DNA from: Dehalococcoidia bacterium
GTDB taxonomy: Bacteria; Chloroflexota; Dehalococcoidia; UBA2979
Reading direction: 5' to 3'
Length of the DNA stretch: 64,000 bases
Assembly (NCBI GenBank): GCA_963667465.2
Contig: CAXXDN010000002.1
Coordinates: 448,001-512,000 of the forward strand
The translations under genes were made by a program, and so were the position numbers. Every line of letters begins with the position of its first letter. The first letter of the stretch is position 1. Below are positions 1 to 64,000 of the stretch, piece by piece. The notes below the pieces were generated by a model that saw only the letters and a list, made by a program, of their open reading frames with translations, was not told where the DNA came from and made no database searches.

Positions 1-1
1 C

Positions 2-1153
2 GCCGCCGCATGCGGCTCGCAGAACCTCGCGCCGCTCGGCACCGGGCCGTACCGCCTCGTCTCCTTCCGGTCCGATCAGGGCGCCACCTACGAGCGCAAC
101 CCGCACTACCGCGGCGACCGGCCCTACTTCGACCGCGTCGAGATCGTCGGCGGCGGGACCGCCGAGGAGGCGGCGAGCGCAGCGCTCGAGACGGGCGAGG
201 CGGACTTCGGCTGGAACCTGCAGATCGCGCCCGAGACGCTCGCCGCCCTCGCTGGTGGGGGACTCGGCAGCATCGTCTCGGCGTTCGCGGGGGACACCGA
301 GCGCATCGTGATCAACCACACGAATCCGGACCCGGCGCTCGGTGAGGACCGCTCCGAGTATCTCGACGGCGCCAACCCGCACCCCTTCCTGACCTTCGAC
401 CCGATCACGCAGGCGATGTCGATGGCCATCGACCGCGCCCGCATCGCGGATGAGCTCTACGGCTTCGCCGCGGCGCCGACGTGCAACTTGGTGCCGGGGC
501 CGGAGCGCTACGTCTCCTCAGCGAACGACGGGTGCCTGGCGCAGGACGTAGAGGGCGCGCAGGCGCTGCTCGACGAGCACGGGGTGATCGACACGGATGG
601 CGACGGCGTTCGCGAGTACGAGGGCGTTGCGCTGCGCGTTACGTACCAGACCTCCACGAACGCGGTCCGCCAGGCCACGCAGGCGCTGGTGCGGGACTGG
701 TGGGCAGAAATCGGCATCAAGGCGACGCTTGTGGACCACGACGCGAGCGTGTTCTTCGGCGGCGACCCCATCGCCGACGCGTCGTCGACCTACAGGCGCT
801 TCTTCGCCGACGTACAGATGTACACGAGCGGGCCCGGCGTCGATCCGCAGGAGTACCTCTCGACCCAGCGCTGCGGCCACATCGCGGCGCGCGGCAACCA
901 CTGGTCCGACGGTAACGTCCCGCGCTGGTGCAACGCGGAGTACGACCGCCTCTACGAGGAACTCGGGCGCACGATCGACGGTGACGACCGTGCTGCGCTC
1001 ATCAAGCGGCTCAACGATCTACTCGTGCAGGGCTACGCCGAGATCCCGCTCGTGCACCGCGGGTTCGTGTCGGCCTACCGCGACACGCTGCTGGGCGTGC
1101 GCCCGAACGCCTGGGACAGCGACCTGTGGAACATCGCCGAGTGGCGCCGTTAG
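2..1153 (+). CDS. Peptide/nickel ABC transporter substrate-binding protein (family 5), 5' end outside window
   Basis: The frame of ORF 308..1153 is open back to base 2 (…LGTGPYRLVSFR…YERNPHY…). It shows the SBP_bac_5 'GTGPY' motif and a C-terminal 'WNIAEW'. Confidence 0.9.
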   Translation, partial: AAACGSQNLAPLGTGPYRLVSFRSDQGATYERNPHYRGDRPYFDRVEIVGGGTAEEAASAALETGEADFGWNLQIAPETLAALAGGGLGSIVSAFAGDTERIVINHTNPDPALGEDRSEYLDGANPHPFLTFDPITQAMSMAIDRARIADELYGFAAAPTCNLVPGPERYVSSANDGCLAQDVEGAQALLDEHGVIDTDGDGVREYEGVALRVTYQTSTNAVRQATQALVRDWWAEIGIKATLVDHDASVFFGGDPIADASSTYRRFFADVQMYTSGPGVDPQEYLSTQRCGHIAARGNHWSDGNVPRWCNAEYDRLYEELGRTIDGDDRAALIKRLNDLLVQGYAEIPLVHRGFVSAYRDTLLGVRPNAWDSDLWNIAEWRR

Positions 1154-1238
1154 GTTGTCCTGCCCCCCCCGGCAGCCAGCCACTTCGGGACTCGGTGAGG
1201 CCTGCCGCCACCTCCGAAGAGGAGGACCGGGCTACGCT

Positions 1239-1269
1239 GCTCGCTCCTGCTCGTTCCTGCTCGTTCCTG
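1239..1269. repeat. Short tandem repeat, about 3 x 10 bp (GCTCG[C/T]TCCT)
   Basis: gctcgctcct gctcgttcct gctcgttcct lies in the intergenic gap between convergent genes. Confidence 0.6.
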
Positions 1270-1313
1270 TGAGCGCCCTGGCGGACCGCTCGGGCGTGCC
1301 CTGCGGTGGTTGG

Positions 1314-1922
1314 TCAGTAGAGCCGCTCGCGGTTGGCCTCGTCCTCGGAGGCGTCGATCGCGGCGGCGTTCGCGCCGCGGATCTGGTCGGCGAGGACCTG
1401 TCCGTAGGTGGGGAAGCAGGAGCGGTCGATCTGCGTCTCGGTGTCCCAGAGCCGCGAGCGGATCAGGGAGCGGCCGCAGTGCAGGAACGCCTCCTCGACG
1501 GTGATGCGCAGGCCGGAGGGTGGCGCCTTGCGGCCGACGGAGAGTGGCGCGAGGAGCGCCGCGTCGGTGACGATCTCGGCCCTGCCGCTGACACGCAGGG
1601 TCTCGTTCATGCCCGGCGCGAGGAAGAGCAGCCCCACCTGCGGGTGGGCGAGCACGTTCTGGAGCGAGTCGAGCTGGTTGTTGCCGGGGCGGTCGGGGAT
1701 GAGCAGGGTGTGCTCATCGAGCACCGCCACGAAGCCGGGCGGGTCGCCCCTGGGCGAGGTGTCCTGGCGTCCGTCGGCGCCGCGGGAGCTGATCACGCAG
1801 AAGGGCGAGAGCGCGATGAAATCGCGGGCGTGCCGGTCGATGTGGTCCAGCACCTTCTGTTGTGCCCGCGGTGCCGGCTCCCGGTAGGTCTCGCGCAGCT
1901 CGGTCTGGCTAGCGATGCCCAT
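1314..1922 (-). CDS. Pyridoxamine 5'-phosphate oxidase-like FMN-binding protein (MSMEG_1061 type)
   Basis: Motifs 'FIALSPF', 'SPRGDPPGFV', 'IPDRPGNNQLDS', 'ETLRVSG', 'FLHCGRSLIRS'. ATG at 1922 has a GGAGGT SD. Confidence 0.88.
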   Translation of the reverse strand: MGIASQTELRETYREPAPRAQQKVLDHIDRHARDFIALSPFCVISSRGADGRQDTSPRGDPPGFVAVLDEHTLLIPDRPGNNQLDSLQNVLAHPQVGLLFLAPGMNETLRVSGRAEIVTDAALLAPLSVGRKAPPSGLRITVEEAFLHCGRSLIRSRLWDTETQIDRSCFPTYGQVLADQIRGANAAAIDASEDEANRERLY

Positions 1923-2062
1923 GCGCGCACCTCCCCGGTGGCTCATTGGGGAGTATGGCACACGCCGCAGGCGGACCGCGCCAGCGGATCGTGGGAGCCC
2001 TCGTTTCGCGGGCCGGGCGGCCGGCCCGCCGGCAGCGGCGCAGCGCGCCGGGCCGGGCCGGT

Positions 2063-2800
2063 TTACCCGGGGTCCTGCGGTTCGCGCGAGCGCGCAAGCT
2101 CGGCGCGCAACTCGCGCACCTCGTCGCGGAGCGAGGCGAGGGCGGCGGCTGCGGGGTCCTCGCGTCGCGCCAGCATCGAGGCGAAGTTGGCGGTGAGCGC
2201 GCCGAAGAGCCCGATGCCGCCGAGCATCAGCACGTAGGCGAAGGCGCGTCCGGGCGCCGTGACTGGCACGATATCGCCGTAGCCGACCGTCGTAACGGTG
2301 GCGATCGACCACCAGAGGGCGTCGGGGAAGGAGTCGACGGGCGAGTCGTGGCCGCGTTCGAGCGAGGTCACGATAGTCGCGATCAGGAGCACGAGTCCGA
2401 CGGCGTAGGCGCCGAGGAAGTCGACGTGGGCGAACCGCACCGGGCGGCGGTAGGCGCGCGAGCCGTAACGGGTGATCCAGAGTATCCTCAGCGGGCGGGC
2501 GACCGGGAGCAGCACGGCGAGGGCGTCGAGCCAGTGCTGCCGGAGGTAGCGCCCGCGCCGGGGAGCGATGGCCAGCCTGACAAGCAGTTCAGCGGCGAAG
2601 CCGGCCCAGATGGTGAGACTGCAGGCGAGCGCGAGCGTCTGCGAGGCGGGCCGCAGCTCCCAGAGCAGGGGCGCCGCGAGGAGCGGGATCAGCGCGAACG
2701 AGAGGATCATCAGCGGCAGTTCCGTGCCGCGCTCGATCCTGTCCAGCAGGGCCTCGCGGCGGGCGCTGCGTCCCGGCTCGGGTTCGCTGGGTCGGTGCAT
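2063..2800 (-). CDS. Potassium channel / ion transporter
   Basis: Pore signature 'WWSIATVTTVGYGD', S4-like 'RPLRIL', C-terminal coiled coil. Confidence 0.92.
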   Translation of the reverse strand: MHRPSEPEPGRSARREALLDRIERGTELPLMILSFALIPLLAAPLLWELRPASQTLALACSLTIWAGFAAELLVRLAIAPRRGRYLRQHWLDALAVLLPVARPLRILWITRYGSRAYRRPVRFAHVDFLGAYAVGLVLLIATIVTSLERGHDSPVDSFPDALWWSIATVTTVGYGDIVPVTAPGRAFAYVLMLGGIGLFGALTANFASMLARREDPAAAALASLRDEVRELRAELARSREPQDPG

Positions 2801-2877
2801 GGGGCATCTCCTTCCCGGTGGGTTCGTTCAGCCTATCGGACCGCAATCGTGGCGGATGAGCAGAGAGGTCCGGGGCG

Positions 2878-5319
2878 ATGCCGAGAGTGCTTGATGGACT
2901 GAGTTGGCTGGTCACGGTGCGGCCGCTCGCGACGCTGCTCGCGCTGCTGCTGATTACGATCGCCCTTGGCGCGGGCATCACGCGACTGGCGCCGCAGGCC
3001 GACAACACCGTCTTCCTGCCGGAGGACAGCGACGTCACGCTCGCCTCGGAGACGATCGACGCGCTCTTCGGGCGCTCGCAGGAGACGGTCTCCGCGACGC
3101 TGCTCTTCCGCGGCGAGGCGCTCACGCCGGCAGGTCTCGCGCAGATCGACGAGGTCGTGACGTCCGCCGCGTCCGACCCGCGCGTGCAGGCGCTGCTCGC
3201 GCCGCAAGGCGCGGTCGTCTCGCCCACCTTGCTGTTCGCGCAGGCGCTGGGCACGGACGACTTCGCGGCGCTCGGGCAGGCGCAGATCGACGGTGCCGCG
3301 GCGCAGCTGCCGCTCGGGCGGCTGGTCGGCACGGACACCGACGGGACGACTGTGACGATCGCCGCGATCCGGCTGCGCGCGGACGGCGACGGCGACGGCG
3401 ACACGGCCGACGACGAGGCCGGGCTCGCAGAGGCCGAGCTCGCGATCCGCGACATCGCCCGGGACAGCGCGGGTCCGCTCACGGGCAGCAGCCTCTCCGC
3501 GGCCACCACGGCCGAAGAGACCGAGCGCGCCACGGGCACGGAGATGGCCGTGATCATGGTCATCGCGCTGGCGGTGATCGGCGCGTTGCTGCTGCTCTTC
3601 ACGCGCTCGCCGATCGACCTGCTGCTCTCGGTGCTGGGGCTCGTGCTCACGATCGTCTGGGTGCTCGGCGCCCAGGGCTGGCTCGGCCCGGAGGGGGCCG
3701 GCCTGATTGGCGCGCCCAACACGCTGACGACGATGGTGCCGGTGATGCTGATCGGGCTCGTCGTCGACTACGCGATCCAGACCGTCGGGCTCTACCGCGA
3801 GCGGCGCGGCGAGGGCCACGGCGCGCGCGCGGCGGCGCGGCTCGGGCTGCGTTCGGTGATCATCCCGCTCTCGCTCGCCGCCGTGACCACGGTCGTCTCC
3901 TTCCTCACCAACCTCAGTTCGCCGATCCCGGCCAACGGCGACTTCGGGGTCGTCGCGGGCGTGGGCGTCATCGCCGGGCTGGTCGTGATGCTGGCGCTGC
4001 TCGCCTCGGCGCGCGCGCTGATCGACGGCCGCCGCGAGTCGCGCGGCGTGCTGCCGGAGGCGAAGCCGGTCTCCGGCGCCATCCCCGGAGTGGGCCGCGC
4101 CGTCGAAGCGCTTGGAGGGCAGCTCGCGCGCCGGCCCGCGCCCTTCCTGGTGGTGGTCGGCATCGTCACGGTGCTGCTGGGCATCGCCTCCACGAATCTC
4201 GATACCGTCTTCGACTCTCGCGACTTCCTGCCGAGGGGGGGCGACGCGGTCCGCGACGTGGAGACGCTCGACGCCGCCTTCGGTGGCTCGACCGACGTGG
4301 TCCAGGTGCTGATCGAGGCGGAGGCGACCGCCGGCCGCACGGTCCGCAACATCCTCGACTTCAGCGTCGCCTTCGACGATGACCTGCGCCGCCCCGAGGG
4401 GGTGGTCGGGGGCATCCAGTCCTCGCTCGGGACGTTGCTGCTCGACTGGATCACGGACGGCGGCCCGGACGACCCCGCCTACGACGCCGAGCTCGTGGCG
4501 ATGACCGAAGCGGCGGACCAGTTCCGGCTTGACGCGCAGCAGGTGCAGGCGATCTACGAGCGTCTGGCGGGGCTCGACCCGGAGCGCTTCGCCCGGGTGG
4601 CGGTCGTCGACCCGGCGGGGGCCGACACGCTGCTCGTGCGCTTCGACGCGCTCACGCGCGACCAGGAGCGTGCGGGGCGCATGGTCGCCGACATCGAGGG
4701 GTTGTGGTTCGGGAGCGACGAGGAGATCACGGCCACCTCGAGCGAGATCATCGGGCTCGAGGTAGTGGACGCGATGACCTCCAGCCAGACGGCGGCGATC
4801 GCCACGACGGTGCTCGCCGCCTTCGCGATCCTCACGCTCTTCTTCTGGATCACCGACGGGCGCCCGGAGCTGGGCTTCATCGCGGTCGCGCCGATCGTGA
4901 TGGTGCTCTTCTGCGTGCTCGGGACGATGGCGCTCGCGGGCATCCCCTACAACGTGATCACGGCGCTGATCACGGCGCTCTCGATCGGCATCGGTGTGGA
5001 CTACACGATCCACATCATCCACCGCTACGAGGAGGAGTTTGAGCACTCGCATGACCCCGAGCAGGCGGCGCGCCGCACGCTCGGCACGACCGGCTCGGCG
5101 CTGCTCGGATCGGCGCTGACGACGGCGCTGGGCTTCGGAGTGCTGGTGTTCTCCTCGCTCACGCCCTTCCAGCAGTTCGGGATCGTGACCGCGATCACGA
5201 TCGCCTACGCGCTGATCGCGGCGATCGTGGTGGTGCCGCCGGCGATGATCCTCTGGGGCGCCTACCAGCACTACCGCCTGCGCAGCGCCGCCGAGCGCGC
5301 CGCCCAGCTCGACGCGTAG
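2878..5319 (+). CDS. MMPL/RND-family membrane transporter
   Basis: Two repeats of a soluble loop plus TM bundle, with 'IGLVVDYAI' and 'IGIGVDYTIH' motifs. Confidence 0.9.
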   Translation: MPRVLDGLSWLVTVRPLATLLALLLITIALGAGITRLAPQADNTVFLPEDSDVTLASETIDALFGRSQETVSATLLFRGEALTPAGLAQIDEVVTSAASDPRVQALLAPQGAVVSPTLLFAQALGTDDFAALGQAQIDGAAAQLPLGRLVGTDTDGTTVTIAAIRLRADGDGDGDTADDEAGLAEAELAIRDIARDSAGPLTGSSLSAATTAEETERATGTEMAVIMVIALAVIGALLLLFTRSPIDLLLSVLGLVLTIVWVLGAQGWLGPEGAGLIGAPNTLTTMVPVMLIGLVVDYAIQTVGLYRERRGEGHGARAAARLGLRSVIIPLSLAAVTTVVSFLTNLSSPIPANGDFGVVAGVGVIAGLVVMLALLASARALIDGRRESRGVLPEAKPVSGAIPGVGRAVEALGGQLARRPAPFLVVVGIVTVLLGIASTNLDTVFDSRDFLPRGGDAVRDVETLDAAFGGSTDVVQVLIEAEATAGRTVRNILDFSVAFDDDLRRPEGVVGGIQSSLGTLLLDWITDGGPDDPAYDAELVAMTEAADQFRLDAQQVQAIYERLAGLDPERFARVAVVDPAGADTLLVRFDALTRDQERAGRMVADIEGLWFGSDEEITATSSEIIGLEVVDAMTSSQTAAIATTVLAAFAILTLFFWITDGRPELGFIAVAPIVMVLFCVLGTMALAGIPYNVITALITALSIGIGVDYTIHIIHRYEEEFEHSHDPEQAARRTLGTTGSALLGSALTTALGFGVLVFSSLTPFQQFGIVTAITIAYALIAAIVVVPPAMILWGAYQHYRLRSAAERAAQLDA

Positions 5320-5367
5320 CGGGCCGGCTGCGATGACACCTCAGGGATGACGCGCCACGTGCGCGCC

Positions 5368-5400
5368 GGGGGGCACACCGCCAGCAATGGCGGTGCCCCC
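5368..5400. terminator. GC-rich hairpin (GCAA loop), probable terminator after the MMPL gene
   Basis: ggggcac-accgcca GCAA tggcggt-gcccc, about 50 bp downstream of the stop codon. Confidence 0.5.
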
Positions 5401-5563
5401 GTCCTTCCGGCTACCCGGCCGCTCCCGCGAGCGAACCCTGCTGCTCGCGCTCCAGCGCCCAGGGGAGCAACCCCGCCGAGGCGGAGTTGCTGCGAGAGGC
5501 TGAGGCCGTGTTCCGCAACGCCGTGCGGGGCCTCCCTCCGGAGGACAGCGCCTCGAACCGCAA

Positions 5564-6178
5564 CTACATCCGCTTCGTTCGCTCGGAGCGGCGCAAGCGC
5601 GGGCGTGCCCCGTCGTGAGCCACAGGGCGAGCCTCGTCGACGGTAGCGCTCCCCTCGATGACGCTGCTCCGCCTGAGCGGCGTCGATTCCCCTGTACCGC
5701 CCCCGTCACCGCCGCAAAGCGAGGCCGCCGCCGCGACCAGGGCAGCGGCGACGATCGCCGCCCGCCAGCGGTTGCGCCGATCCAGCAGGAAGCTCGCGAC
5801 CGCGGCCGCCGCGCCGATCGCGAGCGGAACCACCCATCCGCCGTACCACACGCCGATCACCAGGCAGCCGCCGGCCACGAGCACGAGAGAGTCGGCCACG
5901 ACCAGCCGGCGGTCGCCCACCCGCCGTCCCGGCCAGACGAACCTCCCCACCGCCAGGCCGACCAGGATCACAAGGCCCGCGGGCATCCAGGACAGGGCGA
6001 TGCCCGCGAAGACGCCGGCTCGCCACCAGCTCGGAGCCGCCGCCAGTCCGAGCAGCGCGGCGCCGATCCCGGCGGCTATCAGGGGCGGGACGAGGTACCA
6101 CGCCAGACCGAACGGACTGCCCGCGACGACGGCGCATGCGCCGCCCAGCATCAGCAGGTCCGCCAGCCACACGCGCAT
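5564..6178 (-). CDS. Hypothetical membrane protein (internally duplicated TM unit)
   Basis: Hydrophobic ORF from ATG 6178, with repeats 'LADLLMLGGAC…WWRAG' and 'VADSLVLVAGGC…RWRAA'. The C-terminus is low quality. Confidence 0.5.
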   Translation of the reverse strand: MRVWLADLLMLGGACAVVAGSPFGLAWYLVPPLIAAGIGAALLGLAAAPSWWRAGVFAGIALSWMPAGLVILVGLAVGRFVWPGRRVGDRRLVVADSLVLVAGGCLVIGVWYGGWVVPLAIGAAAAVASFLLDRRNRWRAAIVAAALVAAAASLCGGDGGGTGESTPLRRSSVIEGSATVDEARPVAHDGARPRLRRSERTKRM

Positions 6179-6339
6179 TCCTTGCCGTCCGTCGCTTCTC
6201 GCGGGCAGGTCATCGCGCCCGCCCCGATGCAGTGGACACCTTCCGCGTCGTGATCGCCACCGCGTTGGGAGGCAGCGCACACCGAGTCGATCGGCGGCTA
6301 CATCCGCTTCGTCAGGGCCGGCCTGCTGCTCGCTCGACG

Positions 6340-6510
6340 CCGCCATGAGCGACAGCAGGCAGTGCAGCAGCCCGTGCCCCACGGCGAACGCGAACAGCCG
6401 GTAGCGGTGGCCGGGGCCGGGCTTCGAGCCGTTGCGCCAGCGTCGCAGCGTGTGCACCTCGACGCGCGACTCCCGCGCCAGCGCGCGCCGGCTCAGGCCT
6501 GCTGGTCCCT
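6340..6510 (-). pseudogene. XRE-like helix-turn-helix fragment
   Basis: 'GLSRRALARESRVEVHTLRRWRNGSKP' resembles an HTH_3 domain; no clean start or stop. Confidence 0.4.
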
Positions 6511-6645
6511 GCGCGGCGGCGAGGCTCCAGCGGCGCAGCAGCACGAAGGCCGAAGCAACCACGCTCGGTGTAGATTGATGGAAGCACAGAGAAGCACAGA
6601 GTCGGCGGGCCGCATGCGAGCAATGCCCTGACGCACCTGCGAACG

Positions 6646-9474
6646 ATGACGAGGCGGCTTGCGATTGGGCAGCGCGCGTGGCTGCTCGTGGCGGTCAGCG
6701 TCCTCGTCTCGCTCGCCGTCGTCGTCGGCCTCTGGCTGGGCTTCAGTGCGGACCCCACTGGCGCGACCCACACCACAGGGACAGTCGTCACCGTCACGGC
6801 GACGGCCGCTGATGGGTACGGTTTGTCGTCCTGGGGCGATAACGGCGCGGGCACACCCACTCCCTCGATGACTGCAACCGCGACGGCCACGCCGCCGCCG
6901 CCCGCGACCGTGACCCCGACCGACACCGCGCCGCCGACCGCCACCGCGACACCGGTGACCTACACGCTGACGTTCTCCGCCGCGACGGGAGGAAGCCTGA
7001 GCGCGGGCCCAGCCGGGGAGAGCCACGCTGCGGGGACAGTCGTCACCGTCACGGCGACCGCTGCGGACGGGTACCAGCTGTCGTCGTGGGGCGATGACTG
7101 CGCTGGCACGCCAGCGACCTCGGCGACGTGCTCGCTCACGATGGACGCGGACCGTATAGCCTCCGCGACGTTCGCGAAGAACAGCGCGCCCACCACGCTC
7201 CGCTACTCGACCTACGACACGACCGGGCAGGCGGCGACGGCCGGGAGCTACGCCTTCCTCACGGCGAACGGCGCTGGCAGCCAGCGGGAGGGCAGGGACG
7301 AGGGCGCGCGCCAGTCGGAAGGGGCCAACACCCCGGTCGCCATCACGACCCACGAGGGCCTGCGTACCGAGGCTGACACGCTGCGCATCCACGTCACCGA
7401 CGGCTCGGGCGTCGCGCGCGCGAGCTTCTACGGGACGGTGGAGGTCGGCGACACGTTCGAGTGGCGGGAGGCGAGCGATTGCTGGGTACGCTACCTCGTA
7501 ACCGCTGTCAAGCCGGGAACCTCGCCGCGCGAGTTTGTGATCTGGCCCTACTCGTACACGTACACCGGCTGTAGCGGCACGGTGGCCAGCGGTCGCAGTG
7601 CGCCGGGTGACACCGCTCAGGGCGGTGAGCGCTCGCCAGCGACCGCCACCGCGATGCGTGACTTCACATGGAAGCCCGCGTACCTGCGGACGGGCGACTT
7701 CAAGGTCCCGACCTGGCACGGCCCGTGGCTGATTGTCCCTACGAGTTGGACCGGACCGGTCCCTGTCGCCCGATCCCTGGCTCCGCCTGTCGCCCCACCT
7801 GCTATCACGTGGCCGCCGGATCCCCTCCCCGACCCGGACCTCGGACCCGGCTGGCGCGGGGGCGTGCACATGGGCTACGGGGACCTGGAGGGGCTGTACT
7901 CGCACAGCGACGGGGGCACCCTGAGCGCCTACATATGGCAACTCCAGAAGTGGCCGCTCGACGTCTACCGCATGGGGTTGCCCTTCAGCGAAGCCGCGCG
8001 GATCAACGAGTTCGTCATCATAGATGGGCGTCCGGCACACGTGTCTTACTCGCGCGTGAAACACGACGGATCGGAGGCTCAAGCGATAATCTTTGATCCG
8101 GCAACGGGGCTGGTCTACAGCGTGCGTGGCGGCCCGCTCGCCCGCCAGAACGACCCCGATGCGACGATCGAGATCGCGAAGAAGTTCATCCTGCCCGTGA
8201 CCCCGACCGACACCGCGCCGCCGACCGCGACCGTGACCCCGACGACCTACGCGCTGGCGCTCTCCGCCGCGACGGGTGGGAGCCTGAGTGCGGACCCCGC
8301 CGGGGAGAGCCACGCTGCGGGAACAGTCGTCACCGTCACGGCGACCGCCGCTGATGGGTACAAGTTCTCCTCGTGGGGTGATGACTGCGCTGGCACGCCT
8401 ACTACCTCGGCGACGTGCTCGCTCACGATGGACGCGGACCGCACAGCCTCAGCCATGTTCGCGAAGAACAGCGCACCCACCACGCTCCGCTACAGCACGT
8501 ACGACACGACCGGGCAGGCGGCGACCGCCGGGAGCTACGCCTTCCTCACGGCGAACGGCGCTGGCAGCCAGAGGGAGGGCGGGGACGAGGGCGCGCGCCA
8601 GTCGGAAGGGTCCACCACCCCGGTCGCCATCACGACCTACGAAGGGCTGCGCACCGAGGCCGACACCCTGCGCATCCACGTCACCGACGGTTCCGGAATC
8701 TCTCTCGCGAGCTTCTACGGCACGGTCGAGGTCGGCGACACGTTCGAGTGGCGGGAGGCGAGCGATTGCTGGGTGCGCTACCTCGTGACCGCGATCAATC
8801 TGGGGGCGTCCCCGCGGGACTTCGCAATCAAGCCCTACTCGTACACGTACACCGGCTGTAGCGGCACGGTGGCCAGCGGTCGCAGTGCGCCGGGTGACAC
8901 CGCTCAGGGCGGTGAGCGCTCGTCAGCGACCGCCACCGCGATGCGTGACTTCACATGGAAGCCCGCGTACCTGCGGACGGGCGACTTCAAGGTCCCCACA
9001 TGGCACGGCCCGTGGCTGATTGTCCCTACGAGTTGGACCGGACCGGTCCCTGTCGCCGCACCCGTCAACCCGCCTGCCATCACGTGGCCGCCGGCTCCCC
9101 TCCCCGACCCGGACCTCGGACCCGGCTGGCGCGGGGGCGTGCACTTGGGCTACGGGGAACTGGAAGGCTGGTACTCCCATGCTGACGGCGGGAGTCTTGA
9201 CGTCTACATGTACCAAGTGCATGACTGGCCAGACGACACCTATCGTACCGGCGCACCCTTGAATGAGGCTGCACGGGTCAACGAGTTCGTCATGATCGAC
9301 GGTCGTCCGGCCCACGTGTCCTACTCGCGTGTGAAGCATGACGGTTCGGATGCGAGCGTGGGCATCTACGACCCGGCAACCGGGGTGATGTACAGCGTGC
9401 GTGGCGGCCCGCTCGCCCGCCAGAACGACCCCAAGGCGACGATCGAGCTCGCGAAGAAGTTCATCCTGCCGTGA
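6646..9474 (+). CDS. Secreted/surface protein with InlB B-repeat-like domains and a ~425-aa tandem duplication
   Basis: N-terminal hydrophobic segment, Pro/Thr linkers, B-repeat-like 'YTLT..A.TGGSLSA.PAG…GTVVTVTATAADGY..SSWGDDC…C.LTMDADR', and a duplicated downstream module. Confidence 0.85.
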   Translation: MTRRLAIGQRAWLLVAVSVLVSLAVVVGLWLGFSADPTGATHTTGTVVTVTATAADGYGLSSWGDNGAGTPTPSMTATATATPPPPATVTPTDTAPPTATATPVTYTLTFSAATGGSLSAGPAGESHAAGTVVTVTATAADGYQLSSWGDDCAGTPATSATCSLTMDADRIASATFAKNSAPTTLRYSTYDTTGQAATAGSYAFLTANGAGSQREGRDEGARQSEGANTPVAITTHEGLRTEADTLRIHVTDGSGVARASFYGTVEVGDTFEWREASDCWVRYLVTAVKPGTSPREFVIWPYSYTYTGCSGTVASGRSAPGDTAQGGERSPATATAMRDFTWKPAYLRTGDFKVPTWHGPWLIVPTSWTGPVPVARSLAPPVAPPAITWPPDPLPDPDLGPGWRGGVHMGYGDLEGLYSHSDGGTLSAYIWQLQKWPLDVYRMGLPFSEAARINEFVIIDGRPAHVSYSRVKHDGSEAQAIIFDPATGLVYSVRGGPLARQNDPDATIEIAKKFILPVTPTDTAPPTATVTPTTYALALSAATGGSLSADPAGESHAAGTVVTVTATAADGYKFSSWGDDCAGTPTTSATCSLTMDADRTASAMFAKNSAPTTLRYSTYDTTGQAATAGSYAFLTANGAGSQREGGDEGARQSEGSTTPVAITTYEGLRTEADTLRIHVTDGSGISLASFYGTVEVGDTFEWREASDCWVRYLVTAINLGASPRDFAIKPYSYTYTGCSGTVASGRSAPGDTAQGGERSSATATAMRDFTWKPAYLRTGDFKVPTWHGPWLIVPTSWTGPVPVAAPVNPPAITWPPAPLPDPDLGPGWRGGVHLGYGELEGWYSHADGGSLDVYMYQVHDWPDDTYRTGAPLNEAARVNEFVMIDGRPAHVSYSRVKHDGSDASVGIYDPATGVMYSVRGGPLARQNDPKATIELAKKFILP
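6910..9474 (+). repeat. Intragenic direct repeat, units ~6910-8196 and ~8197-9474
   Basis: Both units start gtgaccccgaccgacaccgcgccgccgaccgc and end aagaagttcatcctgcc. Confidence 0.92.
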
Positions 9475-9580
9475 GTCGGCTACCTGTCGTGCGACCCATC
9501 GCCGCCGCGGCGGTGGTAGCGGCCACCATCCTGGCGCTGTTCCTGAGCGGACAGCGACAGGTTCAGGCTGAGCAGCGCCG
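9471..9580 (+). pseudogene. Signal-peptide stub of a deleted second secreted protein
   Basis: GTG overlaps the upstream TGA. 'MSRLPVVRPIAAAAVVAATILALFLSGQRQVQAEQ' then runs directly into recombinase sequence. Confidence 0.55.
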
Positions 9581-9582
9581 GG

Positions 9583-10438
9583 GTGCTCGCCTTCCCCGCC
9601 ATCGTCTCCAGGGAGGAATTCAAGCAGGTCGTGGCGCTGCTGCGCGCGAAGGCGCCGACGCAGGTCCATCCCCGTCGCGCCGCCAGCCCCTACCTGCTCA
9701 GCGGACTGGTGCGCTGCCGGATGTGTCGCCGCGCGCTCACCGAGGCCGAGGCGAAGAGCGGCAAGTACAGCTACTACGTCTGCCAGTCCCTCTTGAAGCG
9801 CGGCAGCGGCACCTGCGAGACGCCGCGGCTCAACGCGCAGCGCTTCGAACGGCTGATCGTCGAACAGATCCGCGAGCACATCCTCACCGAGTCCAACATT
9901 CGCGACCTCGTCCGGCTCGTCGACGAGGAGATGGACGGCGTGGCCCGCGAGGAGCGGGCGAAGCTGGAGAGCATCGAGGCCGAGCTGGCCGAGGTGCGCC
10001 GCAGGATGGACCGGCTGTGGCACGCCGTCGAGACCTCCGACCTCGAGATCAACGACATCCTGCCGCGGCTCCGGCTGCACCAGGAGAGTCAGGAGCGCCT
10101 CGAGACCGCGGCCGAGGAGGCGCGCGGGAGCCTGGCGGAGCGCCGCGCGGTGCTGGACAGCGTGGAGACGATCGCGGCGTTCGCGCGGGAGATGAGCGCG
10201 TTCCTGGACCAGCGAGCTCACCGAGTCGAAGGCGTTCATTCGCTCGTTCGTGAAGGAGATCGCGGTGCAGCCCGGGACGGCGACGATTCGCTACACCATC
10301 CCCACGCCGCCGGACAGCCCGATCGGCGGGCGGGATGCTGCGGAGGTCGAGTTGCCGGAGGCAGTTCGCAGTACAGATGGCATGGCTGCCGGGGACCAGT
10401 ATGGCTGGGGACCGAGGATTCGAACCCCGACCTACTGA
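9583..10438 (+). pseudogene. Large serine recombinase, 5'-truncated and frameshifted near 10207
   Basis: 'PAIVS', 'YLLSGLVRCRMC', 'YYVC' Zn-ribbon and coiled coil are present; the catalytic N-domain is absent. The C-terminus 'TSELTESKAFIRSFVKEI…' continues in another frame into the antisense of tRNA-Gln. Confidence 0.85.
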
Positions 10439-10475
10439 TCCAGAGTCAGCTGTCCTACCATTAGACGAGTCCCCA
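10402..10475 (-). tRNA. tRNA-Gln(CTG)
   Basis: TGGGGAC…TAATGGTAGGAC…GCTGA CTCTGGA TCAGT…GGTTCGAATCC…GTCCCCAGCCA; CCA is encoded. Confidence 0.96.
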
Positions 10476-10555
10476 GCGGACCTCTCCACCCTAGCAAAAC
10501 CAGTGCCAGCGGTCATTCTCCCTCGAGGGTGTGCGCGCGCCTCGAGGCGGCGGGG

Positions 10556-12040
10556 TCAGGCGGGGTAGGCGGCGCGCAGGGCCGACTCGGCGGCGGCGAG
10601 GCGATCGAGGGACTTCGCGGGGCCGACGATCTCCATTGTCTCGAACAGCGGCGGGGTGACGCGCTTTCCGGTGACGGCGACGCGACAGAGCATGAACAGG
10701 TCGCCCGCGCGCACGCCCAGCTCCTCGGCGAGTGCGCGCAGGGCTGCCTCGAGGGACTGGGTAGTCCAGTCGTCGCGCAGGCCCTCGAGCGCCGCCGTTG
10801 CCGCTGCCAGCGCGGGTGCGGCCTGCTCCGGCTCGCGGCGGAACGATCGGCCGAGGAACTCGCCCGGCTCGGCCACGGGGACGTCCTCGGCGAAGAAGAA
10901 GTCGGTGAGCGCGGCCACCTCGGAGAGCAACTTCACGCGCTCGCTGATCAGCGGGGTGAACTGCTCGACGAGGCCGGCGTCGATCGGCCGCGCGACCGAG
11001 TCCGGCAGGTCGCGCTCCAGGCGCTCGGCGAAGCGCGCGGCGAGGTCGGCCTCGGGGAGCTGGCGCATGTAGACGCCGTTCATCCATTCCAGCTTCTCGC
11101 TGTTGAAGCCGGCGGGGGCGGGGTTGAGGTCGGCGAGGTCGAAAGCGGCCGACATCTCAGCGGCGGAGAGAATCTCGGTCTTGTCGTCCAGCGCCCAGCC
11201 CATGATCGCGAGGAAGTTGAGCAGCGCCTCCGGCAGGTAGCCCTCGGCGGCGTAGTCCAGCACGGACTGCGCGCCGTGGCGCTTGGAGAGCTTGCCCCCG
11301 TCCGGTCCGAGGATGACGGGCGTGTGCACGTAGATCGGCGGCTCTTGGCCGAGCGCCTCGAAGAGCCGCACGTGGCGCGGCGTCGAGGGAATCCACTCGT
11401 CGCCCCGGGTGACGTGCGTGATCGCCATCGCGTGGTCGTCGACGGCGTGGGCGAGATGGTAGGTGGGGAAGCCGTCCGACTTGAGCAGCACGAGGTCGTC
11501 GAGCAGGCGGTTTTCGTAGCGGATCGAGCCCCGGATCAGGTCGTCGAAGACGGTGACGCCCTCGCGCGGCATGCGGAAGCGGATCACGTGCGACTCGCCG
11601 GCCGCGGCGCGCTCCGCGCCCCGCGCGGCGTCGAGGTCGCGGCAGACGCCCTCGTAGCCCTGCGGGCGGCCGGCGGCGCGCTGGCGCTCGCGCATCGAGC
11701 GCAGGTCGTCGGGGGTGCAGAAGCAGCGGTAGGCATGGCCGTCCGCGAGCAGTTGCTCGCTGGCGGCGTGGTAGCGCTCGAGGCGCTGCGATTGCACGTA
11801 GGGGCCGTAGTCGCCGCCGGCGCCGGGCCCCTCGTCCCACTCGAGGCCGAGCCAGCGCAGTGAGTCCTCGATGCGTTGGACGGAGCCCTCGACGGCTCGC
11901 GACTGGTCGGTGTCCTCGATCCGCAGGATGAAGGCGCCGCCGTAACGGCGGGCGTGCAGCCAGGTCCAGATCGCGGTGCGGATGTTGCCGACGTGCGGGT
12001 CGCCGGTGGGGCTGGGCGCGTAGCGGACGCGGACGCTCAT
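10556..12040 (-). CDS. gltX: Glutamate--tRNA ligase
   Basis: 'RYAPSPTGDPHVGN' (HIGH), 'LRIEDTD', 'KLSKR' (KMSKS). ATG at 12040 overlaps the upstream stop (ATGA). Confidence 0.97.
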   Translation of the reverse strand: MSVRVRYAPSPTGDPHVGNIRTAIWTWLHARRYGGAFILRIEDTDQSRAVEGSVQRIEDSLRWLGLEWDEGPGAGGDYGPYVQSQRLERYHAASEQLLADGHAYRCFCTPDDLRSMRERQRAAGRPQGYEGVCRDLDAARGAERAAAGESHVIRFRMPREGVTVFDDLIRGSIRYENRLLDDLVLLKSDGFPTYHLAHAVDDHAMAITHVTRGDEWIPSTPRHVRLFEALGQEPPIYVHTPVILGPDGGKLSKRHGAQSVLDYAAEGYLPEALLNFLAIMGWALDDKTEILSAAEMSAAFDLADLNPAPAGFNSEKLEWMNGVYMRQLPEADLAARFAERLERDLPDSVARPIDAGLVEQFTPLISERVKLLSEVAALTDFFFAEDVPVAEPGEFLGRSFRREPEQAAPALAAATAALEGLRDDWTTQSLEAALRALAEELGVRAGDLFMLCRVAVTGKRVTPPLFETMEIVGPAKSLDRLAAAESALRAAYPA

Positions 12041-12987
12041 CGCACGCCTCCCGTGCCGGACGCTGCCAGCGGCTGCGCCTCCACACCGTGGTCGGCGCGC
12101 AGCGCCTCGATCGCCGCGCCGATGTCGCCGGGGAGCGGCGCCTCGAACTCGCGCCACTCGCCGCTCGAGGGCAGGCAGAGGCCGAGCCGCCGCGCGTGCA
12201 GCGCCTGGCGCGCGATGCGGGGCGAGGGGTTGCCGTAGACGCCGTCGCTGAGGATCGGGTGGCCCATAGCCTGGAGGTGGACGCGGATCTGGTGCGTGCG
12301 GCCGGTCAGGATGCGGACTTCGAGCAAGGCGGCCTCCTCGCCGTACTGCTCCAGTACCCGGTACTCGCTGAACGCCGGGTCGCCGCGCTCGACCACCGCG
12401 CGGCGGATCGGGTCGGCGGGGTCGGGGCCGAGCGGGGCGTCGATACGGCCACGCCGAGGTTCGACGACGCCCTCGGCGATGGCGAGGTAGATCTTGAGCG
12501 TCTCGCGCGCCTTCCACTGCGCGCGTAGCGCGTCGCGGGCGGCGGCGGAGCGGGCGAAGGCGATCACGCCGGAGGTGTCGCGGTCGAGGCGGTGCACGAG
12601 GCCGGAGCGCGTCCCGCCGATCTCCTGCACCTCGGGGTAGCGGGCGCGCACTGTGTGGATGAGGGTGACCGCGGGGCGGCCCTGCACCGGGTGCACCAGC
12701 AGCCCCGGCTGCTTGTCGATGATCAGCGTGTGCTCGTCCTGGAACAGCACCTCGAGCGGTACGTCGAGCGCCATCGCGTCGAGGTCCGGCTGGGCGGGCA
12801 GACGGATCGCGATCTCGGCGCCCTCGGCCACTTCGCGGCCGGCGCGGGTGCGAGGCTCGCCGGCGACGTCGACGCGGCCGTCCTCGATCAGCCGCTGCGC
12901 CTGGCTGCGCGAGAGCTGCGCGAGCTGACCGGCGACGAGCCGATCGAGGCGGTCCGTGCGCGGGGCGGCGAAGCGTTCGAGCTGCAT
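12037..12987 (-). CDS. rluD: RluA-family 23S rRNA pseudouridine synthase with S4 domain
   Basis: S4 'RLDRLVA…SRSQAQRLI', catalytic 'HRLDRDTSG', 'GRTHQIRVH'; coupled to lspA. Confidence 0.9.
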   Translation of the reverse strand: MQLERFAAPRTDRLDRLVAGQLAQLSRSQAQRLIEDGRVDVAGEPRTRAGREVAEGAEIAIRLPAQPDLDAMALDVPLEVLFQDEHTLIIDKQPGLLVHPVQGRPAVTLIHTVRARYPEVQEIGGTRSGLVHRLDRDTSGVIAFARSAAARDALRAQWKARETLKIYLAIAEGVVEPRRGRIDAPLGPDPADPIRRAVVERGDPAFSEYRVLEQYGEEAALLEVRILTGRTHQIRVHLQAMGHPILSDGVYGNPSPRIARQALHARRLGLCLPSSGEWREFEAPLPGDIGAAIEALRADHGVEAQPLAASGTGGVR

Positions 12988-13523
12988 CAGCCCCCCTCTT
13001 CCCCGCCGCCAGTCTCACCGCCCGGCCGCCAGAGCGACAGCACGGCGAGCGTGATCACGCCGACCACGATCGAGGAGTCGGCGATGTTGAAGGCGGGGTA
13101 GTGCGTGGGGTCGATGAAGTCCGTCACCGTGCCTCGGAAGAGCCGGTCGATCAGGTTGCCGATCGCGCCGCCGAGCACGAGCGCGAGGGCGGTCTCGTAG
13201 AGCCGGTCGCCGGGCGGGGCTGCGCGCAGGAAGACCAGCACGATCACCGCGCCGAGGATCGAGCTGGCGATCAGGAACGGCCCGCCGCCCTGCAGGATGC
13301 CGAACGCGGCGCCGGAGTTCTCGACGTGCGAGATGCGGATCAGATCGAAGCCCTCGGGCCAGGTCTCGCGCTCGTCCAGCCAGCCGCGTACGAGCGCCTT
13401 CGTGAGCTGATCGAGGATGATGACCGCCGCGGCGATTGCGGCGAAGCGCCGGACGTCCGTGCGCGGCAGCTCCGGGCGCGCGGCGTCCTCGTCCGATCCG
13501 GTCGCGGCGGCGGCTCGCTCCAT
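12987..13523 (-). CDS. lspA: Lipoprotein signal peptidase II
   Basis: 'DQLTK', 'NSGAAFG', 'GGAIGNLIDR', 'VTDFI', 'FNIADS'. Confidence 0.96.
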   Translation of the reverse strand: MERAAAATGSDEDAARPELPRTDVRRFAAIAAAVIILDQLTKALVRGWLDERETWPEGFDLIRISHVENSGAAFGILQGGGPFLIASSILGAVIVLVFLRAAPPGDRLYETALALVLGGAIGNLIDRLFRGTVTDFIDPTHYPAFNIADSSIVVGVITLAVLSLWRPGGETGGGEEGG

Positions 13524-13652
13524 GCATCCATCCTATCGAAGGGCGCGGTTGCGGTCCGTTGCCCTCGCGTGTGAGCGCGCATCCGATACGATGGACCTGA
13601 GCGATTCACGCGCGCGGGCACGGCCCGAGCGCCACGGTGAGGAGCGAGCTTC

Positions 13653-14258
13653 GTGACGACGACAAACCTGCCCGGTCCCAAGCCGGTGCGCCCGCCCGAG
13701 GACCGTCTCCCGCCGGGGCAGCGCCTGACCGATGGCTGGCCGGTGCTGACCTACGGCTCCACGCCTCGCATCGACCTCGCGACCTGGGAGTTCCGCATCT
13801 TCGGCCTCGTCGAGGAGGAGGTGCGCCTGAGCTGGGATGAGTTCAACGCGCTGCCGGCGTACGAGGACACCTCGGACATCCACTGCGTCACCACCTGGAG
13901 CCGCTACGACAATCGCTGGCGCGGCGTGCGCTTCAGCGACGTGATGGCCCTCGCGAACGTGCTGCCCGAGGCGAAGGAAGTGATGTTCCACTCCTACGGT
14001 GGCTACACGACGAACGTGTCGCTCGACGAGCTGCTGCTCGACGGGGTGCTGTTCGCGCACACCCACGACGGCCAGCCGATCGATCGCGACCACGGGGGCC
14101 CGCTGCGCGGGGTGATCCCGCAGCTCTACTTCTGGAAGAGCGCGAAGTGGGTGCGTGGCATGGAGTTCCTGCCCGAGGTGCGCCCCGGCTTCTGGGAGAT
14201 GTACGGCTACCACATCCACGGCGACCCGTGGAAGGAACAGCGCTACTCCTACCAGTAG
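13653..14258 (+). CDS. Sulfite oxidase-like molybdopterin oxidoreductase (YuiH-like)
   Basis: 'RLPPGQ', 'DIHCVTTWS', 'HGGPLR', 'YFWKSAKW', 'GFWE..GYH..GDPWKEQRY'. Confidence 0.92.
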   Translation: MTTTNLPGPKPVRPPEDRLPPGQRLTDGWPVLTYGSTPRIDLATWEFRIFGLVEEEVRLSWDEFNALPAYEDTSDIHCVTTWSRYDNRWRGVRFSDVMALANVLPEAKEVMFHSYGGYTTNVSLDELLLDGVLFAHTHDGQPIDRDHGGPLRGVIPQLYFWKSAKWVRGMEFLPEVRPGFWEMYGYHIHGDPWKEQRYSYQ

Positions 14259-14285
14259 GCGGGGATCAGAGCGCGGACCGGCTCC

Positions 14286-14319
14286 TTCTCTCCCTTGCGG
14301 GAGAGGGCGGGGTGAGGGG
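14286..14319. repeat. REP-like palindromic element (CTCTCCC-TTGC-GGGAGAG-GGCGGGGTGAGGG)
   Basis: A hairpin followed by a GGGGTGAGGG tail, between convergent genes. It matches a widespread REP-type repeat shape. Confidence 0.65.
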
Positions 14320-14351
14320 CGCCGCGCCTCAGCGCGGCCAGCGACGACAGC

Positions 14352-15818
14352 CTAGACGAAGACCCGCGATCCGGCCTGGCGGACGTTGCCGGTGCGGCGC
14401 GCCTCGGCGGCGACCGCCGCGGAGACCTTGCGCACGACCTCCTCGTTGAAGACCGAGGGCAGGATGTAGTCCTCGTTGAGCTGCTGGTCAGGGATGACGT
14501 CGGCGATCGCGTGCGCGGCGACGAGCTTCATCTCCTCGGTGATGCGCTTCGCGCCGGCGTCGAAGGCGCCGCGGAAGAGCCCGGGGAAGCAGAGCACGTT
14601 GTTGACCTGGTTCGGGTAGTCCGAGCGTCCGGTCGCGATCACGCGCGCCTTGCCCGTGATCAGCTCCGGCATGATCTCCGGCTCCGGGTTGGACAGCGCC
14701 AGCACGATCGAGTCCTCGGCCATGCTGCCGACCTGCTCAGGCGAGAGCATGCGCGGCCCCGACAGCCCGAGGAACATGTCTGCTCCGCGCATCGCCTGCG
14801 TCAGGTCGCCGCTGAAGCCGTCCGGGTTGGTGTGCTCGGCGAACCACTCCTTCGCCGGGTTCAGGTTCTCGCGGCCGGGGTAGACGGCCCCGGTGCGGTC
14901 GAAGCCGATGATGTCGCGCACGCCGTAGTTGAGCATGATGCGCGCGCAGGCGATGCCCGAGGCGCCGACGCCAAGCACGACGACCTTCAGGTCCTCGGGC
15001 TTCTTGTCGACGATCTTGAGGCTGTTGATCAGCGCCGCGAGGACCACGACGGCGGTGCCGTGCTGGTCGTCGTGGAAGACCGGGATGTCCAGCTTCTCGA
15101 CGAGGCGGTCCTCGATGTCGAAGCAGCGGGGCGCGGAGATGTCCTCGAGCAGGATACCGCCGAACGTGGGCGCGATCGCCTCGACGATGTCGACGATGCG
15201 GTCGGGGTCCTTCGTATCGAGGCAGATCGGCCAGGCGTCGATCTCGCCGAAGCTCTTGAAGAGCATGCACTTGCCCTCCATGACCGGCATCGCCGCTTGC
15301 GGACCGATGTCGCCGAGGCCGAGCACCGCCGTGCCGTCGGTGACGACGGCGACGGTGTTGCGGCGCGCGGTCAGCGCCCAGACCGAGTCCGGCTCGTCGT
15401 GCACCATCATCGAGACACGGGCGACACCCGGCGTGTAGACGTGGGAGAGCTCCGCGTTGGTGCGGATGTTCACCTTGTTCGCGATCTCGATCTTGCCGCC
15501 GCGGTGCAGCTGGAAGGTGCGGTCCGAGGCGCGCTGCACCTCGACGCCATCGAGGGCGTCCACCCGCTCCACGATCTCGCGGGCGTGCGCGACGTCACGG
15601 CAGAACACGCGCAGCTCGCGGACCATGTAGTCGTGGCCTGCCTCGTGGATGTCGATTGCGCCGATGTCGCCTCCGCCCTCACCGATGGAGGTGGTGATCA
15701 GGCCGAGCTTTCCCGGTGCGTTCTGGATCCGCAGCATCATCAGCAACTGATAGCCCGACACAGGGCTCTCGTACTCGTCGACGACCCGGGCTTGTGGGTG
15801 GAATGATTCGTTTGTCAT
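14352..15818 (-). CDS. NAD(P)-dependent malic enzyme with N-terminal ACT domain
   Basis: 'YTPGVA', 'TDGTAVLGLGDIG', 'PVMEGK', 'FHDDQHGTA', 'GRSDYPNQVNN'. ATG at 15818. Confidence 0.94.
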   Translation of the reverse strand: MTNESFHPQARVVDEYESPVSGYQLLMMLRIQNAPGKLGLITTSIGEGGGDIGAIDIHEAGHDYMVRELRVFCRDVAHAREIVERVDALDGVEVQRASDRTFQLHRGGKIEIANKVNIRTNAELSHVYTPGVARVSMMVHDEPDSVWALTARRNTVAVVTDGTAVLGLGDIGPQAAMPVMEGKCMLFKSFGEIDAWPICLDTKDPDRIVDIVEAIAPTFGGILLEDISAPRCFDIEDRLVEKLDIPVFHDDQHGTAVVVLAALINSLKIVDKKPEDLKVVVLGVGASGIACARIMLNYGVRDIIGFDRTGAVYPGRENLNPAKEWFAEHTNPDGFSGDLTQAMRGADMFLGLSGPRMLSPEQVGSMAEDSIVLALSNPEPEIMPELITGKARVIATGRSDYPNQVNNVLCFPGLFRGAFDAGAKRITEEMKLVAAHAIADVIPDQQLNEDYILPSVFNEEVVRKVSAAVAAEARRTGNVRQAGSRVFV

Positions 15819-16001
15819 AGGTCTGCTCCCAGCCTGGAGTCTCGAATGGTGCGACAAGCTGCCCCTGCGCGCCAGTGCCGCCCTGCCGAATGCTCGAGCT
15901 TCCGGGATTCCTCGCGCTTCCGATTGCGTCGCGCGGCGCCGCGCACAATTCCGCGGGGCACGGCGCAGTTGCGTGGTCCTTGGTATGCTCGGCGGGCGCT
16001 C

Positions 16002-16077
16002 GCCCCCATCGTCTAGGGGACCAGGACGCCACCCTTTCAAGGTGGAAACAGGGGTTCGAACCCCCTTGGGGGCACCA
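16002..16077 (+). tRNA. tRNA-Glu(TTC)
   Basis: GCCCCCATCGTCTAG…CCACC CTTTCAA GGTGG…GGTTCGAACCC…GGGGGCACCA; extended -10 TGGTATGCT at 15981-15989. Confidence 0.96.
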
Positions 16078-16142
16078 ATCGGCAGGACATAAGGGCTCGC
16101 GCCAGGAATGACCCTCGCCGAGGGGGGGCGCCGTCCGGCGCG

Positions 16143-18335
16143 CTACTCCACGGGCAACTGGCTCCATAGCGACGCTGCGTACTCCATGCGCACGTCGATG
16201 GCCGTCGCGAGCGCCTCGGGGGTTTCGTAGTAGAGGCGGCGCGAGAGGTACTCGAACTCCCGTGAGCCGACCGGAGGGATCGTGAGGTCGCGCGCGTTGC
16301 CGCGCACCACGCGCAGCGCCCCGATCAGCCGCCGCAGGAACGCATACGCCTCGGGCAGCTTCACCGCGTCGTCGTAGCCGATGTGCCCCGTCTCGGCGAG
16401 CGCGGCGATGGCGTCGACCGTGCTCGGCGTACGCACCGAGGGCTCCGTGGCGCCGGCGCTGATCTGCAGCACCTGCACGTAGTACTCGACATCGACGAGC
16501 CCACCGCGGCTGTGCTTGGCATTGCGCTCGCCCGCCGCAACCAGCTCCGCGGCCTGGCGCTCGCGGAGGTGCAGTTGCTCGGCAATGTCGAACGGCGCGC
16601 CCGAGTAGACGAAGGCGTCCCGCAGCTCTTCGAGGGTTCGCCCGAGCGCGGCGTCGCCCGCGACGGGGCGCAGCCGCACCAGCGCCATGCGCTCGAACTG
16701 CCGCGCATCCCCGTCCGCCGAGTAGTAGCCGCAGCATTGGTCGATCGAGTTGGCGAGGCTGCCGCCGTCGCCGTGGGGCCGCAGCCGCAGGTCGAGCTCG
16801 AAGATGCCCTCGCGAGGCGCGTGGATCGCGTCGCGCACGCCGCGCACGAACTGCTCGAACCACGCCGCGTTCGGGATCGGGTCCGTGCCGTCGGTCGTCC
16901 CCGCGCCCTCGTACACCGTGAGCAACTCGAGGTCCGAGGCGAACCCGATCTCGCGCCCGCCGAACTTGCCGAGCGCGACGATCGTCCAGCGGCACGGGGC
17001 GCCCGAGGCCAGGCGAGGCGCGCCGTGGCGCTCCTCGAGCGCGCGCTCGGTCAGCGCCGCTGCCTCGCCGACCACGACCTCCGCGAGGTCGGACAGCTCG
17101 TGCGAGAAGTCGGCGAAGCCCGTCCGGCCGCTGATGTATCGCAGGTCGATGCGGAACAGCTCGCGGTCCTTGAACGCGTTGAGCGTTGCGGCATCGGGCG
17201 GCCCGCCGTCCGGCGCGGTGGCGTGCAGCGCCTCCCGAAGCTCTGCGGGCGGGCGCGCGGTGTCGAGGGCGGGGAGGTCCGTGAGCACCGGAAACAGGTT
17301 CTCGTGCTGGAAGCGCAGGAAGTCCTCCCACAGGTAGCGGCTCACGCCGAGGGCCGTCGCGAGCGTTTCAAGCACCCCTTCGTCGGCCAGGGCCGCCAGC
17401 GACTCGCGCCGCTCGCCGAACGCCAGCATGCTGCGCGCGAGGGCGCTGAACTGCCGCAGCGCCTGCGCGGGGTCTGGCGCGAGCGGCAGCAACTGTGTGA
17501 ACTGCCGGATCAGCACCGCCACCACGCGCAGCTCCTCGAGGCGCAGCGGATCCTCAAGCTTCGAGCCGTCGCGCGTGGTCACCCAGAACGTGTCGCGGCT
17601 TTCGCGGCCCGCTGTGCGCACCTCGGCGCGCTGCACGGACACCTCCAGCATGGCGAGGGCGTTGGTGAACTCGAAGAGGAAGCCGCGCTCGTCGACCCCC
17701 GCGATGGTCAGCACTGCCGCAGCGGGGTCCGAGGTCGCGTCGACGTCGACCGCGATCGGGTAGAGCGGACGCGCGGACGCCTGGCCACGCGGCAGGGTGC
17801 GCCCGATGCCCTCGATGATCGAGGCGTGCGCCGCCTCGGCGTCGCCGCCCGCGAGCAGCGCGAACGCCTCGGCGAGACCGGGGCGGATCGCCTCCCAGGG
17901 GTCACGATCGCCGATCCTTCGCACAACGAAGCGGTCGAGGAGCAGCCGTGAAGGCCGGATCGGGCCGCGCGCCGGCAGCGGGCGCCTCGGCATTCCCGGA
18001 CGCCTGCCCGGACGCGGAGCGCCGGGCAGGGGTGGCGGGCGTTGGACGGGCGTGTCGCGGCGCACCGTGAAGAGGTCTGCGTGCTCGATATCGAACCCCT
18101 GCGCGGTCAGCGAGCCGGCGATGAGCGAGAGCGCACCGGGGATGTCCGGCGCGACGACCGTGACAGCGTGCGCGTCGCCACCGAGGGGCCGCGACTCGCC
18201 GGCGACGTCGGTCGCCGCGGCGATGCGCTCCGCGAGGCCGGGATGCCGCGCCCGCTCCTCGGCATCGAATGCCTCGTAGGCCGGCCCGAGCTGGGTCGCG
18301 AGGCTGTCCGCGTCGAGGGCGTCAGGAGGGGGCAT
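16143..18335 (-). CDS. GlnE-type nucleotidyltransferase with two N-terminal ACT domains
   Basis: NTase 'IVALGKFGGREIGFASDLEL', 'DLRLRPHG', 'KHSRGGLVDVEY'; ACT motifs 'APDIPGALSLIAGSL' and 'DERGFLFEFTNAL'. Start is approximate. Confidence 0.82.
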   Translation of the reverse strand: MPPPDALDADSLATQLGPAYEAFDAEERARHPGLAERIAAATDVAGESRPLGGDAHAVTVVAPDIPGALSLIAGSLTAQGFDIEHADLFTVRRDTPVQRPPPLPGAPRPGRRPGMPRRPLPARGPIRPSRLLLDRFVVRRIGDRDPWEAIRPGLAEAFALLAGGDAEAAHASIIEGIGRTLPRGQASARPLYPIAVDVDATSDPAAAVLTIAGVDERGFLFEFTNALAMLEVSVQRAEVRTAGRESRDTFWVTTRDGSKLEDPLRLEELRVVAVLIRQFTQLLPLAPDPAQALRQFSALARSMLAFGERRESLAALADEGVLETLATALGVSRYLWEDFLRFQHENLFPVLTDLPALDTARPPAELREALHATAPDGGPPDAATLNAFKDRELFRIDLRYISGRTGFADFSHELSDLAEVVVGEAAALTERALEERHGAPRLASGAPCRWTIVALGKFGGREIGFASDLELLTVYEGAGTTDGTDPIPNAAWFEQFVRGVRDAIHAPREGIFELDLRLRPHGDGGSLANSIDQCCGYYSADGDARQFERMALVRLRPVAGDAALGRTLEELRDAFVYSGAPFDIAEQLHLRERQAAELVAAGERNAKHSRGGLVDVEYYVQVLQISAGATEPSVRTPSTVDAIAALAETGHIGYDDAVKLPEAYAFLRRLIGALRVVRGNARDLTIPPVGSREFEYLSRRLYYETPEALATAIDVRMEYAASLWSQLPVE

Positions 18336-18420
18336 CGGCCGGCCAGATCCGCGGGTCGTCGGCCCACCGCGCGCCATCGCGGCGACCACGCCCGCTGCGC
18401 CGCCATGATAGCGTCGTGCA

Positions 18421-19638
18421 ATGTCTGAGCACGCGCGCGCTTCGGATGTCCCCGAGCTCCTCGCAGCGTTCGACACGGGTGCGCTGCTGCGTCCCGACCC
18501 GGCGGCGCCGAACCTGGTCGACGCGGCCCGCGCGGTGGCCGCGAGCGCGGGTGCGAACGGCCTCGAGCTTTCCCCGTTCGCGGGCGACCTCGCCGCGTCG
18601 CTGGCCGGGCGCGAGCACATCGTGCTCATCCTCGCCGACGGCCTCGGGATGGGGATGCTGGAGCGCGAGGACGGCGCGCGCACGCTGCGAGGCAACCTGC
18701 GTGGCGAGCTGCGGACGGTCTTCCCGTCCTCGTCGGCCGTCGCGCTGACCTCGCTCGCCACGGGGGAATGGCCGGCGAGCCATGCCGTCACCGGCTGGTG
18801 GACGCACATCGAGGAGATCGGCGGCCCGGCGACGATCCTGCAGTACCGCCGCCGCTCCGATGACCGCGCGCTCGCCGATCTGGGCGTCGCGCCCGAGAAC
18901 GCCTTCCCGGCGCCAAGCCTCGCGCCGCGGATCGCGCGGCGGGCCCACTACCTGCTGCCACACCAGATCGCCGACAGCGTTTACTCGCGCTACTGGGCGG
19001 GGGGTCCCGCTGTCGGCTACCGCTCCCTGGCCGACGCGCCCGGATCGATCACGGGGACAGCGAGGGATGCGGGCGAGCCCACGTTCGGCTACGTCTACGT
19101 GCCCCACGTCGACAACGAGGCGCATCAGGGCGGCCCGGAGAGCAACGGGGTCCGCGCCGCCATCCTCGCCGTCGACCGCCTCGTCGCGGACCTGAAGGCC
19201 GCGCTCGGCGAGTCCGCGGCCGTGGTCGTGACCGCGGACCACGGGCACCTCGGCGTCACGGCCGCCGATCGGCGCATGATCCGCGCCACCTACGGCATCC
19301 CCCCGCTCCTCGCGAGCCCGCCGTCGGGAGACCCGCGGGTGATCGAGTTCCACGTCCGCCCCGACGCGCACGAGCGCTTCGAGGAGTACTTCCGCACCGC
19401 GTTCGGCCGGCAGTTCTACCTGCTCACCACCGCCGAGGTCGAGGAACTCGGCCTGCTCGGTCCCGGGCCGCTGGCGCCCCGGACGCGCCAACGGCTCGGG
19501 GACTTCATGGCGATCTCGCGAGGGCCGGCCGTGCTCGGCTTCCAGCTCTCGAAGGCCTCGCGGGAGGCTGCGCAGCAGCGCTCGCACCACGCGGGGCTGA
19601 CGCCGGCGGAGATGCTCGTCCCGCTGGTCGTCGCCTGA
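18421..19638 (+). CDS. Alkaline phosphatase superfamily / type I phosphodiesterase-nucleotide pyrophosphatase
   Basis: 'LILADGLG', 'TVFPSSS', 'D..AH..G', 'TADHG', 'HHAGLTPAEM'. Confidence 0.88.
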   Translation: MSEHARASDVPELLAAFDTGALLRPDPAAPNLVDAARAVAASAGANGLELSPFAGDLAASLAGREHIVLILADGLGMGMLEREDGARTLRGNLRGELRTVFPSSSAVALTSLATGEWPASHAVTGWWTHIEEIGGPATILQYRRRSDDRALADLGVAPENAFPAPSLAPRIARRAHYLLPHQIADSVYSRYWAGGPAVGYRSLADAPGSITGTARDAGEPTFGYVYVPHVDNEAHQGGPESNGVRAAILAVDRLVADLKAALGESAAVVVTADHGHLGVTAADRRMIRATYGIPPLLASPPSGDPRVIEFHVRPDAHERFEEYFRTAFGRQFYLLTTAEVEELGLLGPGPLAPRTRQRLGDFMAISRGPAVLGFQLSKASREAAQQRSHHAGLTPAEMLVPLVVA

Positions 19639-19691
19639 CACGCGCGCTTCCCTTCGCGCCACACGACATAATCACTTGCGAGCGAGGGCCA

Positions 19692-20720
19692 TCAACCCGG
19701 GTCGCCGCGGGCGGGCTCCTCGGGGCGTGCGCTGCCGCTGCGGAAGACCTCGCGGGGGCGGAGGCTCAACGCCAGCATGGCCACGGCGCCGCTCAGCGTG
19801 ATCCAGCCGAGCAGCACGAGGTGCGAACCGACCGCATAGGCGCTCGCGTCCACGCGATCGCCGCCGAGCAGGACGAACGCCTCGGTCACTGCGATCTCGT
19901 ACGGGCCGACGTCCCAGGGTGTCAGCGGCAGGGAGACGATGAGATTGGCGGCGATCATCAGCACGATCGCCTCGCCGGCGCCCAGCTCGAAGCCGAACGC
20001 CCGGCCGAGCATCCAGTAGACCGCGACCTCCGCCAGCCAGGCGACGATCGAGACGACCAGCGCCCCGGCGATGCGGTGCAGGTCGCGCAACGAACTCATG
20101 CCCTCAAGGAACTGCCGCGTGTACTGCGCCCCGCGTCCGTGCCAGCGATCGGGCAGCCAGCGCAGCAGGGCGGAACGCTCCGGATCCTCGGGCACGCCGA
20201 GCCGCGCGAGCCAGCTCAGGCCGAGGAAGACGACCAGGACCATGACCGCGAAGAAGACCAGCGCAGGCAGGGCGACGACCAGGTCGCCGAAGAGCGCCAC
20301 GGCGGCGAGCAGCAGCAGCACGAACGCCAGCCCGTCGAAGATCGTCTCCACGATCAGCACGCTGCTGACGAGCTCGGCGCGCGGCAGCTTGAGCATCCGG
20401 CTCGGCAGCTCGATGCGCAGCAGATCGCCCGCGCGGAACGGCACGAGGGCGTTCGCCAGGTTCGAGGCGAGGAAGATCCCGAACAGCGGCGCCAGCGGCG
20501 CCTCGCGGTGCTGCAGGAAGACGCGCCAGCGGTAGGCGTGGATCGCCTTCGAGAGCGTGAAGGTCGCCATTCCTGCCAGGATCCAGCCGGGCCGTACGTC
20601 CGGCAGGTGCCGGAAGCCCTCGACGATGTCGACTCGCCAGATGAGGAGCGCGAGCGAGATCGCGATCAGCGGCAGTTGAATGGCGACGAGACGTCGGTGG
20701 CGCCCGATGTACCTCAGCAC
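19692..20720 (-). CDS. Lysylphosphatidylglycerol synthase TM-domain (flippase-like, UPF0104) protein
   Basis: 'RW', 'N..VPFRAGDLLR', 'E.IFD' and 'G.YE' motifs in a multi-TM protein. Confidence 0.85.
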   Translation of the reverse strand: MLRYIGRHRRLVAIQLPLIAISLALLIWRVDIVEGFRHLPDVRPGWILAGMATFTLSKAIHAYRWRVFLQHREAPLAPLFGIFLASNLANALVPFRAGDLLRIELPSRMLKLPRAELVSSVLIVETIFDGLAFVLLLLAAVALFGDLVVALPALVFFAVMVLVVFLGLSWLARLGVPEDPERSALLRWLPDRWHGRGAQYTRQFLEGMSSLRDLHRIAGALVVSIVAWLAEVAVYWMLGRAFGFELGAGEAIVLMIAANLIVSLPLTPWDVGPYEIAVTEAFVLLGGDRVDASAYAVGSHLVLLGWITLSGAVAMLALSLRPREVFRSGSARPEEPARGDPG

Positions 20721-20840
20721 GCGAATCAGGATAGGCCTCTTGCGTTACATGCGCCCCTCGGACGTCCTCGGGGCGCTCGGGAGGCAGCGCGGCCGGCCTG
20801 CTATCGTGCGCGCGGCGGGGGCGAGACGGGGGCAAGACGA

Positions 20841-21611
20841 GTGGCGGTTCCTCGGACCTGCTTCGCCACGACCGACGGACGCCTCGTGCCCACCGTCTCC
20901 GTCGAGGAGATGCGCGAGATCGACCGCATCGCTGTCGAGGAGACCGGTCCCGGGCTGCTGCAGATGATGGAGCACGCCGGGCTCGAGTTGGCCCGCGCGG
21001 CGCTCGCGATGCTTGGCGAGCACTGGCCGCACGCACGGGTCGTGGTCCTCGCCGGCAACGGCGGCAACGGCGGCGGCGGGCTCTGCGCCGCGCGCCTGCT
21101 GGCGAGCCGCGGCGTCGAGGTGCTCGCGGTGACGATCGCCCGCCCCTCGAGGGCGAGCGACGCCGTCGCGGCGCAGCTGCGGTTGCTGCACGAGTCACCG
21201 GCCCGCGTCATCGCCTGGTCCGACGCCTTCGACATCGGCGAGGCGGATCTGGTGGTCGACGCGGTCGTCGGCTACGGGCTGCGCGAGGCGCCGACCGGGC
21301 CGGTGATGGCGCTGGTCCGCGCGGCGCAGGCCGCCACCGCGCCCGTGCTCTCCCTCGATGTGCCCTCGGGCGTCGACGCGGACAGCGGCGAGACGCCCGG
21401 CTTCGCCGTGCGAGCGACGCGCACGCTCACGCTGGCGCTGCCGAAGCCCGGGCTCCGCCGCGAGCAGGCGGGCGACCTGTGGCTCGCTGACCTCGGCATC
21501 CCGCCCGGCGTCTTCGCGCGCGCCGGCCTCGCCTTCGACTCGCGGTTCGGGCCACACTTCGGCCCGGCCACGCAGATCCGGCTGCGCTACCCGGACGAGG
21601 TGGAGGGCTGA
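20841..21611 (+). CDS. nnrE: NAD(P)H-hydrate epimerase (stand-alone YjeF_N)
   Basis: 'MREIDR', 'MMEHAG', 'GNGGNGGGG', 'VDAVVGYG', 'LDVPSG', 'LADLGIP'. Start (GTG 20841) is approximate. Confidence 0.88.
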   Translation: MAVPRTCFATTDGRLVPTVSVEEMREIDRIAVEETGPGLLQMMEHAGLELARAALAMLGEHWPHARVVVLAGNGGNGGGGLCAARLLASRGVEVLAVTIARPSRASDAVAAQLRLLHESPARVIAWSDAFDIGEADLVVDAVVGYGLREAPTGPVMALVRAAQAATAPVLSLDVPSGVDADSGETPGFAVRATRTLTLALPKPGLRREQAGDLWLADLGIPPGVFARAGLAFDSRFGPHFGPATQIRLRYPDEVEG

Positions 21612-22900
21612 CGGTCCTCGGAGGCGGCTTGAGCGTGCCGGAGCGGCTTTGATAGGCTGAAGGTCACTCGGCGGCGCATTCGTCTAGTGGCCCAGGACAT
21701 CGCCCTCTCAAGGCGAAGATCGCGGGTTCGAATCCCGCATGCGCCACCAACACGTACCGAACTCATAACTCGGCCTGAGAGAGCGACCTCGGCGGCGTTC
21801 GCGCCCCCGAGGGGACCGTCCGGCGGAGTCGGCATCGTGTAGTGGATGGTGGCCTGTCCGGGCCGCACCAGGATCGCCTGCACGAAGGAGCGCACGAACG
21901 CCCGCGTCTCCGTAATCTCGCTGGTGCGCAGGAACTCGCTCATCTCATCCGCTAAGGCCGCCACCGTCTCCGCGCTGTCCAGCAGCACCCGCCGCTCGGC
22001 CAGCATCGCCCGCGCCTCGTCCGCTGAGACCTCCAGCTGCCGCTGCCGCTCGCGGTGTTCCTGGATGCGCTCCGAGGCGTCGGCCAGATCGAGGTTGGTG
22101 TTCTCCACCACCTGCCAGACGCGGCCCAGCTTGCGCCGCACCTCCTCCAGCTCCGCCTCGATGCTCTCCAGCTTCTCGCGCTGCTCGCGCGCCACCCCGT
22201 CCATCTCCTCGTCGAGCAACCGCACGAGGTCGCAGATGTTGGACTCGGTGAGGATGTGGTCGCGCAGCTGCCCGATGATCGTCTCCTCGAAGCGCCGCGC
22301 GTTGAGCCTCGGCGTGACGCAGGCCTCCTTGCCGCGCTTGAGCAGCGACTGGCAGACGTAGTAGGCGTACTTGCCGCTCTTCGCCTCGGCGGCGGTGAGG
22401 TTGCGCCCGCAGCTCTCGCAGCGCACGAGCCCGCTCAGCAGGTAGGGGCTGGAGACGCGCCTCGGGTGTTCCACGTTCGGCGCGCGCGAGCGCAGCAACT
22501 CCTGCACGCGCTCGAACTCCTCCGCGCTCACGATTGCCGGCACGGCGCCCTCGACGCGCACGGGTGGGGCCTTGCCCTTGCTCCGCTTTCCCCAGACGAG
22601 CGTGCCCTTGTAGGCCTCGTTGCCGAGCATCCCATGCACGGTGTTCTTCAACCACCTGCCGCCGTTGCGGGTGGGGATGCCCTCGGCGTTGAGGGTGCGC
22701 ACGATGTCGAGCACGCTCTGGCCTGCGAGCGCCATCGTGAAGATGCGCCGCACGACGGCGTCGGAGGGTGGGTCGAGTTCCAGCTTCGGGCGCTCCTTGG
22801 CGCCGTCCTGCACGCGCACCTTCTTGTAGCCGTAGGGCGCGTAGGTCGAGACCCAGAAGCCGCGCGAGGCGGCTTCGCGCATCCCGCGCGTCACTTCGTC
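21587..22900 (-). pseudogene. Large serine recombinase lacking the catalytic N-terminal domain; ORF reads through antisense tRNA-Glu
   Basis: Begins at 'EVTRGMREAASRGFW…APYGY', with recombinase domain, 'YLLSGLVRCESCG' and 'YYVC'. Paralog of 9583-10438. Confidence 0.87.
21673..21749 (+). tRNA. tRNA-Glu(CTC)
   Basis: GGCGCATTCGTCTAGTGG…TCGCC CTCTCAA GGCGA…GGTTCGAATCCC…TGCGCCACCA. Confidence 0.96.
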
Positions 22901-22931
22901 ACGACCGCAAGCAACCGAAAGGAACGGAACC

Positions 22932-24713
22932 ATGGACCTGGCTGAGTTCATCGATACGTACCGGGACGCCATTGCCCGGCGGGTAGTGGAGTCCTACCCG
23001 CCACGCTACCGGCCCTCCGAGCAGGGCCGCACGCTCCCCCACCTGCTGCGCACCCCGCTGGGCGCGCAGGCCGACGCCATCCGCGGCGCGGCGCTCTCGC
23101 TTGAGGCGCAGCGCGGCACGACCGTCGTCGGGGAGATGGGCACGGGCAAGACCTTCATCGCGGCTTCAGCCGCCTACATGGCGGGCTTCGAGCGCGTGCT
23201 CGTGCTTTGCCCGCCGCATCTCACCCGCAAGTGGAAGCGCGAGGTCGAGGAGACGGTGCCCGGCGCCCGCGCCGCCATCGTCGCCTCGATCACCGACCTC
23301 GAGCGGCTGCGTACCGTGACCGCCACCGGCCCGCTCTTCGCGATCATGTCGCGCGAGCGCGCCAAGCTCTCCTACCGCTGGCAGCCCGCCGTGGTGGAGC
23401 GCTGGGCCACCACCGCCCGTGGGCTCGTGCGCCACGAGGAGACGGGCGAGCCGTTCCAGATGCCGTGCTGCCCGGACTGCCACGCGCAGATCGTCGACAA
23501 GGACGGGGTGCCGCTGCTCGCTCGCGACCTCGCCCGCCGCAAGCGCCGGTGCGCGGAGTGCGGCGCGGCGCTCTGGCAGGCCGACCGCTCCGGACCGAAG
23601 CGTTACCCGCTCAGCGACTACGTGAAGCACCGCCTGCGGGGCTTCTTCGAGCTGCTGATCGGCGACGAAATCCACGAGTTCAAGGCGCGAGGTTCCGCCC
23701 AGGGCATCGCCGCCGGCGTCCTCGCCGATACCTGCGGCAAGTCCCTCTCCCTGAGCGGCACCTTGATGGGAGGGTATTCCTCCACGCTCTTCCACCTGCT
23801 CTACCGGTTCTCCCCGGAGATCCGGGGGGAGTTCGGGCGCTCCGAGGAGAGCCGCTGGATCGAGCGCTACGGCTTCGTCGAGCGCACCATCGGGCGCGAC
23901 GACCCCGACTCCTTCGAGGACGGGCGCACGAGCCGCCGCAAGCGCTACCGCAAGATCGTGCGGGAGCGGCCGGGGCTCGCCCCCGCCGCCCTCTTCCACC
24001 TGATCGGCAACAGCGTCTTCCTGCGGCTCGCCGACGTCGCCTCGGGCCTCCCGCCCTACGAGGAGCGCGTGCTGCTCTCCTCGATGGACGCGGAGCCAGG
24101 CGCTGACGGGCTCTCGCAGCGCTCGGGCTACGACGAGCTCTACGGGACGCTGCGGGCGGCGCTCGCCGACGCGCTCGCGAAGGGCTCGCGGCGGCTGCTC
24201 GCCACCTACCTGCAGACGCTGCTCGCCTACCCCGACGGCTGCACACAGGGCGAGACGGTCTTCGACCCGGAGACTGCGGACGTGCTCGTGCAGGTGCCGC
24301 CCCTCCCCGAGGACGGCCTCGCTGCCTACGGGGACGACGGCGACGACCTGCTGCTGGCCCTGGCGAGGAAGATCGTCGCGGGCGAGGAGGACGACGGCTC
24401 GGTCGAGTCGGTCTTCGAACAGGCCCGGCAGGTCGCGGCGGAGGCCGAGGCGCTGCTGGTCGACGAGGGCTGGCACGCGCCCGAGCCGGAGCCTGCGGTC
24501 GTAGAGGCCGAGGCTGTGACGGTCGCGAGCGAAGACCGCGAGGAAGCGCCCGCGACGCAGCGGACGCTGTTCTCGTGGGCGGAGTTCATGGCGGACACGC
24601 CGGATGAGCCGCTACCGCCCCGGGGTCGCCGCCACGACGAGGCCCCAACGCTCTCACTCTTCGAGTGGGCGCTGGAGCGGGAGCACGAGGGGGTGCTATC
24701 GGGAGCGGCCTGA
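22932..24713 (+). pseudogene. SNF2/DEAD-like helicase of integrative elements with in-frame loss of the Helicase_C domain
   Basis: Walker A 'GEMGTGKT', 'DEIHE', 'SGT' and a Zn-finger insert are present. No motif IV-VI domain lies between 'VPPLPED' and the C-terminal tail. Confidence 0.72.
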
Positions 24714-24724
24714 TAGGGCAATGC

Positions 24725-24762
24725 GGAGAGGAGGGGCACCACAAGCGGTGCCCCTCCTCTCC
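24725..24762. terminator. 16-bp perfect hairpin between convergent genes
   Basis: ggagaggaggggcacc-acaagc-ggtgcccctcctctcc. Confidence 0.7.
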
Positions 24763-24841
24763 TCGCCCCTGTGTGTGGCTTCTCGTGCGTTAACGGGCAG
24801 CCGCGGCAGTGGCCTATGGATCGCAGCCCGAGCCCCTGTGG

Positions 24842-25531
24842 TCACCCGATTTGCAGGCCCAGTACGGCGAGTGCGCGAGTGACGTCCGGGTCGTCGGGCC
24901 GGACCGGTTCGGTACTGAATGAACGCAAAGGTGCGGGCGTGTCCGCCGCCGGTTCGAAGATGGCCCAGTTGGATGTCCCGTCGTCGAGGCGCGACTGGTA
25001 GCGGATGCCGGCGAGCGGCTCGACTCCTTCGGTGCGGCACTCGTAGACGAGCCGGGAGACCTCCTGCGTGAAGCGGCGGGGAGCGGTGAGGCGAATCCCG
25101 GCTGCATCAATGTCCGGGAGCCCGTGATGGATGCCCCTGTCCGCCAGGCGCGAGCGCAGCACCGACAGCGAGGCAGCCGCGCCGATGTCGGCGTAGGTTC
25201 CAACGAGTTCAGCCACGCCCATGAGCCGGTGCTCGAACCACTCGCACGGGACCGTTCCGGCTGCAACCGGCTCGTCATCGCCCTCGATTTCGCGGAGCCC
25301 TGCCACAACCTCGAGGTCGGGGCGAAACGGTGCGAGCGTCTCGATCAGCGCTCCGAAGCGCGCCGTGCTGGCGTACAGAACACGGTAGAACCCCAGCGGA
25401 TCGTCCCAGCGATTGCCGAAGGTGCCGTCGTGGCCAGCCTGGCTCCAGTCGGGCCACGCCCAGGGTTCGGGAGCGCGGGCGAGACGGAAGACCGGACCGG
25501 CGGGGGTCACGGTCTCGAGGCCGCAGCTCAT
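24842..25531 (-). CDS. RES-domain toxin
   Basis: R ('GNRWDDP…VLYA'), E ('ALIETLA'), S ('GIRYQSR…NWAIFE'). Start overlaps the antitoxin stop. Confidence 0.88.
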   Translation of the reverse strand: MSCGLETVTPAGPVFRLARAPEPWAWPDWSQAGHDGTFGNRWDDPLGFYRVLYASTARFGALIETLAPFRPDLEVVAGLREIEGDDEPVAAGTVPCEWFEHRLMGVAELVGTYADIGAAASLSVLRSRLADRGIHHGLPDIDAAGIRLTAPRRFTQEVSRLVYECRTEGVEPLAGIRYQSRLDDGTSNWAIFEPAADTPAPLRSFSTEPVRPDDPDVTRALAVLGLQIG

Positions 25532-25920
25532 CCGCCGGACAGGAAGGCGCGCGCGGCGGCGATCACATCGGGGCCTACCTCGTCGAGGTCGCCTTCGCGG
25601 AGCAGTCGCAGTGGTGAGCGGTCGTCGAGCTGGGGGTTCAGCCCCTGGAACCAGGCCTGCGCGACGGCCGCCGAGTCGGCAGCGGCGATCGGAGCAGCGG
25701 CCTGCAGAGCGGTGCGAAGGCGTCGTTCCACATCGGCACTCGGTCTACGCGAGCCGTCCGCCCACTGGTGGACAGCGCGCGTCTCCTTGACCGATCCGAG
25801 GTACGCACAGAGCTTGGCGCCGAGGATTTCGCGCACATCGCGGACCACTTCCGGGAACGTGGAGCGGGTTGCGCGCACATGAGCTTCGTAGTCCGGACGG
25901 GCAACAGGGGTCGTCGTCAC
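25528..25920 (-). CDS. Xre/MbcA-like antitoxin
   Basis: HTH region plus C-terminal 'QAWFQGLNPQLDDRSPLRLL'; GAGGAGG SD. Confidence 0.85.
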   Translation of the reverse strand: MTTTPVARPDYEAHVRATRSTFPEVVRDVREILGAKLCAYLGSVKETRAVHQWADGSRRPSADVERRLRTALQAAAPIAAADSAAVAQAWFQGLNPQLDDRSPLRLLREGDLDEVGPDVIAAARAFLSGG

Positions 25921-25944
25921 TGGCCACCTCCTCGGCTCAAGGAG

Positions 25945-25953
25945 AGTATACCA
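25945..25953 (-). promoter_or_regulatory. Extended -10 promoter (TGGTATACT) of the Xre-RES operon
   Basis: TGn-TATACT about 25 nt upstream of the GTG start. Confidence 0.55.
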
Positions 25954-26323
25954 TCACTATCCCGGCATGAATCACGCTACGATCACACCCAGCGGAGGGG
26001 CGGCCGGCGGGGCGGCCTCTCCCCCTCCGCGCTCCATGTGCGCGGCCCTTCCGGCGTTGAGCGGGAGCCGGGGTCGCAAGCGTCTCCACCCTGGATGCCG
26101 ATCATCGACGCGGGGCCGCCTCCCTTACCACATGTTCGATCCCCCGTGGTCGTCTGGTGGCGCGGGCTGTAGGCGAGGGCCCGCCTCGTTGAGCAGGCGA
26201 CCGGTACCGGCACGGGGTTTGTCAGGATACCGGGAAGATCCCCAATACCATGGCGGGTGCGCCGACAGGAGCATCGGTGGAGCGCCAGGCGGCCCGGCGA
26301 GGACGCGCATGCCTCGGCGGCGG

Positions 26324-29300
26324 CTAGTCGTCGTCGGTGATGGTGCCGGTGGCGTAGACGAAGTAGCCGGGGATGGTTATGCCGCTCGTGGCGTACACGT
26401 ACACGTTGAGCGTCTCGTCCCCCTCGACGGTGCTGTCATCGATGACCGGCACGACGATGTCGAGGCTGGTAGCGCCAGCAGCGAGGGTGAACGCCTTGTA
26501 CTCGAGGGTGAAGTCCTGGCCCGCTGACGCGGTCCTGCCGAACCCGCCGTAGCGGAAGGTGATGGCCTGCGAATGCGCATGCGAGAGCGTCACGACGAAG
26601 CGCAGGCCTTCCGCTGCCTCGCTGGCGGAAGCGTCGCTCACGCTCACCGTCGGCGGACCGGTCGGCGGCGTTGGCGGCGGTGGGTCGTCGTCGTCGGCCA
26701 CGGCGACCGTCGCAGTGGCGTTCGAGGTCGAGACGGTGTAGCCGGTGCCCGTGCTGACCGTGGCGGTCACCGAGCCGTCGGGCTCGTCGGTGCTGTCGTT
26801 GGTGGTGGCGACGGTGAAGGTGGCGCTGCCCGTCGTCGAGATGGTGACGGTGCGCGAGCCCTCCTGGGCGAAGTCGCCGCTCTGGGACACCTCGACCCTC
26901 ACATCGAGGTCGGCCGCGGGGGCTGGAGTGGCGGTGACGGTGAACGTCGCGGCGCTGCCCTCGGTGATGCCGCTTCCTGCGGCGATGCTGATCTCCGGCA
27001 CGTCGTCGTCAGCCACGGCCACCGTCGCGGCGCCGTCCGTGGACGAGACGGTGTAGCCCGTCCCCGTGTCGATCGTCGCGGTCACCGAGCCGTCGGGCTC
27101 GTCGGCGCTGTCGTTGGTGGTGGCGACGGTGAAGGTGGCGCTGCCCGTCGTCGAGATGGTGACCGTGCGCGAGCCCGCCTGAGCGTAGTCGCCGCTCTGG
27201 GACACCTCGATCGTCACGTCGAGGTCGGCCGCGGGGGCTGGGTTGGCGGTGATGGTGAACTTCGCGGCGCCGCCCTCGGTGACGCCGCTGCCTGCGGCGA
27301 TGCTGATCTCCGGCGTGGGGGGCGGCGTCTGGGCTGGTTGGGTCTGGGCTGGCTGCGCCGACGCTGTCTCGAGGCACTCCAGCGCCTCGATCACCGGGTC
27401 CCACTGGCCGGTCGACCAGCCGTTCTGGCTACGACGCTCGTAGATCTCCTCGACCTCCGAGAGCGCGATGGCGTCCTGCTGGCCGGTCAGCGCGTTCTTC
27501 ACCCGCGTCCAGCGTTCGACGCCGGCCGTGGAGCCGGACGCCGCGATCCGCGCATCGACGTCGGCCAGCAGGGCGTTGGAGACGCAGGCCTGCTCCGCCT
27601 CCTGTGGCGAGGCCTGCGCGCTGGCGCTCAGCGCGTCGCTGCCCGGCCCGACGGCCGCCGTCGCGGTGGCGGCGAGGGCGGCGAGCTGCTGCGTGTCGCC
27701 GTTGTCGTCGACGTGCTCCGGCGTCACCGTGACTGTCAGCGTCATGGCCACCGTGGCGTCGTGCTGGATGGTCGCCGAGGTACCCGTCACGCCGGGCAGG
27801 TCGCCGGCGCTCGCGCTCAGCGAGTCGCTGCTCTCGGCCGACCAGGACACGTCGTAGGACGTGGCGTGCGGGACTGCGTCCCATGTGACCGAGACGCTGG
27901 CGTCGTCCACCGCCGCCACTTGCAGGTTGGCGACCTGCTCAGTGGGCGCCGGAGCAGCCTGCGCCGGGGAGTTCTGCGGGGGAAGCGTGTTTTCGGTCAG
28001 GTAGGAGCAGTTTCTGCCGTAATTGAAATCCGAGTTGAAAATATGGACGCGAACCGTGTCCACCGTGACCTGCCGCAGGCCGCCACCGCTGGCGGTGTGC
28101 GTGATGTCGGCGCAGGTATTGGCGATGGTGCGCGAGGCGGGCTTACGGACCACCCAGACCTTGCGCCAGCATTCCCAGGGCGTGTCCGCCGTGTTGTCCC
28201 AGGTCTCGCTTCTCCTCCCGCCCGTCACTGGATAGAAGCGACCGTTGCTGTCGTGGTATTCGAACTCACTCCCTGCGTGCCAGTTGCTGCATCCCGTCCC
28301 TGCACCGGGACTCCCATCGTTGAACGTCACCGTCAGCGTGCCCGGCAGGTTGGTCGCCCAGGTCTGGTAGGCCGGTCCATCGAGGGGGTCGGACGGCCCG
28401 GTCAGCGATAGGCCGATCAGGTTCCGCTTGTCCGAAGCCACCGTCGCCGTCACCGTCACCGTGCCGCCCGGCTCCGGGCGGTTCGACAGGCGCAGAACGT
28501 AGGTCAACTCGTAGCCGGGGTACATGTTCCGAGCAGGCGTGAGTCCGTTCTGGGACATCACCGTGTTCGGCCGCCGCAGGAAGGGCACGGACGCGTTCGC
28601 CCGATCGTAGTCCCACCACGCCTCAAGCTCGGGTGCGTCGTCTACCTCTACCCGTACATTGCCCAGGGCCTGGTTCGAGTAGCCGCCGCCGTTGGCCGTG
28701 TGCGTCACCCTCATATCTGGCCGGTTGCGATGCGTATTGGCCTCGTCCGCGCCGGTCACGGTCACCTGCTGCGGGTTCATGTAATTCGCTGACGTGAATG
28801 TGAGCGTCGCCGGGCTGAAGTTCGCTGCGAATCTGTTCCCACCGTCCCTGCCAAGTGTGACGATGGTGTCCCCGCCCGATGGCGCGGTCGTCAGCCGCAC
28901 GCAATAGGTCGCGACGCCTTCGTTCTCGAGAATGCGACCAAGGTTGGTGGCACTGAAGACGGTGTTCTGCGCCGCGCACGCCGCCGGCGCGGCCTCGTCG
29001 TCGTCGATGGACAGCGAGACCACCGAGGATGCAGACACGACCTCGGCGCCGCCGCCCGTCACCACCGTGCCCGAACCCGTGCCGGTGACCAGTGAGAGCG
29101 TTGCGGTGAGCGTCTCGTCGACGGCGTCCCCGTCGTCGAGGTTCGCGATCGGGGTCAGCGTCACCGTCGCCGTCTGCACCGTGTTGGAGTCGGAGCCGGT
29201 GAACGTCAGCAGCGGCGTCGCGGACGTCTGATTGCTCAGCGCGACGCCGGTGCCCGTTGCGGTGATCGCGAAGTCCGGCGTCGCGTGACCGGGCAGCCGC

Positions 29301-30147
29301 GCGCCGGTGCTGGTGGCAAGCGTGATCCTCGCCACCAGCGACTCGCCGGCGATCAGGCCACGGCCCAGCGTCACCGTCAGCACCGCGGTGTTGGACGTGT
29401 CGCCCTCGCCCAGCTCCATGTCCGTCGCTGCGAGCGACACACCGGTCGCCTCATCGTCTGTGATCCGCACCTTCTCCGAGCCGGTGGTGCCCGACACCGT
29501 GTACGCGTCCGTGCTGCTGCAACCCGCCGTGCTGGAGACGACGGCCGTCACGGTGATGACGCTGTCGAGATCGTCCGCATTCGTGTCCGTCCAGGCCACA
29601 TCGATCGACCCCGACTGCACGCCCGCAAGGAAGCTCACCGTCTTGATGCCTTCGGCGGCCGCGGCGACCCGGTCGGCGTCGCCCGACTCAGCCACGTTGA
29701 CGCAGACGGTCAGATTCGCCGCCGGCTGCGCGTCCAGCGACAAGGGGAAGGAGACCGTTTCGTCCACCTCGGGCTTCTCGACCTCGCCGTCGGCATTGCG
29801 GTTCTCGCCCTCACCCACCATCAGCCGCACCGACACCTCGGGGGGCGTCTGCGCCTGTGCCTCCTCGGCGGGGTACGCCAGGAGCAGCGCCAGGCTGAGC
29901 AACGCCAGCAGCAGGCCGCAGGCCACGGCGCCGGATCGGCCGCCGGCGGAACCAGGCTCAGGTCGGGAGGCGGAGCGCCGGAGTCGAGCCGGCCTCAGTC
30001 GCTTCGGAGACTCAGCACGTATGTGCGGGGGGGGGGGGGTACGGCGAGCGTCGACGCCGTCGACACGCGACGGCTGGCAGCGGCGAGGGCGGCGCGGACC
30101 GCAGGCAGCCGGCGCAGCGCACTTCGCCCGTCGCTCAACCTGCGCAT
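26324..30147 (-). CDS. Large secreted adhesin-like protein (Calx-beta repeats, FN3-like domain); reading frame interrupted at a C13 tract
   Basis: Signal peptide ending 'AEEAQAQ'; Calx-beta 'ISIAAGSG.TEG..A.FT.TA…ND..DEPDGSVTAT…ADDD' twice plus a C-terminal copy. The SD-led ATG at 30147 is out of frame with the long ORF. Confidence 0.82.
26690..27315 (-). repeat. Tandem ~300-bp duplication (two Calx-beta units)
   Basis: Near-identical blocks at 26690-27000 and 27000-27315. Confidence 0.85.
30027..30039. repeat. G13/C13 homopolymer (candidate phase-variation tract)
   Basis: atgtgc-ggggggggggggg-tacgg, inside the 5' coding region of the adhesin. Confidence 0.85.
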
Positions 30148-30944
30148 CGTGCGGTCCTCCAACCGGCCAGCACCCGGCGCCCGTGGCAGCCGGGGCCAGC
30201 GCCGGCTCGGTTGCCGCGCAGCCTAGGTCGCCCCGGACAGGAACGCAAGGCTGGGGTGGCTCGTGTCGATCGTCGCCGGGTGCCGCGCCTTGCGAGGGGC
30301 TGCCGCTGCGCGCAGCCGTCAGCGGCCGGAGGTGCCGGAGCGGTGACGGTGAACGTCGCGGCGCAGTCCTCGGTGACGCCCGCGCCGGCGACACCGTAGA
30401 GTCCACGCGGCTAGACTGACACGGGTCGTGGCGGGCCGATCTGTAGTGTCGGCGTGCGCCGCGACCGATACATCCTTCACGCCTCCACAGACCCCGACCT
30501 GCTAACCCGCTTGCGAGAGATGCTCGACAGCTCCGCCCGGGCGGACAACGCCGTCGGCTATTTCTTCATGCCCGGCTTCGGCGCGATCAGTACCGCGCTC
30601 TCCCGGCTCGACAAGGTCCGCATCCTTGATTATGGCGGTCACCCGCCACAGAAGCCCCTTCACCGTCATGGGCTAGATCCGTAACGTGGATGCCTTTGCA
30701 GATCATGCGGGGCAGAGCTTCTTGTGAGAGCAACATGCGGCTGTGCGCCTGCTCAGGTTGGCTCGCCTCGACCCAGGGGACGCCTGCACATCCACGCCTC
30801 GACCGCTGGGACCTGCTCCCGACTGCGGGGAGATGCTGGACAGCTCTGTGTCGACACCGACAGAGCCATCAGGTACTTCTTCATGCCCGGCTTCGGCGAC
30901 GACGCGGTACGATAGCGAGCGCGCATACCGCCGGAGGGCCAGCC

Positions 30945-31199
30945 ATGACTACAACCGTCAGAGCCACCTACGCCGACGGCGTGCTCACGCCTCTGGAACC
31001 CCTCGACATCGAGGAGGGCAGGGAGGTAACGCTCTCAATCGAGGACGCAGCGTCGCCGAAACGAGGGCTGGCCGGCATCGTCGAGACAGTCGAGGAGCTT
31101 CACAGGACCATCCCCCCGGAGGCGTGGGACGCCCTGCCAGCTGATGGCGCGAAGAACTACAAGCACTATCTGTACGGCCACCCGAAGGAAGACGCCTGA
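30945..31199 (+). CDS. Antitoxin, AF2212/DUF104 family
   Basis: 'MTTTVRATYADGVLTPLEPLDIEEGREVTLSI…NYKHYLYG'; GGAGG SD. Confidence 0.85.
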   Translation: MTTTVRATYADGVLTPLEPLDIEEGREVTLSIEDAASPKRGLAGIVETVEELHRTIPPEAWDALPADGAKNYKHYLYGHPKEDA

Positions 31200-31610
31200 T
31201 ACGAGTAGTGTTCGCCGATGCGGCGCACTGGATCGCATTGTGGAATCCTCGAGACGCCATGCACGAGCGGGCGGTGGCTGTTGCCGCACGGCTGGGGTCG
31301 GCCGCAGTCGTCACTACACAGGCCGTCTTGTTCGAGGCGCTGAACTTCATGGCCGGGATGGGAGAATTCCGCCGGCTGTTTTGCAGTGCGGATGGTGCGG
31401 GACATGGAAGACAATCCCGATGTCGAGATCGTCCCGCAGACGGACGCTCAGTTCAGAAGCGCCGTCGAGCGGTACGCCGCCCGTCCTGATCAGACGTGGG
31501 GGCTCGCCGACTGCGCGAGCTTCCTCCTCATGGAAGAGCGGAGCATCACCGAGGCACTCACGCATGACCGCGACTTCGAGCAGGCGGGCTTCACCGCCCT
31601 GCTCCGGTAG
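31196..31610 (+). pseudogene. vapC: PIN-domain VapC toxin, +1 frameshift at T4 (31379-31382)
   Basis: 'VFADAAHWIAL…D..H…E' in one frame and 'WGLADCASFLLM…ALTHDRDFEQAGF' in the next. Confidence 0.82.
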
Positions 31611-31839
31611 GATGGGCATGATCGGGCGCGTGACCAGCCTCGCGGCGTAATCCCGTGAACATCCTCCACGCCTCCACAGACCCCGACCTGTTGACCCGCC
31701 TGCGGGAGATGCTCGACAGCTCCGCCCGGGCCGACATCGCCGTAGGCTACTTCTTCATGCCCGGCTTCGGCGCGATCAGTGCCGAGCTCTCCGGGCTCGA
31801 CAAGGTCCGCATCCTCGTCGGCCGTGCCGATCGGCAGGG

Positions 31840-32104
31840 CTCGGGCGCGTCCCGGTCCTCAAGGCGCGCATGAACGCCGACCTGCACATGGCCGACGACC
31901 TCAAGAACACCGGCAAGGGCAATCTCTTCGTCATCTTCGGCGAGCCGGACATCGACATCCTCGACGCCTCGGGCGACGCCGATGCCGAGCCCGGGCAGGT
32001 CAAGGTGAAAGGTGAACGGCGTCGACGTCTTCCACCCGAACACCGGCGAGGTGCGCAGCGACGGCCCGGAGGGCATCGCCTGCTGGTTCATCGACACCGA
32101 CTAC
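31840..32104 (+). pseudogene. Type III RM Mod (DNA methyltransferase) C-terminal fragment
   Basis: 'LGRVPVLKARMNADLHMADDLKNTGKGNLFVIFGEPDI…(frameshift)…GVDVFHPNTGEVRS…IACWFIDTDY'. Confidence 0.75.
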
Positions 32105-32480
32105 CGGTTGAAGTCAGTGGCGTGAGCCTCGTAGTTGAAGGCGCAGGCGATGAGCACGTCGAAGCCAGCGTCGGCGGCCTCGCGGGCGGCTTCGACGAGG
32201 TCCGGCCGCGACACTGTGCCGAACTCCGGCCCGATGAAGATGCCGGCGCGCTTCTCGGCGCCCGTGCCGTTGGAGCCGGCGCCGTTCTCGGCGTAGCGCC
32301 CCTCGGCGCAGACCATCTCGCCCGGCCACGGGGTCACAGAGGAGAACTCGATGCGGTCTTCCTTGTGCGCCTGCTGGACGCCGGCGGTCTGGAGGTGCTC
32401 GATGATCGTCGAGCCAAAGTCCTTCGGCTCGAGGTACGTGGGCGAGCGCTCGGCGACGCCGTCGATGAGCTCGTCGTCCT
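32104..32480 (-). pseudogene. Type III RM Mod central fragment, opposite orientation to the adjacent fragment
   Basis: 'EHLQTAGVQQAHKEDRIEF…KRAGIFIGPEFGTVSRPDLVEAAREA…FDVLIACAFNYEAH'. Confidence 0.75.
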
Positions 32481-32700
32481 GCTCGTCGTGACGCCGCCGC
32501 GTACCGGCGAGCGCACGCTCGTCGCCGTCGAGAACCTGCTCGGCTCGATCGCGCTCCCGGAGCCGTTCGCGCTGGAGATCGCCGGCGACGCCGACGGCGT
32601 CTCCGTGCTGACCCGCTGCGGCGAGCGCTCGCTCGCGCGCCAGCAGCTCGAGGCCTACTACCCGCAGGCGCGCATTGCCGAACTCAGTGATGACCCGTCA
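32480..32700 (+). pseudogene. Fragment resembling the N-terminus of an ICE type IV coupling/ATPase protein
   Basis: 'VTPPRTGERTLVAVENLLGSIA.PEPFALEIAGD…QQL.AYYPQARI'. The assignment is from recalled similarity and is weak. Confidence 0.4.
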
Positions 32701-32810
32701 CACCGCCACCGAAGCCGGCACGCGCGTGCACGCGCACATCTGCACATCAGCCTTGCCGCCCGGATCGAGATTCCCGCGCTGCGCGCAGGTATGACGAGTG
32801 GTTCCGTGGC

Positions 32811-35747
32811 TCATGTTCTGGCGAGTTGGCGCTCGATGAGGTGACGGAAGGGGCCCTCGACGTTCGATAGCTCGTCGAAGTCGCCGACTTGGACGACGCG
32901 GCCCCGCTGCATCACGTAGATGCGGTCGGCTTGGCGAATCGTCGACATGCGATGCGCAATCACAATGCGAGTCGCGGCGAGCCGCTCGATGCTCCGCATC
33001 ACCTGCGCCTGACTGCGGGAGTCGAGCCAGCTGGTCGCCTCGTCGAGCCAGATGACGCGCGGATTGCGGACGAGCGCCGCGGCGATCCGGAGGCGCTGGG
33101 TCTGTCCGCCGGAGAACGTGGCCGAACCCTCGGTGACGACGGTGTAGAGCTGCATCGGCATCTGCGAGATCTCGTCCTCGATGGCGGCCTCACGAACGGC
33201 GCGCCACGCGTCTTCGATCGTGAGCTCGTCGCCCATGCCGATGATGTTGTCGAGCAGGCTTCCAGGCTGCAGTGCTCCGTCTTGCATGACCACGCCGAGC
33301 TGGCGTCGCAGCGCTTGACGATCGAGCGAGGCGAGGTCCCGACCGTCGTAGTAGATGCTGCCAGCGGTCGGATCCTCGAGCCCCAGCGCGAGCCGCATCA
33401 GCGTGCTCTTGCCCGAGCCTGACTCGCCCACGATGGCGATGAACTCGCCCGCCCGAGCGGAGATTGAAACGTCCTCGAGCAATGGCGTATCAGGCTGGTA
33501 ACGAAAGCTGACGTGGTCGAAGCGGACGTCGCCCTGTGGTGAGATCGGGGCGCCGCTGAGCGCGCCGGTCTCGGGCAGCTCGTCCAGAACTGGCTTGACC
33601 TGCTCGTAGCCGGGCAGCGCGGCGGCGATCGCTTCAAACGAGCGCCCGAGGTTGGCGGCGGCCGCGAAGAACGTCATCACGATTGCGTAAACGACGAGGA
33701 AGTCGCTGATCTGAAGAACATCGGCGTCGCGAGAGAGCGCGACTGCGAACAGCGCCGCGCCGACGAGCACGGGGGTCGCGGCGCTGAGCGAGACGAGGTG
33801 TTCGTTCAGCCGCGAGATCTGAATGCCGGCGAGATGTTGCTCACGATAGTGTCGGGCCCAGGCAGCGAAGGCCGAAGGCTCGGCGCCCGCGCCTCTGAGC
33901 TTGCTGATCCCGTTGATGAACTGAAGGAGCTCGCCGGCTAGCCGACGCTCGGCGGCGAAGCTGCGTCGTTGTGGCCGGAGTTGCCAGAGTCCGATGATCG
34001 CCGTGAGCAGCATCATCGCGACGGCCAACGCAATGCTGACCATGGCGAGCGTGACGTCGTAGAAGAAGAGAATCGCCAGTGTCGGCAGGAGGAAGACGAA
34101 CGAGAGCAACGCGTTCGCGACGACGCCCGAGATCTGGTCGCGCATGAGCTGGAACGTCGCCATGCGGATCGCGAGCTCGCCAGCGGTGAAGCGCCGGAAG
34201 AAGGTCGGTGAGAGCGTGAGGAGGCGATCCCAGACGGCAGCGCTGACACGAGCTGCGCCGCGTCCCTCGAGGCGCATCATCGAGGTGCCTTGCAGCACCT
34301 GAAACAGCACGCCCACGACACCGAAGGCGCCCAGCGCGATCATCAGTTGGAGCAGGATGTCGCCAGCGGCGGAGGCGAGCACCCAGTCGGTGAGGACGCC
34401 GACGACGATCGCTGGCGCCTGCAACAGCAACGCCGCTAGTAGTCCCGCAAGCGCGAAGCGGACGAAGCTCCCCGCGGCGCCTTGTCCGCCGATGCGGGCC
34501 AGATCAGTTGCGCCGACCGTGCGCTCTGTGGGCAACGTTGGGTAGCAAAGCCAAGCGTCGGAGTGGAGCTGGGCCGCGCGCGACTCATCCACTCGGACTC
34601 GCGCTCCGCTGGTGGCATCGATCATCCGATAGCGACCGCTCCAGTGCGGCAACAGCGCAACGGGCCGACGTTCCTCGCCGTGGAAGCCGATCATTGCGCC
34701 GCTGTCGCCGCGCCACCAGCGATCCTCCGGTTGGAGGCGCACCTGTCGGGCGCGGACTCCTGACGCGCTCAACACCGCGGCGAGCGTCGGTTCCTCGGCG
34801 ACCAAACCTGGTTGCGGAGCAGGTCGCTGGAAGCGCAGGCCTTCGTGATCGCCGATCAGCGCGAGCGCCGACATCAGCGCGGAGCCATCGTGGGCGACAG
34901 TGTCGCGCTCGCGGGCGAGAAGTTGATTGAGCCCAGCCCGAGCCTGCTCGGCGTCGCGACGACGGAGCGCCTCGCGCGCGGTCTGCTCGTTGACGACATC
35001 GGCCTGGAGCAGCAGTCGATTGAGCTGCTCGGCGCCGATTGCGAGCGCGTGGAATTCGTCCAAAGCCTGCAGCAGCCGTCCCGATTGCGCGAGCTGGCGC
35101 GATCGGAGCACTTCGAGCGCCGTCTCGGCCGAGAACGTGAGCCACGTGTCGAAGCTGAGCGGAGCGAGTCCGATGTCGTCGGGCGATGGAGTCTCCGTGC
35201 CGAGATAGGCTGCCTCACCCTGGTCGACGCCGATCCAGACCACCGCTCCGGCACGGGTCGAGAGCACGCTGTTCGCGTCTGCGTGGATGGGGGAGCGATT
35301 CGCGGGGTCAACGACAAGCGTCGGACGTGGTCGAGGATCGATTCTCACCGCCACGGCGCTGCCGATCGCGCTGACCCAGCGGTCGACCTGGTCAGCGAGC
35401 TCATCCGCGAACTCGCGTGCCGCGAGCGCCGATCTCCGCAGCTTGGCCAAACGCGCGCCTGGCAGGCCCTTGGCAATGGCTACCAACGGCGTGCCGTGCG
35501 AGCCGATTCCGAAGAGCAGCTGTCCCGCCTCGGCTCGAACGATGTGTCGCGCCGACGAACTGGTGAGACCGTCCGCTTGCTCAAACAGAAACACGTCGAC
35601 CGCACCCTCGAGCACGAGGTAGGCGACTGACGGATCGCCGAGTGTGATCGGATGGTTGGCGGCGCTCGCGACCGCCTCACCCTCGCTGAGCGCGAAGCTC
35701 ACGAGTCGGGATTGCTCACGAGCATCGGTGGTTTGGTGAGTCGTCAT
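32811..35747 (-). CDS. NHLP/NHLM bacteriocin-system ABC transporter permease/ATPase (no peptidase) with N-terminal cNMP-like domain
   Basis: 'WWRGDSGAMIGF', TM domain, 'GESGSGKST', 'FSGGQ', 'LDEATS', 'IAHR'. Confidence 0.9.
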   Translation of the reverse strand: MTTHQTTDAREQSRLVSFALSEGEAVASAANHPITLGDPSVAYLVLEGAVDVFLFEQADGLTSSSARHIVRAEAGQLLFGIGSHGTPLVAIAKGLPGARLAKLRRSALAAREFADELADQVDRWVSAIGSAVAVRIDPRPRPTLVVDPANRSPIHADANSVLSTRAGAVVWIGVDQGEAAYLGTETPSPDDIGLAPLSFDTWLTFSAETALEVLRSRQLAQSGRLLQALDEFHALAIGAEQLNRLLLQADVVNEQTAREALRRRDAEQARAGLNQLLARERDTVAHDGSALMSALALIGDHEGLRFQRPAPQPGLVAEEPTLAAVLSASGVRARQVRLQPEDRWWRGDSGAMIGFHGEERRPVALLPHWSGRYRMIDATSGARVRVDESRAAQLHSDAWLCYPTLPTERTVGATDLARIGGQGAAGSFVRFALAGLLAALLLQAPAIVVGVLTDWVLASAAGDILLQLMIALGAFGVVGVLFQVLQGTSMMRLEGRGAARVSAAVWDRLLTLSPTFFRRFTAGELAIRMATFQLMRDQISGVVANALLSFVFLLPTLAILFFYDVTLAMVSIALAVAMMLLTAIIGLWQLRPQRRSFAAERRLAGELLQFINGISKLRGAGAEPSAFAAWARHYREQHLAGIQISRLNEHLVSLSAATPVLVGAALFAVALSRDADVLQISDFLVVYAIVMTFFAAAANLGRSFEAIAAALPGYEQVKPVLDELPETGALSGAPISPQGDVRFDHVSFRYQPDTPLLEDVSISARAGEFIAIVGESGSGKSTLMRLALGLEDPTAGSIYYDGRDLASLDRQALRRQLGVVMQDGALQPGSLLDNIIGMGDELTIEDAWRAVREAAIEDEISQMPMQLYTVVTEGSATFSGGQTQRLRIAAALVRNPRVIWLDEATSWLDSRSQAQVMRSIERLAATRIVIAHRMSTIRQADRIYVMQRGRVVQVGDFDELSNVEGPFRHLIERQLART

Positions 35748-37960
35748 TGGGACTGCACCAGTTGGGCGTAGATGCCGTCGCGATCGGCGATCAGGTCCTC
35801 ATGCACGCCACGCTGCACTTCGCGACCCTGATCGAGCACGATGATCTGGTCGCAGTCGCGGATCGTGCTGAGTCGGTGCGCCACGATCAGGCAGGAGCAG
35901 CCGCGGCGGCGCAGTGCGTCGTCGATCCGCTGCTCGGTGACTGCGTCGAGAGTGCTCGTTGCCTCATCCAGGAAGAGCAGCGACGGTCGGTTGACGAGCG
36001 CCCGCGCGATCTCGAGGCGTTGGCGCTGTCCGCCACTGAAGTTCCGTCCGCCTTCCTGGACATGGGCGTCGTAGCCACCGCTCCGACCGACGATCTCCTC
36101 GTGGATCATGGCGTCGCGAGCGGCGGCGACCATATCGGCTTCAGCGATGGCAGCGTTCCACATCTTCAGGTTGTCGCGGATGGTTCCGTCGAAGAGCGCG
36201 ATCTGCTGGTCGACCGTCGCCAGAGACGCAGTCAGGACGGAGCGTGGAACATCGCGCATGGGCACGCCGTCGAAGTGGATCTCGCCCGACCAGAGGGTGT
36301 ATTCGCCAGTCAGGAGTCGCAGCAGGGTCGATTTGCCGGAGCCGGTTGGTCCGACGATGGCGACCCGCTGACCGGGCTCGATTGTGAGGCTGACGCCGTC
36401 GATCAGCGGGTCGGCGTTACGTCGGTAGCCGAAGCGGACATCGCGCAGCTCAAGTCGGCCCGCGAGTCGGAGCCGACCGTTGAGGCTGGCCACCGCGCCG
36501 TCCTGACGCTCCCGCTGCGACGACTCGGCGGCGGTGAGCGCTACGTCTTCCTCGGCGCCAAGGATGTCGGCGACGCGTTGGAGGTCGGCCTCGAGCAGCT
36601 GGAAGGAGTCGGCGAACTGGACGAAGCGTCCGATCGGTGCGAGGAAGTTGCCAGCCAACACGTAGACCGCAATCAGCTCACCGATCGTGAGGTCGCCCTC
36701 GATCACGCGCCAACCGCCGAGTCCGAGCACGGCCATTCCGCCCATGAGCAAGAACAGTCGCGGCAACGCCGCATTGACGTAGCCAAGCTCGACGAAGCGC
36801 TGTCGGGCTGCCAGTTCCCGCGCCTGGTAACCGCTCCAGCGAGCAAAGAAGTCGTTCTCGGCAGCGGTGGCGCGGAGCGAGTCAATCTGTCGCAGTCCGG
36901 CTGTCTCGATCCCGAAGAGCAACGCCTGCTCGCGACGTAGCTGTCGATTCTGGTCCAGCCGACGCTGACTCAAGACGCGCGCCACGAGCACATTACCAAC
37001 GGCAATCGTGAGCACGACCAAGCCGATCAGCGGGTCATAGACGACGAGCAGCGCAAACAGGAGAGCGCTCATAATCAGCTCGACGACCACACCCACGAGC
37101 TGTTGCGCAGCGCCTGCGGCGATCTGATCAACGAGGCTGAGTCGGGCAGCGAGCTCCCCGGCGAATCGATGTGCGAAATACTGTATGGGTAGTCGGAAGA
37201 GTCGCCAGAGCAGTCGCTGCGACTGGGTCACGGCGAGCTGGATCGTGATCTTGCGCAGCATCACCTGTTGCAGCCACGTGAGCACGTAGACCGTGAAACC
37301 AGCGAGCACCATCGCGCCGACAATCCAACCTCCCCAATCGCGCTGACCGCCGATGAGGACGTCGTCGACGAAGATGCTCAGAAGGATCGGCAGCGCGAGC
37401 GCCGGGATCGCGAGCAGCAGACCGGCCAGCGTGACATAGGCCAGCGCGCCCTGAGCCTCCCGCAACCAAGGCCAGAGCGCGCGCCAAATGTTGGGCGGCT
37501 CGCCACCGGGACAGAACGATTCCGTTGGCTCGGCCGTCAGGACGATTCCAGTGAACGCCTCGCTGAAGGTCTCGCGGCTCACCGTGCGTCGGCCGTTGGC
37601 GGGATCGTTGAGGTGGAAGCGATCCTCAGACATCCCCTCTAGCACGAGGAAATGGTTGAACTCCCAGAAGAGAATGGCGGGAAGATTGACCTCACTGAGT
37701 GACTCCACATCCTTGCGCCAACCGCGGATACGGAGGCCGTAACGCTCACCGGCGCGAACAATGCCCGCGGCATTGGAGCCGTCGCGGCTGACGCCGCAGG
37801 CCTCGCGCAGCTCCTCAAGCGGGACCCAACGTCCGAGGTGCGCGAGGACAATCCCGAGCGAAGCCGCACCGCATTCGGCTGCCTCAAGCTGCGGGATAAT
37901 CGGCGTGCGCAACCGACGTCGGCGGAAGGATGGCCAGCCTGGTCTGGAGAGGATCGCCAC
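35744..37960 (-). CDS. NHLP-family peptidase-containing ABC transporter (C39 peptidase/permease/ATPase)
   Basis: 'PQLEAAECGAASL' (catalytic Cys), 'CGVSRDGS', 'WEFNHFLV' (His), 'GPTGSGKST', 'FSGGQRQRLEIARAL', 'RRRGCSCLIVAHRLSTIRDCD'. GTG at 37960 with a GGAG SD. Confidence 0.93.
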   Translation of the reverse strand: MAILSRPGWPSFRRRRLRTPIIPQLEAAECGAASLGIVLAHLGRWVPLEELREACGVSRDGSNAAGIVRAGERYGLRIRGWRKDVESLSEVNLPAILFWEFNHFLVLEGMSEDRFHLNDPANGRRTVSRETFSEAFTGIVLTAEPTESFCPGGEPPNIWRALWPWLREAQGALAYVTLAGLLLAIPALALPILLSIFVDDVLIGGQRDWGGWIVGAMVLAGFTVYVLTWLQQVMLRKITIQLAVTQSQRLLWRLFRLPIQYFAHRFAGELAARLSLVDQIAAGAAQQLVGVVVELIMSALLFALLVVYDPLIGLVVLTIAVGNVLVARVLSQRRLDQNRQLRREQALLFGIETAGLRQIDSLRATAAENDFFARWSGYQARELAARQRFVELGYVNAALPRLFLLMGGMAVLGLGGWRVIEGDLTIGELIAVYVLAGNFLAPIGRFVQFADSFQLLEADLQRVADILGAEEDVALTAAESSQRERQDGAVASLNGRLRLAGRLELRDVRFGYRRNADPLIDGVSLTIEPGQRVAIVGPTGSGKSTLLRLLTGEYTLWSGEIHFDGVPMRDVPRSVLTASLATVDQQIALFDGTIRDNLKMWNAAIAEADMVAAARDAMIHEEIVGRSGGYDAHVQEGGRNFSGGQRQRLEIARALVNRPSLLFLDEATSTLDAVTEQRIDDALRRRGCSCLIVAHRLSTIRDCDQIIVLDQGREVQRGVHEDLIADRDGIYAQLVQSQ

Positions 37961-37965
37961 GGCCG

Positions 37966-38478
37966 TTACTCCAGCCCGAGTGGAGCGGCGCTGATCACGG
38001 CGATCAGTCGAATCGGCGATTCGCGGCTGGTAACGATGCGCAGGTGGCAGGTGTCGCCGTCGCGCCACGCTTCCGACGGCGCGTCCGACAGGCTGACTTG
38101 GATCAGTGGTCGGCGCTCGTTGGCGTCCGAGGTCTGGATTGCGACCTGGGAAACCTGACCAGCGAGCGCTCTGTCGGAGCCAACGCGGCTGACTCGCGCC
38201 GACATCCCGACCGCGACCCGTCGCGCGTCGGCGGTGGAAAGTTGCGCCTCAGCGGCGGGCTCTCCGGCCGGGGTTGAGACGAGGACGCAGGGCGCGGAGA
38301 GCCCGCGTTCGATCGTGCCAAACACAGCCCAGAGCAGGACGCCAACCATCGCGCAGCCGAGCATCGCCAAGAAAAGCCACTCGTGCGGAGCGGTAATGCG
38401 GAGCAAACCATCGATCGGTTCGCTGCGTCCGCGTCGGGCGAAGGCTTCGTCGCGATACAGCCGCCGACGCTCGGACAT
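37966..38478 (-). CDS. Short HlyD-like NHLP secretion accessory protein
   Basis: 'LYRDEAF…EPIDGLLRITAPHEW', TM segment, C-terminal 'PIRL'; lacks the long coiled-coil hairpin. Confidence 0.78.
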   Translation of the reverse strand: MSERRRLYRDEAFARRGRSEPIDGLLRITAPHEWLFLAMLGCAMVGVLLWAVFGTIERGLSAPCVLVSTPAGEPAAEAQLSTADARRVAVGMSARVSRVGSDRALAGQVSQVAIQTSDANERRPLIQVSLSDAPSEAWRDGDTCHLRIVTSRESPIRLIAVISAAPLGLE

Positions 38479-38737
38479 CGCAGAACACCCTCCGCCAGCT
38501 CAAGTCAGGAGCCGAGCTTGGGTCAGGCTAACGCGCTGATCGAGAACGCTATGCGTCGCTGTAGCGGAAACGGCAAGTTTCCCAGGCCATACGGATCTCT
38601 GTAGGTGACGTCCCGTCTTGGGCCTCGGCGCGCGATGCTCAAAGGTAGGGCTCGACGGGACCTGGAGGGCTCGCGGTCGTCGGCCTTCGGTTCATCGACC
38701 GCTCGGTCATGGCCATACCCTGCTGGACTTCAATGTG

Positions 38738-38917
38738 CTACGTCTTGTTCGACGATGATCCGCTGCCCGCGTTGTGATACGTGTGTGACGACGCAGGCGA
38801 GCTTGCCTTGCCGGCGGCGCTGATCTGATTCAGCTCCTCAGCGCTGAGCTCGTCGACGTTCGCGGCAACGGCTTCCTTGGCCTGGTCCCTGGTTGCTGCG
38901 TCAGTCTGCTTTGCCAT
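38738..38917 (-). CDS. Double-glycine-type RiPP/bacteriocin precursor 2 (59 aa)
   Basis: MAKQTDAATRDQAKEAVAANVD-ELSAEELNQISAA-GKASSPASSHTYHNAGSGSSSNKT; AGGTG SD; leader is paralogous to precursor 1. Confidence 0.8.
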   Translation of the reverse strand: MAKQTDAATRDQAKEAVAANVDELSAEELNQISAAGKASSPASSHTYHNAGSGSSSNKT

Positions 38918-38967
38918 ACTGCACCTGTTCCCGAACACTGACCACCCGTTGGGAACCGGATCGTGCC

Positions 38968-39141
38968 CTAGTCGATCGTTGCCTGCCACGGCTGCTGCGC
39001 GTTGTTGTAGGAGCTGCGCTTGCCGGCGCCCGTGCCACCGCTGACGTCTTCAAGCTCCTCGGCGCTGAGCTGCTCATCAACCCGAGCGGCGACGGTTTCC
39101 TCGGCTTCGTCCTTGGTTGTCGCGTCAGTCTGCTTTGGCAT
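38968..39141 (-). CDS. Double-glycine-type RiPP/bacteriocin precursor 1 (57 aa; not in ORF track)
   Basis: MPKQTDATTKDEAEETVAARVDEQ-LSAEELEDVSGG-TGAGKRSSYNNAQQPWQATID; GAGGTGA SD. Confidence 0.85.
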   Translation of the reverse strand: MPKQTDATTKDEAEETVAARVDEQLSAEELEDVSGGTGAGKRSSYNNAQQPWQATID

Positions 39142-39164
39142 GCCTCACCTCTTGTCGAGCCCGA

Positions 39165-39192
39165 ATCGTATCAGTCCGAATCAGGTTGTCAA
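39165..39192 (-). promoter_or_regulatory. Sigma70-type promoter of the precursor/export operon
   Basis: TTGACA (39192-39187), 16 nt spacer, TACGAT (39170-39165) with a TG extension. Confidence 0.7.
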
Positions 39193-39284
39193 TACGCAAC
39201 TGGCGCAAAGCCGGATGTCGGCCTCCACGACGGGACGCACCATCCGGGCGATGCGCCCGCGCCGGGCCCTGATGCCCCGCAGGA

Positions 39285-40085
39285 CGCGCCCCGGTAATGC
39301 AACGCCACCTGGATGCCGTAGTCCACCGTGAGACTGATGATGAGTATCGGGATGATCACCGAAATGCCGCTCGGCCGGCCGAGGAGGCCGAGCCCGTTCG
39401 GCCCCAGCCAACCCTCCGCGCCGACGACCCACACGATGGCCATCAGCAGGCCTGTGAGCGAAAGCACCACGTCCGATGGCGACCTGAGGAAGAGAAACAT
39501 CAGAACCGCGATCAGCAGAAATGATGCTCCGATGAGCGGGGTGATGTCCTCCCGGTACGACCGCTGATACTCGTCCTCGATCACCGCCTGGGACACACTG
39601 CTCACGAGCAGCGGGCTGGTTTCGCCAGCCACGATCTCGTGAATCGTGCGCTCAGCGTCCTTTATTCGCTCGTCGCCGGTGTCTCGGAGGCGGATCGCGG
39701 CGATCGCGACCGGTGTGCCGTCGGTGTCGGTTCCGGTCAGCGAGTTGAGAGCGCCCTCGATCTCGGGAACGCTGCGTACGGCGTCAATCCGTTCCTGTGA
39801 GAGCGACTCGAGACCGTCTGCCCCGAGCACGGATTCGATGATCAGAGAGGGTGCGGCGATCGGGTCGGTTGGCGCGAACAACTCCGCCAGCTCGGGGTCG
39901 CTCGCGATCTCCGCAATCAGGCCGGACATCTGCGAGAGTCCGTCGGGGGTCAGCGCCTCCCCGCGGAAGAGCAGCGTGACCACGTTGATCTCGCCCGACT
40001 CTCCGAAGAGCTCGCCGATTTCGTCCAGTGCCCTGGCGACAGCATTGTCGCGGGGAAAGTACCCATCCGTCTCGTCGAGCTCAGC
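39285..40085 (-). pseudogene. MMPL/RND paralog fragment (N-terminal half only)
   Basis: 'TLLFRGEALTP.GL', 'GTDTDGT…AAIRL', 'GAEGWLGP', 'VDYGIQ' match 2878-5319; both ends are missing. Confidence 0.8.
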
Positions 40086-40486
40086 GCGTAGCTCGCGCTC
40101 GTCGCCGCCGTGGCCGCGCAGTCGCCGCCCCACGCCGCCAGCTTGTGCCCGTCCGCAGCGGTCGCCGTGACCGTGACCGCAGTGCCCGCTACGTAGCCCG
40201 GTCCGGCCGGGTCCGCGCTCAGGCTCCCGCCCGCACCCGCCGCGAGCGTCAGCGTGTAGGTCGCGGGTGTCGCCGTGGCGGTCGGCGTCGATGTGGCCGT
40301 CGCGGTTGCAGTCGGCGTGGGTGTCGGCGTCGCCGTGGCGGTTGGCGTCGGCGTGGCCGTTGTCGTCGGGGTCACGGTCGCCGTGTGGTCGGCGGCGACG
40401 CGCGGCGGCTCGCCGCCGCCGAGGCTCGCCGCGGCGGCCACGGCCAGCGCGAGCACCACGATCGCCGCCAGCGCGCGCCCGCTCAC
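40086..40486 (-). pseudogene. Truncated secreted protein (signal peptide, Thr/Pro linker, InlB B-repeat)
   Basis: GTG 40486 overlaps the upstream stop. The B-repeat is nearly identical to that in 40483-42237, and the sequence breaks into the MMPL fragment. Confidence 0.72.
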
Positions 40487-42237
40487 TTGCCCCCGCCCGC
40501 GCGCCGCAGCGACTTCACGATCGCGTCGAGGATCGCGCCCACGTCGCGCCCGCCCTCGCTCGCCTGCGCGGCGTCGGCCGCTACGCCGGGCCGCCAGCGT
40601 CCAGAGGGCGTGAGCGTGGTGGTGTTGATCTCCTGGTGCCAGCCGCTCGCCACGTCCTCGAAGCTCACGTAGGCCTCGGCGTTGACGTAGCCCCAGCCCA
40701 CGTAGCGCAGGCGCGTGCCCGCGGGCACGTCGATCACGGCCCCGTCGCCGATCTGCCAGGCGCGCCCGCCCTCGATCACGTTGTCCGGATACAGCGTGGG
40801 GATGCCGCCCCCGCCGATGAAGGCGGGGCTGCCCTCGACCGCCGCGGAGGGGCTGCCCGCGAGCGTCCCGGCGACGGCGCGCAGCTGCCAGTGGTGGGCG
40901 TGGCGCACCCCGCCGGGGTTCAGCCCGCTCACGCGATGGCTGCGCGTCGCCGCGCCGCTGCCGGGCACGTCGGTCCACGCCCCCCAGGGCTTGAGCTCGT
41001 ACCGTTGCAGGCGCAGCCGGTACTGCCACTTGGTGACGCCCGCGGCGTCGCCCGTGGGGGTCCACTCGAGCAGCACCTCGCCGGCGTTGCCGGTCGTCAC
41101 GGCGAGCAGCACGGGCGCGGCGGGCGGGCCCAGCGCGGCGAAGCTCGCCGACACCGTGCGGTCGCCGTCCAGCATCAGCGCGCAGCTCGCGCTCGTCGCC
41201 GGCGTCGCCGCGCAGTCGCCGCCCCACGCCGCCAGCTTGTGCCCGTCCGCAGCGGTCGCCGTGACCGTGACCGCCGCGCCCGCGACGTAGCCCGGTCCGG
41301 CCGGGTCCGCGCTCAGGCTCCCGCCCGCACCCGCCGCGAGCGTCAGGGTGTAGGTCGTGGCCGTCGCCGTGGCGGTCGGGGTCGGGGTGGCAGTCGCCGT
41401 AGCAGTCGCCGTAGCAGTCGCCGTCGCGGTCGCAGCCGGCGTGGGGGTGGGCGTGGCGCAGTCCTTGATCGAGAGCTTCCCGAGGTCGTTGCTCGACACC
41501 TTGCGCAGCACGGGCGGCACGCAGCCCGTGAAGGCGTTGCCCGAAACCTTCAACGTCGAGAGCCCATCCAGGTTCGCGGGCAGGCTGCCGCTCAGCTTGT
41601 TGCCGTTCACGGTCAGGTGCCGCAGCGAGGCCGACTGACCCAGTTCCTCTGGGATGGACCCGCTCAGCTGGTTGCCGGCCAGGTGCAGCGCCCACAGCGG
41701 TGGGCCTGACCCCAACTCCTTCGGAATGCCCCCCGTGAGCTGGTTGCCGGTGACGTTCAGGTAGCTGAGCGCCTTGAGTTGCGCCCACTCCTTCGGAATG
41801 CCGCCCGTGAGCTGATTGTCGTTCAGGGCCAAGCTCACGAGAGCGGTCAACTGCGAGAGGCTGGGGGGCAGCGTGCCCGCAAGCCCCCTGTCGATGAGGT
41901 TCACGGTCGTGACCCGCCCCGACTGCACGTGCACGCCGTCCCAGCTCGCGATCGCGAGGTCGGGGCTCCAGTTGAGGGCGTCGGTGACCGTCCCCTCGAG
42001 GTCAGCCTGGACGGCCAGCAGCACGGTGCAATCCGCCACCAGGCCGGGATTGCTAGTCGGGTCGGGGACCGCCCCGTCCGTCGCGCAACCGTCGTCCGCG
42101 GCGTCCAGTGCCCCGCGCACGCCCGCGATCGTCAGCGCCAGCGTGAACAGCACCGCCAGTGCCAGCGTCAGGCCCGCCCCCACCGTGCCCACCAGGCCCG
42201 CGCCTATGAGTCGTCCGCCCCACCGTGTCCGCAGCAT
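40483..42237 (-). CDS. Secreted protein: plant-type LRR domain, InlB B-repeat, FN3-like domain
   Basis: LRRNT-like 'DC..LL…LNW…W.GV', repeats 'L..L.L..NQLTGGIPKE', 'N.FTGCVP' cap, TP linker, B-repeat, 'V.LEWT…W.YR'. Confidence 0.87.
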   Translation of the reverse strand: MLRTRWGGRLIGAGLVGTVGAGLTLALAVLFTLALTIAGVRGALDAADDGCATDGAVPDPTSNPGLVADCTVLLAVQADLEGTVTDALNWSPDLAIASWDGVHVQSGRVTTVNLIDRGLAGTLPPSLSQLTALVSLALNDNQLTGGIPKEWAQLKALSYLNVTGNQLTGGIPKELGSGPPLWALHLAGNQLSGSIPEELGQSASLRHLTVNGNKLSGSLPANLDGLSTLKVSGNAFTGCVPPVLRKVSSNDLGKLSIKDCATPTPTPAATATATATATATATATPTPTATATATTYTLTLAAGAGGSLSADPAGPGYVAGAAVTVTATAADGHKLAAWGGDCAATPATSASCALMLDGDRTVSASFAALGPPAAPVLLAVTTGNAGEVLLEWTPTGDAAGVTKWQYRLRLQRYELKPWGAWTDVPGSGAATRSHRVSGLNPGGVRHAHHWQLRAVAGTLAGSPSAAVEGSPAFIGGGGIPTLYPDNVIEGGRAWQIGDGAVIDVPAGTRLRYVGWGYVNAEAYVSFEDVASGWHQEINTTTLTPSGRWRPGVAADAAQASEGGRDVGAILDAIVKSLRRAGGGK

Positions 42238-42460
42238 CGGCTCCCGCCTCCGCCAAGCTCCGCAGCACCGCAGGCCTATGCCGCCTCTTGCGAACATAGG
42301 GCAGCGCTCGCAGATCAGCGCGCTCGTACTCGACGCTGCCGAACGAATGCTGTTGTACGGGGCGCCTCCCGCGGGTCGCACCCCCATGATCGCAGCAACT
42401 CATCCCTCTGGTGAGTTGTTCAGACCCATCCCTAAGGGTGTTGCGCCCTATGATCGGTGC

Positions 42461-43894
42461 ATGAGGTGGCGGGGCTCGCAACAAGAGTGGCCTGCGGTTG
42501 GCGCGGAGCCGGACGACGTTCCGCTCCTCGCGAAGCGCTGCCCGCGCTGCGAGGCGCAGATGCCGGCCGACAGCCGGATCTGCCATCAGTGCCTGACGAG
42601 CCTCAGCGACATCGCCCCGACGCCATTCGAGCGACCGCCGGAGGAGGCGGAGCCGACTGGCCTGCGGCGCTACCTGCGCCGCGTGCAGCGGCGCCGCGTG
42701 CTCCAGTTGCTCCTGCTCGCGATCGTCGCCGGGTTCGTCTACGTGCAGTGCTTCTGGCCCGCGCCCTCGCGGGACGAAGCGAGCGGTTCGCGATCGCTCG
42801 CGTCCGGAGCGGCCGTCTGGGCCGCGCCGGGCGCCGATGCCGGCGCGCGGCGTGTCAGCGAGGCGAGTCCGCCGCTCCGCGGAGAGACCGCCTGGACCCG
42901 CACGCTGGACTCGGAACTGACGGCGGCGCTCGTCACCGACGGGATCGCGATCTACGCCGCCCACAAGGACGCGCTGCTGGTCGCCTACGCGACCGCCGAC
43001 GGCAGCGAGCTCTGGAGATTCCCGGTGCCGGGCCAGCTCGACGACTCGCCCGTGGTCGCCGGTGACACCGTCTACGCCTCGTTGCGCAGCGGCTGGCTGG
43101 TCGCCCTCGACGCGCGCAGCGGCCGCGAGCGCTGGAGGAGCGACACCGGCCAGGACATCCTCAGCGGCCCGATGGTCGTGGACGGCGTCGCCTGGGTCGG
43201 CGGGCGCGGCGTGATGCTGGCCTACGACGCCGAGACCGGCGAGCTGCTGGGCGGCGACCAGTCCGGCGACGACGTGCTCGCGCTCGGCGGTCCCGTCCTC
43301 GGCGACGAGCGGGTCATCCTTCGCTCCTGGCGGCGCCTGCACTTCTTCGACATCGAAACCGGCCGCCACGAGTTTTTTGCGCGCTTCTTCCGCGCGAGGT
43401 ATGCGGCGGCGGGCTACGGCGTCGTGATCGGCGTCTCCGACCTCTGGGTCCTCGCCTTCGACGAGGACGTCGGCCAACCGTGGTGGGAGGGGCTGCGCAT
43501 GGCGTGGTTCTGGGCGGACCTCTGGGGGGTGGCCCCGCCGACGCCCGACCAGCCGTTCCGCTGGGCAGCGACGCTCGAATGCGCCTCGCTCGCGCCGGTG
43601 CTGCAAGCCGAGCAGGTGATCCTCTCGTGCGAGGGCGGGCGCGTGTTCGCGGCCTCCCTCGAGGACGGGCGCATCCTCTGGGAGCGCGAGCGGGATCCGC
43701 TCGCCGATGCGCCGGCGCTGATCAGCGACGGCCTGCTGCTGATCGAGGAGTCCGCCTTCGTCGTCCTCGATCCCGCAACCGGGGAGGAGATCGACCGGCG
43801 GGATCTCGACGGCGTGTCGATCTCGCAGGCGCTGGTCACCAGCGAGGGCGTGTACCTCGTGACCGCGGACGGCGAGCTGCGCGCGCTGCGCTGA
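42461..43894 (+). CDS. PQQ-like beta-propeller protein with N-terminal zinc ribbon and TM anchor
   Basis: 'CPRC…CHQC', TM segment, repeats 'ALDA.SGRERW' and 'A..GSELW'. Confidence 0.82.
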   Translation: MRWRGSQQEWPAVGAEPDDVPLLAKRCPRCEAQMPADSRICHQCLTSLSDIAPTPFERPPEEAEPTGLRRYLRRVQRRRVLQLLLLAIVAGFVYVQCFWPAPSRDEASGSRSLASGAAVWAAPGADAGARRVSEASPPLRGETAWTRTLDSELTAALVTDGIAIYAAHKDALLVAYATADGSELWRFPVPGQLDDSPVVAGDTVYASLRSGWLVALDARSGRERWRSDTGQDILSGPMVVDGVAWVGGRGVMLAYDAETGELLGGDQSGDDVLALGGPVLGDERVILRSWRRLHFFDIETGRHEFFARFFRARYAAAGYGVVIGVSDLWVLAFDEDVGQPWWEGLRMAWFWADLWGVAPPTPDQPFRWAATLECASLAPVLQAEQVILSCEGGRVFAASLEDGRILWERERDPLADAPALISDGLLLIEESAFVVLDPATGEEIDRRDLDGVSISQALVTSEGVYLVTADGELRALR

Positions 43895-44015
43895 GCGCGC
43901 TCGAAGTCCAACCCGCAGGCCCCCCGGGGTCCCGCAATCACGTATTGTCGGGGGAAGGCGGTTGCGTGGCGGGTGGCGATGCGGCCCGGCCTGAGACGGC
44001 GGCTGGACAGGAGCC

Positions 44016-45704
44016 ATGGTCGAGCTCAGCGGCGGCGAGGCGCTCGCGAAGTCGCTCGCGCGAGAGGGCGTCGAGGTCGTCTTCGGGATTCCGGGCATCC
44101 AGACCTACGGGATCGTCGCGGGCCTGCGCGACGAGCCGGGGATCCGCCTGATCTCAACCCGCCACGAGCAGGCCACGACGTACATGGCCGATGGCTACGC
44201 CCGCGCCTCCGGGAAGCCGGGCGTTGCGCTGGTGGTGCCCGGCGTGGGCCTCTACAACGCCGCCTCCGGCCTGGCCACGGCGTACGCGCGCTCCTCGCCC
44301 GTACTCGTGATCGCCGGCACGGTCCCGCGGGGCGCGATCGGCAAGAACGCCGGGGCGGTGCACGAGGTGCTGGACCAGGCCGATACGGTGCGCTCCGTGA
44401 CCAAGTGGCAGCGTGCGGCGATGAGGCCTCGCGAGATTCCCGCGGCCGTCGCCGAGGCCTTCAGGCAGATGCGCAGCGGCCGCCCCCGTCCCGTGCTGAT
44501 CGAGGCGCCGCCCGAGGCCGGCGTGGAGCGGGAGGACGTGGAGCTGTGGGATCCGGCGCCCGTCTCGCCGATCGTGCCGAGCCCGGACCAGCTGCGGGAG
44601 GCGGCCCGCGTCATCGCCGAGGCCCGCCTGCCCGTCATCTACGCGGGCGGCGGCGTGGCGCGATCGGACGCGGAGGACGCCCTCGTCAGGCTGGCAGAGG
44701 CGACGAACATCCCCGTGATCACATCGAGCGGCGGCAAGGGGACGATCCCGGATAGCCATCCGCTTGCGTACGGCTCCTGCTTCAGCCCTCGGGGCGAGCG
44801 CCAGGAGATGAACCAGCTGTTCGAGGTGATGCAGTCGGCGGACGTCGTGATCGGCATCGGCGCGCGCTTCTCGCTCGGCAACCCGGCGGGCAACACCTCC
44901 ACGCTTGTGAACATCAACGTCGACGACAGCGAACTGATGCGGGTCCAGTCCAACACGATCCCTCTGCACGGCGACGCCAGTGCGACCATCGAAGCGCTGC
45001 TCCCCTACCTCGATGAGGCCGGGGCGGGCGATCGCCCCTCGCCCGCCGAGGCCGTCGAGGCGGCGCGCAACCTGATCGCGTACTACGACATCCGGCGGCA
45101 CGAGCCGCAGTACCCGGTGCTGGAGGCGATCCAGGGCAGCATCCCGGAAGACGCGTTCATCGTCTGGGACGTCACGCAGTTCGGCTACTACGCCCGCACG
45201 CATTACAAGGTGAACCACCCGAAGACGTACATCGACTCCGGCTATCAGTTCAACGTCGGCTACTCGTTCCCGACGGCGCTGGGAGTGAAGGTGGCCCAGC
45301 CCGATCGCCCGGTGGTCTGCATGGTTGGCGACGGCGGGTTCCTCTTCAATGCGTCCGAGCTCGCTACCGCCGTCCAGTACGGGATCAACGTCGTGACCGT
45401 CGTCTTCCGGAACGACTCCTACGGCAACGTCGCGCGCGATCTGGACCTGGCGTTCGGCGGCGCCTACGGGACCGACCTGCATAACCCGGACTTCGTGAAG
45501 TTCGCCGAGTCCTTCGGCGCGGTCGGGATGCGGGCGGCCGATCCGCTGGAGCTGGAAACGCTGCTTCCGGAGGCGCTCGAGCGAGACGCCCCCGTGATCA
45601 TCGACGTGCCGTTCGGCGACATGCCGATCCCGCGCGCCCCGCAATTCGCGCCCGTCTATCACCTGCCCTGGACGCAGCCCCAGGATGGGCTGATCGAGTC
45701 CTGA
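44016..45704 (+). CDS. Thiamine-pyrophosphate-binding enzyme (acetolactate synthase-like)
   Basis: 'VFGIPG', 'RHEQ…MADGYARASG', 'GDGGF…N' TPP motif. Confidence 0.92.
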   Translation: MVELSGGEALAKSLAREGVEVVFGIPGIQTYGIVAGLRDEPGIRLISTRHEQATTYMADGYARASGKPGVALVVPGVGLYNAASGLATAYARSSPVLVIAGTVPRGAIGKNAGAVHEVLDQADTVRSVTKWQRAAMRPREIPAAVAEAFRQMRSGRPRPVLIEAPPEAGVEREDVELWDPAPVSPIVPSPDQLREAARVIAEARLPVIYAGGGVARSDAEDALVRLAEATNIPVITSSGGKGTIPDSHPLAYGSCFSPRGERQEMNQLFEVMQSADVVIGIGARFSLGNPAGNTSTLVNINVDDSELMRVQSNTIPLHGDASATIEALLPYLDEAGAGDRPSPAEAVEAARNLIAYYDIRRHEPQYPVLEAIQGSIPEDAFIVWDVTQFGYYARTHYKVNHPKTYIDSGYQFNVGYSFPTALGVKVAQPDRPVVCMVGDGGFLFNASELATAVQYGINVVTVVFRNDSYGNVARDLDLAFGGAYGTDLHNPDFVKFAESFGAVGMRAADPLELETLLPEALERDAPVIIDVPFGDMPIPRAPQFAPVYHLPWTQPQDGLIES

Positions 45705-45740
45705 TCGATTGCCCGGGTTGGTCCGGCCTCGCCGACCGGC

Positions 45741-45935
45741 CTACCAGAAGCCGATGCGGTAGCTCAGGCCGCGGTGCGTGTGGCCCCGTGCGCCCGCCTT
45801 GTCGAGGCGCTTGAGGTGCTTGCCGCAAAGCTCGATCGTCGTGCGCTCGAGATCGTTGGGGTCGTCGCGCCAGCGTGCGACGGCGACCTCGCGCACGGGC
45901 CGTACGGTGCAGAACTCGCAGCGGGGGAGCGGCAT
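45741..45935 (-). CDS. Small putative zinc-binding protein
   Basis: CxxC…CxxH in 64 aa; TACCAT -10 lies 6 nt before the ATG. Confidence 0.6.
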   Translation of the reverse strand: MPLPRCEFCTVRPVREVAVARWRDDPNDLERTTIELCGKHLKRLDKAGARGHTHRGLSYRIGFW

Positions 45936-46018
45936 TGGGCAATGGTAGCGGGGTCCGCGGCCGGTGTCGCACGCGCCCCGTCCCGGCTGGGGCTCGTCCC
46001 GGCTGGGGCGCCTCGCGC

Positions 46019-47107
46019 TCAGGCCCTGCGGATCAGCATCACGCCGTCGCGGATGGTGAGCAGTACCTGCTTGACGCGCTCGTCCGCGGCGACGTGCGCG
46101 TTGAAGGCGGCCATCCGCTGGCCGGACCGCGACTCCGGGTTCACCACACGCCCGTTCAGCAGCACGTTGTCGACCGCGATGATCCCGTCCTCGGCGAGCA
46201 GCTCCAGCGCCGCCTCGTAGTAGTCGATGTACGGCTCCTTGTCGGCGTCGATGAAGACGAGGTCGAACGGCCCCTCCAGGGTCTTGAGGGTCTCGGAGGC
46301 GGGGCCGACGCGAATCTCGATCTTGTGGCCGTCCGGGCCCTCGTCGGCGTACTTGCGGGCGACCGCGGCCGTCTCCGGGTCGATCTCGCAGGTGATGATT
46401 TCACCGTCGCCGGGGAGGGAGGCGGCCATCATCTGGGCGCTGAAGCCGGTGAAGCAGCCGATCTCCAGTACGCGCCGGGCGCCCGAGGCCCAGGCGAGGA
46501 ACTGCAGCAGCCCGCCCTCGATCGGGCCCGAGAGCATCAGGCCGTACTCCAGCTCCTCCAGCGTGAAGCGGGAGAGCTCGGCGAGGTGCGGGGGCAGCGG
46601 CGTGGTGTGCCGGCGTGCGAACTCCTCGATCTCCTCGGGCACCAGCGTCAGCAGCGTGTTGCGAGGGCGTTCGGCCGCGTCCGGCGGCGGCCCGTCGCGG
46701 TCGCGCGGCTCGCTGCGAGCGCGGAACTGGATGCCCCAGTGCCCGTCGACGTTGGTGACGATGTAGATGATGTTGCCGGAGAGGTAGCGCGCGCCGTCCT
46801 CGCCGTAGCGGCTCCAGTCGACGCTGAGACAGACCTTGTCGTCGCGCGTCCAGATCGGATGGATGCGGTCGAGGCTGCTGCTGTGCCAGCCCTGCCCCTC
46901 GCGCAGCCGCTCGAACGGGGACTCGAACTCCTCGGGTGTCGCGCGCACCTCGACGTGGCCGGGGAAGAGCGAGACGTGCGGGTAGTTCATCGTCCCGTGC
47001 AGCGTCGCGAGGTCGCCCTCGCTCCAGGCCTGGTAGAAGGCCTCGACGGCGGCGACGGCGGCGACGGCGGCCTGTTCCGCCTCGGCGCGCCCGCCACCGT
47101 CCGTCAT
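46019..47107 (-). CDS. NTF2/SnoaL domain fused to a class I O-methyltransferase (CCoAOMT/COMT-like)
   Basis: N-terminal 'AVEAFYQAWSEGD…YPH…WGIQFR'; C-terminal 'LEIGCFTGFS', 'FDLVFIDADK', 'DNVL'. Confidence 0.85.
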   Translation of the reverse strand: MTDGGGRAEAEQAAVAAVAAVEAFYQAWSEGDLATLHGTMNYPHVSLFPGHVEVRATPEEFESPFERLREGQGWHSSSLDRIHPIWTRDDKVCLSVDWSRYGEDGARYLSGNIIYIVTNVDGHWGIQFRARSEPRDRDGPPPDAAERPRNTLLTLVPEEIEEFARRHTTPLPPHLAELSRFTLEELEYGLMLSGPIEGGLLQFLAWASGARRVLEIGCFTGFSAQMMAASLPGDGEIITCEIDPETAAVARKYADEGPDGHKIEIRVGPASETLKTLEGPFDLVFIDADKEPYIDYYEAALELLAEDGIIAVDNVLLNGRVVNPESRSGQRMAAFNAHVAADERVKQVLLTIRDGVMLIRRA

Positions 47108-47173
47108 GCGGCCTCCGTCCCGAGGGGCGCGCCCGCGCCCGTTGCGGCTAGCTGTTCTTCCCAGGACCTACAG

Positions 47174-48871
47174 CTAGCCCCGCCGCAGCTCCTCGATGCT
47201 GCGTACGGGCTCGCCGTGGCGGTTGGTAATCGCGACCGTCTGGGGGAGCGACATGTCGCCGAAGCCCGGCATCCACGAGGAGTGCTTGCCCGGCCCGCCG
47301 GCGACGATGATGTGAATCGACTCGCGGTTCGCCGCGATCGGCAGCCGCGAGTCCTTCAGGAACGTCGGCGTCTCCGGGTCGATGCGCTCGTTGATGTGGT
47401 CGATGAACTCCACCGAGAGGTGGTCGGCGGGGAAGCGGGCCAGCTCGAAGATGTGCTCCCGCATCTTCTCGCGGTCCCAACCGTCGCCGGCCAGCACCGC
47501 GGCGTGCTCCGGCGTGACCGCGAGCAACGTGTCCCCGCGCGCGAGGATGTTGTTGCTGCCCGCCTGGCCCATGGAGCCGACGACCGTCTGCATGATGCCG
47601 AGGCCGGTGTTGCTGCCGTGGTCCTCGATGTTGTGCGGGGCCTCGCAGGCGTAGACCGTGACGGTGCTGTCCTCGGCGCTGAAGCCGCGCGTCGTCTGGA
47701 ACGGCGCCCAGGGGCTTTCCGCCTCATTCTCCGCGAAGCAGAAGGTGAACTTGGCGGGCGTGCCCTGCGTGGCGCGGTCGCCGAGGCCGGGCGTGGCCCC
47801 GCCGATGTTGAGCTGCACCAGGCGCAGCGCCCGCCCGAGGGTGGCGTTCGTCTCGAAGGTGGGCCCGAAGCAGCCCATCCCGCCATGCGCGCCGATCTCG
47901 CGGGCGATCGGGCCGTTGAGCAGCATCAGCACCGTGTTCGGGTGCGTCGTGGCGTTGACGCCGCTGACGTTGAACTCCTCGCGGCCGATGCCCTGCACGG
48001 CGGCGACGAGCGCCGGGAACATCCGGGGCTCGCAACCGGCCATCACGGCGCAGACGGCGGTCGCCTGGACCGTCGCTTCGCCGCGCCGCGGCGCGATCAC
48101 GCCGAGCACCTCCAGCGGGTCGCGATCGCAGTACTCGAGCATCGCCTCGACGCGCTCCTCGGTGGGCGCGATCACGGGCAGGCCGTCGGACCAGGTGCGG
48201 CGCGCGAACTCGCGGCGCAGCGCCTGCTCGTCGGCAGGCAGGTCGACCATGACGTTCGCGCGCCCGAGGTCGCTCGCGGCCGCGGCGCCGCCGGCGCCGT
48301 TGGCGCGCGCGCCGTTGCTGCTCGCGTAGGGCTTCGTGAAGGCCTCGATCAGCTCGCCGGTGACGGCCTGGGCCTTCGGGCCCATCGCGTCCGCGTGCAG
48401 CCCGCCGATCGGGTGCGAGACGACGACGTAGCGCAGGTCCTTCAGACCGCGCTGCTCAGCCTCCAGGTGCAGCAAATCGACGAAGGCGGGCGTGGTGACG
48501 TTGACGGTCGGGATCCCGAGCTCTTCGAGGACGATCGCAGCGTGGACACTCCACGCGGTGCAGGATCCTCAGTCGCTTGTCCCGACCAAGGCGAAGTCGG
48601 CGCTCTCTTTCATGCTGTCGACGATGCGCTGAATCGGCGGGCCATTGGAGGGCTTGCTCTCCACGACCGGCGCCGAGGCGAGCGAGACCGCGCCGGCGAC
48701 CTCGCCCATCATCGCCTCCAGCAGGGCGCGGGCATTCATCTTGCGGTTCGTGAGGATGCCTGGTCGCAGGCCCTCGAGGCTCTGCGGCCGTGCGGCCGGC
48801 TGGACGGGGATGATGCGCGGGTGACCGGTCGGGTCGTAGACCCGCGTGGTGGTGGCGGCGACTGTGGTCAT
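47174..48871 (-). CDS. UGSC-family selenoprotein (Sec at UGA 48571-48569) fused to a ~330-aa conserved domain
   Basis: ORFs 48569..48871 and 47174..48475 share a frame. Read-through gives 'GTSD-U-GSCTAWSVH…ELGIPTV…HPIGG'; the C-domain has 'WSDGLPVIAPT' and 'AVMAGC.P'. Confidence 0.88.
48533..48568 (-). promoter_or_regulatory. Bacterial SECIS-like hairpin
   Basis: Directly 3' of UGA: GGAUC-CU-GCA-CC-GCGUGGA GUG UCCACGC-UGC-GAUC; G-led apical loop 19 nt after UGA. Confidence 0.7.
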
Positions 48872-49029
48872 GGGGCTGTTCCTTCGCTGCTGGTGCGGCC
48901 TGCGGCATGCGGGGCGCGGCTGCGCTCCGTGCGCCCTGCCGGCGCACCCCTGCCGTTCCCTCCCGTTCTACACCGGAGCGGGCGCTGCTCACAACACGCA
49001 AGCGTATCGAGGGCGGCCCGCGTGCGGCG

Positions 49030-49366
49030 CTACCCGGGCATGAGCGTGAGGCAGTGGTCGAGGTAGCGCTGCACAGCCCTCGAGCCGCTCCTCCTCGAAA
49101 TCCGTTGCCGGGCCGACGCACAGCCAGCCGCGCAGCGGGCGCCCGGTCATGTCCATCGGCTGCGCGAACCGTTCGCCAGGGGCGTCCTCGGCATCCTCCG
49201 GCGAGAGCCGCGCGATCAGCTCGGAGCCATGCACGCCGCAGCACATGTTGCCGCTCGCCATGAAGGCGCCGCCGCCGAACATGCGCTGCTCGCGAACCGC
49301 GGCGGCGTCGCCGAGATCGGCAAGCAGGTCGCGCACGCGCTCGGCGAGCGCCTCGTCGCAGGCCAC
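49030..49366 (-). CDS. TfoX/Sxy N-terminal domain protein (probable frameshift near 49075)
   Basis: 'DEALAERVR…EQRMFGG.AFM..GNMCCGV…MDMTGRPLRGW'; the native-looking tail 'VQRYLDHCLTLMPG*' is in another frame. Confidence 0.75.
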
Positions 49367-49505
49367 GGTGGCTCCCTCCCCGGATCGCGGATGACGATTG
49401 GATGATACGGGGGGCACGATTCGGCTAGAGTGACCGACGGGGGCCGGCGCGATCCAGTAGGCGCACCCTTCTGGAGGTGGCCCGATCTCCGCACCCCACG
49501 ATCCC

Positions 49506-52500
49506 TTGCCTCGATACTGCTCCGCCTGTGGCGCCGAACGGCCCTCGGACGCCACCGTCTGCGCTGAGTGCGGCGCGCTCGACGAGTCCATCGCTATCGG
49601 CCAGACGGCCGAGTCGGTCACGGCGCTGCTCGACGAGATCGACATCTGGCGGGCTGCGGGTCTGCTCGATGCCGTCTCGTTCGAGCGGCTAAGGGGCTAC
49701 TACGAACGCCGCCGCGCGGAGCTGCTTCCCTCGCCGGCGCCGTCCGCTGCGCCGGACGAGCCCGTTGCCGCGCCACCTGACACCGCGGAGGCGCGCGTCC
49801 TCGTGCCTCCCGATTCGCCGCCTCCCCAGCGTCCGCCCGCGCTGTCCATCGGCGAGTGGGCTGCGCGCCGGCAGGCGGACATCCTGCTCTACCTTGGCGC
49901 CTTTCTGCTGGTGAGCTCCGCGCTGATCTTCGCCTCGAGCCAGGACGATGCCCTGTCCGGCGGCTGGCGTGTGCTGTTGCTCGCCGTCTACACCGCCGCG
50001 TTCATCGCTGCCGGGGCGCTGCTCCAGCGCTGGCCGCGGGTGCGCGAGGCAGGCCCGGCGTTCCTCGCAATCGGGGCGCTGCTGACGCCGCTCAACTTCC
50101 TGTTGCTCCACAACGAGGTGCTCGGCGACCGCGATGTCTCCGGCGCGCTGGTCTGGTTCGCGGCTTCCGTCTACAGCACGGCCTTCTACGCCTTCCTGTT
50201 CGCCCGTGGCCACGGGCGGCTCTACGCCATTCCCGCAGCGATCGCGCTGCTGAACGCCTGGGGATCGCTCGCGGTCGCCGTCGGGCTGCCGCTCGAGTGG
50301 GGTGGGGCATGGTGGATGGGGTTCGCGCTCGCCGCTACGGTCGTCCTCTCCTATACACGCCGCTGGAGTGTCGCCGCGGCAGTGCCCGTCGCCGTGATCG
50401 CCGCGCTGTCGCTCGTGATCGCGATCCTGATCGTCGCCTTCGACGCCTCCACCGAGCACGGCTGGCAGCTCCCGGCTGCGTCCGCGCTGCTGATGGCGCT
50501 CGTGGCCGTTGCCGGCTGGTCCCTGCGCCAGCCGCTTGTGCTCCTCGCCGTCGTGGCGCTTGCCGCTGTGACCGGTCTTGGAGTGGTATGGGCGGCGGAG
50601 TTGCCCGAACAGTGGTACAGCGCGCCGCCGCTGGCTGCCGTCGTGCTGCTGCTGCTCAGCCGCGACCTCTGGAGCGGCTGGAGTGCGCAACTCTCGCGCG
50701 GTTCGTGGCTGCTCGTCGCGGCCGGCTTGCTGTGGCCGTTCCTGCTCACGGAGACCCAGCTCGATGGCGATAGCTGGGGGGCCGCCGCCGCCTTTCTCGC
50801 CGCAGCCCTGCTGGCGGCAGCCGTCGTGTGGCGCAACACCAGCGACGGTGTGTACGGGCCGGACTGGAACCTGCGGTCCTCGACGCACCCGGTGGAGCGC
50901 GTCGCGTTCGCGTGGCTCGGCTTCATCGCCGCGCTGGTTGCCCTCGGCTTCGCGCAGCGCGCGCTCGAGGTCGCCCGTCCGGATACGGGCTGGGCGTTCG
51001 CCGCGGTCGCCCTCGTGCTGTCGGTATCGCTCGCCGCCAGCGCGCGCCGAGCACCCAACCTGCTGTGGGCGATCCTCCCGCTGTTGCTGCTCGCGACGGC
51101 CGGTTCGATTCAGCAGCCGGTCGACCGCTTCGCGGGGCACGACGCCGTGCTGCTCGCCCTGCCCGCCGCGCACCTGCTCGCCGCCTTCGTGCTGCTGCGC
51201 CGCTGGAGCCTCGCCGCCGTCGCGGTGGCGCTGGGCATGCTCGCGCTGGCGGCGCTCTGGGAGGCGCAGGCGTGGCCGTGGTGGCGCCTCGCCGTGCTCT
51301 ACGCGGCGCTTGCCGTCCCGCTGTTTGGCGCGCTCACGCCGCTCCGCCGCTACGAGGCGCCCGAGCCAGCCGGGGCCGAGCGCTCGCTCGCCGTGCAGGC
51401 GCTGTCCTGGGTGATGCCTGCCGTCGCGGTGCTGACCGCGGCGATCGCCCTCGACGCCCGACTCGCCGGCGCGGGCATCGGGGCGCCCGGCACCGCCGAG
51501 TACCGCGCGCTCGTCCTCGTCACGCTGCTGTTCGCGCCGCTGTTTGCCTACGAGGCGTGGCGCTTGCGCCGCTGGGAGTTCGCGGTCCCCGCGCTCGCCG
51601 TCGTGCTCTGCAGCGCGGCCGCGCTCTGGCCGGTCTTCGAGTGGCCGACGTGGACACTGGCAGTGGCGTACTCGCTGGCGGGTGCGGCCACCTTCCTCGC
51701 CCTCGCTCGTTGGCGCCGCCTTGGCGACGACTCCGCCGCGCTGGCTGTCCAGGCGCTCTCCTGGGCGGGCCTCGTGCTCGGGCCGCTCACCGCGCTGCTG
51801 GCGGTCGGTGTCCGCCTCGAGACGATCGATGTGAATCCCGCGACCCTGGTCGAGTTCCGCGTGCTCACCGCGCTGTTCCTGCCCCTCGCCGCGGCCGTCG
51901 AGTTCGATGGGCGGCGGCTCGGGATCGGCTGGGCCGCGCTGCCAGCGTCGGCGCTGATCATGGTCGCGCTCGAGCTTGCGATCGCGACGCTGGAGCCCGC
52001 GAACGTCCAGGCCCACACCATTCCGGCCGCCCTCTACCTCGCCATCGTCGGACTGCTCGCACGCACCCCGGAGCGGCTTTCCCGCCAGCTCGGCTGGCAC
52101 GAGCTGCTGCAGCTCGCCGGAGCGGCGCTGCTGGTGTTGCCGCAGGCCGAGCAGGGCTTCGATCCGGGCGGCGCGCGCTGGGGGCTGGTGCTGCTGATCG
52201 AGGGCATCGCGCTGCTCGGGATTGCGATGGTGCTGGGGGCGCGCTGGCTCGGCGTCTCGGGGGTGTTCACGCTCTCGGGAGTCGCGCTGCGCTTCCTCTG
52301 GGTCAACCGCGACAGCGACGCCGTCCCCTACTGGGTCATGCTCGCCGTCGCCGGATTCGTCCTCCTCGCCATCGGCCTCATGGTCCTCCTGCAGCGCGAC
52401 TGGTGGGACCGCACCCGGCTCCGCCTCCAGACCTGGTGGCGCCGGGACGCGGTCCTCGATGCGCGCTCGCCGCTCGCCGTCCCCGCGCCGGTGCTGTTCG

Positions 52501-52550
52501 CGGCGCTCGCTCCCGTCCTCGCGATTCTCGCCGTCGGGAACCCCGACTGA
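49506..52550 (+). CDS. Large multi-pass membrane protein with N-terminal zinc ribbon (DUF2157-like)
   Basis: 'CSACG…CAECG', 'ILLYLGAFLLV', more than 25 hydrophobic segments. Confidence 0.75.
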   Translation: MPRYCSACGAERPSDATVCAECGALDESIAIGQTAESVTALLDEIDIWRAAGLLDAVSFERLRGYYERRRAELLPSPAPSAAPDEPVAAPPDTAEARVLVPPDSPPPQRPPALSIGEWAARRQADILLYLGAFLLVSSALIFASSQDDALSGGWRVLLLAVYTAAFIAAGALLQRWPRVREAGPAFLAIGALLTPLNFLLLHNEVLGDRDVSGALVWFAASVYSTAFYAFLFARGHGRLYAIPAAIALLNAWGSLAVAVGLPLEWGGAWWMGFALAATVVLSYTRRWSVAAAVPVAVIAALSLVIAILIVAFDASTEHGWQLPAASALLMALVAVAGWSLRQPLVLLAVVALAAVTGLGVVWAAELPEQWYSAPPLAAVVLLLLSRDLWSGWSAQLSRGSWLLVAAGLLWPFLLTETQLDGDSWGAAAAFLAAALLAAAVVWRNTSDGVYGPDWNLRSSTHPVERVAFAWLGFIAALVALGFAQRALEVARPDTGWAFAAVALVLSVSLAASARRAPNLLWAILPLLLLATAGSIQQPVDRFAGHDAVLLALPAAHLLAAFVLLRRWSLAAVAVALGMLALAALWEAQAWPWWRLAVLYAALAVPLFGALTPLRRYEAPEPAGAERSLAVQALSWVMPAVAVLTAAIALDARLAGAGIGAPGTAEYRALVLVTLLFAPLFAYEAWRLRRWEFAVPALAVVLCSAAALWPVFEWPTWTLAVAYSLAGAATFLALARWRRLGDDSAALAVQALSWAGLVLGPLTALLAVGVRLETIDVNPATLVEFRVLTALFLPLAAAVEFDGRRLGIGWAALPASALIMVALELAIATLEPANVQAHTIPAALYLAIVGLLARTPERLSRQLGWHELLQLAGAALLVLPQAEQGFDPGGARWGLVLLIEGIALLGIAMVLGARWLGVSGVFTLSGVALRFLWVNRDSDAVPYWVMLAVAGFVLLAIGLMVLLQRDWWDRTRLRLQTWWRRDAVLDARSPLAVPAPVLFAALAPVLAILAVGNPD

Positions 52551-52622
52551 GCGGGCGTCAGGATCGGTCGATCCCGCCGGCGCGAGGGCGTCCAGAACCG
52601 CCGTCTCGGATACACTGGACCC

Positions 52623-52835
52623 GTGATTGACGAGACGCCGCAGGTCGCCTACCGCAACGCCTGGGAGGGCTGGCGCGAGCAGCTCGATCAGGTCCACGCC
52701 GTGCTGCTCGAGGGCGAGCGGGTGCACCCCTCGAAGCTCAAGGGGTTGCTCAACCGCGAGGCCAACGCCAAGGACCGCTACGACGCGGCGCGCCGCCGCC
52801 TGCTCGGCATCCCGGACCCCGGAGAAGAGGAATAG
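52623..52835 (+). CDS. Small hypothetical protein
   Basis: 70-aa helical ORF 'LKGLLNRE..AK.RYD.AR..LLG'; TACACT lies 6 nt before the GTG. Confidence 0.7.
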   Translation: MIDETPQVAYRNAWEGWREQLDQVHAVLLEGERVHPSKLKGLLNREANAKDRYDAARRRLLGIPDPGEEE

Positions 52836-52839
52836 CGCC

Positions 52840-53625
52840 ATGACGGCAGCGGCCGGTTCGGCTCCGTCCTCCTGGTACCGCAGCGGCTACCCGCGCTCAT
52901 TCGCGATCGGCGCCGCGTTCTCGGTCGCGTGGTCGCCCTGCATCGGCCCGATCCTCGGGGTGGTGCTGACGCTCGCGGCGACGTCCGGGACGGCGGTGCA
53001 GGGTGCGCTGCTGCTGATCTTCTACTCGCTCGGCCTCGGGGTCTGGTTCCTCGCCTTCGGGGCGGCGTTCGGCTGGTTCGCGCCGAAGGTGCGCAAGCTG
53101 CAGCCCTACATGCCGAGCCTGATGGCGGTGAGTGGCGCGCTCTTCATCATCGTCGGCGCGCTGATGCTGCTCGGCGAGTTCGGGCGGCTCAACACCTACT
53201 TCCAGTCGTTCGGCTTCCTCTTCGATCAAACCTCGTCCGCCGAGGAGAACCTGTCGCAGGGCACGGACGGGATCGCCGGTCCGGCGATTGCCTTCGTCGG
53301 GGGCATCGTCTCCTTCCTCTCGCCCTGCGTGCTGCCGCTGGTGCCGGTCTACCTCGCGAACCTCGCGGGCGAGGTGTTCCAGCTGTCCGGCAGCTCGGTC
53401 TCCGCGCGCCGCCAGCTGTTCATCCACTCGATCGTCTTCGTCGTTGGCTTCACGCTGGTCTTCGCCTTCGTCGGCGCGTCGGCGGGGTTCGTCGGCGGTC
53501 AGGTGCAGGAGCACCTGGACACCGCGACCCGCGTCGGAGGCGTCCTGCTGGTTGTGTTCGGACTGCAGATGAGCGGGTTGATCAACATCCCGTACCTGGA
53601 CCGCACCTACCAGCTCCCGGGGTAG
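52840..53625 (+). CDS. ccdA: Cytochrome c biogenesis CcdA-family thiol-disulfide transporter, halves in swapped order
   Basis: 'WSPCIGPILG…YSLGLG' precedes 'SFLSPCVLPLVPVYL…FVVGFTLVF'. Confidence 0.85.
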   Translation: MTAAAGSAPSSWYRSGYPRSFAIGAAFSVAWSPCIGPILGVVLTLAATSGTAVQGALLLIFYSLGLGVWFLAFGAAFGWFAPKVRKLQPYMPSLMAVSGALFIIVGALMLLGEFGRLNTYFQSFGFLFDQTSSAEENLSQGTDGIAGPAIAFVGGIVSFLSPCVLPLVPVYLANLAGEVFQLSGSSVSARRQLFIHSIVFVVGFTLVFAFVGASAGFVGGQVQEHLDTATRVGGVLLVVFGLQMSGLINIPYLDRTYQLPG

Positions 53626-53718
53626 CACCCGGCGCAACCGAGGCATAACGACGCCAAACCGGCGTTCTCGCGCCGTACCCGTTGTGAATGTCGCATGACG
53701 TTTGCTACGCTTCCTGCG

Positions 53719-54168
53719 ATGCCAGGCGAGTTCAGCGGACTCGACATTGAAGAGATGGGCCGCGTCATCGACGAGGCCGGGGTCCTGATCATCCGCTTCC
53801 ACGTCATCCCGCAGCGCCTGCTCGTGGACACCCGCGAGTCGGCCGAGGACAGCCCGCAACTGCGTCTCGTGCCGCCGGTCTCCTCGGCAGAGGAGCGCTA
53901 CCGCTACCTCCAGAAGCTGCGCCCGGGCGTTCCGCTGCCCGACCAGATCACCGTCCTCAGCTGGCCTCGCTACATCGAGGTGATGCGCGAGGCCGGACTC
54001 TGGCAGCGGCTTGAGCAGCGCATGTTCGAGCTGGGCGGCGCCGCGCTCGCCCGGCGTTGCGGCGAGGTCTTCGACGAGGTCCGTTCGGCCGAGCGCGCCG
54101 AGGTCGTCTCCGCGATCATCGGCGGCGAGGGCTACGAGTCGCTCTGGGAGCGTGCTCCCACCACGTAG
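53719..54168 (+). CDS. Conserved hypothetical protein
   Basis: Good coding bias; 'QRLLVDTR…VPPVSSAEERY..LQKLRP…GEGYESLWER'; TACGCT lies 7 nt before ATG 53719. Confidence 0.7.
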   Translation: MPGEFSGLDIEEMGRVIDEAGVLIIRFHVIPQRLLVDTRESAEDSPQLRLVPPVSSAEERYRYLQKLRPGVPLPDQITVLSWPRYIEVMREAGLWQRLEQRMFELGGAALARRCGEVFDEVRSAERAEVVSAIIGGEGYESLWERAPTT

Positions 54169-54255
54169 TCCGCTGTCCCGGCACGGCGATCTCAACCGTC
54201 CCCTCTGCTAGCCTCCACGGCGGCCCGTTGTGGCCTCGGCGTTGGGAGTAGCTGC

Positions 54256-55008
54256 GTGCGGATGCCCTTGATCGCGGCGCTGCTGGTCGTGCTCGGTAGC
54301 GCCTGCGCAACCGGCGGCGCGGGTGGCGGAGACACCGAGGACATCGTCCGCGCCGTCCCCTTCGGCGACGGCGAGCGCCTTGTCTACGAGCTGGTCGACG
54401 CCGACGGCGCGGTCGTCGGGCGCGGCATCTTCACGACCACGGCACAGGACGACGCCTTCGGGCTCGTGCAGACCTATGAGGAGAACGAGACACCCTCCGG
54501 CGAGCGGCCGATTGTTGACGTCGCGACGGTCGTCGTGGACGCGGCGACGCTCAAGCCGCGCCTCGCCGAGCGTACGATCCAGCGGCGCGAGCCCTCCGAC
54601 GACGAGTGGTACCTGGCGAAGTACGCAGCCGGCGACGGCGAGCCGCAACTCGTCATCACGCAGCACAGTGGCGGGAGCGAGCGCACGCGCGAGCTCACGC
54701 TGCGCGAGCACCACTACGACAGCCAGTCGTCGCTCTGGGTCTGGCGTACGATCGCCCTCGCCGAGGGCTTCGAGGCGAACTACGTCTCGGTCAACCCGCG
54801 CGACGCCTCGCAGGTCACGGCGCGGCTCGTGCTGGTCGACCGCCAGACCATCGAGGTGCCCGCCGGTACGTTCGAGACGTGGCGGCTGCAGGTGCGCAAC
54901 GGCCGCGATACGCGCATCGCCTGGATCCACGCCGAGCCCCCGCACGAGATCGTGCAGTGGGACAACGGCACGCTGTTCCTGCGTCTTGTCGAGACGGACG
55001 GGCCCTGA
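54256..55008 (+). CDS. Lipoprotein, DUF3108-like
   Basis: Lipobox 'LGSAC'; 'GERLVY', 'IEVPAGTFETW'. Confidence 0.75.
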   Translation: MRMPLIAALLVVLGSACATGGAGGGDTEDIVRAVPFGDGERLVYELVDADGAVVGRGIFTTTAQDDAFGLVQTYEENETPSGERPIVDVATVVVDAATLKPRLAERTIQRREPSDDEWYLAKYAAGDGEPQLVITQHSGGSERTRELTLREHHYDSQSSLWVWRTIALAEGFEANYVSVNPRDASQVTARLVLVDRQTIEVPAGTFETWRLQVRNGRDTRIAWIHAEPPHEIVQWDNGTLFLRLVETDGP

Positions 55009-55020
55009 TCGGGTGCCCCG

Positions 55021-55602
55021 CTACGAGTGGAGCAGCGGGGCGATCGCGTCGCGCAGGCTCTCGCCGAGTTCGCCCCACGAGGCGCGCGCTGCGCTGAGCG
55101 CCTGAGCGAACGGCTCCGGTTGGCTCGCGGGTACGAGGACGACACCGGCAGCGCGGAAGCGCTCGCGCTCCTCGGTGGTTGGGCCGGCCGCTGCCTGACC
55201 CGGGAGCGCGTCGATCGCCGTGAGCAGATCGCGCACCTGCCACTCGAAGGTGGGTGGCTCCGCGGGGAGCCCGAACGCCCAGAGGGCCGCGAGGCCCTCG
55301 ACATTTGCCGGCGGCCCGGCCTCCACGCTCGCCGCCGCGCTCCACATCCCCGTCGAGTGCCTCGCGACGCCCTCGAGCACGAAGCGCAGGTGCGGCGCCG
55401 AGGAAGCGAACGCCTCGAGGTCGTCCGTGGAGCCCAGCCAGGTCGCGGTGATCAACTCGCGCTCAGAGCAGGCGGCGAGCGTCGCCTGAGCGCCCTCGGC
55501 GGAGGCGAGTGCGCGGGCGAGCGTGGCGAGTTCGGTGCGTTCCGCCTCGTCCAGGTCGTCCCGCAGGCCCGCGACCACCAGGTGCAGCAGCGCAGGGGCC
55601 AT
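55021..55602 (-). CDS. Hypothetical protein (Dabb/dimeric alpha-beta barrel-like)
   Basis: 'LLHLVV…DDLEAFASSAPH'; last gene of the ABC operon. Confidence 0.55.
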   Translation of the reverse strand: MAPALLHLVVAGLRDDLDEAERTELATLARALASAEGAQATLAACSERELITATWLGSTDDLEAFASSAPHLRFVLEGVARHSTGMWSAAASVEAGPPANVEGLAALWAFGLPAEPPTFEWQVRDLLTAIDALPGQAAAGPTTEERERFRAAGVVLVPASQPEPFAQALSAARASWGELGESLRDAIAPLLHS

Positions 55603-55608
55603 CGCGAG

Positions 55609-56361
55609 CTACCCCGCGGCCTGTCCGCCGGGCGGGGGCCCGGCCATCGGCAGCGCGCCGGGCGCCTCGGCGAACGGGGTGGCCGGACGCAGCCGGCCGT
55701 CCTCGATGGCGAGGCGGCGTGTCGCGAGGCCGCCTGCTGCCTCCCGGTCCGTGGTGAGCAGCGCCGCCCCGCCGCGCGCCGTGAGCAGCGCGAGCTGCCG
55801 CTCCAGCATCGCCAGCGCCTCGGCGTCCAGCGCGGCGGCGGGCTCGTCGGCGAGGAGCAGGCGCGGTTCGACTGCCATGGCGCGGGCCAGCGCGGCAAGC
55901 GCGCGTTCGCGCGGCGTCAGCTCGTGCGGACGGCGCGCGGCGAGGTGTGCGAGGCCATTCGCGGCAAGCTGCTCGCCTCGCCGGGTGGCGCGCTCGCTCC
56001 TCCCGAGGCCCGCGATACGCATCGCGAGGTCGATCTGCTCGGCGACGGAGAGTGTCGGATGCAGCCCGCCGCCCTCAGGCAGCAGGGCGATTGAGCCACC
56101 GCGTAACGCGCGCCGCCTCGACGCCGGGACTGCCGCCAGATCCTCACCGTCGAAGTGCACCGTGCCCTCGTCGGGCTCCAGCAGCCCGGCTGCGACCCGG
56201 AGCAGCGAGGTCTTCCCCGCTCCCGGCGGACCCTCGATGCTGACGATCTCGCCCGCCCGCGCCGCCACGCCGGCCCCGCGTAGCGCCTGCCGCGCGTAGT
56301 CGCGCGTGCGATACGCGAGCGAGACGCCCTCGATGGCGATCAGTGGCTCGTCGGATGTCAC
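55609..56361 (-). CDS. ABC ATP-binding protein, degenerate
   Basis: Walker A GPPGAGKT and 'LLLADEP' present; signature 'LTPRE' and H-loop 'TTDR' are non-canonical. Confidence 0.8.
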   Translation of the reverse strand: MTSDEPLIAIEGVSLAYRTRDYARQALRGAGVAARAGEIVSIEGPPGAGKTSLLRVAAGLLEPDEGTVHFDGEDLAAVPASRRRALRGGSIALLPEGGGLHPTLSVAEQIDLAMRIAGLGRSERATRRGEQLAANGLAHLAARRPHELTPRERALAALARAMAVEPRLLLADEPAAALDAEALAMLERQLALLTARGGAALLTTDREAAGGLATRRLAIEDGRLRPATPFAEAPGALPMAGPPPGGQAAG

Positions 56362-57272
56362 CGGCGTCTCCAGGGCGGTCGCGGGTCCGGAGGCGGGCGG
56401 TCGGGCCAGACGCCGACGTGGTCGCCCTCGTTCGTGACGCGCGCGCGCCGCCCGATGCCAAGCGCCGCGCGCTGGTCGGGTGCGATCTCGACGCGTCCGT
56501 CGCGGTCGAGGACGGCGAGTTCGTCGGTGCGTTCACCCTCGCCACGGGAGAAGGCCGAGCGGCGCACCAGCTCCGAGACGATCCGGCCCTCGCGCATCCT
56601 CACCTCACCGCCGATTCGGCGGGCGAGCGAGGCGTCGCGGGTCGCGACCAGCACCGTGAGCCCGAGGTTGCGGTGCAGCCGCCGCAACACATCGACCAGC
56701 TCCTCGCGCTCGTCCAGGTCCAGTGCGACCGCTGGTTCGTCCAGCAGGAGCAGGCCCGGCTCGTGCGCCAGCGCCACGGCGATGGCCGTTCGGATCGAGG
56801 CGAGCGGCGGCAGCCGCTCCGCGCGCACGGCAGCCATCTCCTCGAGGCCGGTGAGCGCGAGCAGGTCCGCGGCGCGCCGCCGGGCGCGCCCGACCGGGAC
56901 GCCGGTGAGGCGGAGCGGCAACTCGACGTTCGAGGCGACGCTGCCTCGCAGCGCCGGACCCCCGCTGCTCGCGAGTCCCACGGACCCGCGCCGCAGCTCG
57001 CGCAGCTCCGCCTCGCTCGCGAGGGAGAGTTCGAGGCCATCTACACGGACGAGCCCGAAGTGCGGGCGGACGAGCCCCGCGATCACGCGCAGCAGCGAAG
57101 TCTTGCCCGATCCGGCGGGGCCGAGCAGCGGGCGCAACGCGCCGCGTTCGAGCGTGAAGGAGAGCTCCCGCAGTGCGTACCCGCGCCCGTTCGCGGCCTC
57201 CAATGTGAGTCCGCTGCATTCGACGTGGCTCGCGAGGCCCATGTCGGCGGTCGGCTGCTGCGCTGCGGCCAT
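56358..57272 (-). CDS. ABC ATP-binding protein, degenerate, with C-terminal AbrB-like domain
   Basis: GPAGSGKT and 'LLLLDEP' present; signature 'LPPLA', H-loop 'ATRD'; tail 'ELAVLDRDGRVEI…RARV'. Confidence 0.8.
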   Translation of the reverse strand: MAAAQQPTADMGLASHVECSGLTLEAANGRGYALRELSFTLERGALRPLLGPAGSGKTSLLRVIAGLVRPHFGLVRVDGLELSLASEAELRELRRGSVGLASSGGPALRGSVASNVELPLRLTGVPVGRARRRAADLLALTGLEEMAAVRAERLPPLASIRTAIAVALAHEPGLLLLDEPAVALDLDEREELVDVLRRLHRNLGLTVLVATRDASLARRIGGEVRMREGRIVSELVRRSAFSRGEGERTDELAVLDRDGRVEIAPDQRAALGIGRRARVTNEGDHVGVWPDRPPPDPRPPWRRR

Positions 57273-57273
57273 C

Positions 57274-60200
57274 TCAGGCCTCCCCGACGGGCACGATGCG
57301 GGCCGGCGACGGTCGCACGGCTCGCCCTCGATACCGTAGCGCCGCCGCGGCCACGGTCACAACGACGCCTGCCGCGAGCGCGACCGCGGCAATCCAGAGC
57401 GGCGCGCCCTCCAGTTGCATGCGCAGCGGCGGCTCGATCATGGTCCCGCTCGCGTCGCGCGCGAGGATCGCGAGCAGCCAGTCCGCCAGCACGACGCCGG
57501 TCGCCACGCCGACAGCGGCGGCGCCGCCGAGCCGGAACAGCGTCTCGGTGGTGACTCCACCCAGCCAGCCGGCCGGCCTGCCGCCCAGCGCATCGATCGC
57601 CGCGCGTTCGGACTCGCGCTCCGCGCGGCGCAGCGCGATATCCAGCAGCATGCCGGCGAGGGCCGCGACGACGAGCGCTCCAAAGGCGAACGTGAGCACC
57701 GTGCGCCAACCGAGCGCCGCGGCCTGTTCCCGGCCCAGGGCGGCGCGCAGCGATTCGCGGTCGATGACCGTCCCCGCCTCGAGTGGCGCGCCCCGGAGGA
57801 CGGTGGTGGCGCGTGCGGGCGGCGCGCTCGCGAACCACGCCTCGTTCGTCGCCAGTGGATCGCTGCGCGGAGAGGCGTTGACCGCGGCGAGAAGCCGGTC
57901 CAGCCCGGCGACGACGAAGGCCGAGCCGGCCGGGAACGTCGGGAAGCCGTCCAGCGCGCTCGCCAGTTGGGCGTGCAGGACTTCCCCGCCAACCGCGAGC
58001 GTGAGCTCCTCGCCTGGCTCGATCGCGAGCTCCTTGACCGTGGCTCTTGAGGCGTAGACCAGCACGGGCGCGCCGTCCGTCTTCTGCCGCAGTCCGCGCA
58101 GCGCGGACGCGCCGGGCTCCGCCGACGCGTCCCAGTCGAGGTGCTGCGCCCCGCGGATGCCCGGCGGGGAAGCGAGCGTGTTGCGCGCGATCACCTGTGC
58201 GTCCCCGGCGGCGCTCCCGCTGATCGCCTCGAGGTCTTCGAGGCTGCGCATGTCGTGGACGGTCGAGCGCTCCCCGAACGCCTCACCGGCGCCGGCGAGG
58301 CGGTTGATGCGATCGCGCGGCGCGGCCGGTGCGTCCGGCGTGGCGAGCACCGGGCCGAGCAGCGCGCTGCCGGGCGTTGCGGAGGCCTCCTCGCCGAGCA
58401 GCAGGTAGTAGCCGTGCAGCGTGAGCGGCCCGGCCGTGTGCTGCGCGGGAATCGCCACGCCGTCGGGTCCGAGCGGCGTCGTGAGATCGGCCGCGTGGAA
58501 CGCCCAGCGCCCGCTGCCCGGCTCGGCGAGGGCGACGCCCAGCAGCAGCTGCAGGTAGCGCCCGCCCTCGTTGCGCAGGGAGAGCACGATGCGCACCTCG
58601 CCGCTCGTGTCGGTGAGCCTCACCCAGGCGCCGAGCTGGCGGGTGTTCGGCGGCACGGGTCGCCCCTCGAGGGCGGCTGCGTTCGCGCTGAGGGCGGAGA
58701 GAATCGCCGGCAGCGGGTCCGTTGTCAGGTCGGGCCGCACGTTCGCCACGGCGCCGAAGGTCGCCGGGTCGATGCCGAGCACCGCGACGGGCATGCTCGC
58801 GCCCTCGCGGCCGAGCGCGCCGCTCGTCCGCACAAGCGGCGATCCTGCAGCCATGCCCGCGCCGGCGATCGCCGCCCGGCGCTCCGCCTCACCCGCGTCC
58901 GCGAGGCCCGTCAGGCCGCTCGCCCGTACGTCACCTCCGGCGGAGTGCGCCGCGCGATCGACGGACGAGCGCTCGAGCGTGCCCGGCAGCGCCGCGAGCA
59001 ACAGCGCGACGGCAGCGGCAAGCACCACGAGCGGGAAGGCGACCCCCACGGACCCCCGCGCGACGCCTCGCAGGCCGCCGATCAGCGCGATCCCTCGCGT
59101 CAACGACGCCGGCCGGGCAAGCAGCCGGGCGATCAGCGGGACGAGCCGCCACGCCAGCAGTGCCGCGGGCGCCAGCAGTGCGGCGGGCGCGACCAGCAGC
59201 GCGTAGCGCGTCTCCCCGCCCTCGAACAGCGTCTCCTGGCGCGTGAGCGCCCAGAACAGCGCGCCGCCACCGACGGCCGCCGTCGTCAGCCAGACTCCCC
59301 GACCGGCCGCCGTGCGGTCGGCGAGGGCGGATGCCGTGAGCGCGAGGACGAGCACCGCCAGTGCGCCCGCGCCCGCCCACGGCAGGTCGCGCTGGATCGA
59401 GATCGTGAATGCGTCGCCGAGCGACTCGAACCCCTCGAGGCGGCCGAGGGTGGCGATGGCGAGCGCCGCCACGGGCGCACCAGCCACGAGGGCCAGCAGC
59501 GCCGCGGGCAGGGCGGCGAGCACTTCGAGCGCGGCGATCTGGTTGCGCGATGAGCCGGTCAGCCGCAGCCCGTCGCGCACTCGTCCGCGCCGCTGCGCCA
59601 GCAGCGAGGCCGCGCCGAAGACGAGCACCCCCAGCGCCGCCGCAATCTGCCCGAAGCGCAGCGCGAGCCCCGGCAGGTCGAAGCCCGGCAGGTCCGCCGC
59701 GTTCTCGATCGCTTGCGGAAGGCTGCTCTCGAGCTCGGCGCCGCCGAGGGCGGCGAGCTGCCTCGGCAGTTCGCGCACGCGGGCGGCGATCTCCGTCACG
59801 TCGCCGGCCTGGATGCCGGCCGGGTCCACCGCGTAGGTCGACTCAAACGCCGCGCTTGCGCCGCTGAGCAGGTCGGGCAGCGCGCCGAAGAAGGTCGTCT
59901 CCGGTACGAACAGGGCGAACGCGCCGCTCGTCGTGCGATCGAGCAGGCCGGGCCGCCCGCTCCAGTACGCGCTCGCGGGGTCGCGGGGCTCGGCGATGCC
60001 GGCGATCACGATCGGGAACCTGGCCGCGATGGACGAGCGCGGTATGAGCACCAGCTCCTGCCCCGGCGTCAGGCCTGCCTCGCGCGCGCTGCCCGGAGCG
60101 ACCAGCACCGGGACGGGATCGCCGACGCCGCGCGGGAGCGCCTCGGGGAAGCGCCCCTCCAGGAGCGTGACGTGCGCCTCGAGGTCGGAGCGGAAGCGCA

Positions 60201-60603
60201 GCGCGGCCTGCCCGAGGGTCTCAGCGATTGCGTCCGGGAACGGGCCGTCGCCCCCGCGCACAGTGGCGAGCGAGAGCACGCTCGTCGCGCCGCTGCGCCT
60301 TTGCCCGGCGACCGCGTCGCCGAGCGCAGCGGCGACCGCCTGATCGAGGGCGGCCTGCGCGCCGAGGTAGGCGACGCGGTCGAGGGCGATGCCATCGCGG
60401 CTGACGCGCAGCTCGAGCGCGCCGGGCGGAGCCGTCGCCAGGGAATCGCGCAGCGCAACGTCGCGCAAGCGCTCGTGGGTGATCGGGACCGCCGCGATCG
60501 CACTGCTCAGCAGCAGTGCGCCGAGCAACAGCGCGAGCGTGATCCGCCACTGCTCGCGGAGACTGCCCAGCGCCAGGGCGATCAGCGGTCCAATCGGCTG
60601 CAC
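57274..60603 (-). CDS. FtsX/MacB-like large ABC permease
   Basis: Two TM clusters with large extracytoplasmic loops, 'GIDP.TF', 'FPT', 'R..E…ALG'; co-operonic with two ATPases. Confidence 0.8.
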   Translation of the reverse strand: MQPIGPLIALALGSLREQWRITLALLLGALLLSSAIAAVPITHERLRDVALRDSLATAPPGALELRVSRDGIALDRVAYLGAQAALDQAVAAALGDAVAGQRRSGATSVLSLATVRGGDGPFPDAIAETLGQAALRFRSDLEAHVTLLEGRFPEALPRGVGDPVPVLVAPGSAREAGLTPGQELVLIPRSSIAARFPIVIAGIAEPRDPASAYWSGRPGLLDRTTSGAFALFVPETTFFGALPDLLSGASAAFESTYAVDPAGIQAGDVTEIAARVRELPRQLAALGGAELESSLPQAIENAADLPGFDLPGLALRFGQIAAALGVLVFGAASLLAQRRGRVRDGLRLTGSSRNQIAALEVLAALPAALLALVAGAPVAALAIATLGRLEGFESLGDAFTISIQRDLPWAGAGALAVLVLALTASALADRTAAGRGVWLTTAAVGGGALFWALTRQETLFEGGETRYALLVAPAALLAPAALLAWRLVPLIARLLARPASLTRGIALIGGLRGVARGSVGVAFPLVVLAAAVALLLAALPGTLERSSVDRAAHSAGGDVRASGLTGLADAGEAERRAAIAGAGMAAGSPLVRTSGALGREGASMPVAVLGIDPATFGAVANVRPDLTTDPLPAILSALSANAAALEGRPVPPNTRQLGAWVRLTDTSGEVRIVLSLRNEGGRYLQLLLGVALAEPGSGRWAFHAADLTTPLGPDGVAIPAQHTAGPLTLHGYYLLLGEEASATPGSALLGPVLATPDAPAAPRDRINRLAGAGEAFGERSTVHDMRSLEDLEAISGSAAGDAQVIARNTLASPPGIRGAQHLDWDASAEPGASALRGLRQKTDGAPVLVYASRATVKELAIEPGEELTLAVGGEVLHAQLASALDGFPTFPAGSAFVVAGLDRLLAAVNASPRSDPLATNEAWFASAPPARATTVLRGAPLEAGTVIDRESLRAALGREQAAALGWRTVLTFAFGALVVAALAGMLLDIALRRAERESERAAIDALGGRPAGWLGGVTTETLFRLGGAAAVGVATGVVLADWLLAILARDASGTMIEPPLRMQLEGAPLWIAAVALAAGVVVTVAAAALRYRGRAVRPSPARIVPVGEA

Positions 60604-60659
60604 GGATCGATCCTATGCGATGGCACGCGCCGGGAGGCGGCGCGGGCGCCTCGGAGCTG

Positions 60660-61088
60660 CTACGGGAAGTCGTGGCGGAGGGTGCGGCTGGCGAATCGCC
60701 AGCCCTCGGCGGTGCGCCGCCACTCGTCGTAGTAGACGCCGCTGCTCGGCGGATCGCCCTCCGGCCCCACTCGCGAGGTAAGCAGCATCGTGCGCGTCCG
60801 TGCGCGATCGCCGTCCAGTTCCTCGAAGAGCGTGCCGCTCTGGTGGTGGCGGACCTGCACGCCCGGCTTGCGCGCGTCCATGCGCTCGCGCGCCCAGGCG
60901 CGGATCGCCTCGTGGCCGTGCGCGTCCACGCTTGGCCCGCCCGGCAACTCCGGATCCACGACGAAGCCGGCGTCCTCGACGAACAGCGCGACGTACGCCT
61001 CGAGGTCGCGGTCGTCCCAGGCGTAGGAGTAGCGTGCGATCTGCTCGATGATCGCGAGCCGGTCGGTGGTCTGCGTCTCAGCCTGCAT
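60660..61088 (-). CDS. SnoaL/NTF2-like protein
   Basis: 'DRLAI…RYSYAWD..D', 'RHH', 'GVYYD.WRRT..GWRF..R'; AAGGA SD. Confidence 0.88.
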   Translation of the reverse strand: MQAETQTTDRLAIIEQIARYSYAWDDRDLEAYVALFVEDAGFVVDPELPGGPSVDAHGHEAIRAWARERMDARKPGVQVRHHQSGTLFEELDGDRARTRTMLLTSRVGPEGDPPSSGVYYDEWRRTAEGWRFASRTLRHDFP

Positions 61089-61116
61089 CACATGGTCCTT
61101 TCCGTGTACGTGTGGA

Positions 61117-61503
61117 TCAGCGGTGGCCGAGGCGGCGCCGCTGGAAGCGCCAGCCGTCGGGCGTCCGTACGAGCTTGTCGTGGTAGACACCGAAGTGCGT
61201 CGCCACCGGCCCATCCCGGAGGTCGATTACGAGCAGGTAGAGCGTCATGCTCGCGGCGTCGCCCGAGCCCTCGATGACGATGTTGTTGTTCCAGTGGACG
61301 GCGGGGATGTCGCGCGCGATCAGCCGCTCCATGAACGCGATGAGCTCCGCCCGCCCGTTGGCCTGGAGCCTGGCGCCGCCGTCGAAGACCCCGTCGGGAG
61401 TGAAGCACCCCGCCCAGCCCGCGGCGTCGCGGCTGTCCATCAGGTGGTTGTAGCGCGCAGCGAGATCGAGGATCTCGAACCGGTCCGCTACCGATAGCGC
61501 CAT
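61117..61503 (-). CDS. SnoaL/NTF2-like protein
   Basis: 'DRFEI..L.ARY….D', 'FTPDG', 'GVYHD.LVRTPDGWRF..R'. Confidence 0.88.
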   Translation of the reverse strand: MALSVADRFEILDLAARYNHLMDSRDAAGWAGCFTPDGVFDGGARLQANGRAELIAFMERLIARDIPAVHWNNNIVIEGSGDAASMTLYLLVIDLRDGPVATHFGVYHDKLVRTPDGWRFQRRRLGHR

Positions 61504-61610
61504 GTTGCACCCCGTTCCACTCGGATGGTAGCGCTCCTGCGGACATGAGCGAGCGCGGCGCGTTGACCGGCCTTGATGGCTGCGCCAACCTCGGCGCGAG
61601 GGGAGCGGCG

Positions 61611-62579
61611 ATGACACAGCTCGGCATGGTGCTGCATCACGGCATCGAGGACGGGGCGCAGCTGCGCGGCTTCGGGCAGCTCACGGAGCGCCTCGGCTAC
61701 GACTCGCTGTGGGTGACGGAGCGCTACTTCCACGAGGAGACCGCCGCGCTGCTCGGCTTCCTCGCCGCGGGGACGGAGCGCGTCGACCTCGGCGTCGGCG
61801 TGGTGAACCCCTACACGCGCCCGCCAGCGCTGCTGGCGATGGCCGCGGCCACGCTCGACCGCCTCTCCGGCGGCCGTCTCGTCCTCGGCCTCGGCCGCAG
61901 CGAGCGCGAGGTGATCGAGGGCGCCCTGGGCATCCCCTACGGCCGCCCGCGCGAGCGCCTGCGCGGGGCCGTCGAATCGGTGCGCGCGCTGCTCGCCGGC
62001 GAGGCTGTCGAGGGCGTGCGGCTGGCGCTCACGCCGAGCCGCGAGCGCGTCCCGATCTACGTCGCCGCGATCGGGTCGCGCGCGCTGCGCCTCGCGGGGG
62101 CCGTCGCCGACGGGGTGGTGCTCAACGCCTACGCTCCCGCGGCCTACGTGCGCCGCGCCGTCGCCGAGGTGCGCGACGCGGCCCGCGAGGCCGGCCGCGA
62201 CCCCGGCGCCGTGCGCATCGCCTGCATGCTCGTCGTGCGCCTCACTGACCGGCCGGACGAGCTGCTGCCGCAACTCCGCGAGCGGCTCGCCGGCCTGCTC
62301 GCCGAGCCGCACACCGGCGAGCTGCTGCTCGAGTGGGGCGGCTTCGACTCCTCGTTGCCTGCACGGCTGCGCGAGACGATCGCCTCGGAGGGCCCGTCCG
62401 AGGCCGCGCGCCTCGTCGGCGACGAGCTCGCCGCCGCCCTTGTCCTGCTCGGCCCGGCGGAGCGCTGCCGCGAGCGGATCGAGGAGTACCGCGCGGCCGG
62501 GGTGCAAGAGGCGCTGTTGCTGCCCCGCCTGCCAGACTTCGAGCGGGTCGCACGGGCGCTCGCGCCCCAGGGTAGCTAG
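61611..62579 (+). CDS. LLM-class flavin/F420-dependent oxidoreductase
   Basis: 'ERLGYDSLWVTE', 'NPYTRPP', 'SGGRLVLGLG', 'PIYVAA.G…LAG.VADG'. Confidence 0.9.
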   Translation: MTQLGMVLHHGIEDGAQLRGFGQLTERLGYDSLWVTERYFHEETAALLGFLAAGTERVDLGVGVVNPYTRPPALLAMAAATLDRLSGGRLVLGLGRSEREVIEGALGIPYGRPRERLRGAVESVRALLAGEAVEGVRLALTPSRERVPIYVAAIGSRALRLAGAVADGVVLNAYAPAAYVRRAVAEVRDAAREAGRDPGAVRIACMLVVRLTDRPDELLPQLRERLAGLLAEPHTGELLLEWGGFDSSLPARLRETIASEGPSEAARLVGDELAAALVLLGPAERCRERIEEYRAAGVQEALLLPRLPDFERVARALAPQGS

Positions 62580-62599
62580 TCGCTTGCGCCCGCGGCCGG

Positions 62600-63823
62600 T
62601 TAGTCGCGGAGCTGGATGCGGCGGAAGACGACGAGCAGGGCGGCGTCGTAGCCGGCCTTGAGCGCGCCACCGACGAGCAGCGGCAACCCCCACGGTCCAA
62701 CCGCGAGCAGCGCGCCCCCGAGCGCCGGGCTCGCCGCCGCCGAGAGCGTGCGGACCACGTTCGTGACGCTCGCCGCGGGGGCGCGTTCCTCGGGGGTCAC
62801 GACCGAGACGATCAGTGTCGTGCGCGGCGCGATGTCGATCGGCGAGAGCGCCTGGCGCACGAACAGCGCGACGAGGACCAACGGCAGCGTGGGCATCAGC
62901 GGGGCGACCATCAGCGCGATATTCGCCGGCAGATGGGCGTAGGCCATCGTCTCGATGATCCCGATGCGCGCCGTGATCGGCGGCGCCAGGAGCAGCGAGA
63001 ACGTGCTGAGCAGCCGCGCGGCGAAGAAGATCACCGCCGCCTCCTCGAGCGAGATGCCGAAGCGATCGAACAGCCAGACGGCCATCACTGCCTGCACGGC
63101 GAGCCCGCCCCCGAAGGCGTCGACGGCGAACAGACCCGAGAGGCGGAACACCGTGCCTCGCGACTCTCGCAGCTGGCCGCGAGACGCCGTGCCGGTGGTC
63201 TCCAGCTCAACGGCCCGGCTGAGCGGGCGGTAGGTCGCGAGCATTGCGATGCCGGTCAGGCCGTAGAGCGCGAAGGCCCAGCGCAGAGTCGTGGCGAGAT
63301 CGACGCCGGTGGCGTCGGCGACGGGTCCCGCCGCGCCGCTGGCCAGCGAGCCGAAGGCGAAGGCAATCGAGCCGAACAGCGTGTAGCGGGCGTACACCCA
63401 GGTCCGCCGCGATCGCTCGGTAGTCGTCGCCAGCGCCGCCTGCTCCACCGGCTGGAACAGCGAGAAGTCGCCCGCGCTCGGGCTCATCGTGCCGAAGAAG
63501 GCAACGACCAGTAGCAGCCAGTACGGCTCGGAGAGGGCGAACGCGACCCCGCTCGCGCTCACGAGCAGCGACCCCGCCATCAGCGTGCGCCGCCGCCCGA
63601 AACGGTCGACGACGAAGCCCGCGATCAGCGTCGCCACGGACTTGCCGAAGAGCGCGACGGTGACGAGCGCGCCGATCTCGAAGGCATTGAAGCCGCGCTC
63701 GCTCAGGTAGGCGGCGAGGGCGACGCTGGCGAAGCCGTCGCCGAGGGAGCGGATCGCCCTCGTCGCGACCATCCGGCGCGCATCGGCGTCGACGCCCGGG
63801 AGCAGTGCATTCGTCACGCGCAT
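62600..63823 (-). CDS. MFS transporter
   Basis: 'DRFGRRR' motif A, about 12 TM segments, 'E.AAL', 'LKAGYD'. Start is approximate. Confidence 0.9.
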   Translation of the reverse strand: MRVTNALLPGVDADARRMVATRAIRSLGDGFASVALAAYLSERGFNAFEIGALVTVALFGKSVATLIAGFVVDRFGRRRTLMAGSLLVSASGVAFALSEPYWLLLVVAFFGTMSPSAGDFSLFQPVEQAALATTTERSRRTWVYARYTLFGSIAFAFGSLASGAAGPVADATGVDLATTLRWAFALYGLTGIAMLATYRPLSRAVELETTGTASRGQLRESRGTVFRLSGLFAVDAFGGGLAVQAVMAVWLFDRFGISLEEAAVIFFAARLLSTFSLLLAPPITARIGIIETMAYAHLPANIALMVAPLMPTLPLVLVALFVRQALSPIDIAPRTTLIVSVVTPEERAPAASVTNVVRTLSAAASPALGGALLAVGPWGLPLLVGGALKAGYDAALLVVFRRIQLRD

Positions 63824-63883
63824 CGCCGCCAAGGGAAGCACGCCGCGCGCCTGACCGCGACGGTGGCGGGCTGTTGCCGGGCC

Positions 63884-64000
63884 TCAGTGCACAGGCGGCG
63901 GGATATCGAGGTGGAGGGCGCGGCGGGCGAAACGCCAGCCGTCGGGCTCCCGCACCCAGTCGTCCGTGTAGACGCCCTGCGTCCAGGGCCTCGGGATCTG
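63884..64000 (-). CDS. SnoaL/NTF2-like protein, 3' end only
   Basis: '…GVYTDDWVREPDGWRFARRALHLD…*'; the gene continues beyond the window. Confidence 0.75.
   Translation of the reverse strand, partial: QIPRPWTQGVYTDDWVREPDGWRFARRALHLDIPPPVH

What the first reader, a model, noticed from the sequence alone, without database searches (positions are those of the whole stretch)
32811..39192. Orphan NHLP-type export operon with two small double-glycine precursors sharing an AGK-x-SS…Y-x-N-A core and no modifying enzyme
Seen: a consensus promoter (TTGACA-16-TG/TACGAT) precedes two SD-led paralogous ORFs. One (38968-39141) is too short for the ORF track; the other is mis-started in it. Leaders end LSAEELEDVSGG and LSAEELNQISAA. 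Cores are TGAGKRSSYNNAQQPWQATID and (A)GKASSPASSHTYHNAGSGSSSNKT. Next come a short HlyD, an intact C39-peptidase ABC transporter and the partner ABC. Established: this three-gene NHLM transporter set normally accompanies YcaO, LanM or radical-SAM modifiers and long NHLP/Nif11 leaders. Here the leaders are only ~35 aa, the cores have no Cys, and no modifier lies in the window. Inference: either an unmodified secreted peptide pair (signal or two-component bacteriocin), or substrates modified in trans, since Y-x-N resembles the aromatic-x-x motifs crosslinked by triceptide-type radical SAM enzymes. The operon is intact inside an otherwise decayed island, which suggests selection.
Basis: partly seen in the sequence, partly recalled or inferred. 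Interest (0 to 1): 0.8.

Follow-up and report, generated by a model that had tools for sequence, protein, structure and literature searches.

The report
Mobile peptide-export cassette in sponge symbionts
A self-contained 6.4-kb gene cassette that cuts and exports a few small water-soluble peptides has spread by gene transfer among distantly related sponge-associated bacteria, and nothing suggests the peptides are chemically modified.

Summary
Window 32784-39208 (minus strand) carries one strong promoter-like site, two double-glycine-leader peptides (57 and 59 aa), a 170-aa HlyD-like adaptor, a C39-peptidase ABC transporter (TIGR03796, above cut-off) and its partner ABC (TIGR03797, above cut-off). 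New here: the block is a horizontally moved cassette. It is about 92% identical in nucleotides to copies in MAGs whose housekeeping genes are only 65-73% identical, it has sharp ends, and its GC3 is foreign. A third precursor gene, present in sister cassettes, is deleted in this window. The short adaptor is a conserved family (transmembrane helix plus one beta-barrel domain), not decay. The extra N-terminus of the partner ABC is a tandem cyclic-nucleotide-binding-like fold, not an enzyme. No modifier lies beside any of the 5 sister cassettes I annotated. No SPASM, YcaO or LanC-like gene was found in 0 of 4 cassette genomes, and no MNIO in 0 of 5. The Tyr of peptide 2 is not conserved, and peptide 3 has no aromatic residue. 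Best reading: leader-cleaved, probably unmodified, hydrophilic secreted peptides whose role is unknown. Expression is untested. This is a new variant of a known kind, of moderate interest.

The parts
32784..39208 (-). whole cassette as delimited by homology to sister copies
   Evidence: blastn: 91.5-92.6% identity over 5.8 kb, plus 82-84% over the peptide region, to L031, L032 and L033, with nothing beyond these ends. GC3 is 0.77-0.80 against 0.88-0.97 for neighbouring native genes.
39165..39192 (-). promoter-like site TTGACA-16-TACGAT with TG
   Evidence: It is the only hit in 7 kb on both strands. It is partly conserved in L031 and L032 (TCGACA; TACTAT/TATTAT) and not in L033.
38968..39141 (-). 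pep1 precursor, 57 aa: 36-aa leader ending VSGG, 21-aa core
   Evidence: There are 7 protein clusters at 77-91% identity. Residues -4 V, -7 L and -12 L are hydrophobic. dN/dS is 0.29.
38738..38917 (-). pep2 precursor, 59 aa: 35-aa leader ending ISAA, 24-aa core
   Evidence: Orthologues are present in 4 of 4 close sister cassettes. dN/dS is 0.50.
38640..38710 (-). remnant of a third precursor gene (pep3), broken by a 13-nt and a roughly 111-nt deletion
   Evidence: Sister loci L031, L032 and L059 encode an intact GG-leader peptide here. The window keeps only the first codons and the 3' end. Coordinates are approximate.
37966..38478 (-). short HlyD-like membrane fusion protein, 170 aa
   Evidence: TIGR03794 N-terminal match only. 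45 of 47 homologue clusters are 167-190 aa long. The model has a TM helix at 31-53 and one beta domain that matches MFP beta-barrel domains. C64 and C144 are invariant.
35744..37960 (-). ABC1: C39 peptidase, permease and ATPase (738 aa from GTG 37960; the open frame reaches 38068)
   Evidence: TIGR03796 at 920.7 bits, PF03412, PF00664 and PF00005. Full-length match to PCAT1 4ry2 (E 1e-83) and ComA. dN/dS is 0.08.
32811..35747 (-). ABC2: partner permease/ATPase, 978 aa, with an N-terminal extension of about 288 aa
   Evidence: TIGR03797 at 720.2 bits over residues 289-975. The model of residues 1-320 (pLDDT 86.5) matches PKA regulatory subunits, E 3.8e-7. dN/dS is 0.11. Its start overlaps the ABC1 stop (ATGA).
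39189..40133 (-). flank: 5' fragment of an MMPL transporter gene, cut off at the cassette's upstream end
   Evidence: PF03176 partial match. It equals residues 29-302 of an orthologue of at least 794 aa in G016, and the rest is not next to the cassette.

Best explanation
This is a self-contained, horizontally mobile double-glycine peptide secretion cassette. One promoter drives two small precursors (three in the ancestral cassette), followed by the export machinery. The roughly 36-aa leaders carry the hydrophobic -12/-7/-4 positions and end in GG (pep1) or AA (pep2). The C39 domain of ABC1 should bind the leader and cut after that pair, while ABC1 and ABC2 translocate the core. A minimal membrane fusion protein (cytoplasmic tail, one TM helix, one beta-barrel domain) assists; it is enough for an envelope without a TolC-type outer channel. 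The products are most likely unmodified linear peptides of 21-27 residues, strongly hydrophilic and Cys-free. Given that hydrophilicity, and because I recognised no immunity gene, kinase or regulator in the cassette, I think an extracellular signalling, matrix or partner-interaction role in the sponge microbiome is more likely than a pore-forming bacteriocin. Shown: gene content, family membership of the two ABC proteins, the folds, conservation, horizontal transfer, and absence of the known modifier families that were searched. Inferred: cleavage, export, lack of modification, and the biological role.
For: ABC1 and ABC2 pass the curated cut-offs of TIGR03796 and TIGR03797. ABC1 aligns end to end with the solved PCAT1 and ComA transporters and keeps the QLEAAECGAASL and NHFLVLEG...NDPANG stretches (that these are the catalytic motifs is recalled). 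Both leaders have V/I at -4, L at -7 and L at -12, the recognition positions described for LahT and ComA (passages of PMC10885120). No other leader of this kind exists in the genome. The transporter genes are under strong purifying selection (dN/dS 0.08 and 0.11), the adaptor 0.30, and the peptides 0.29 and 0.50, over 5 cassettes. No modifier lies in the flanks of 5 of 5 sister loci or in the window. SPASM, YcaO and LanC-like genes: 0 of 4 genomes. MNIO: 0 of 5. The radical SAM proteins of this genome that pass the cut-off fall in housekeeping or TIGR03960 families. The ABC2 extension is a cyclic-nucleotide-binding-like tandem, not an enzyme fold. Six of 6 cores examined have no Cys and GRAVY from -0.7 to -1.5. 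The short adaptor is a conserved family. No TolC-family gene (0 of 5) and no full-length NHLM HlyD (0 of 5 over cut-off) is found in cassette genomes. Horizontal transfer: the cassette is 92% identical against 65-73% for moaA and miaB, and its GC3 is foreign. Precedents: cyanobacterial GG-motif clusters in which 150 of 290 precursors are neither NHLP nor Nif11 type (PMC3140520, passages), and the secreted EbfG1-4 proteins with the PteB transporter that act in biofilm formation (PMC4997328, abstract).
Against: There is no evidence of transcription, cleavage or secretion; no RNA holder was listed and only contigs could be laid. AA is not among the canonical GG/GA/GS cleavage pairs. The pep1 core is conserved along its whole length, with [YF]-N in 13 of 14 pep1-type sequences and a second aromatic residue, which would also fit a recognition motif for an unknown enzyme. 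Absence of modifiers was tested only for families that have models, in genomes about 93-97% complete where completeness is known. The peptide genes are weakly constrained and individually lost (pep3 here; in L033 the pep1 start is lost and pep3 is frameshifted), so some may be dispensable. The role assigned to the peptides rests on composition and on missing accessory genes only. I did not run a systematic search for small membrane-protein ORFs.
Confidence: 0.6

Rival explanations
1. The peptides are RiPP precursors modified in trans by an enzyme encoded elsewhere, of a family not yet linked to RiPPs or missed by the models used. The cassette supplies only leader removal and export.
For: NHLM transporters usually accompany modified peptides (PMC3140520 passages; PMC10885120 passages). 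The pep1 core is conserved in full, with [YF]-N and W/Y-Q/N-A-T motifs. Conserved leaders on very different cores are typical of RiPP families. A P450-GPP34 fusion lies 7 kb from the cassette in L031.
Against: No SPASM, YcaO or LanC-like gene (0 of 4 genomes) and no MNIO (0 of 5). No enzyme recurs in the flanks of 5 sister loci, and the P450 is present in 1 of 5. The cassette moves as a unit with sharp ends, from the promoter to the ABC2 stop, so a trans partner would have to exist already in each distantly related recipient.
Confidence: 0.2
2. It is an unmodified multi-peptide (class IIb-like) bacteriocin system used against competitors in the sponge.
For: Double-glycine leaders with a PCAT transporter and several co-transcribed peptides. 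Weak leader-only hits to TIGR03949 and to the CTB bacteriocin family (E about 0.01, below cut-off). Turnover and horizontal spread of peptide genes resemble bacteriocin loci.
Against: The cores are strongly hydrophilic (GRAVY -1.29 and -1.15) and Gly/Ser/Asn-rich, with no amphipathic or hydrophobic stretch. I recognised no immunity-type gene in the cassette; the only spacer holds the pep3 remnant. The family hits lie below cut-off and cover only the leader.
Confidence: 0.13
3. The peptides are triceptide-type substrates: aromatic-x-Asn motifs cross-linked by a three-residue cyclophane-forming radical SAM enzyme.
For: Y-N-N and W-Q-A in pep1 and Y-H-N in pep2. A weak hit of pep1 to the HaaA cyclophane precursor model (E 0.075, 13.3 bits against a cut-off of 55). 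Known cross-links join an aromatic residue to C-beta of residue i+2, often Asn (PMC11002830 passages).
Against: These enzymes are SPASM-containing radical SAM proteins, and no SPASM domain was found in 0 of 4 cassette genomes while the control rang in 8 of 14 genomes. None of the radical SAM proteins classified in this genome falls in a peptide-modifying family. The pep2 Tyr is T in L031 and Q in L033. pep3 has no Trp, Tyr or Phe.
Confidence: 0.03
4. It is a decaying, no longer functional remnant of a larger biosynthetic cluster.
For: pep3 is deleted here. L033 has lost the pep1 ATG. A second locus in G063 keeps only a peptide, the adaptor and stubs of both ABC genes. The surrounding DNA is full of gene fragments.
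Against: All five genes are open in the window. ABC1 and ABC2 have dN/dS of 0.08 and 0.11 over 5 copies. The same minimal gene set recurs in 5 sister loci, including one only 74% identical.
Confidence: 0.04

Closest known systems
NHLM (NHLP/Nif11-associated) three-gene bacteriocin export system, TIGR03794/03796/03797
   Same: ABC1 and ABC2 pass the equivalog cut-offs. The gene order is adaptor, peptidase-ABC, partner ABC. The long N-terminal extension on the partner is as described for cyanobacterial 'long type' transporters.
   Different: The precursors are not NHLP or Nif11 type: leaders are about 36 aa, and neither model matched at E 0.1. The adaptor is 170 aa instead of about 420 and fails its model. 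There is no modifying enzyme nearby or, for the families searched, in the genome.
Cyanobacterial double-glycine clusters with 'other' precursors, and EbfG1-4/PteB of Synechococcus elongatus
   Same: Small GG-motif proteins encoded in tandem and secreted through a C39 peptidase transporter, with a non-antibiotic role shown for EbfG (PMC4997328 abstract; PMC3140520 passages).
   Different: No sequence relationship was tested or seen. The hosts here are sponge-associated MAGs labelled Dehalococcoidia or Candidatus Spongiisociaceae, the cores are much shorter, and the cassette is horizontally mobile.
PCAT1 / ComA-ComC type peptidase-containing ABC exporters
   Same: ABC1 aligns over its full length (E 1e-83 and 1e-77). 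The leaders have the -4/-7/-12 hydrophobic pattern.
   Different: A second ABC protein without a recognisable peptidase domain is present (one search found no similarity to the C39 domain). I recognised no kinase or regulator pair as in com or blp loci. The pep2 leader ends in AA.
Triceptides (3-CyFE radical SAM cyclophane peptides)
   Same: Aromatic-x-Asn motifs occur in pep1 and in this window's pep2.
   Different: No SPASM radical SAM enzyme is present in carriers. The motif is not conserved in pep2 and is absent from pep3.
Hairpin-less membrane fusion proteins such as BesA, and Spr0693 of Gram-positive MacAB-like pumps
   Same: The beta domain of the short adaptor superposes on their beta-barrel domain (about 80 residues, rmsd 2.4-2.8 A).
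   Different: Here only one extracytoplasmic domain remains, with two invariant Cys. The lipoyl and alpha-hairpin domains are both missing.

Membership tests
NHLM bacteriocin export system | Peptidase/permease/ATPase subunit reaches the TIGR03796 cut-off | tested here: met
   920.7 bits against 853.3
NHLM bacteriocin export system | Partner permease/ATPase reaches the TIGR03797 cut-off | tested here: met
   720.2 bits against 709.4
NHLM bacteriocin export system | HlyD-type secretion protein reaches the TIGR03794 cut-off | tested here: not met
   32.4 bits against 156.2, covering only model positions 6-48. No full-length copy in 0 of 5 carrier genomes.
NHLM bacteriocin export system | Substrates with an NHLP or Nif11-type leader | tested here: not met
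   Neither peptide matched either leader model at E 0.1. TIGR03793 was found in 0 of 5 genomes, but the control rang nowhere, so that genome search is weak.
Double-glycine leader peptide / PCAT substrate | Hydrophobic residues at -4, -7 and -12, and a GG, GA or GS end | tested here: met
   pep1 has V, L, L and GG. pep2 has I, L, L but ends in AA, which is outside the canonical set.
Double-glycine leader peptide / PCAT substrate | Cognate transporter with a complete C39 domain | tested here: met
   PF03412 positions 2-132 of 133, E 1e-33. The Cys and His motif stretches are visible; their catalytic role is recalled.
Double-glycine leader peptide / PCAT substrate | Cleavage and export shown | not testable with these tools
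   Needs an in vitro C39 assay or peptidomics.
Triceptides | SPASM radical SAM 3-CyFE in the cluster or genome | tested here: not met
   PF13186 in 0 of 4 genomes, control 8 of 14. The radical SAM proteins were classified.
Triceptides | Conserved aromatic-x-x motifs in the core | tested here: inconclusive
   pep1-type sequences have [YF]-N in 13 of 14. pep2 has Tyr in 4 of 6. pep3 has none.
Class IIb two-peptide bacteriocins | Precursor reaches the family model cut-off | tested here: not met
   TIGR03949 at 15.3 bits against 21.5, in the leader region only.
Class IIb two-peptide bacteriocins | Amphipathic or hydrophobic cores and an adjacent immunity gene | tested here: not met
   GRAVY is -1.29 and -1.15. 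I saw no further gene in the cassette; the spacer holds the pep3 remnant. Small membrane ORFs were not searched for systematically.
Membrane fusion protein (HlyD/MacA) superfamily | N-terminal TM helix plus MFP beta-barrel fold | tested here: met
   Model helix 31-53. Foldseek hits to Spr0693, BesA, MacA, HlyD, ZneB and EmrA, E 5e-4 to 5e-3. PF13437 is below its cut-off (18.1 against 22.2).
Membrane fusion protein (HlyD/MacA) superfamily | Alpha-hairpin and lipoyl domains | tested here: not met
   The 170-aa protein has a single beta domain at 56-153.

The most novel reading that the evidence does not exclude
The cassette is a sponge-holobiont 'shared' secretion module. Unrelated symbiont lineages acquire the same export machinery and a small repertoire of hydrophilic peptides that act as cross-lineage or host-directed signals. 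Alternatively, the fully conserved pep1 core is the substrate of a modification made by an enzyme class not yet linked to ribosomal peptides.
Probability: 0.18. Interest if true: 0.72.

Novelty: new variant of a known kind. Interest (0 to 1): 0.42.

Why it matters
Sponge symbionts are uncultured, and little is known about how they interact with each other and with the host. This is a compact cassette that carries its own promoter-like site. It crosses deep lineage boundaries at about 90% identity while its transporter genes stay under strong purifying selection. That marks a secreted-peptide function that several symbionts find worth acquiring. The predicted products are short enough to synthesise, and their predicted masses can be looked for in sponge extracts. 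The 170-aa single-domain adaptor also shows how far a membrane fusion protein can be reduced where no TolC-type channel is found. For RiPP mining, it is a clear case where an NHLM transporter does not imply a modified product.

Tried and rejected
Expression: the look-up of sequencing runs listed no RNA holder. Read laying could use only Logan contigs, which show that runs X1 and X3 hold the exact cassette and that X8 and X12 hold variants, but say nothing about transcripts.

A JGI metagenome scan with the pep1-type alignment found no relative among 598 pattern matches. A first attempt with the broader alignment was rejected as too variable.

The TIGR03793 genome search is uninformative because its control rang in no genome.

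The Atlas look-up of the ABC2 N-terminus gave only scores below 0.9; the fold search replaced it.

BLASTP of the ABC1 C39 domain against ABC2 residues 285-440 found nothing (E 5). I therefore do not claim a degenerate C39-like domain in ABC2.

Candidate modifiers were considered and dropped. The P450-GPP34 fusion occurs in L031 only. The radical SAM gene 4 kb from the L033 cassette belongs to the Rv2578c family.

Two weak Radical_SAM hits in G000, both below the cut-off, were not classified.

The peptide matches in 20 of 60 relatives all have E of 0.06 or more, and nearly all lie inside open frames far longer than a small peptide. I count them as chance.

P0013-P0015 are larger proteins and not members of the peptide family.

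Literature: searches listed no paper describing this peptide family or cassette. I saw listings only, and supplements were not consulted.
Full report
**What is there**

On the minus strand of window 32784-39208 lies one compact operon.

- **Promoter.** A promoter scan of 32500-39500 on both strands returns a single sigma-70-like site: TTGACA, 16 nt, TACGAT, preceded by TG, at 39192-39165. Shuffles give 0.4 such sites.
- **pep1 (38968-39141).** It follows an AGAGGTGA ribosome-binding stretch. It has 57 aa, with a leader ending LSAEELEDVSGG and the core TGAGKRSSYNNAQQPWQATID.
- **pep2 (38738-38917).** It has 59 aa, with a leader ending LSAEELNQISAA and the core GKASSPASSHTYHNAGSGSSSNKT.
- **Leader recognition positions.** Both leaders have V/I, L, L at -4, -7 and -12. 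These are the positions read by C39 peptidase domains according to passages of PMC10885120. AA is outside the GG/GA/GS set named there.
- **Uniqueness.** A loose regex for such leaders, run over all six frames of the 2.97-Mb genome, hits only these two ORFs.
- **Downstream genes.** These are a 170-aa HlyD-like protein (37966-38478), ABC1 (35744-37960) and ABC2 (32811-35747). The sister loci start ABC1 at the equivalent of GTG 37960 (738 aa), not at 38068.
- **Transporter family scores.** ABC1 scores 920.7 bits on TIGR03796 (cut-off 853.3) and has a complete C39 domain. ABC2 scores 720.2 bits on TIGR03797 (cut-off 709.4). ABC1 aligns end to end with the solved PCAT1 and ComA exporters.

**A third, broken precursor**

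A profile of the peptide family finds an extra leader-like match between pep2 and hlyD in sister cassettes.

- L031, L032 and L059 encode an intact third GG-leader peptide there. Its core is of the type GHKGTATPGQNTAGSPPTPLGTGPANL.
- L033 has a one-base insertion in that leader.
- The window has lost 13 nt and then about 111 nt, leaving a remnant at roughly 38640-38710.

So the ancestral cassette had three precursors and this copy has two. G222 has a fourth, divergent pep1-like copy.

**The cassette is horizontally mobile**

- **Identity to sister copies.** blastn shows 91.5-92.6% identity over the transporter genes and 82-84% over the peptide region. The matches are to three public MAG records, two labelled Dehalococcoidia and one Candidatus Spongiisociaceae. 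Homology stops about 70 nt upstream of pep1 and within 0-35 nt after the ABC2 stop.
- **Housekeeping genes for comparison.** moaA and miaB of those genomes are only 65-73% identical to those of G000.
- **Composition.** Cassette genes have GC3 of 0.77-0.80, against 0.88-0.97 for neighbouring native genes.
- **Distribution among relatives.** None of 60 relatives has a credible homologue, including 18 genomes of the same genus (best E 0.063). In a sample of 401 genomes of the class, only G000, G222 and G311 have the family.
- **G061 against G062.** These two are about 95% identical in the two housekeeping genes, yet their cassettes are 90.6% identical and the 10-kb flanks do not align. Radical SAM landmarks suggest the same broad chromosomal region.
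- **Insertion site in the window.** The upstream neighbour is the first about 300 codons of an MMPL gene whose orthologue in G016 has at least 794 codons. The rest is not adjacent.
- **Ends.** No terminal repeats were evident in the end alignments, so the mechanism of movement is unknown.
- **Occurrence in public runs.** Contigs of runs labelled with three coded organisms and 'sponge metagenome' hold the exact cassette or variants of it. The kind of library is not on record.

**Is a modifier hiding?**

- **Flanks.** Ten-kb flanks of L031-L033, and the flanks of L059 and L060, were annotated with Pfam. They hold thiolase, acyl-CoA dehydrogenase, amidotransferase, SRP54, binding proteins, repeat proteins and several ORFs without a family. 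There is one P450-GPP34 fusion, in L031 only. Nothing recurs across loci.
- **The diverged cassette.** L060 (G311) is the useful outgroup. Its transporter genes are only 74% identical and its three peptides are transcribed divergently, with quite different cores. It has the same three export genes and nothing else.
- **Genome-wide searches in carriers.** No match was found for SPASM (0 of 4 genomes; control 8 of 14), YcaO (0 of 4), LanC-like (0 of 4) or MNIO (0 of 5).
- **Radical SAM proteins of G000.** The 9 that pass the Pfam cut-off are MoaA, MiaB, RimO, HemW, LipA, RlmN, a PA0069-like protein and two proteins of the TIGR03960 B12-binding radical SAM family, one of which scores below that model's cut-off. 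Two sub-threshold hits were not classified.
- **The ABC2 extension.** The extra 288 residues at the ABC2 N-terminus were the last place for a hidden enzyme. They are conserved in proteins of about 975 aa from many sources. The model (pLDDT 86.5) shows two beta-roll domains and a long helix, and it matches regulatory subunits of cAMP-dependent kinases at E 3.8e-7. This agrees with the 'long type' extension described for cyanobacteria (PMC3140520 passages).

**The Y-x-N idea**

Triceptide cross-links join an aromatic residue to C-beta of residue i+2, often Asn, and are made by SPASM radical SAM enzymes (PMC11002830 passages).

- In pep1-type sequences the [YF]-N pair is kept in 13 of 14 and a second aromatic residue in all.
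- The pep2 Tyr is Thr in L031 and Gln in L033, so Tyr is present in 4 of 6.
- pep3 has no Trp, Tyr or Phe.
- The enzyme class is not found in carriers.
- The hit of pep1 to the HaaA model is 13.3 bits against a cut-off of 55.

I rate this reading at about 3%.

**The short adaptor is a family, not decay**

- **Homologue lengths.** 45 of 47 homologue clusters are 167-190 aa long, down to 42% identity.
- **Conservation.** In an alignment of 35 sequences the cytoplasmic tail is nearly invariant, and two Cys (C64, C144) in the outer domain are invariant.
- **Fold.** The model (pLDDT 75.5) has a TM helix at 31-53 and one beta domain at 56-153. That domain superposes on the beta-barrel domain of Spr0693, BesA, MacA, HlyD, ZneB and EmrA.
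- **Envelope context.** Carrier genomes have no TolC-family gene (0 of 5; the control rings in 7 of 14, all of them double-membrane bacteria). They also have no full-length NHLM HlyD (0 of 5 over cut-off). A hairpin-less, lipoyl-less adaptor fits an envelope without an outer channel. That Chloroflexota are single-membrane bacteria is recalled, not tested.

**Selection**

dN/dS values over five cassettes:

| Gene | dN/dS |
|---|---|
| ABC1 | 0.08 |
| ABC2 | 0.11 |
| adaptor | 0.30 |
| pep1 | 0.29 (core 0.46) |
| pep2 | 0.50 (core 0.56) |

The peptide figures rest on few sites. Individual peptide genes are lost: pep3 here, and in L033 the pep1 ATG is changed to ACG and pep3 is frameshifted. A second locus in G063 keeps a pep1-type gene and the adaptor, but only stubs of both ABC genes. 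The machinery is the constrained part, and the cargo turns over.

**What the peptides are**

The family is rare. A profile search of 1.84 billion representative proteins gives 9 hits, of which 6 are small peptides. A word-based search gives 7 close clusters. All six cores examined lack Cys and are strongly hydrophilic, with GRAVY from -0.7 to -1.5. I recognised no immunity gene, kinase or regulator in the cassette.

I therefore favour leader-cleaved, unmodified, soluble peptides with a signalling, matrix or partner-interaction role (0.6). The rivals are an unknown trans modification (0.2), a bacteriocin (0.13), a triceptide (0.03) and a dead remnant (0.04).

The closest functional precedent is the secreted EbfG1-4 proteins with the PteB transporter of Synechococcus (PMC4997328 abstract). 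The closest genomic precedent is the cyanobacterial GG-motif clusters, in which 150 of 290 precursors are neither NHLP nor Nif11 type (PMC3140520 passages).

**Limits**

- Nothing shows transcription, cleavage or secretion.
- Negative genome searches cover only families that have models.
- Completeness is 93.6% for G000 and 97% for G222, and is not given for G061-G063.
- Paper supplements were not consulted.
- The searches listed no description of this cassette, but they cover open-access text only.

Noticed in passing
window 39189-40133 (-): This is a 5' fragment (314 aa) of an MMPL transporter gene that ends at the cassette's upstream boundary. The orthologue in same-genus genome G016 has at least 794 codons. 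A 48%-identical paralogue sits at window 2908-5295.
   Followed up: yes
window 30454-30684 and 31655-31873 (+): Two nearly identical N-terminal gene fragments (both begin ...ILHASTDPDLLTRLREMLDSSARAD...) lie 1.2 kb apart. Between them are an AF2212-like ORF (30690-31199) and a PIN-domain fragment (31386-31610). It looks like duplicated debris of a larger gene plus a toxin-antitoxin remnant.
   Followed up: partly
window 26324-30406 (-); L031 4350-9677; L032 4250-9826; L033 6-5870: Very large repeat proteins lie within a few kb of the cassette in 4 of the 6 loci, although the flanks are otherwise unrelated. The window's copy has a Calx-beta domain and a signal-peptide-like N-terminus. Its repeats share 66-76% nt identity with L031 and L033. 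This could be chance in repeat-rich symbiont genomes, or a preferred landing region.
   Followed up: partly
L071 (G063:C1) 8799-10075: A second, decayed cassette lies in the same genome as L033. It has a pep1-type gene (9899-10075), a 171-aa adaptor (69% identical) and only short stubs of ABC1 (residues 19-93) and ABC2 (residues 949-976).
   Followed up: partly
L060 (G311) 9398-10362 (+): The diverged cassette carries three precursors with the same leader type but unrelated hydrophilic cores rich in N, Q, S, T, P and G. They are transcribed divergently from the export genes. Several cores across the family contain N-x-S/T triplets, which may simply reflect composition.
   Followed up: no
window 40483-42387 (-) and 24842-25531 (-): Near the cassette are a leucine-rich-repeat protein with an InlB-type B-repeat (a eukaryote-like repeat protein typical of symbionts) and a RES-domain toxin-like ORF.
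   Followed up: no
P0014, P0015: Two proteins of 197-240 aa from the representative library contain three or four repeated double-glycine leader-like segments (ELSAQ.LE.VAGG) in one chain. This is an unusual concatenated arrangement, unrelated to this cassette.
   Followed up: no
window 32811-35747 (-), residues 1-320 of ABC2: The N-terminal extension folds as two cyclic-nucleotide-binding-like beta rolls plus a roughly 60-residue helix, yet Pfam PF00027 does not match. Whether it binds a nucleotide, the leader or nothing is open.
   Followed up: partly
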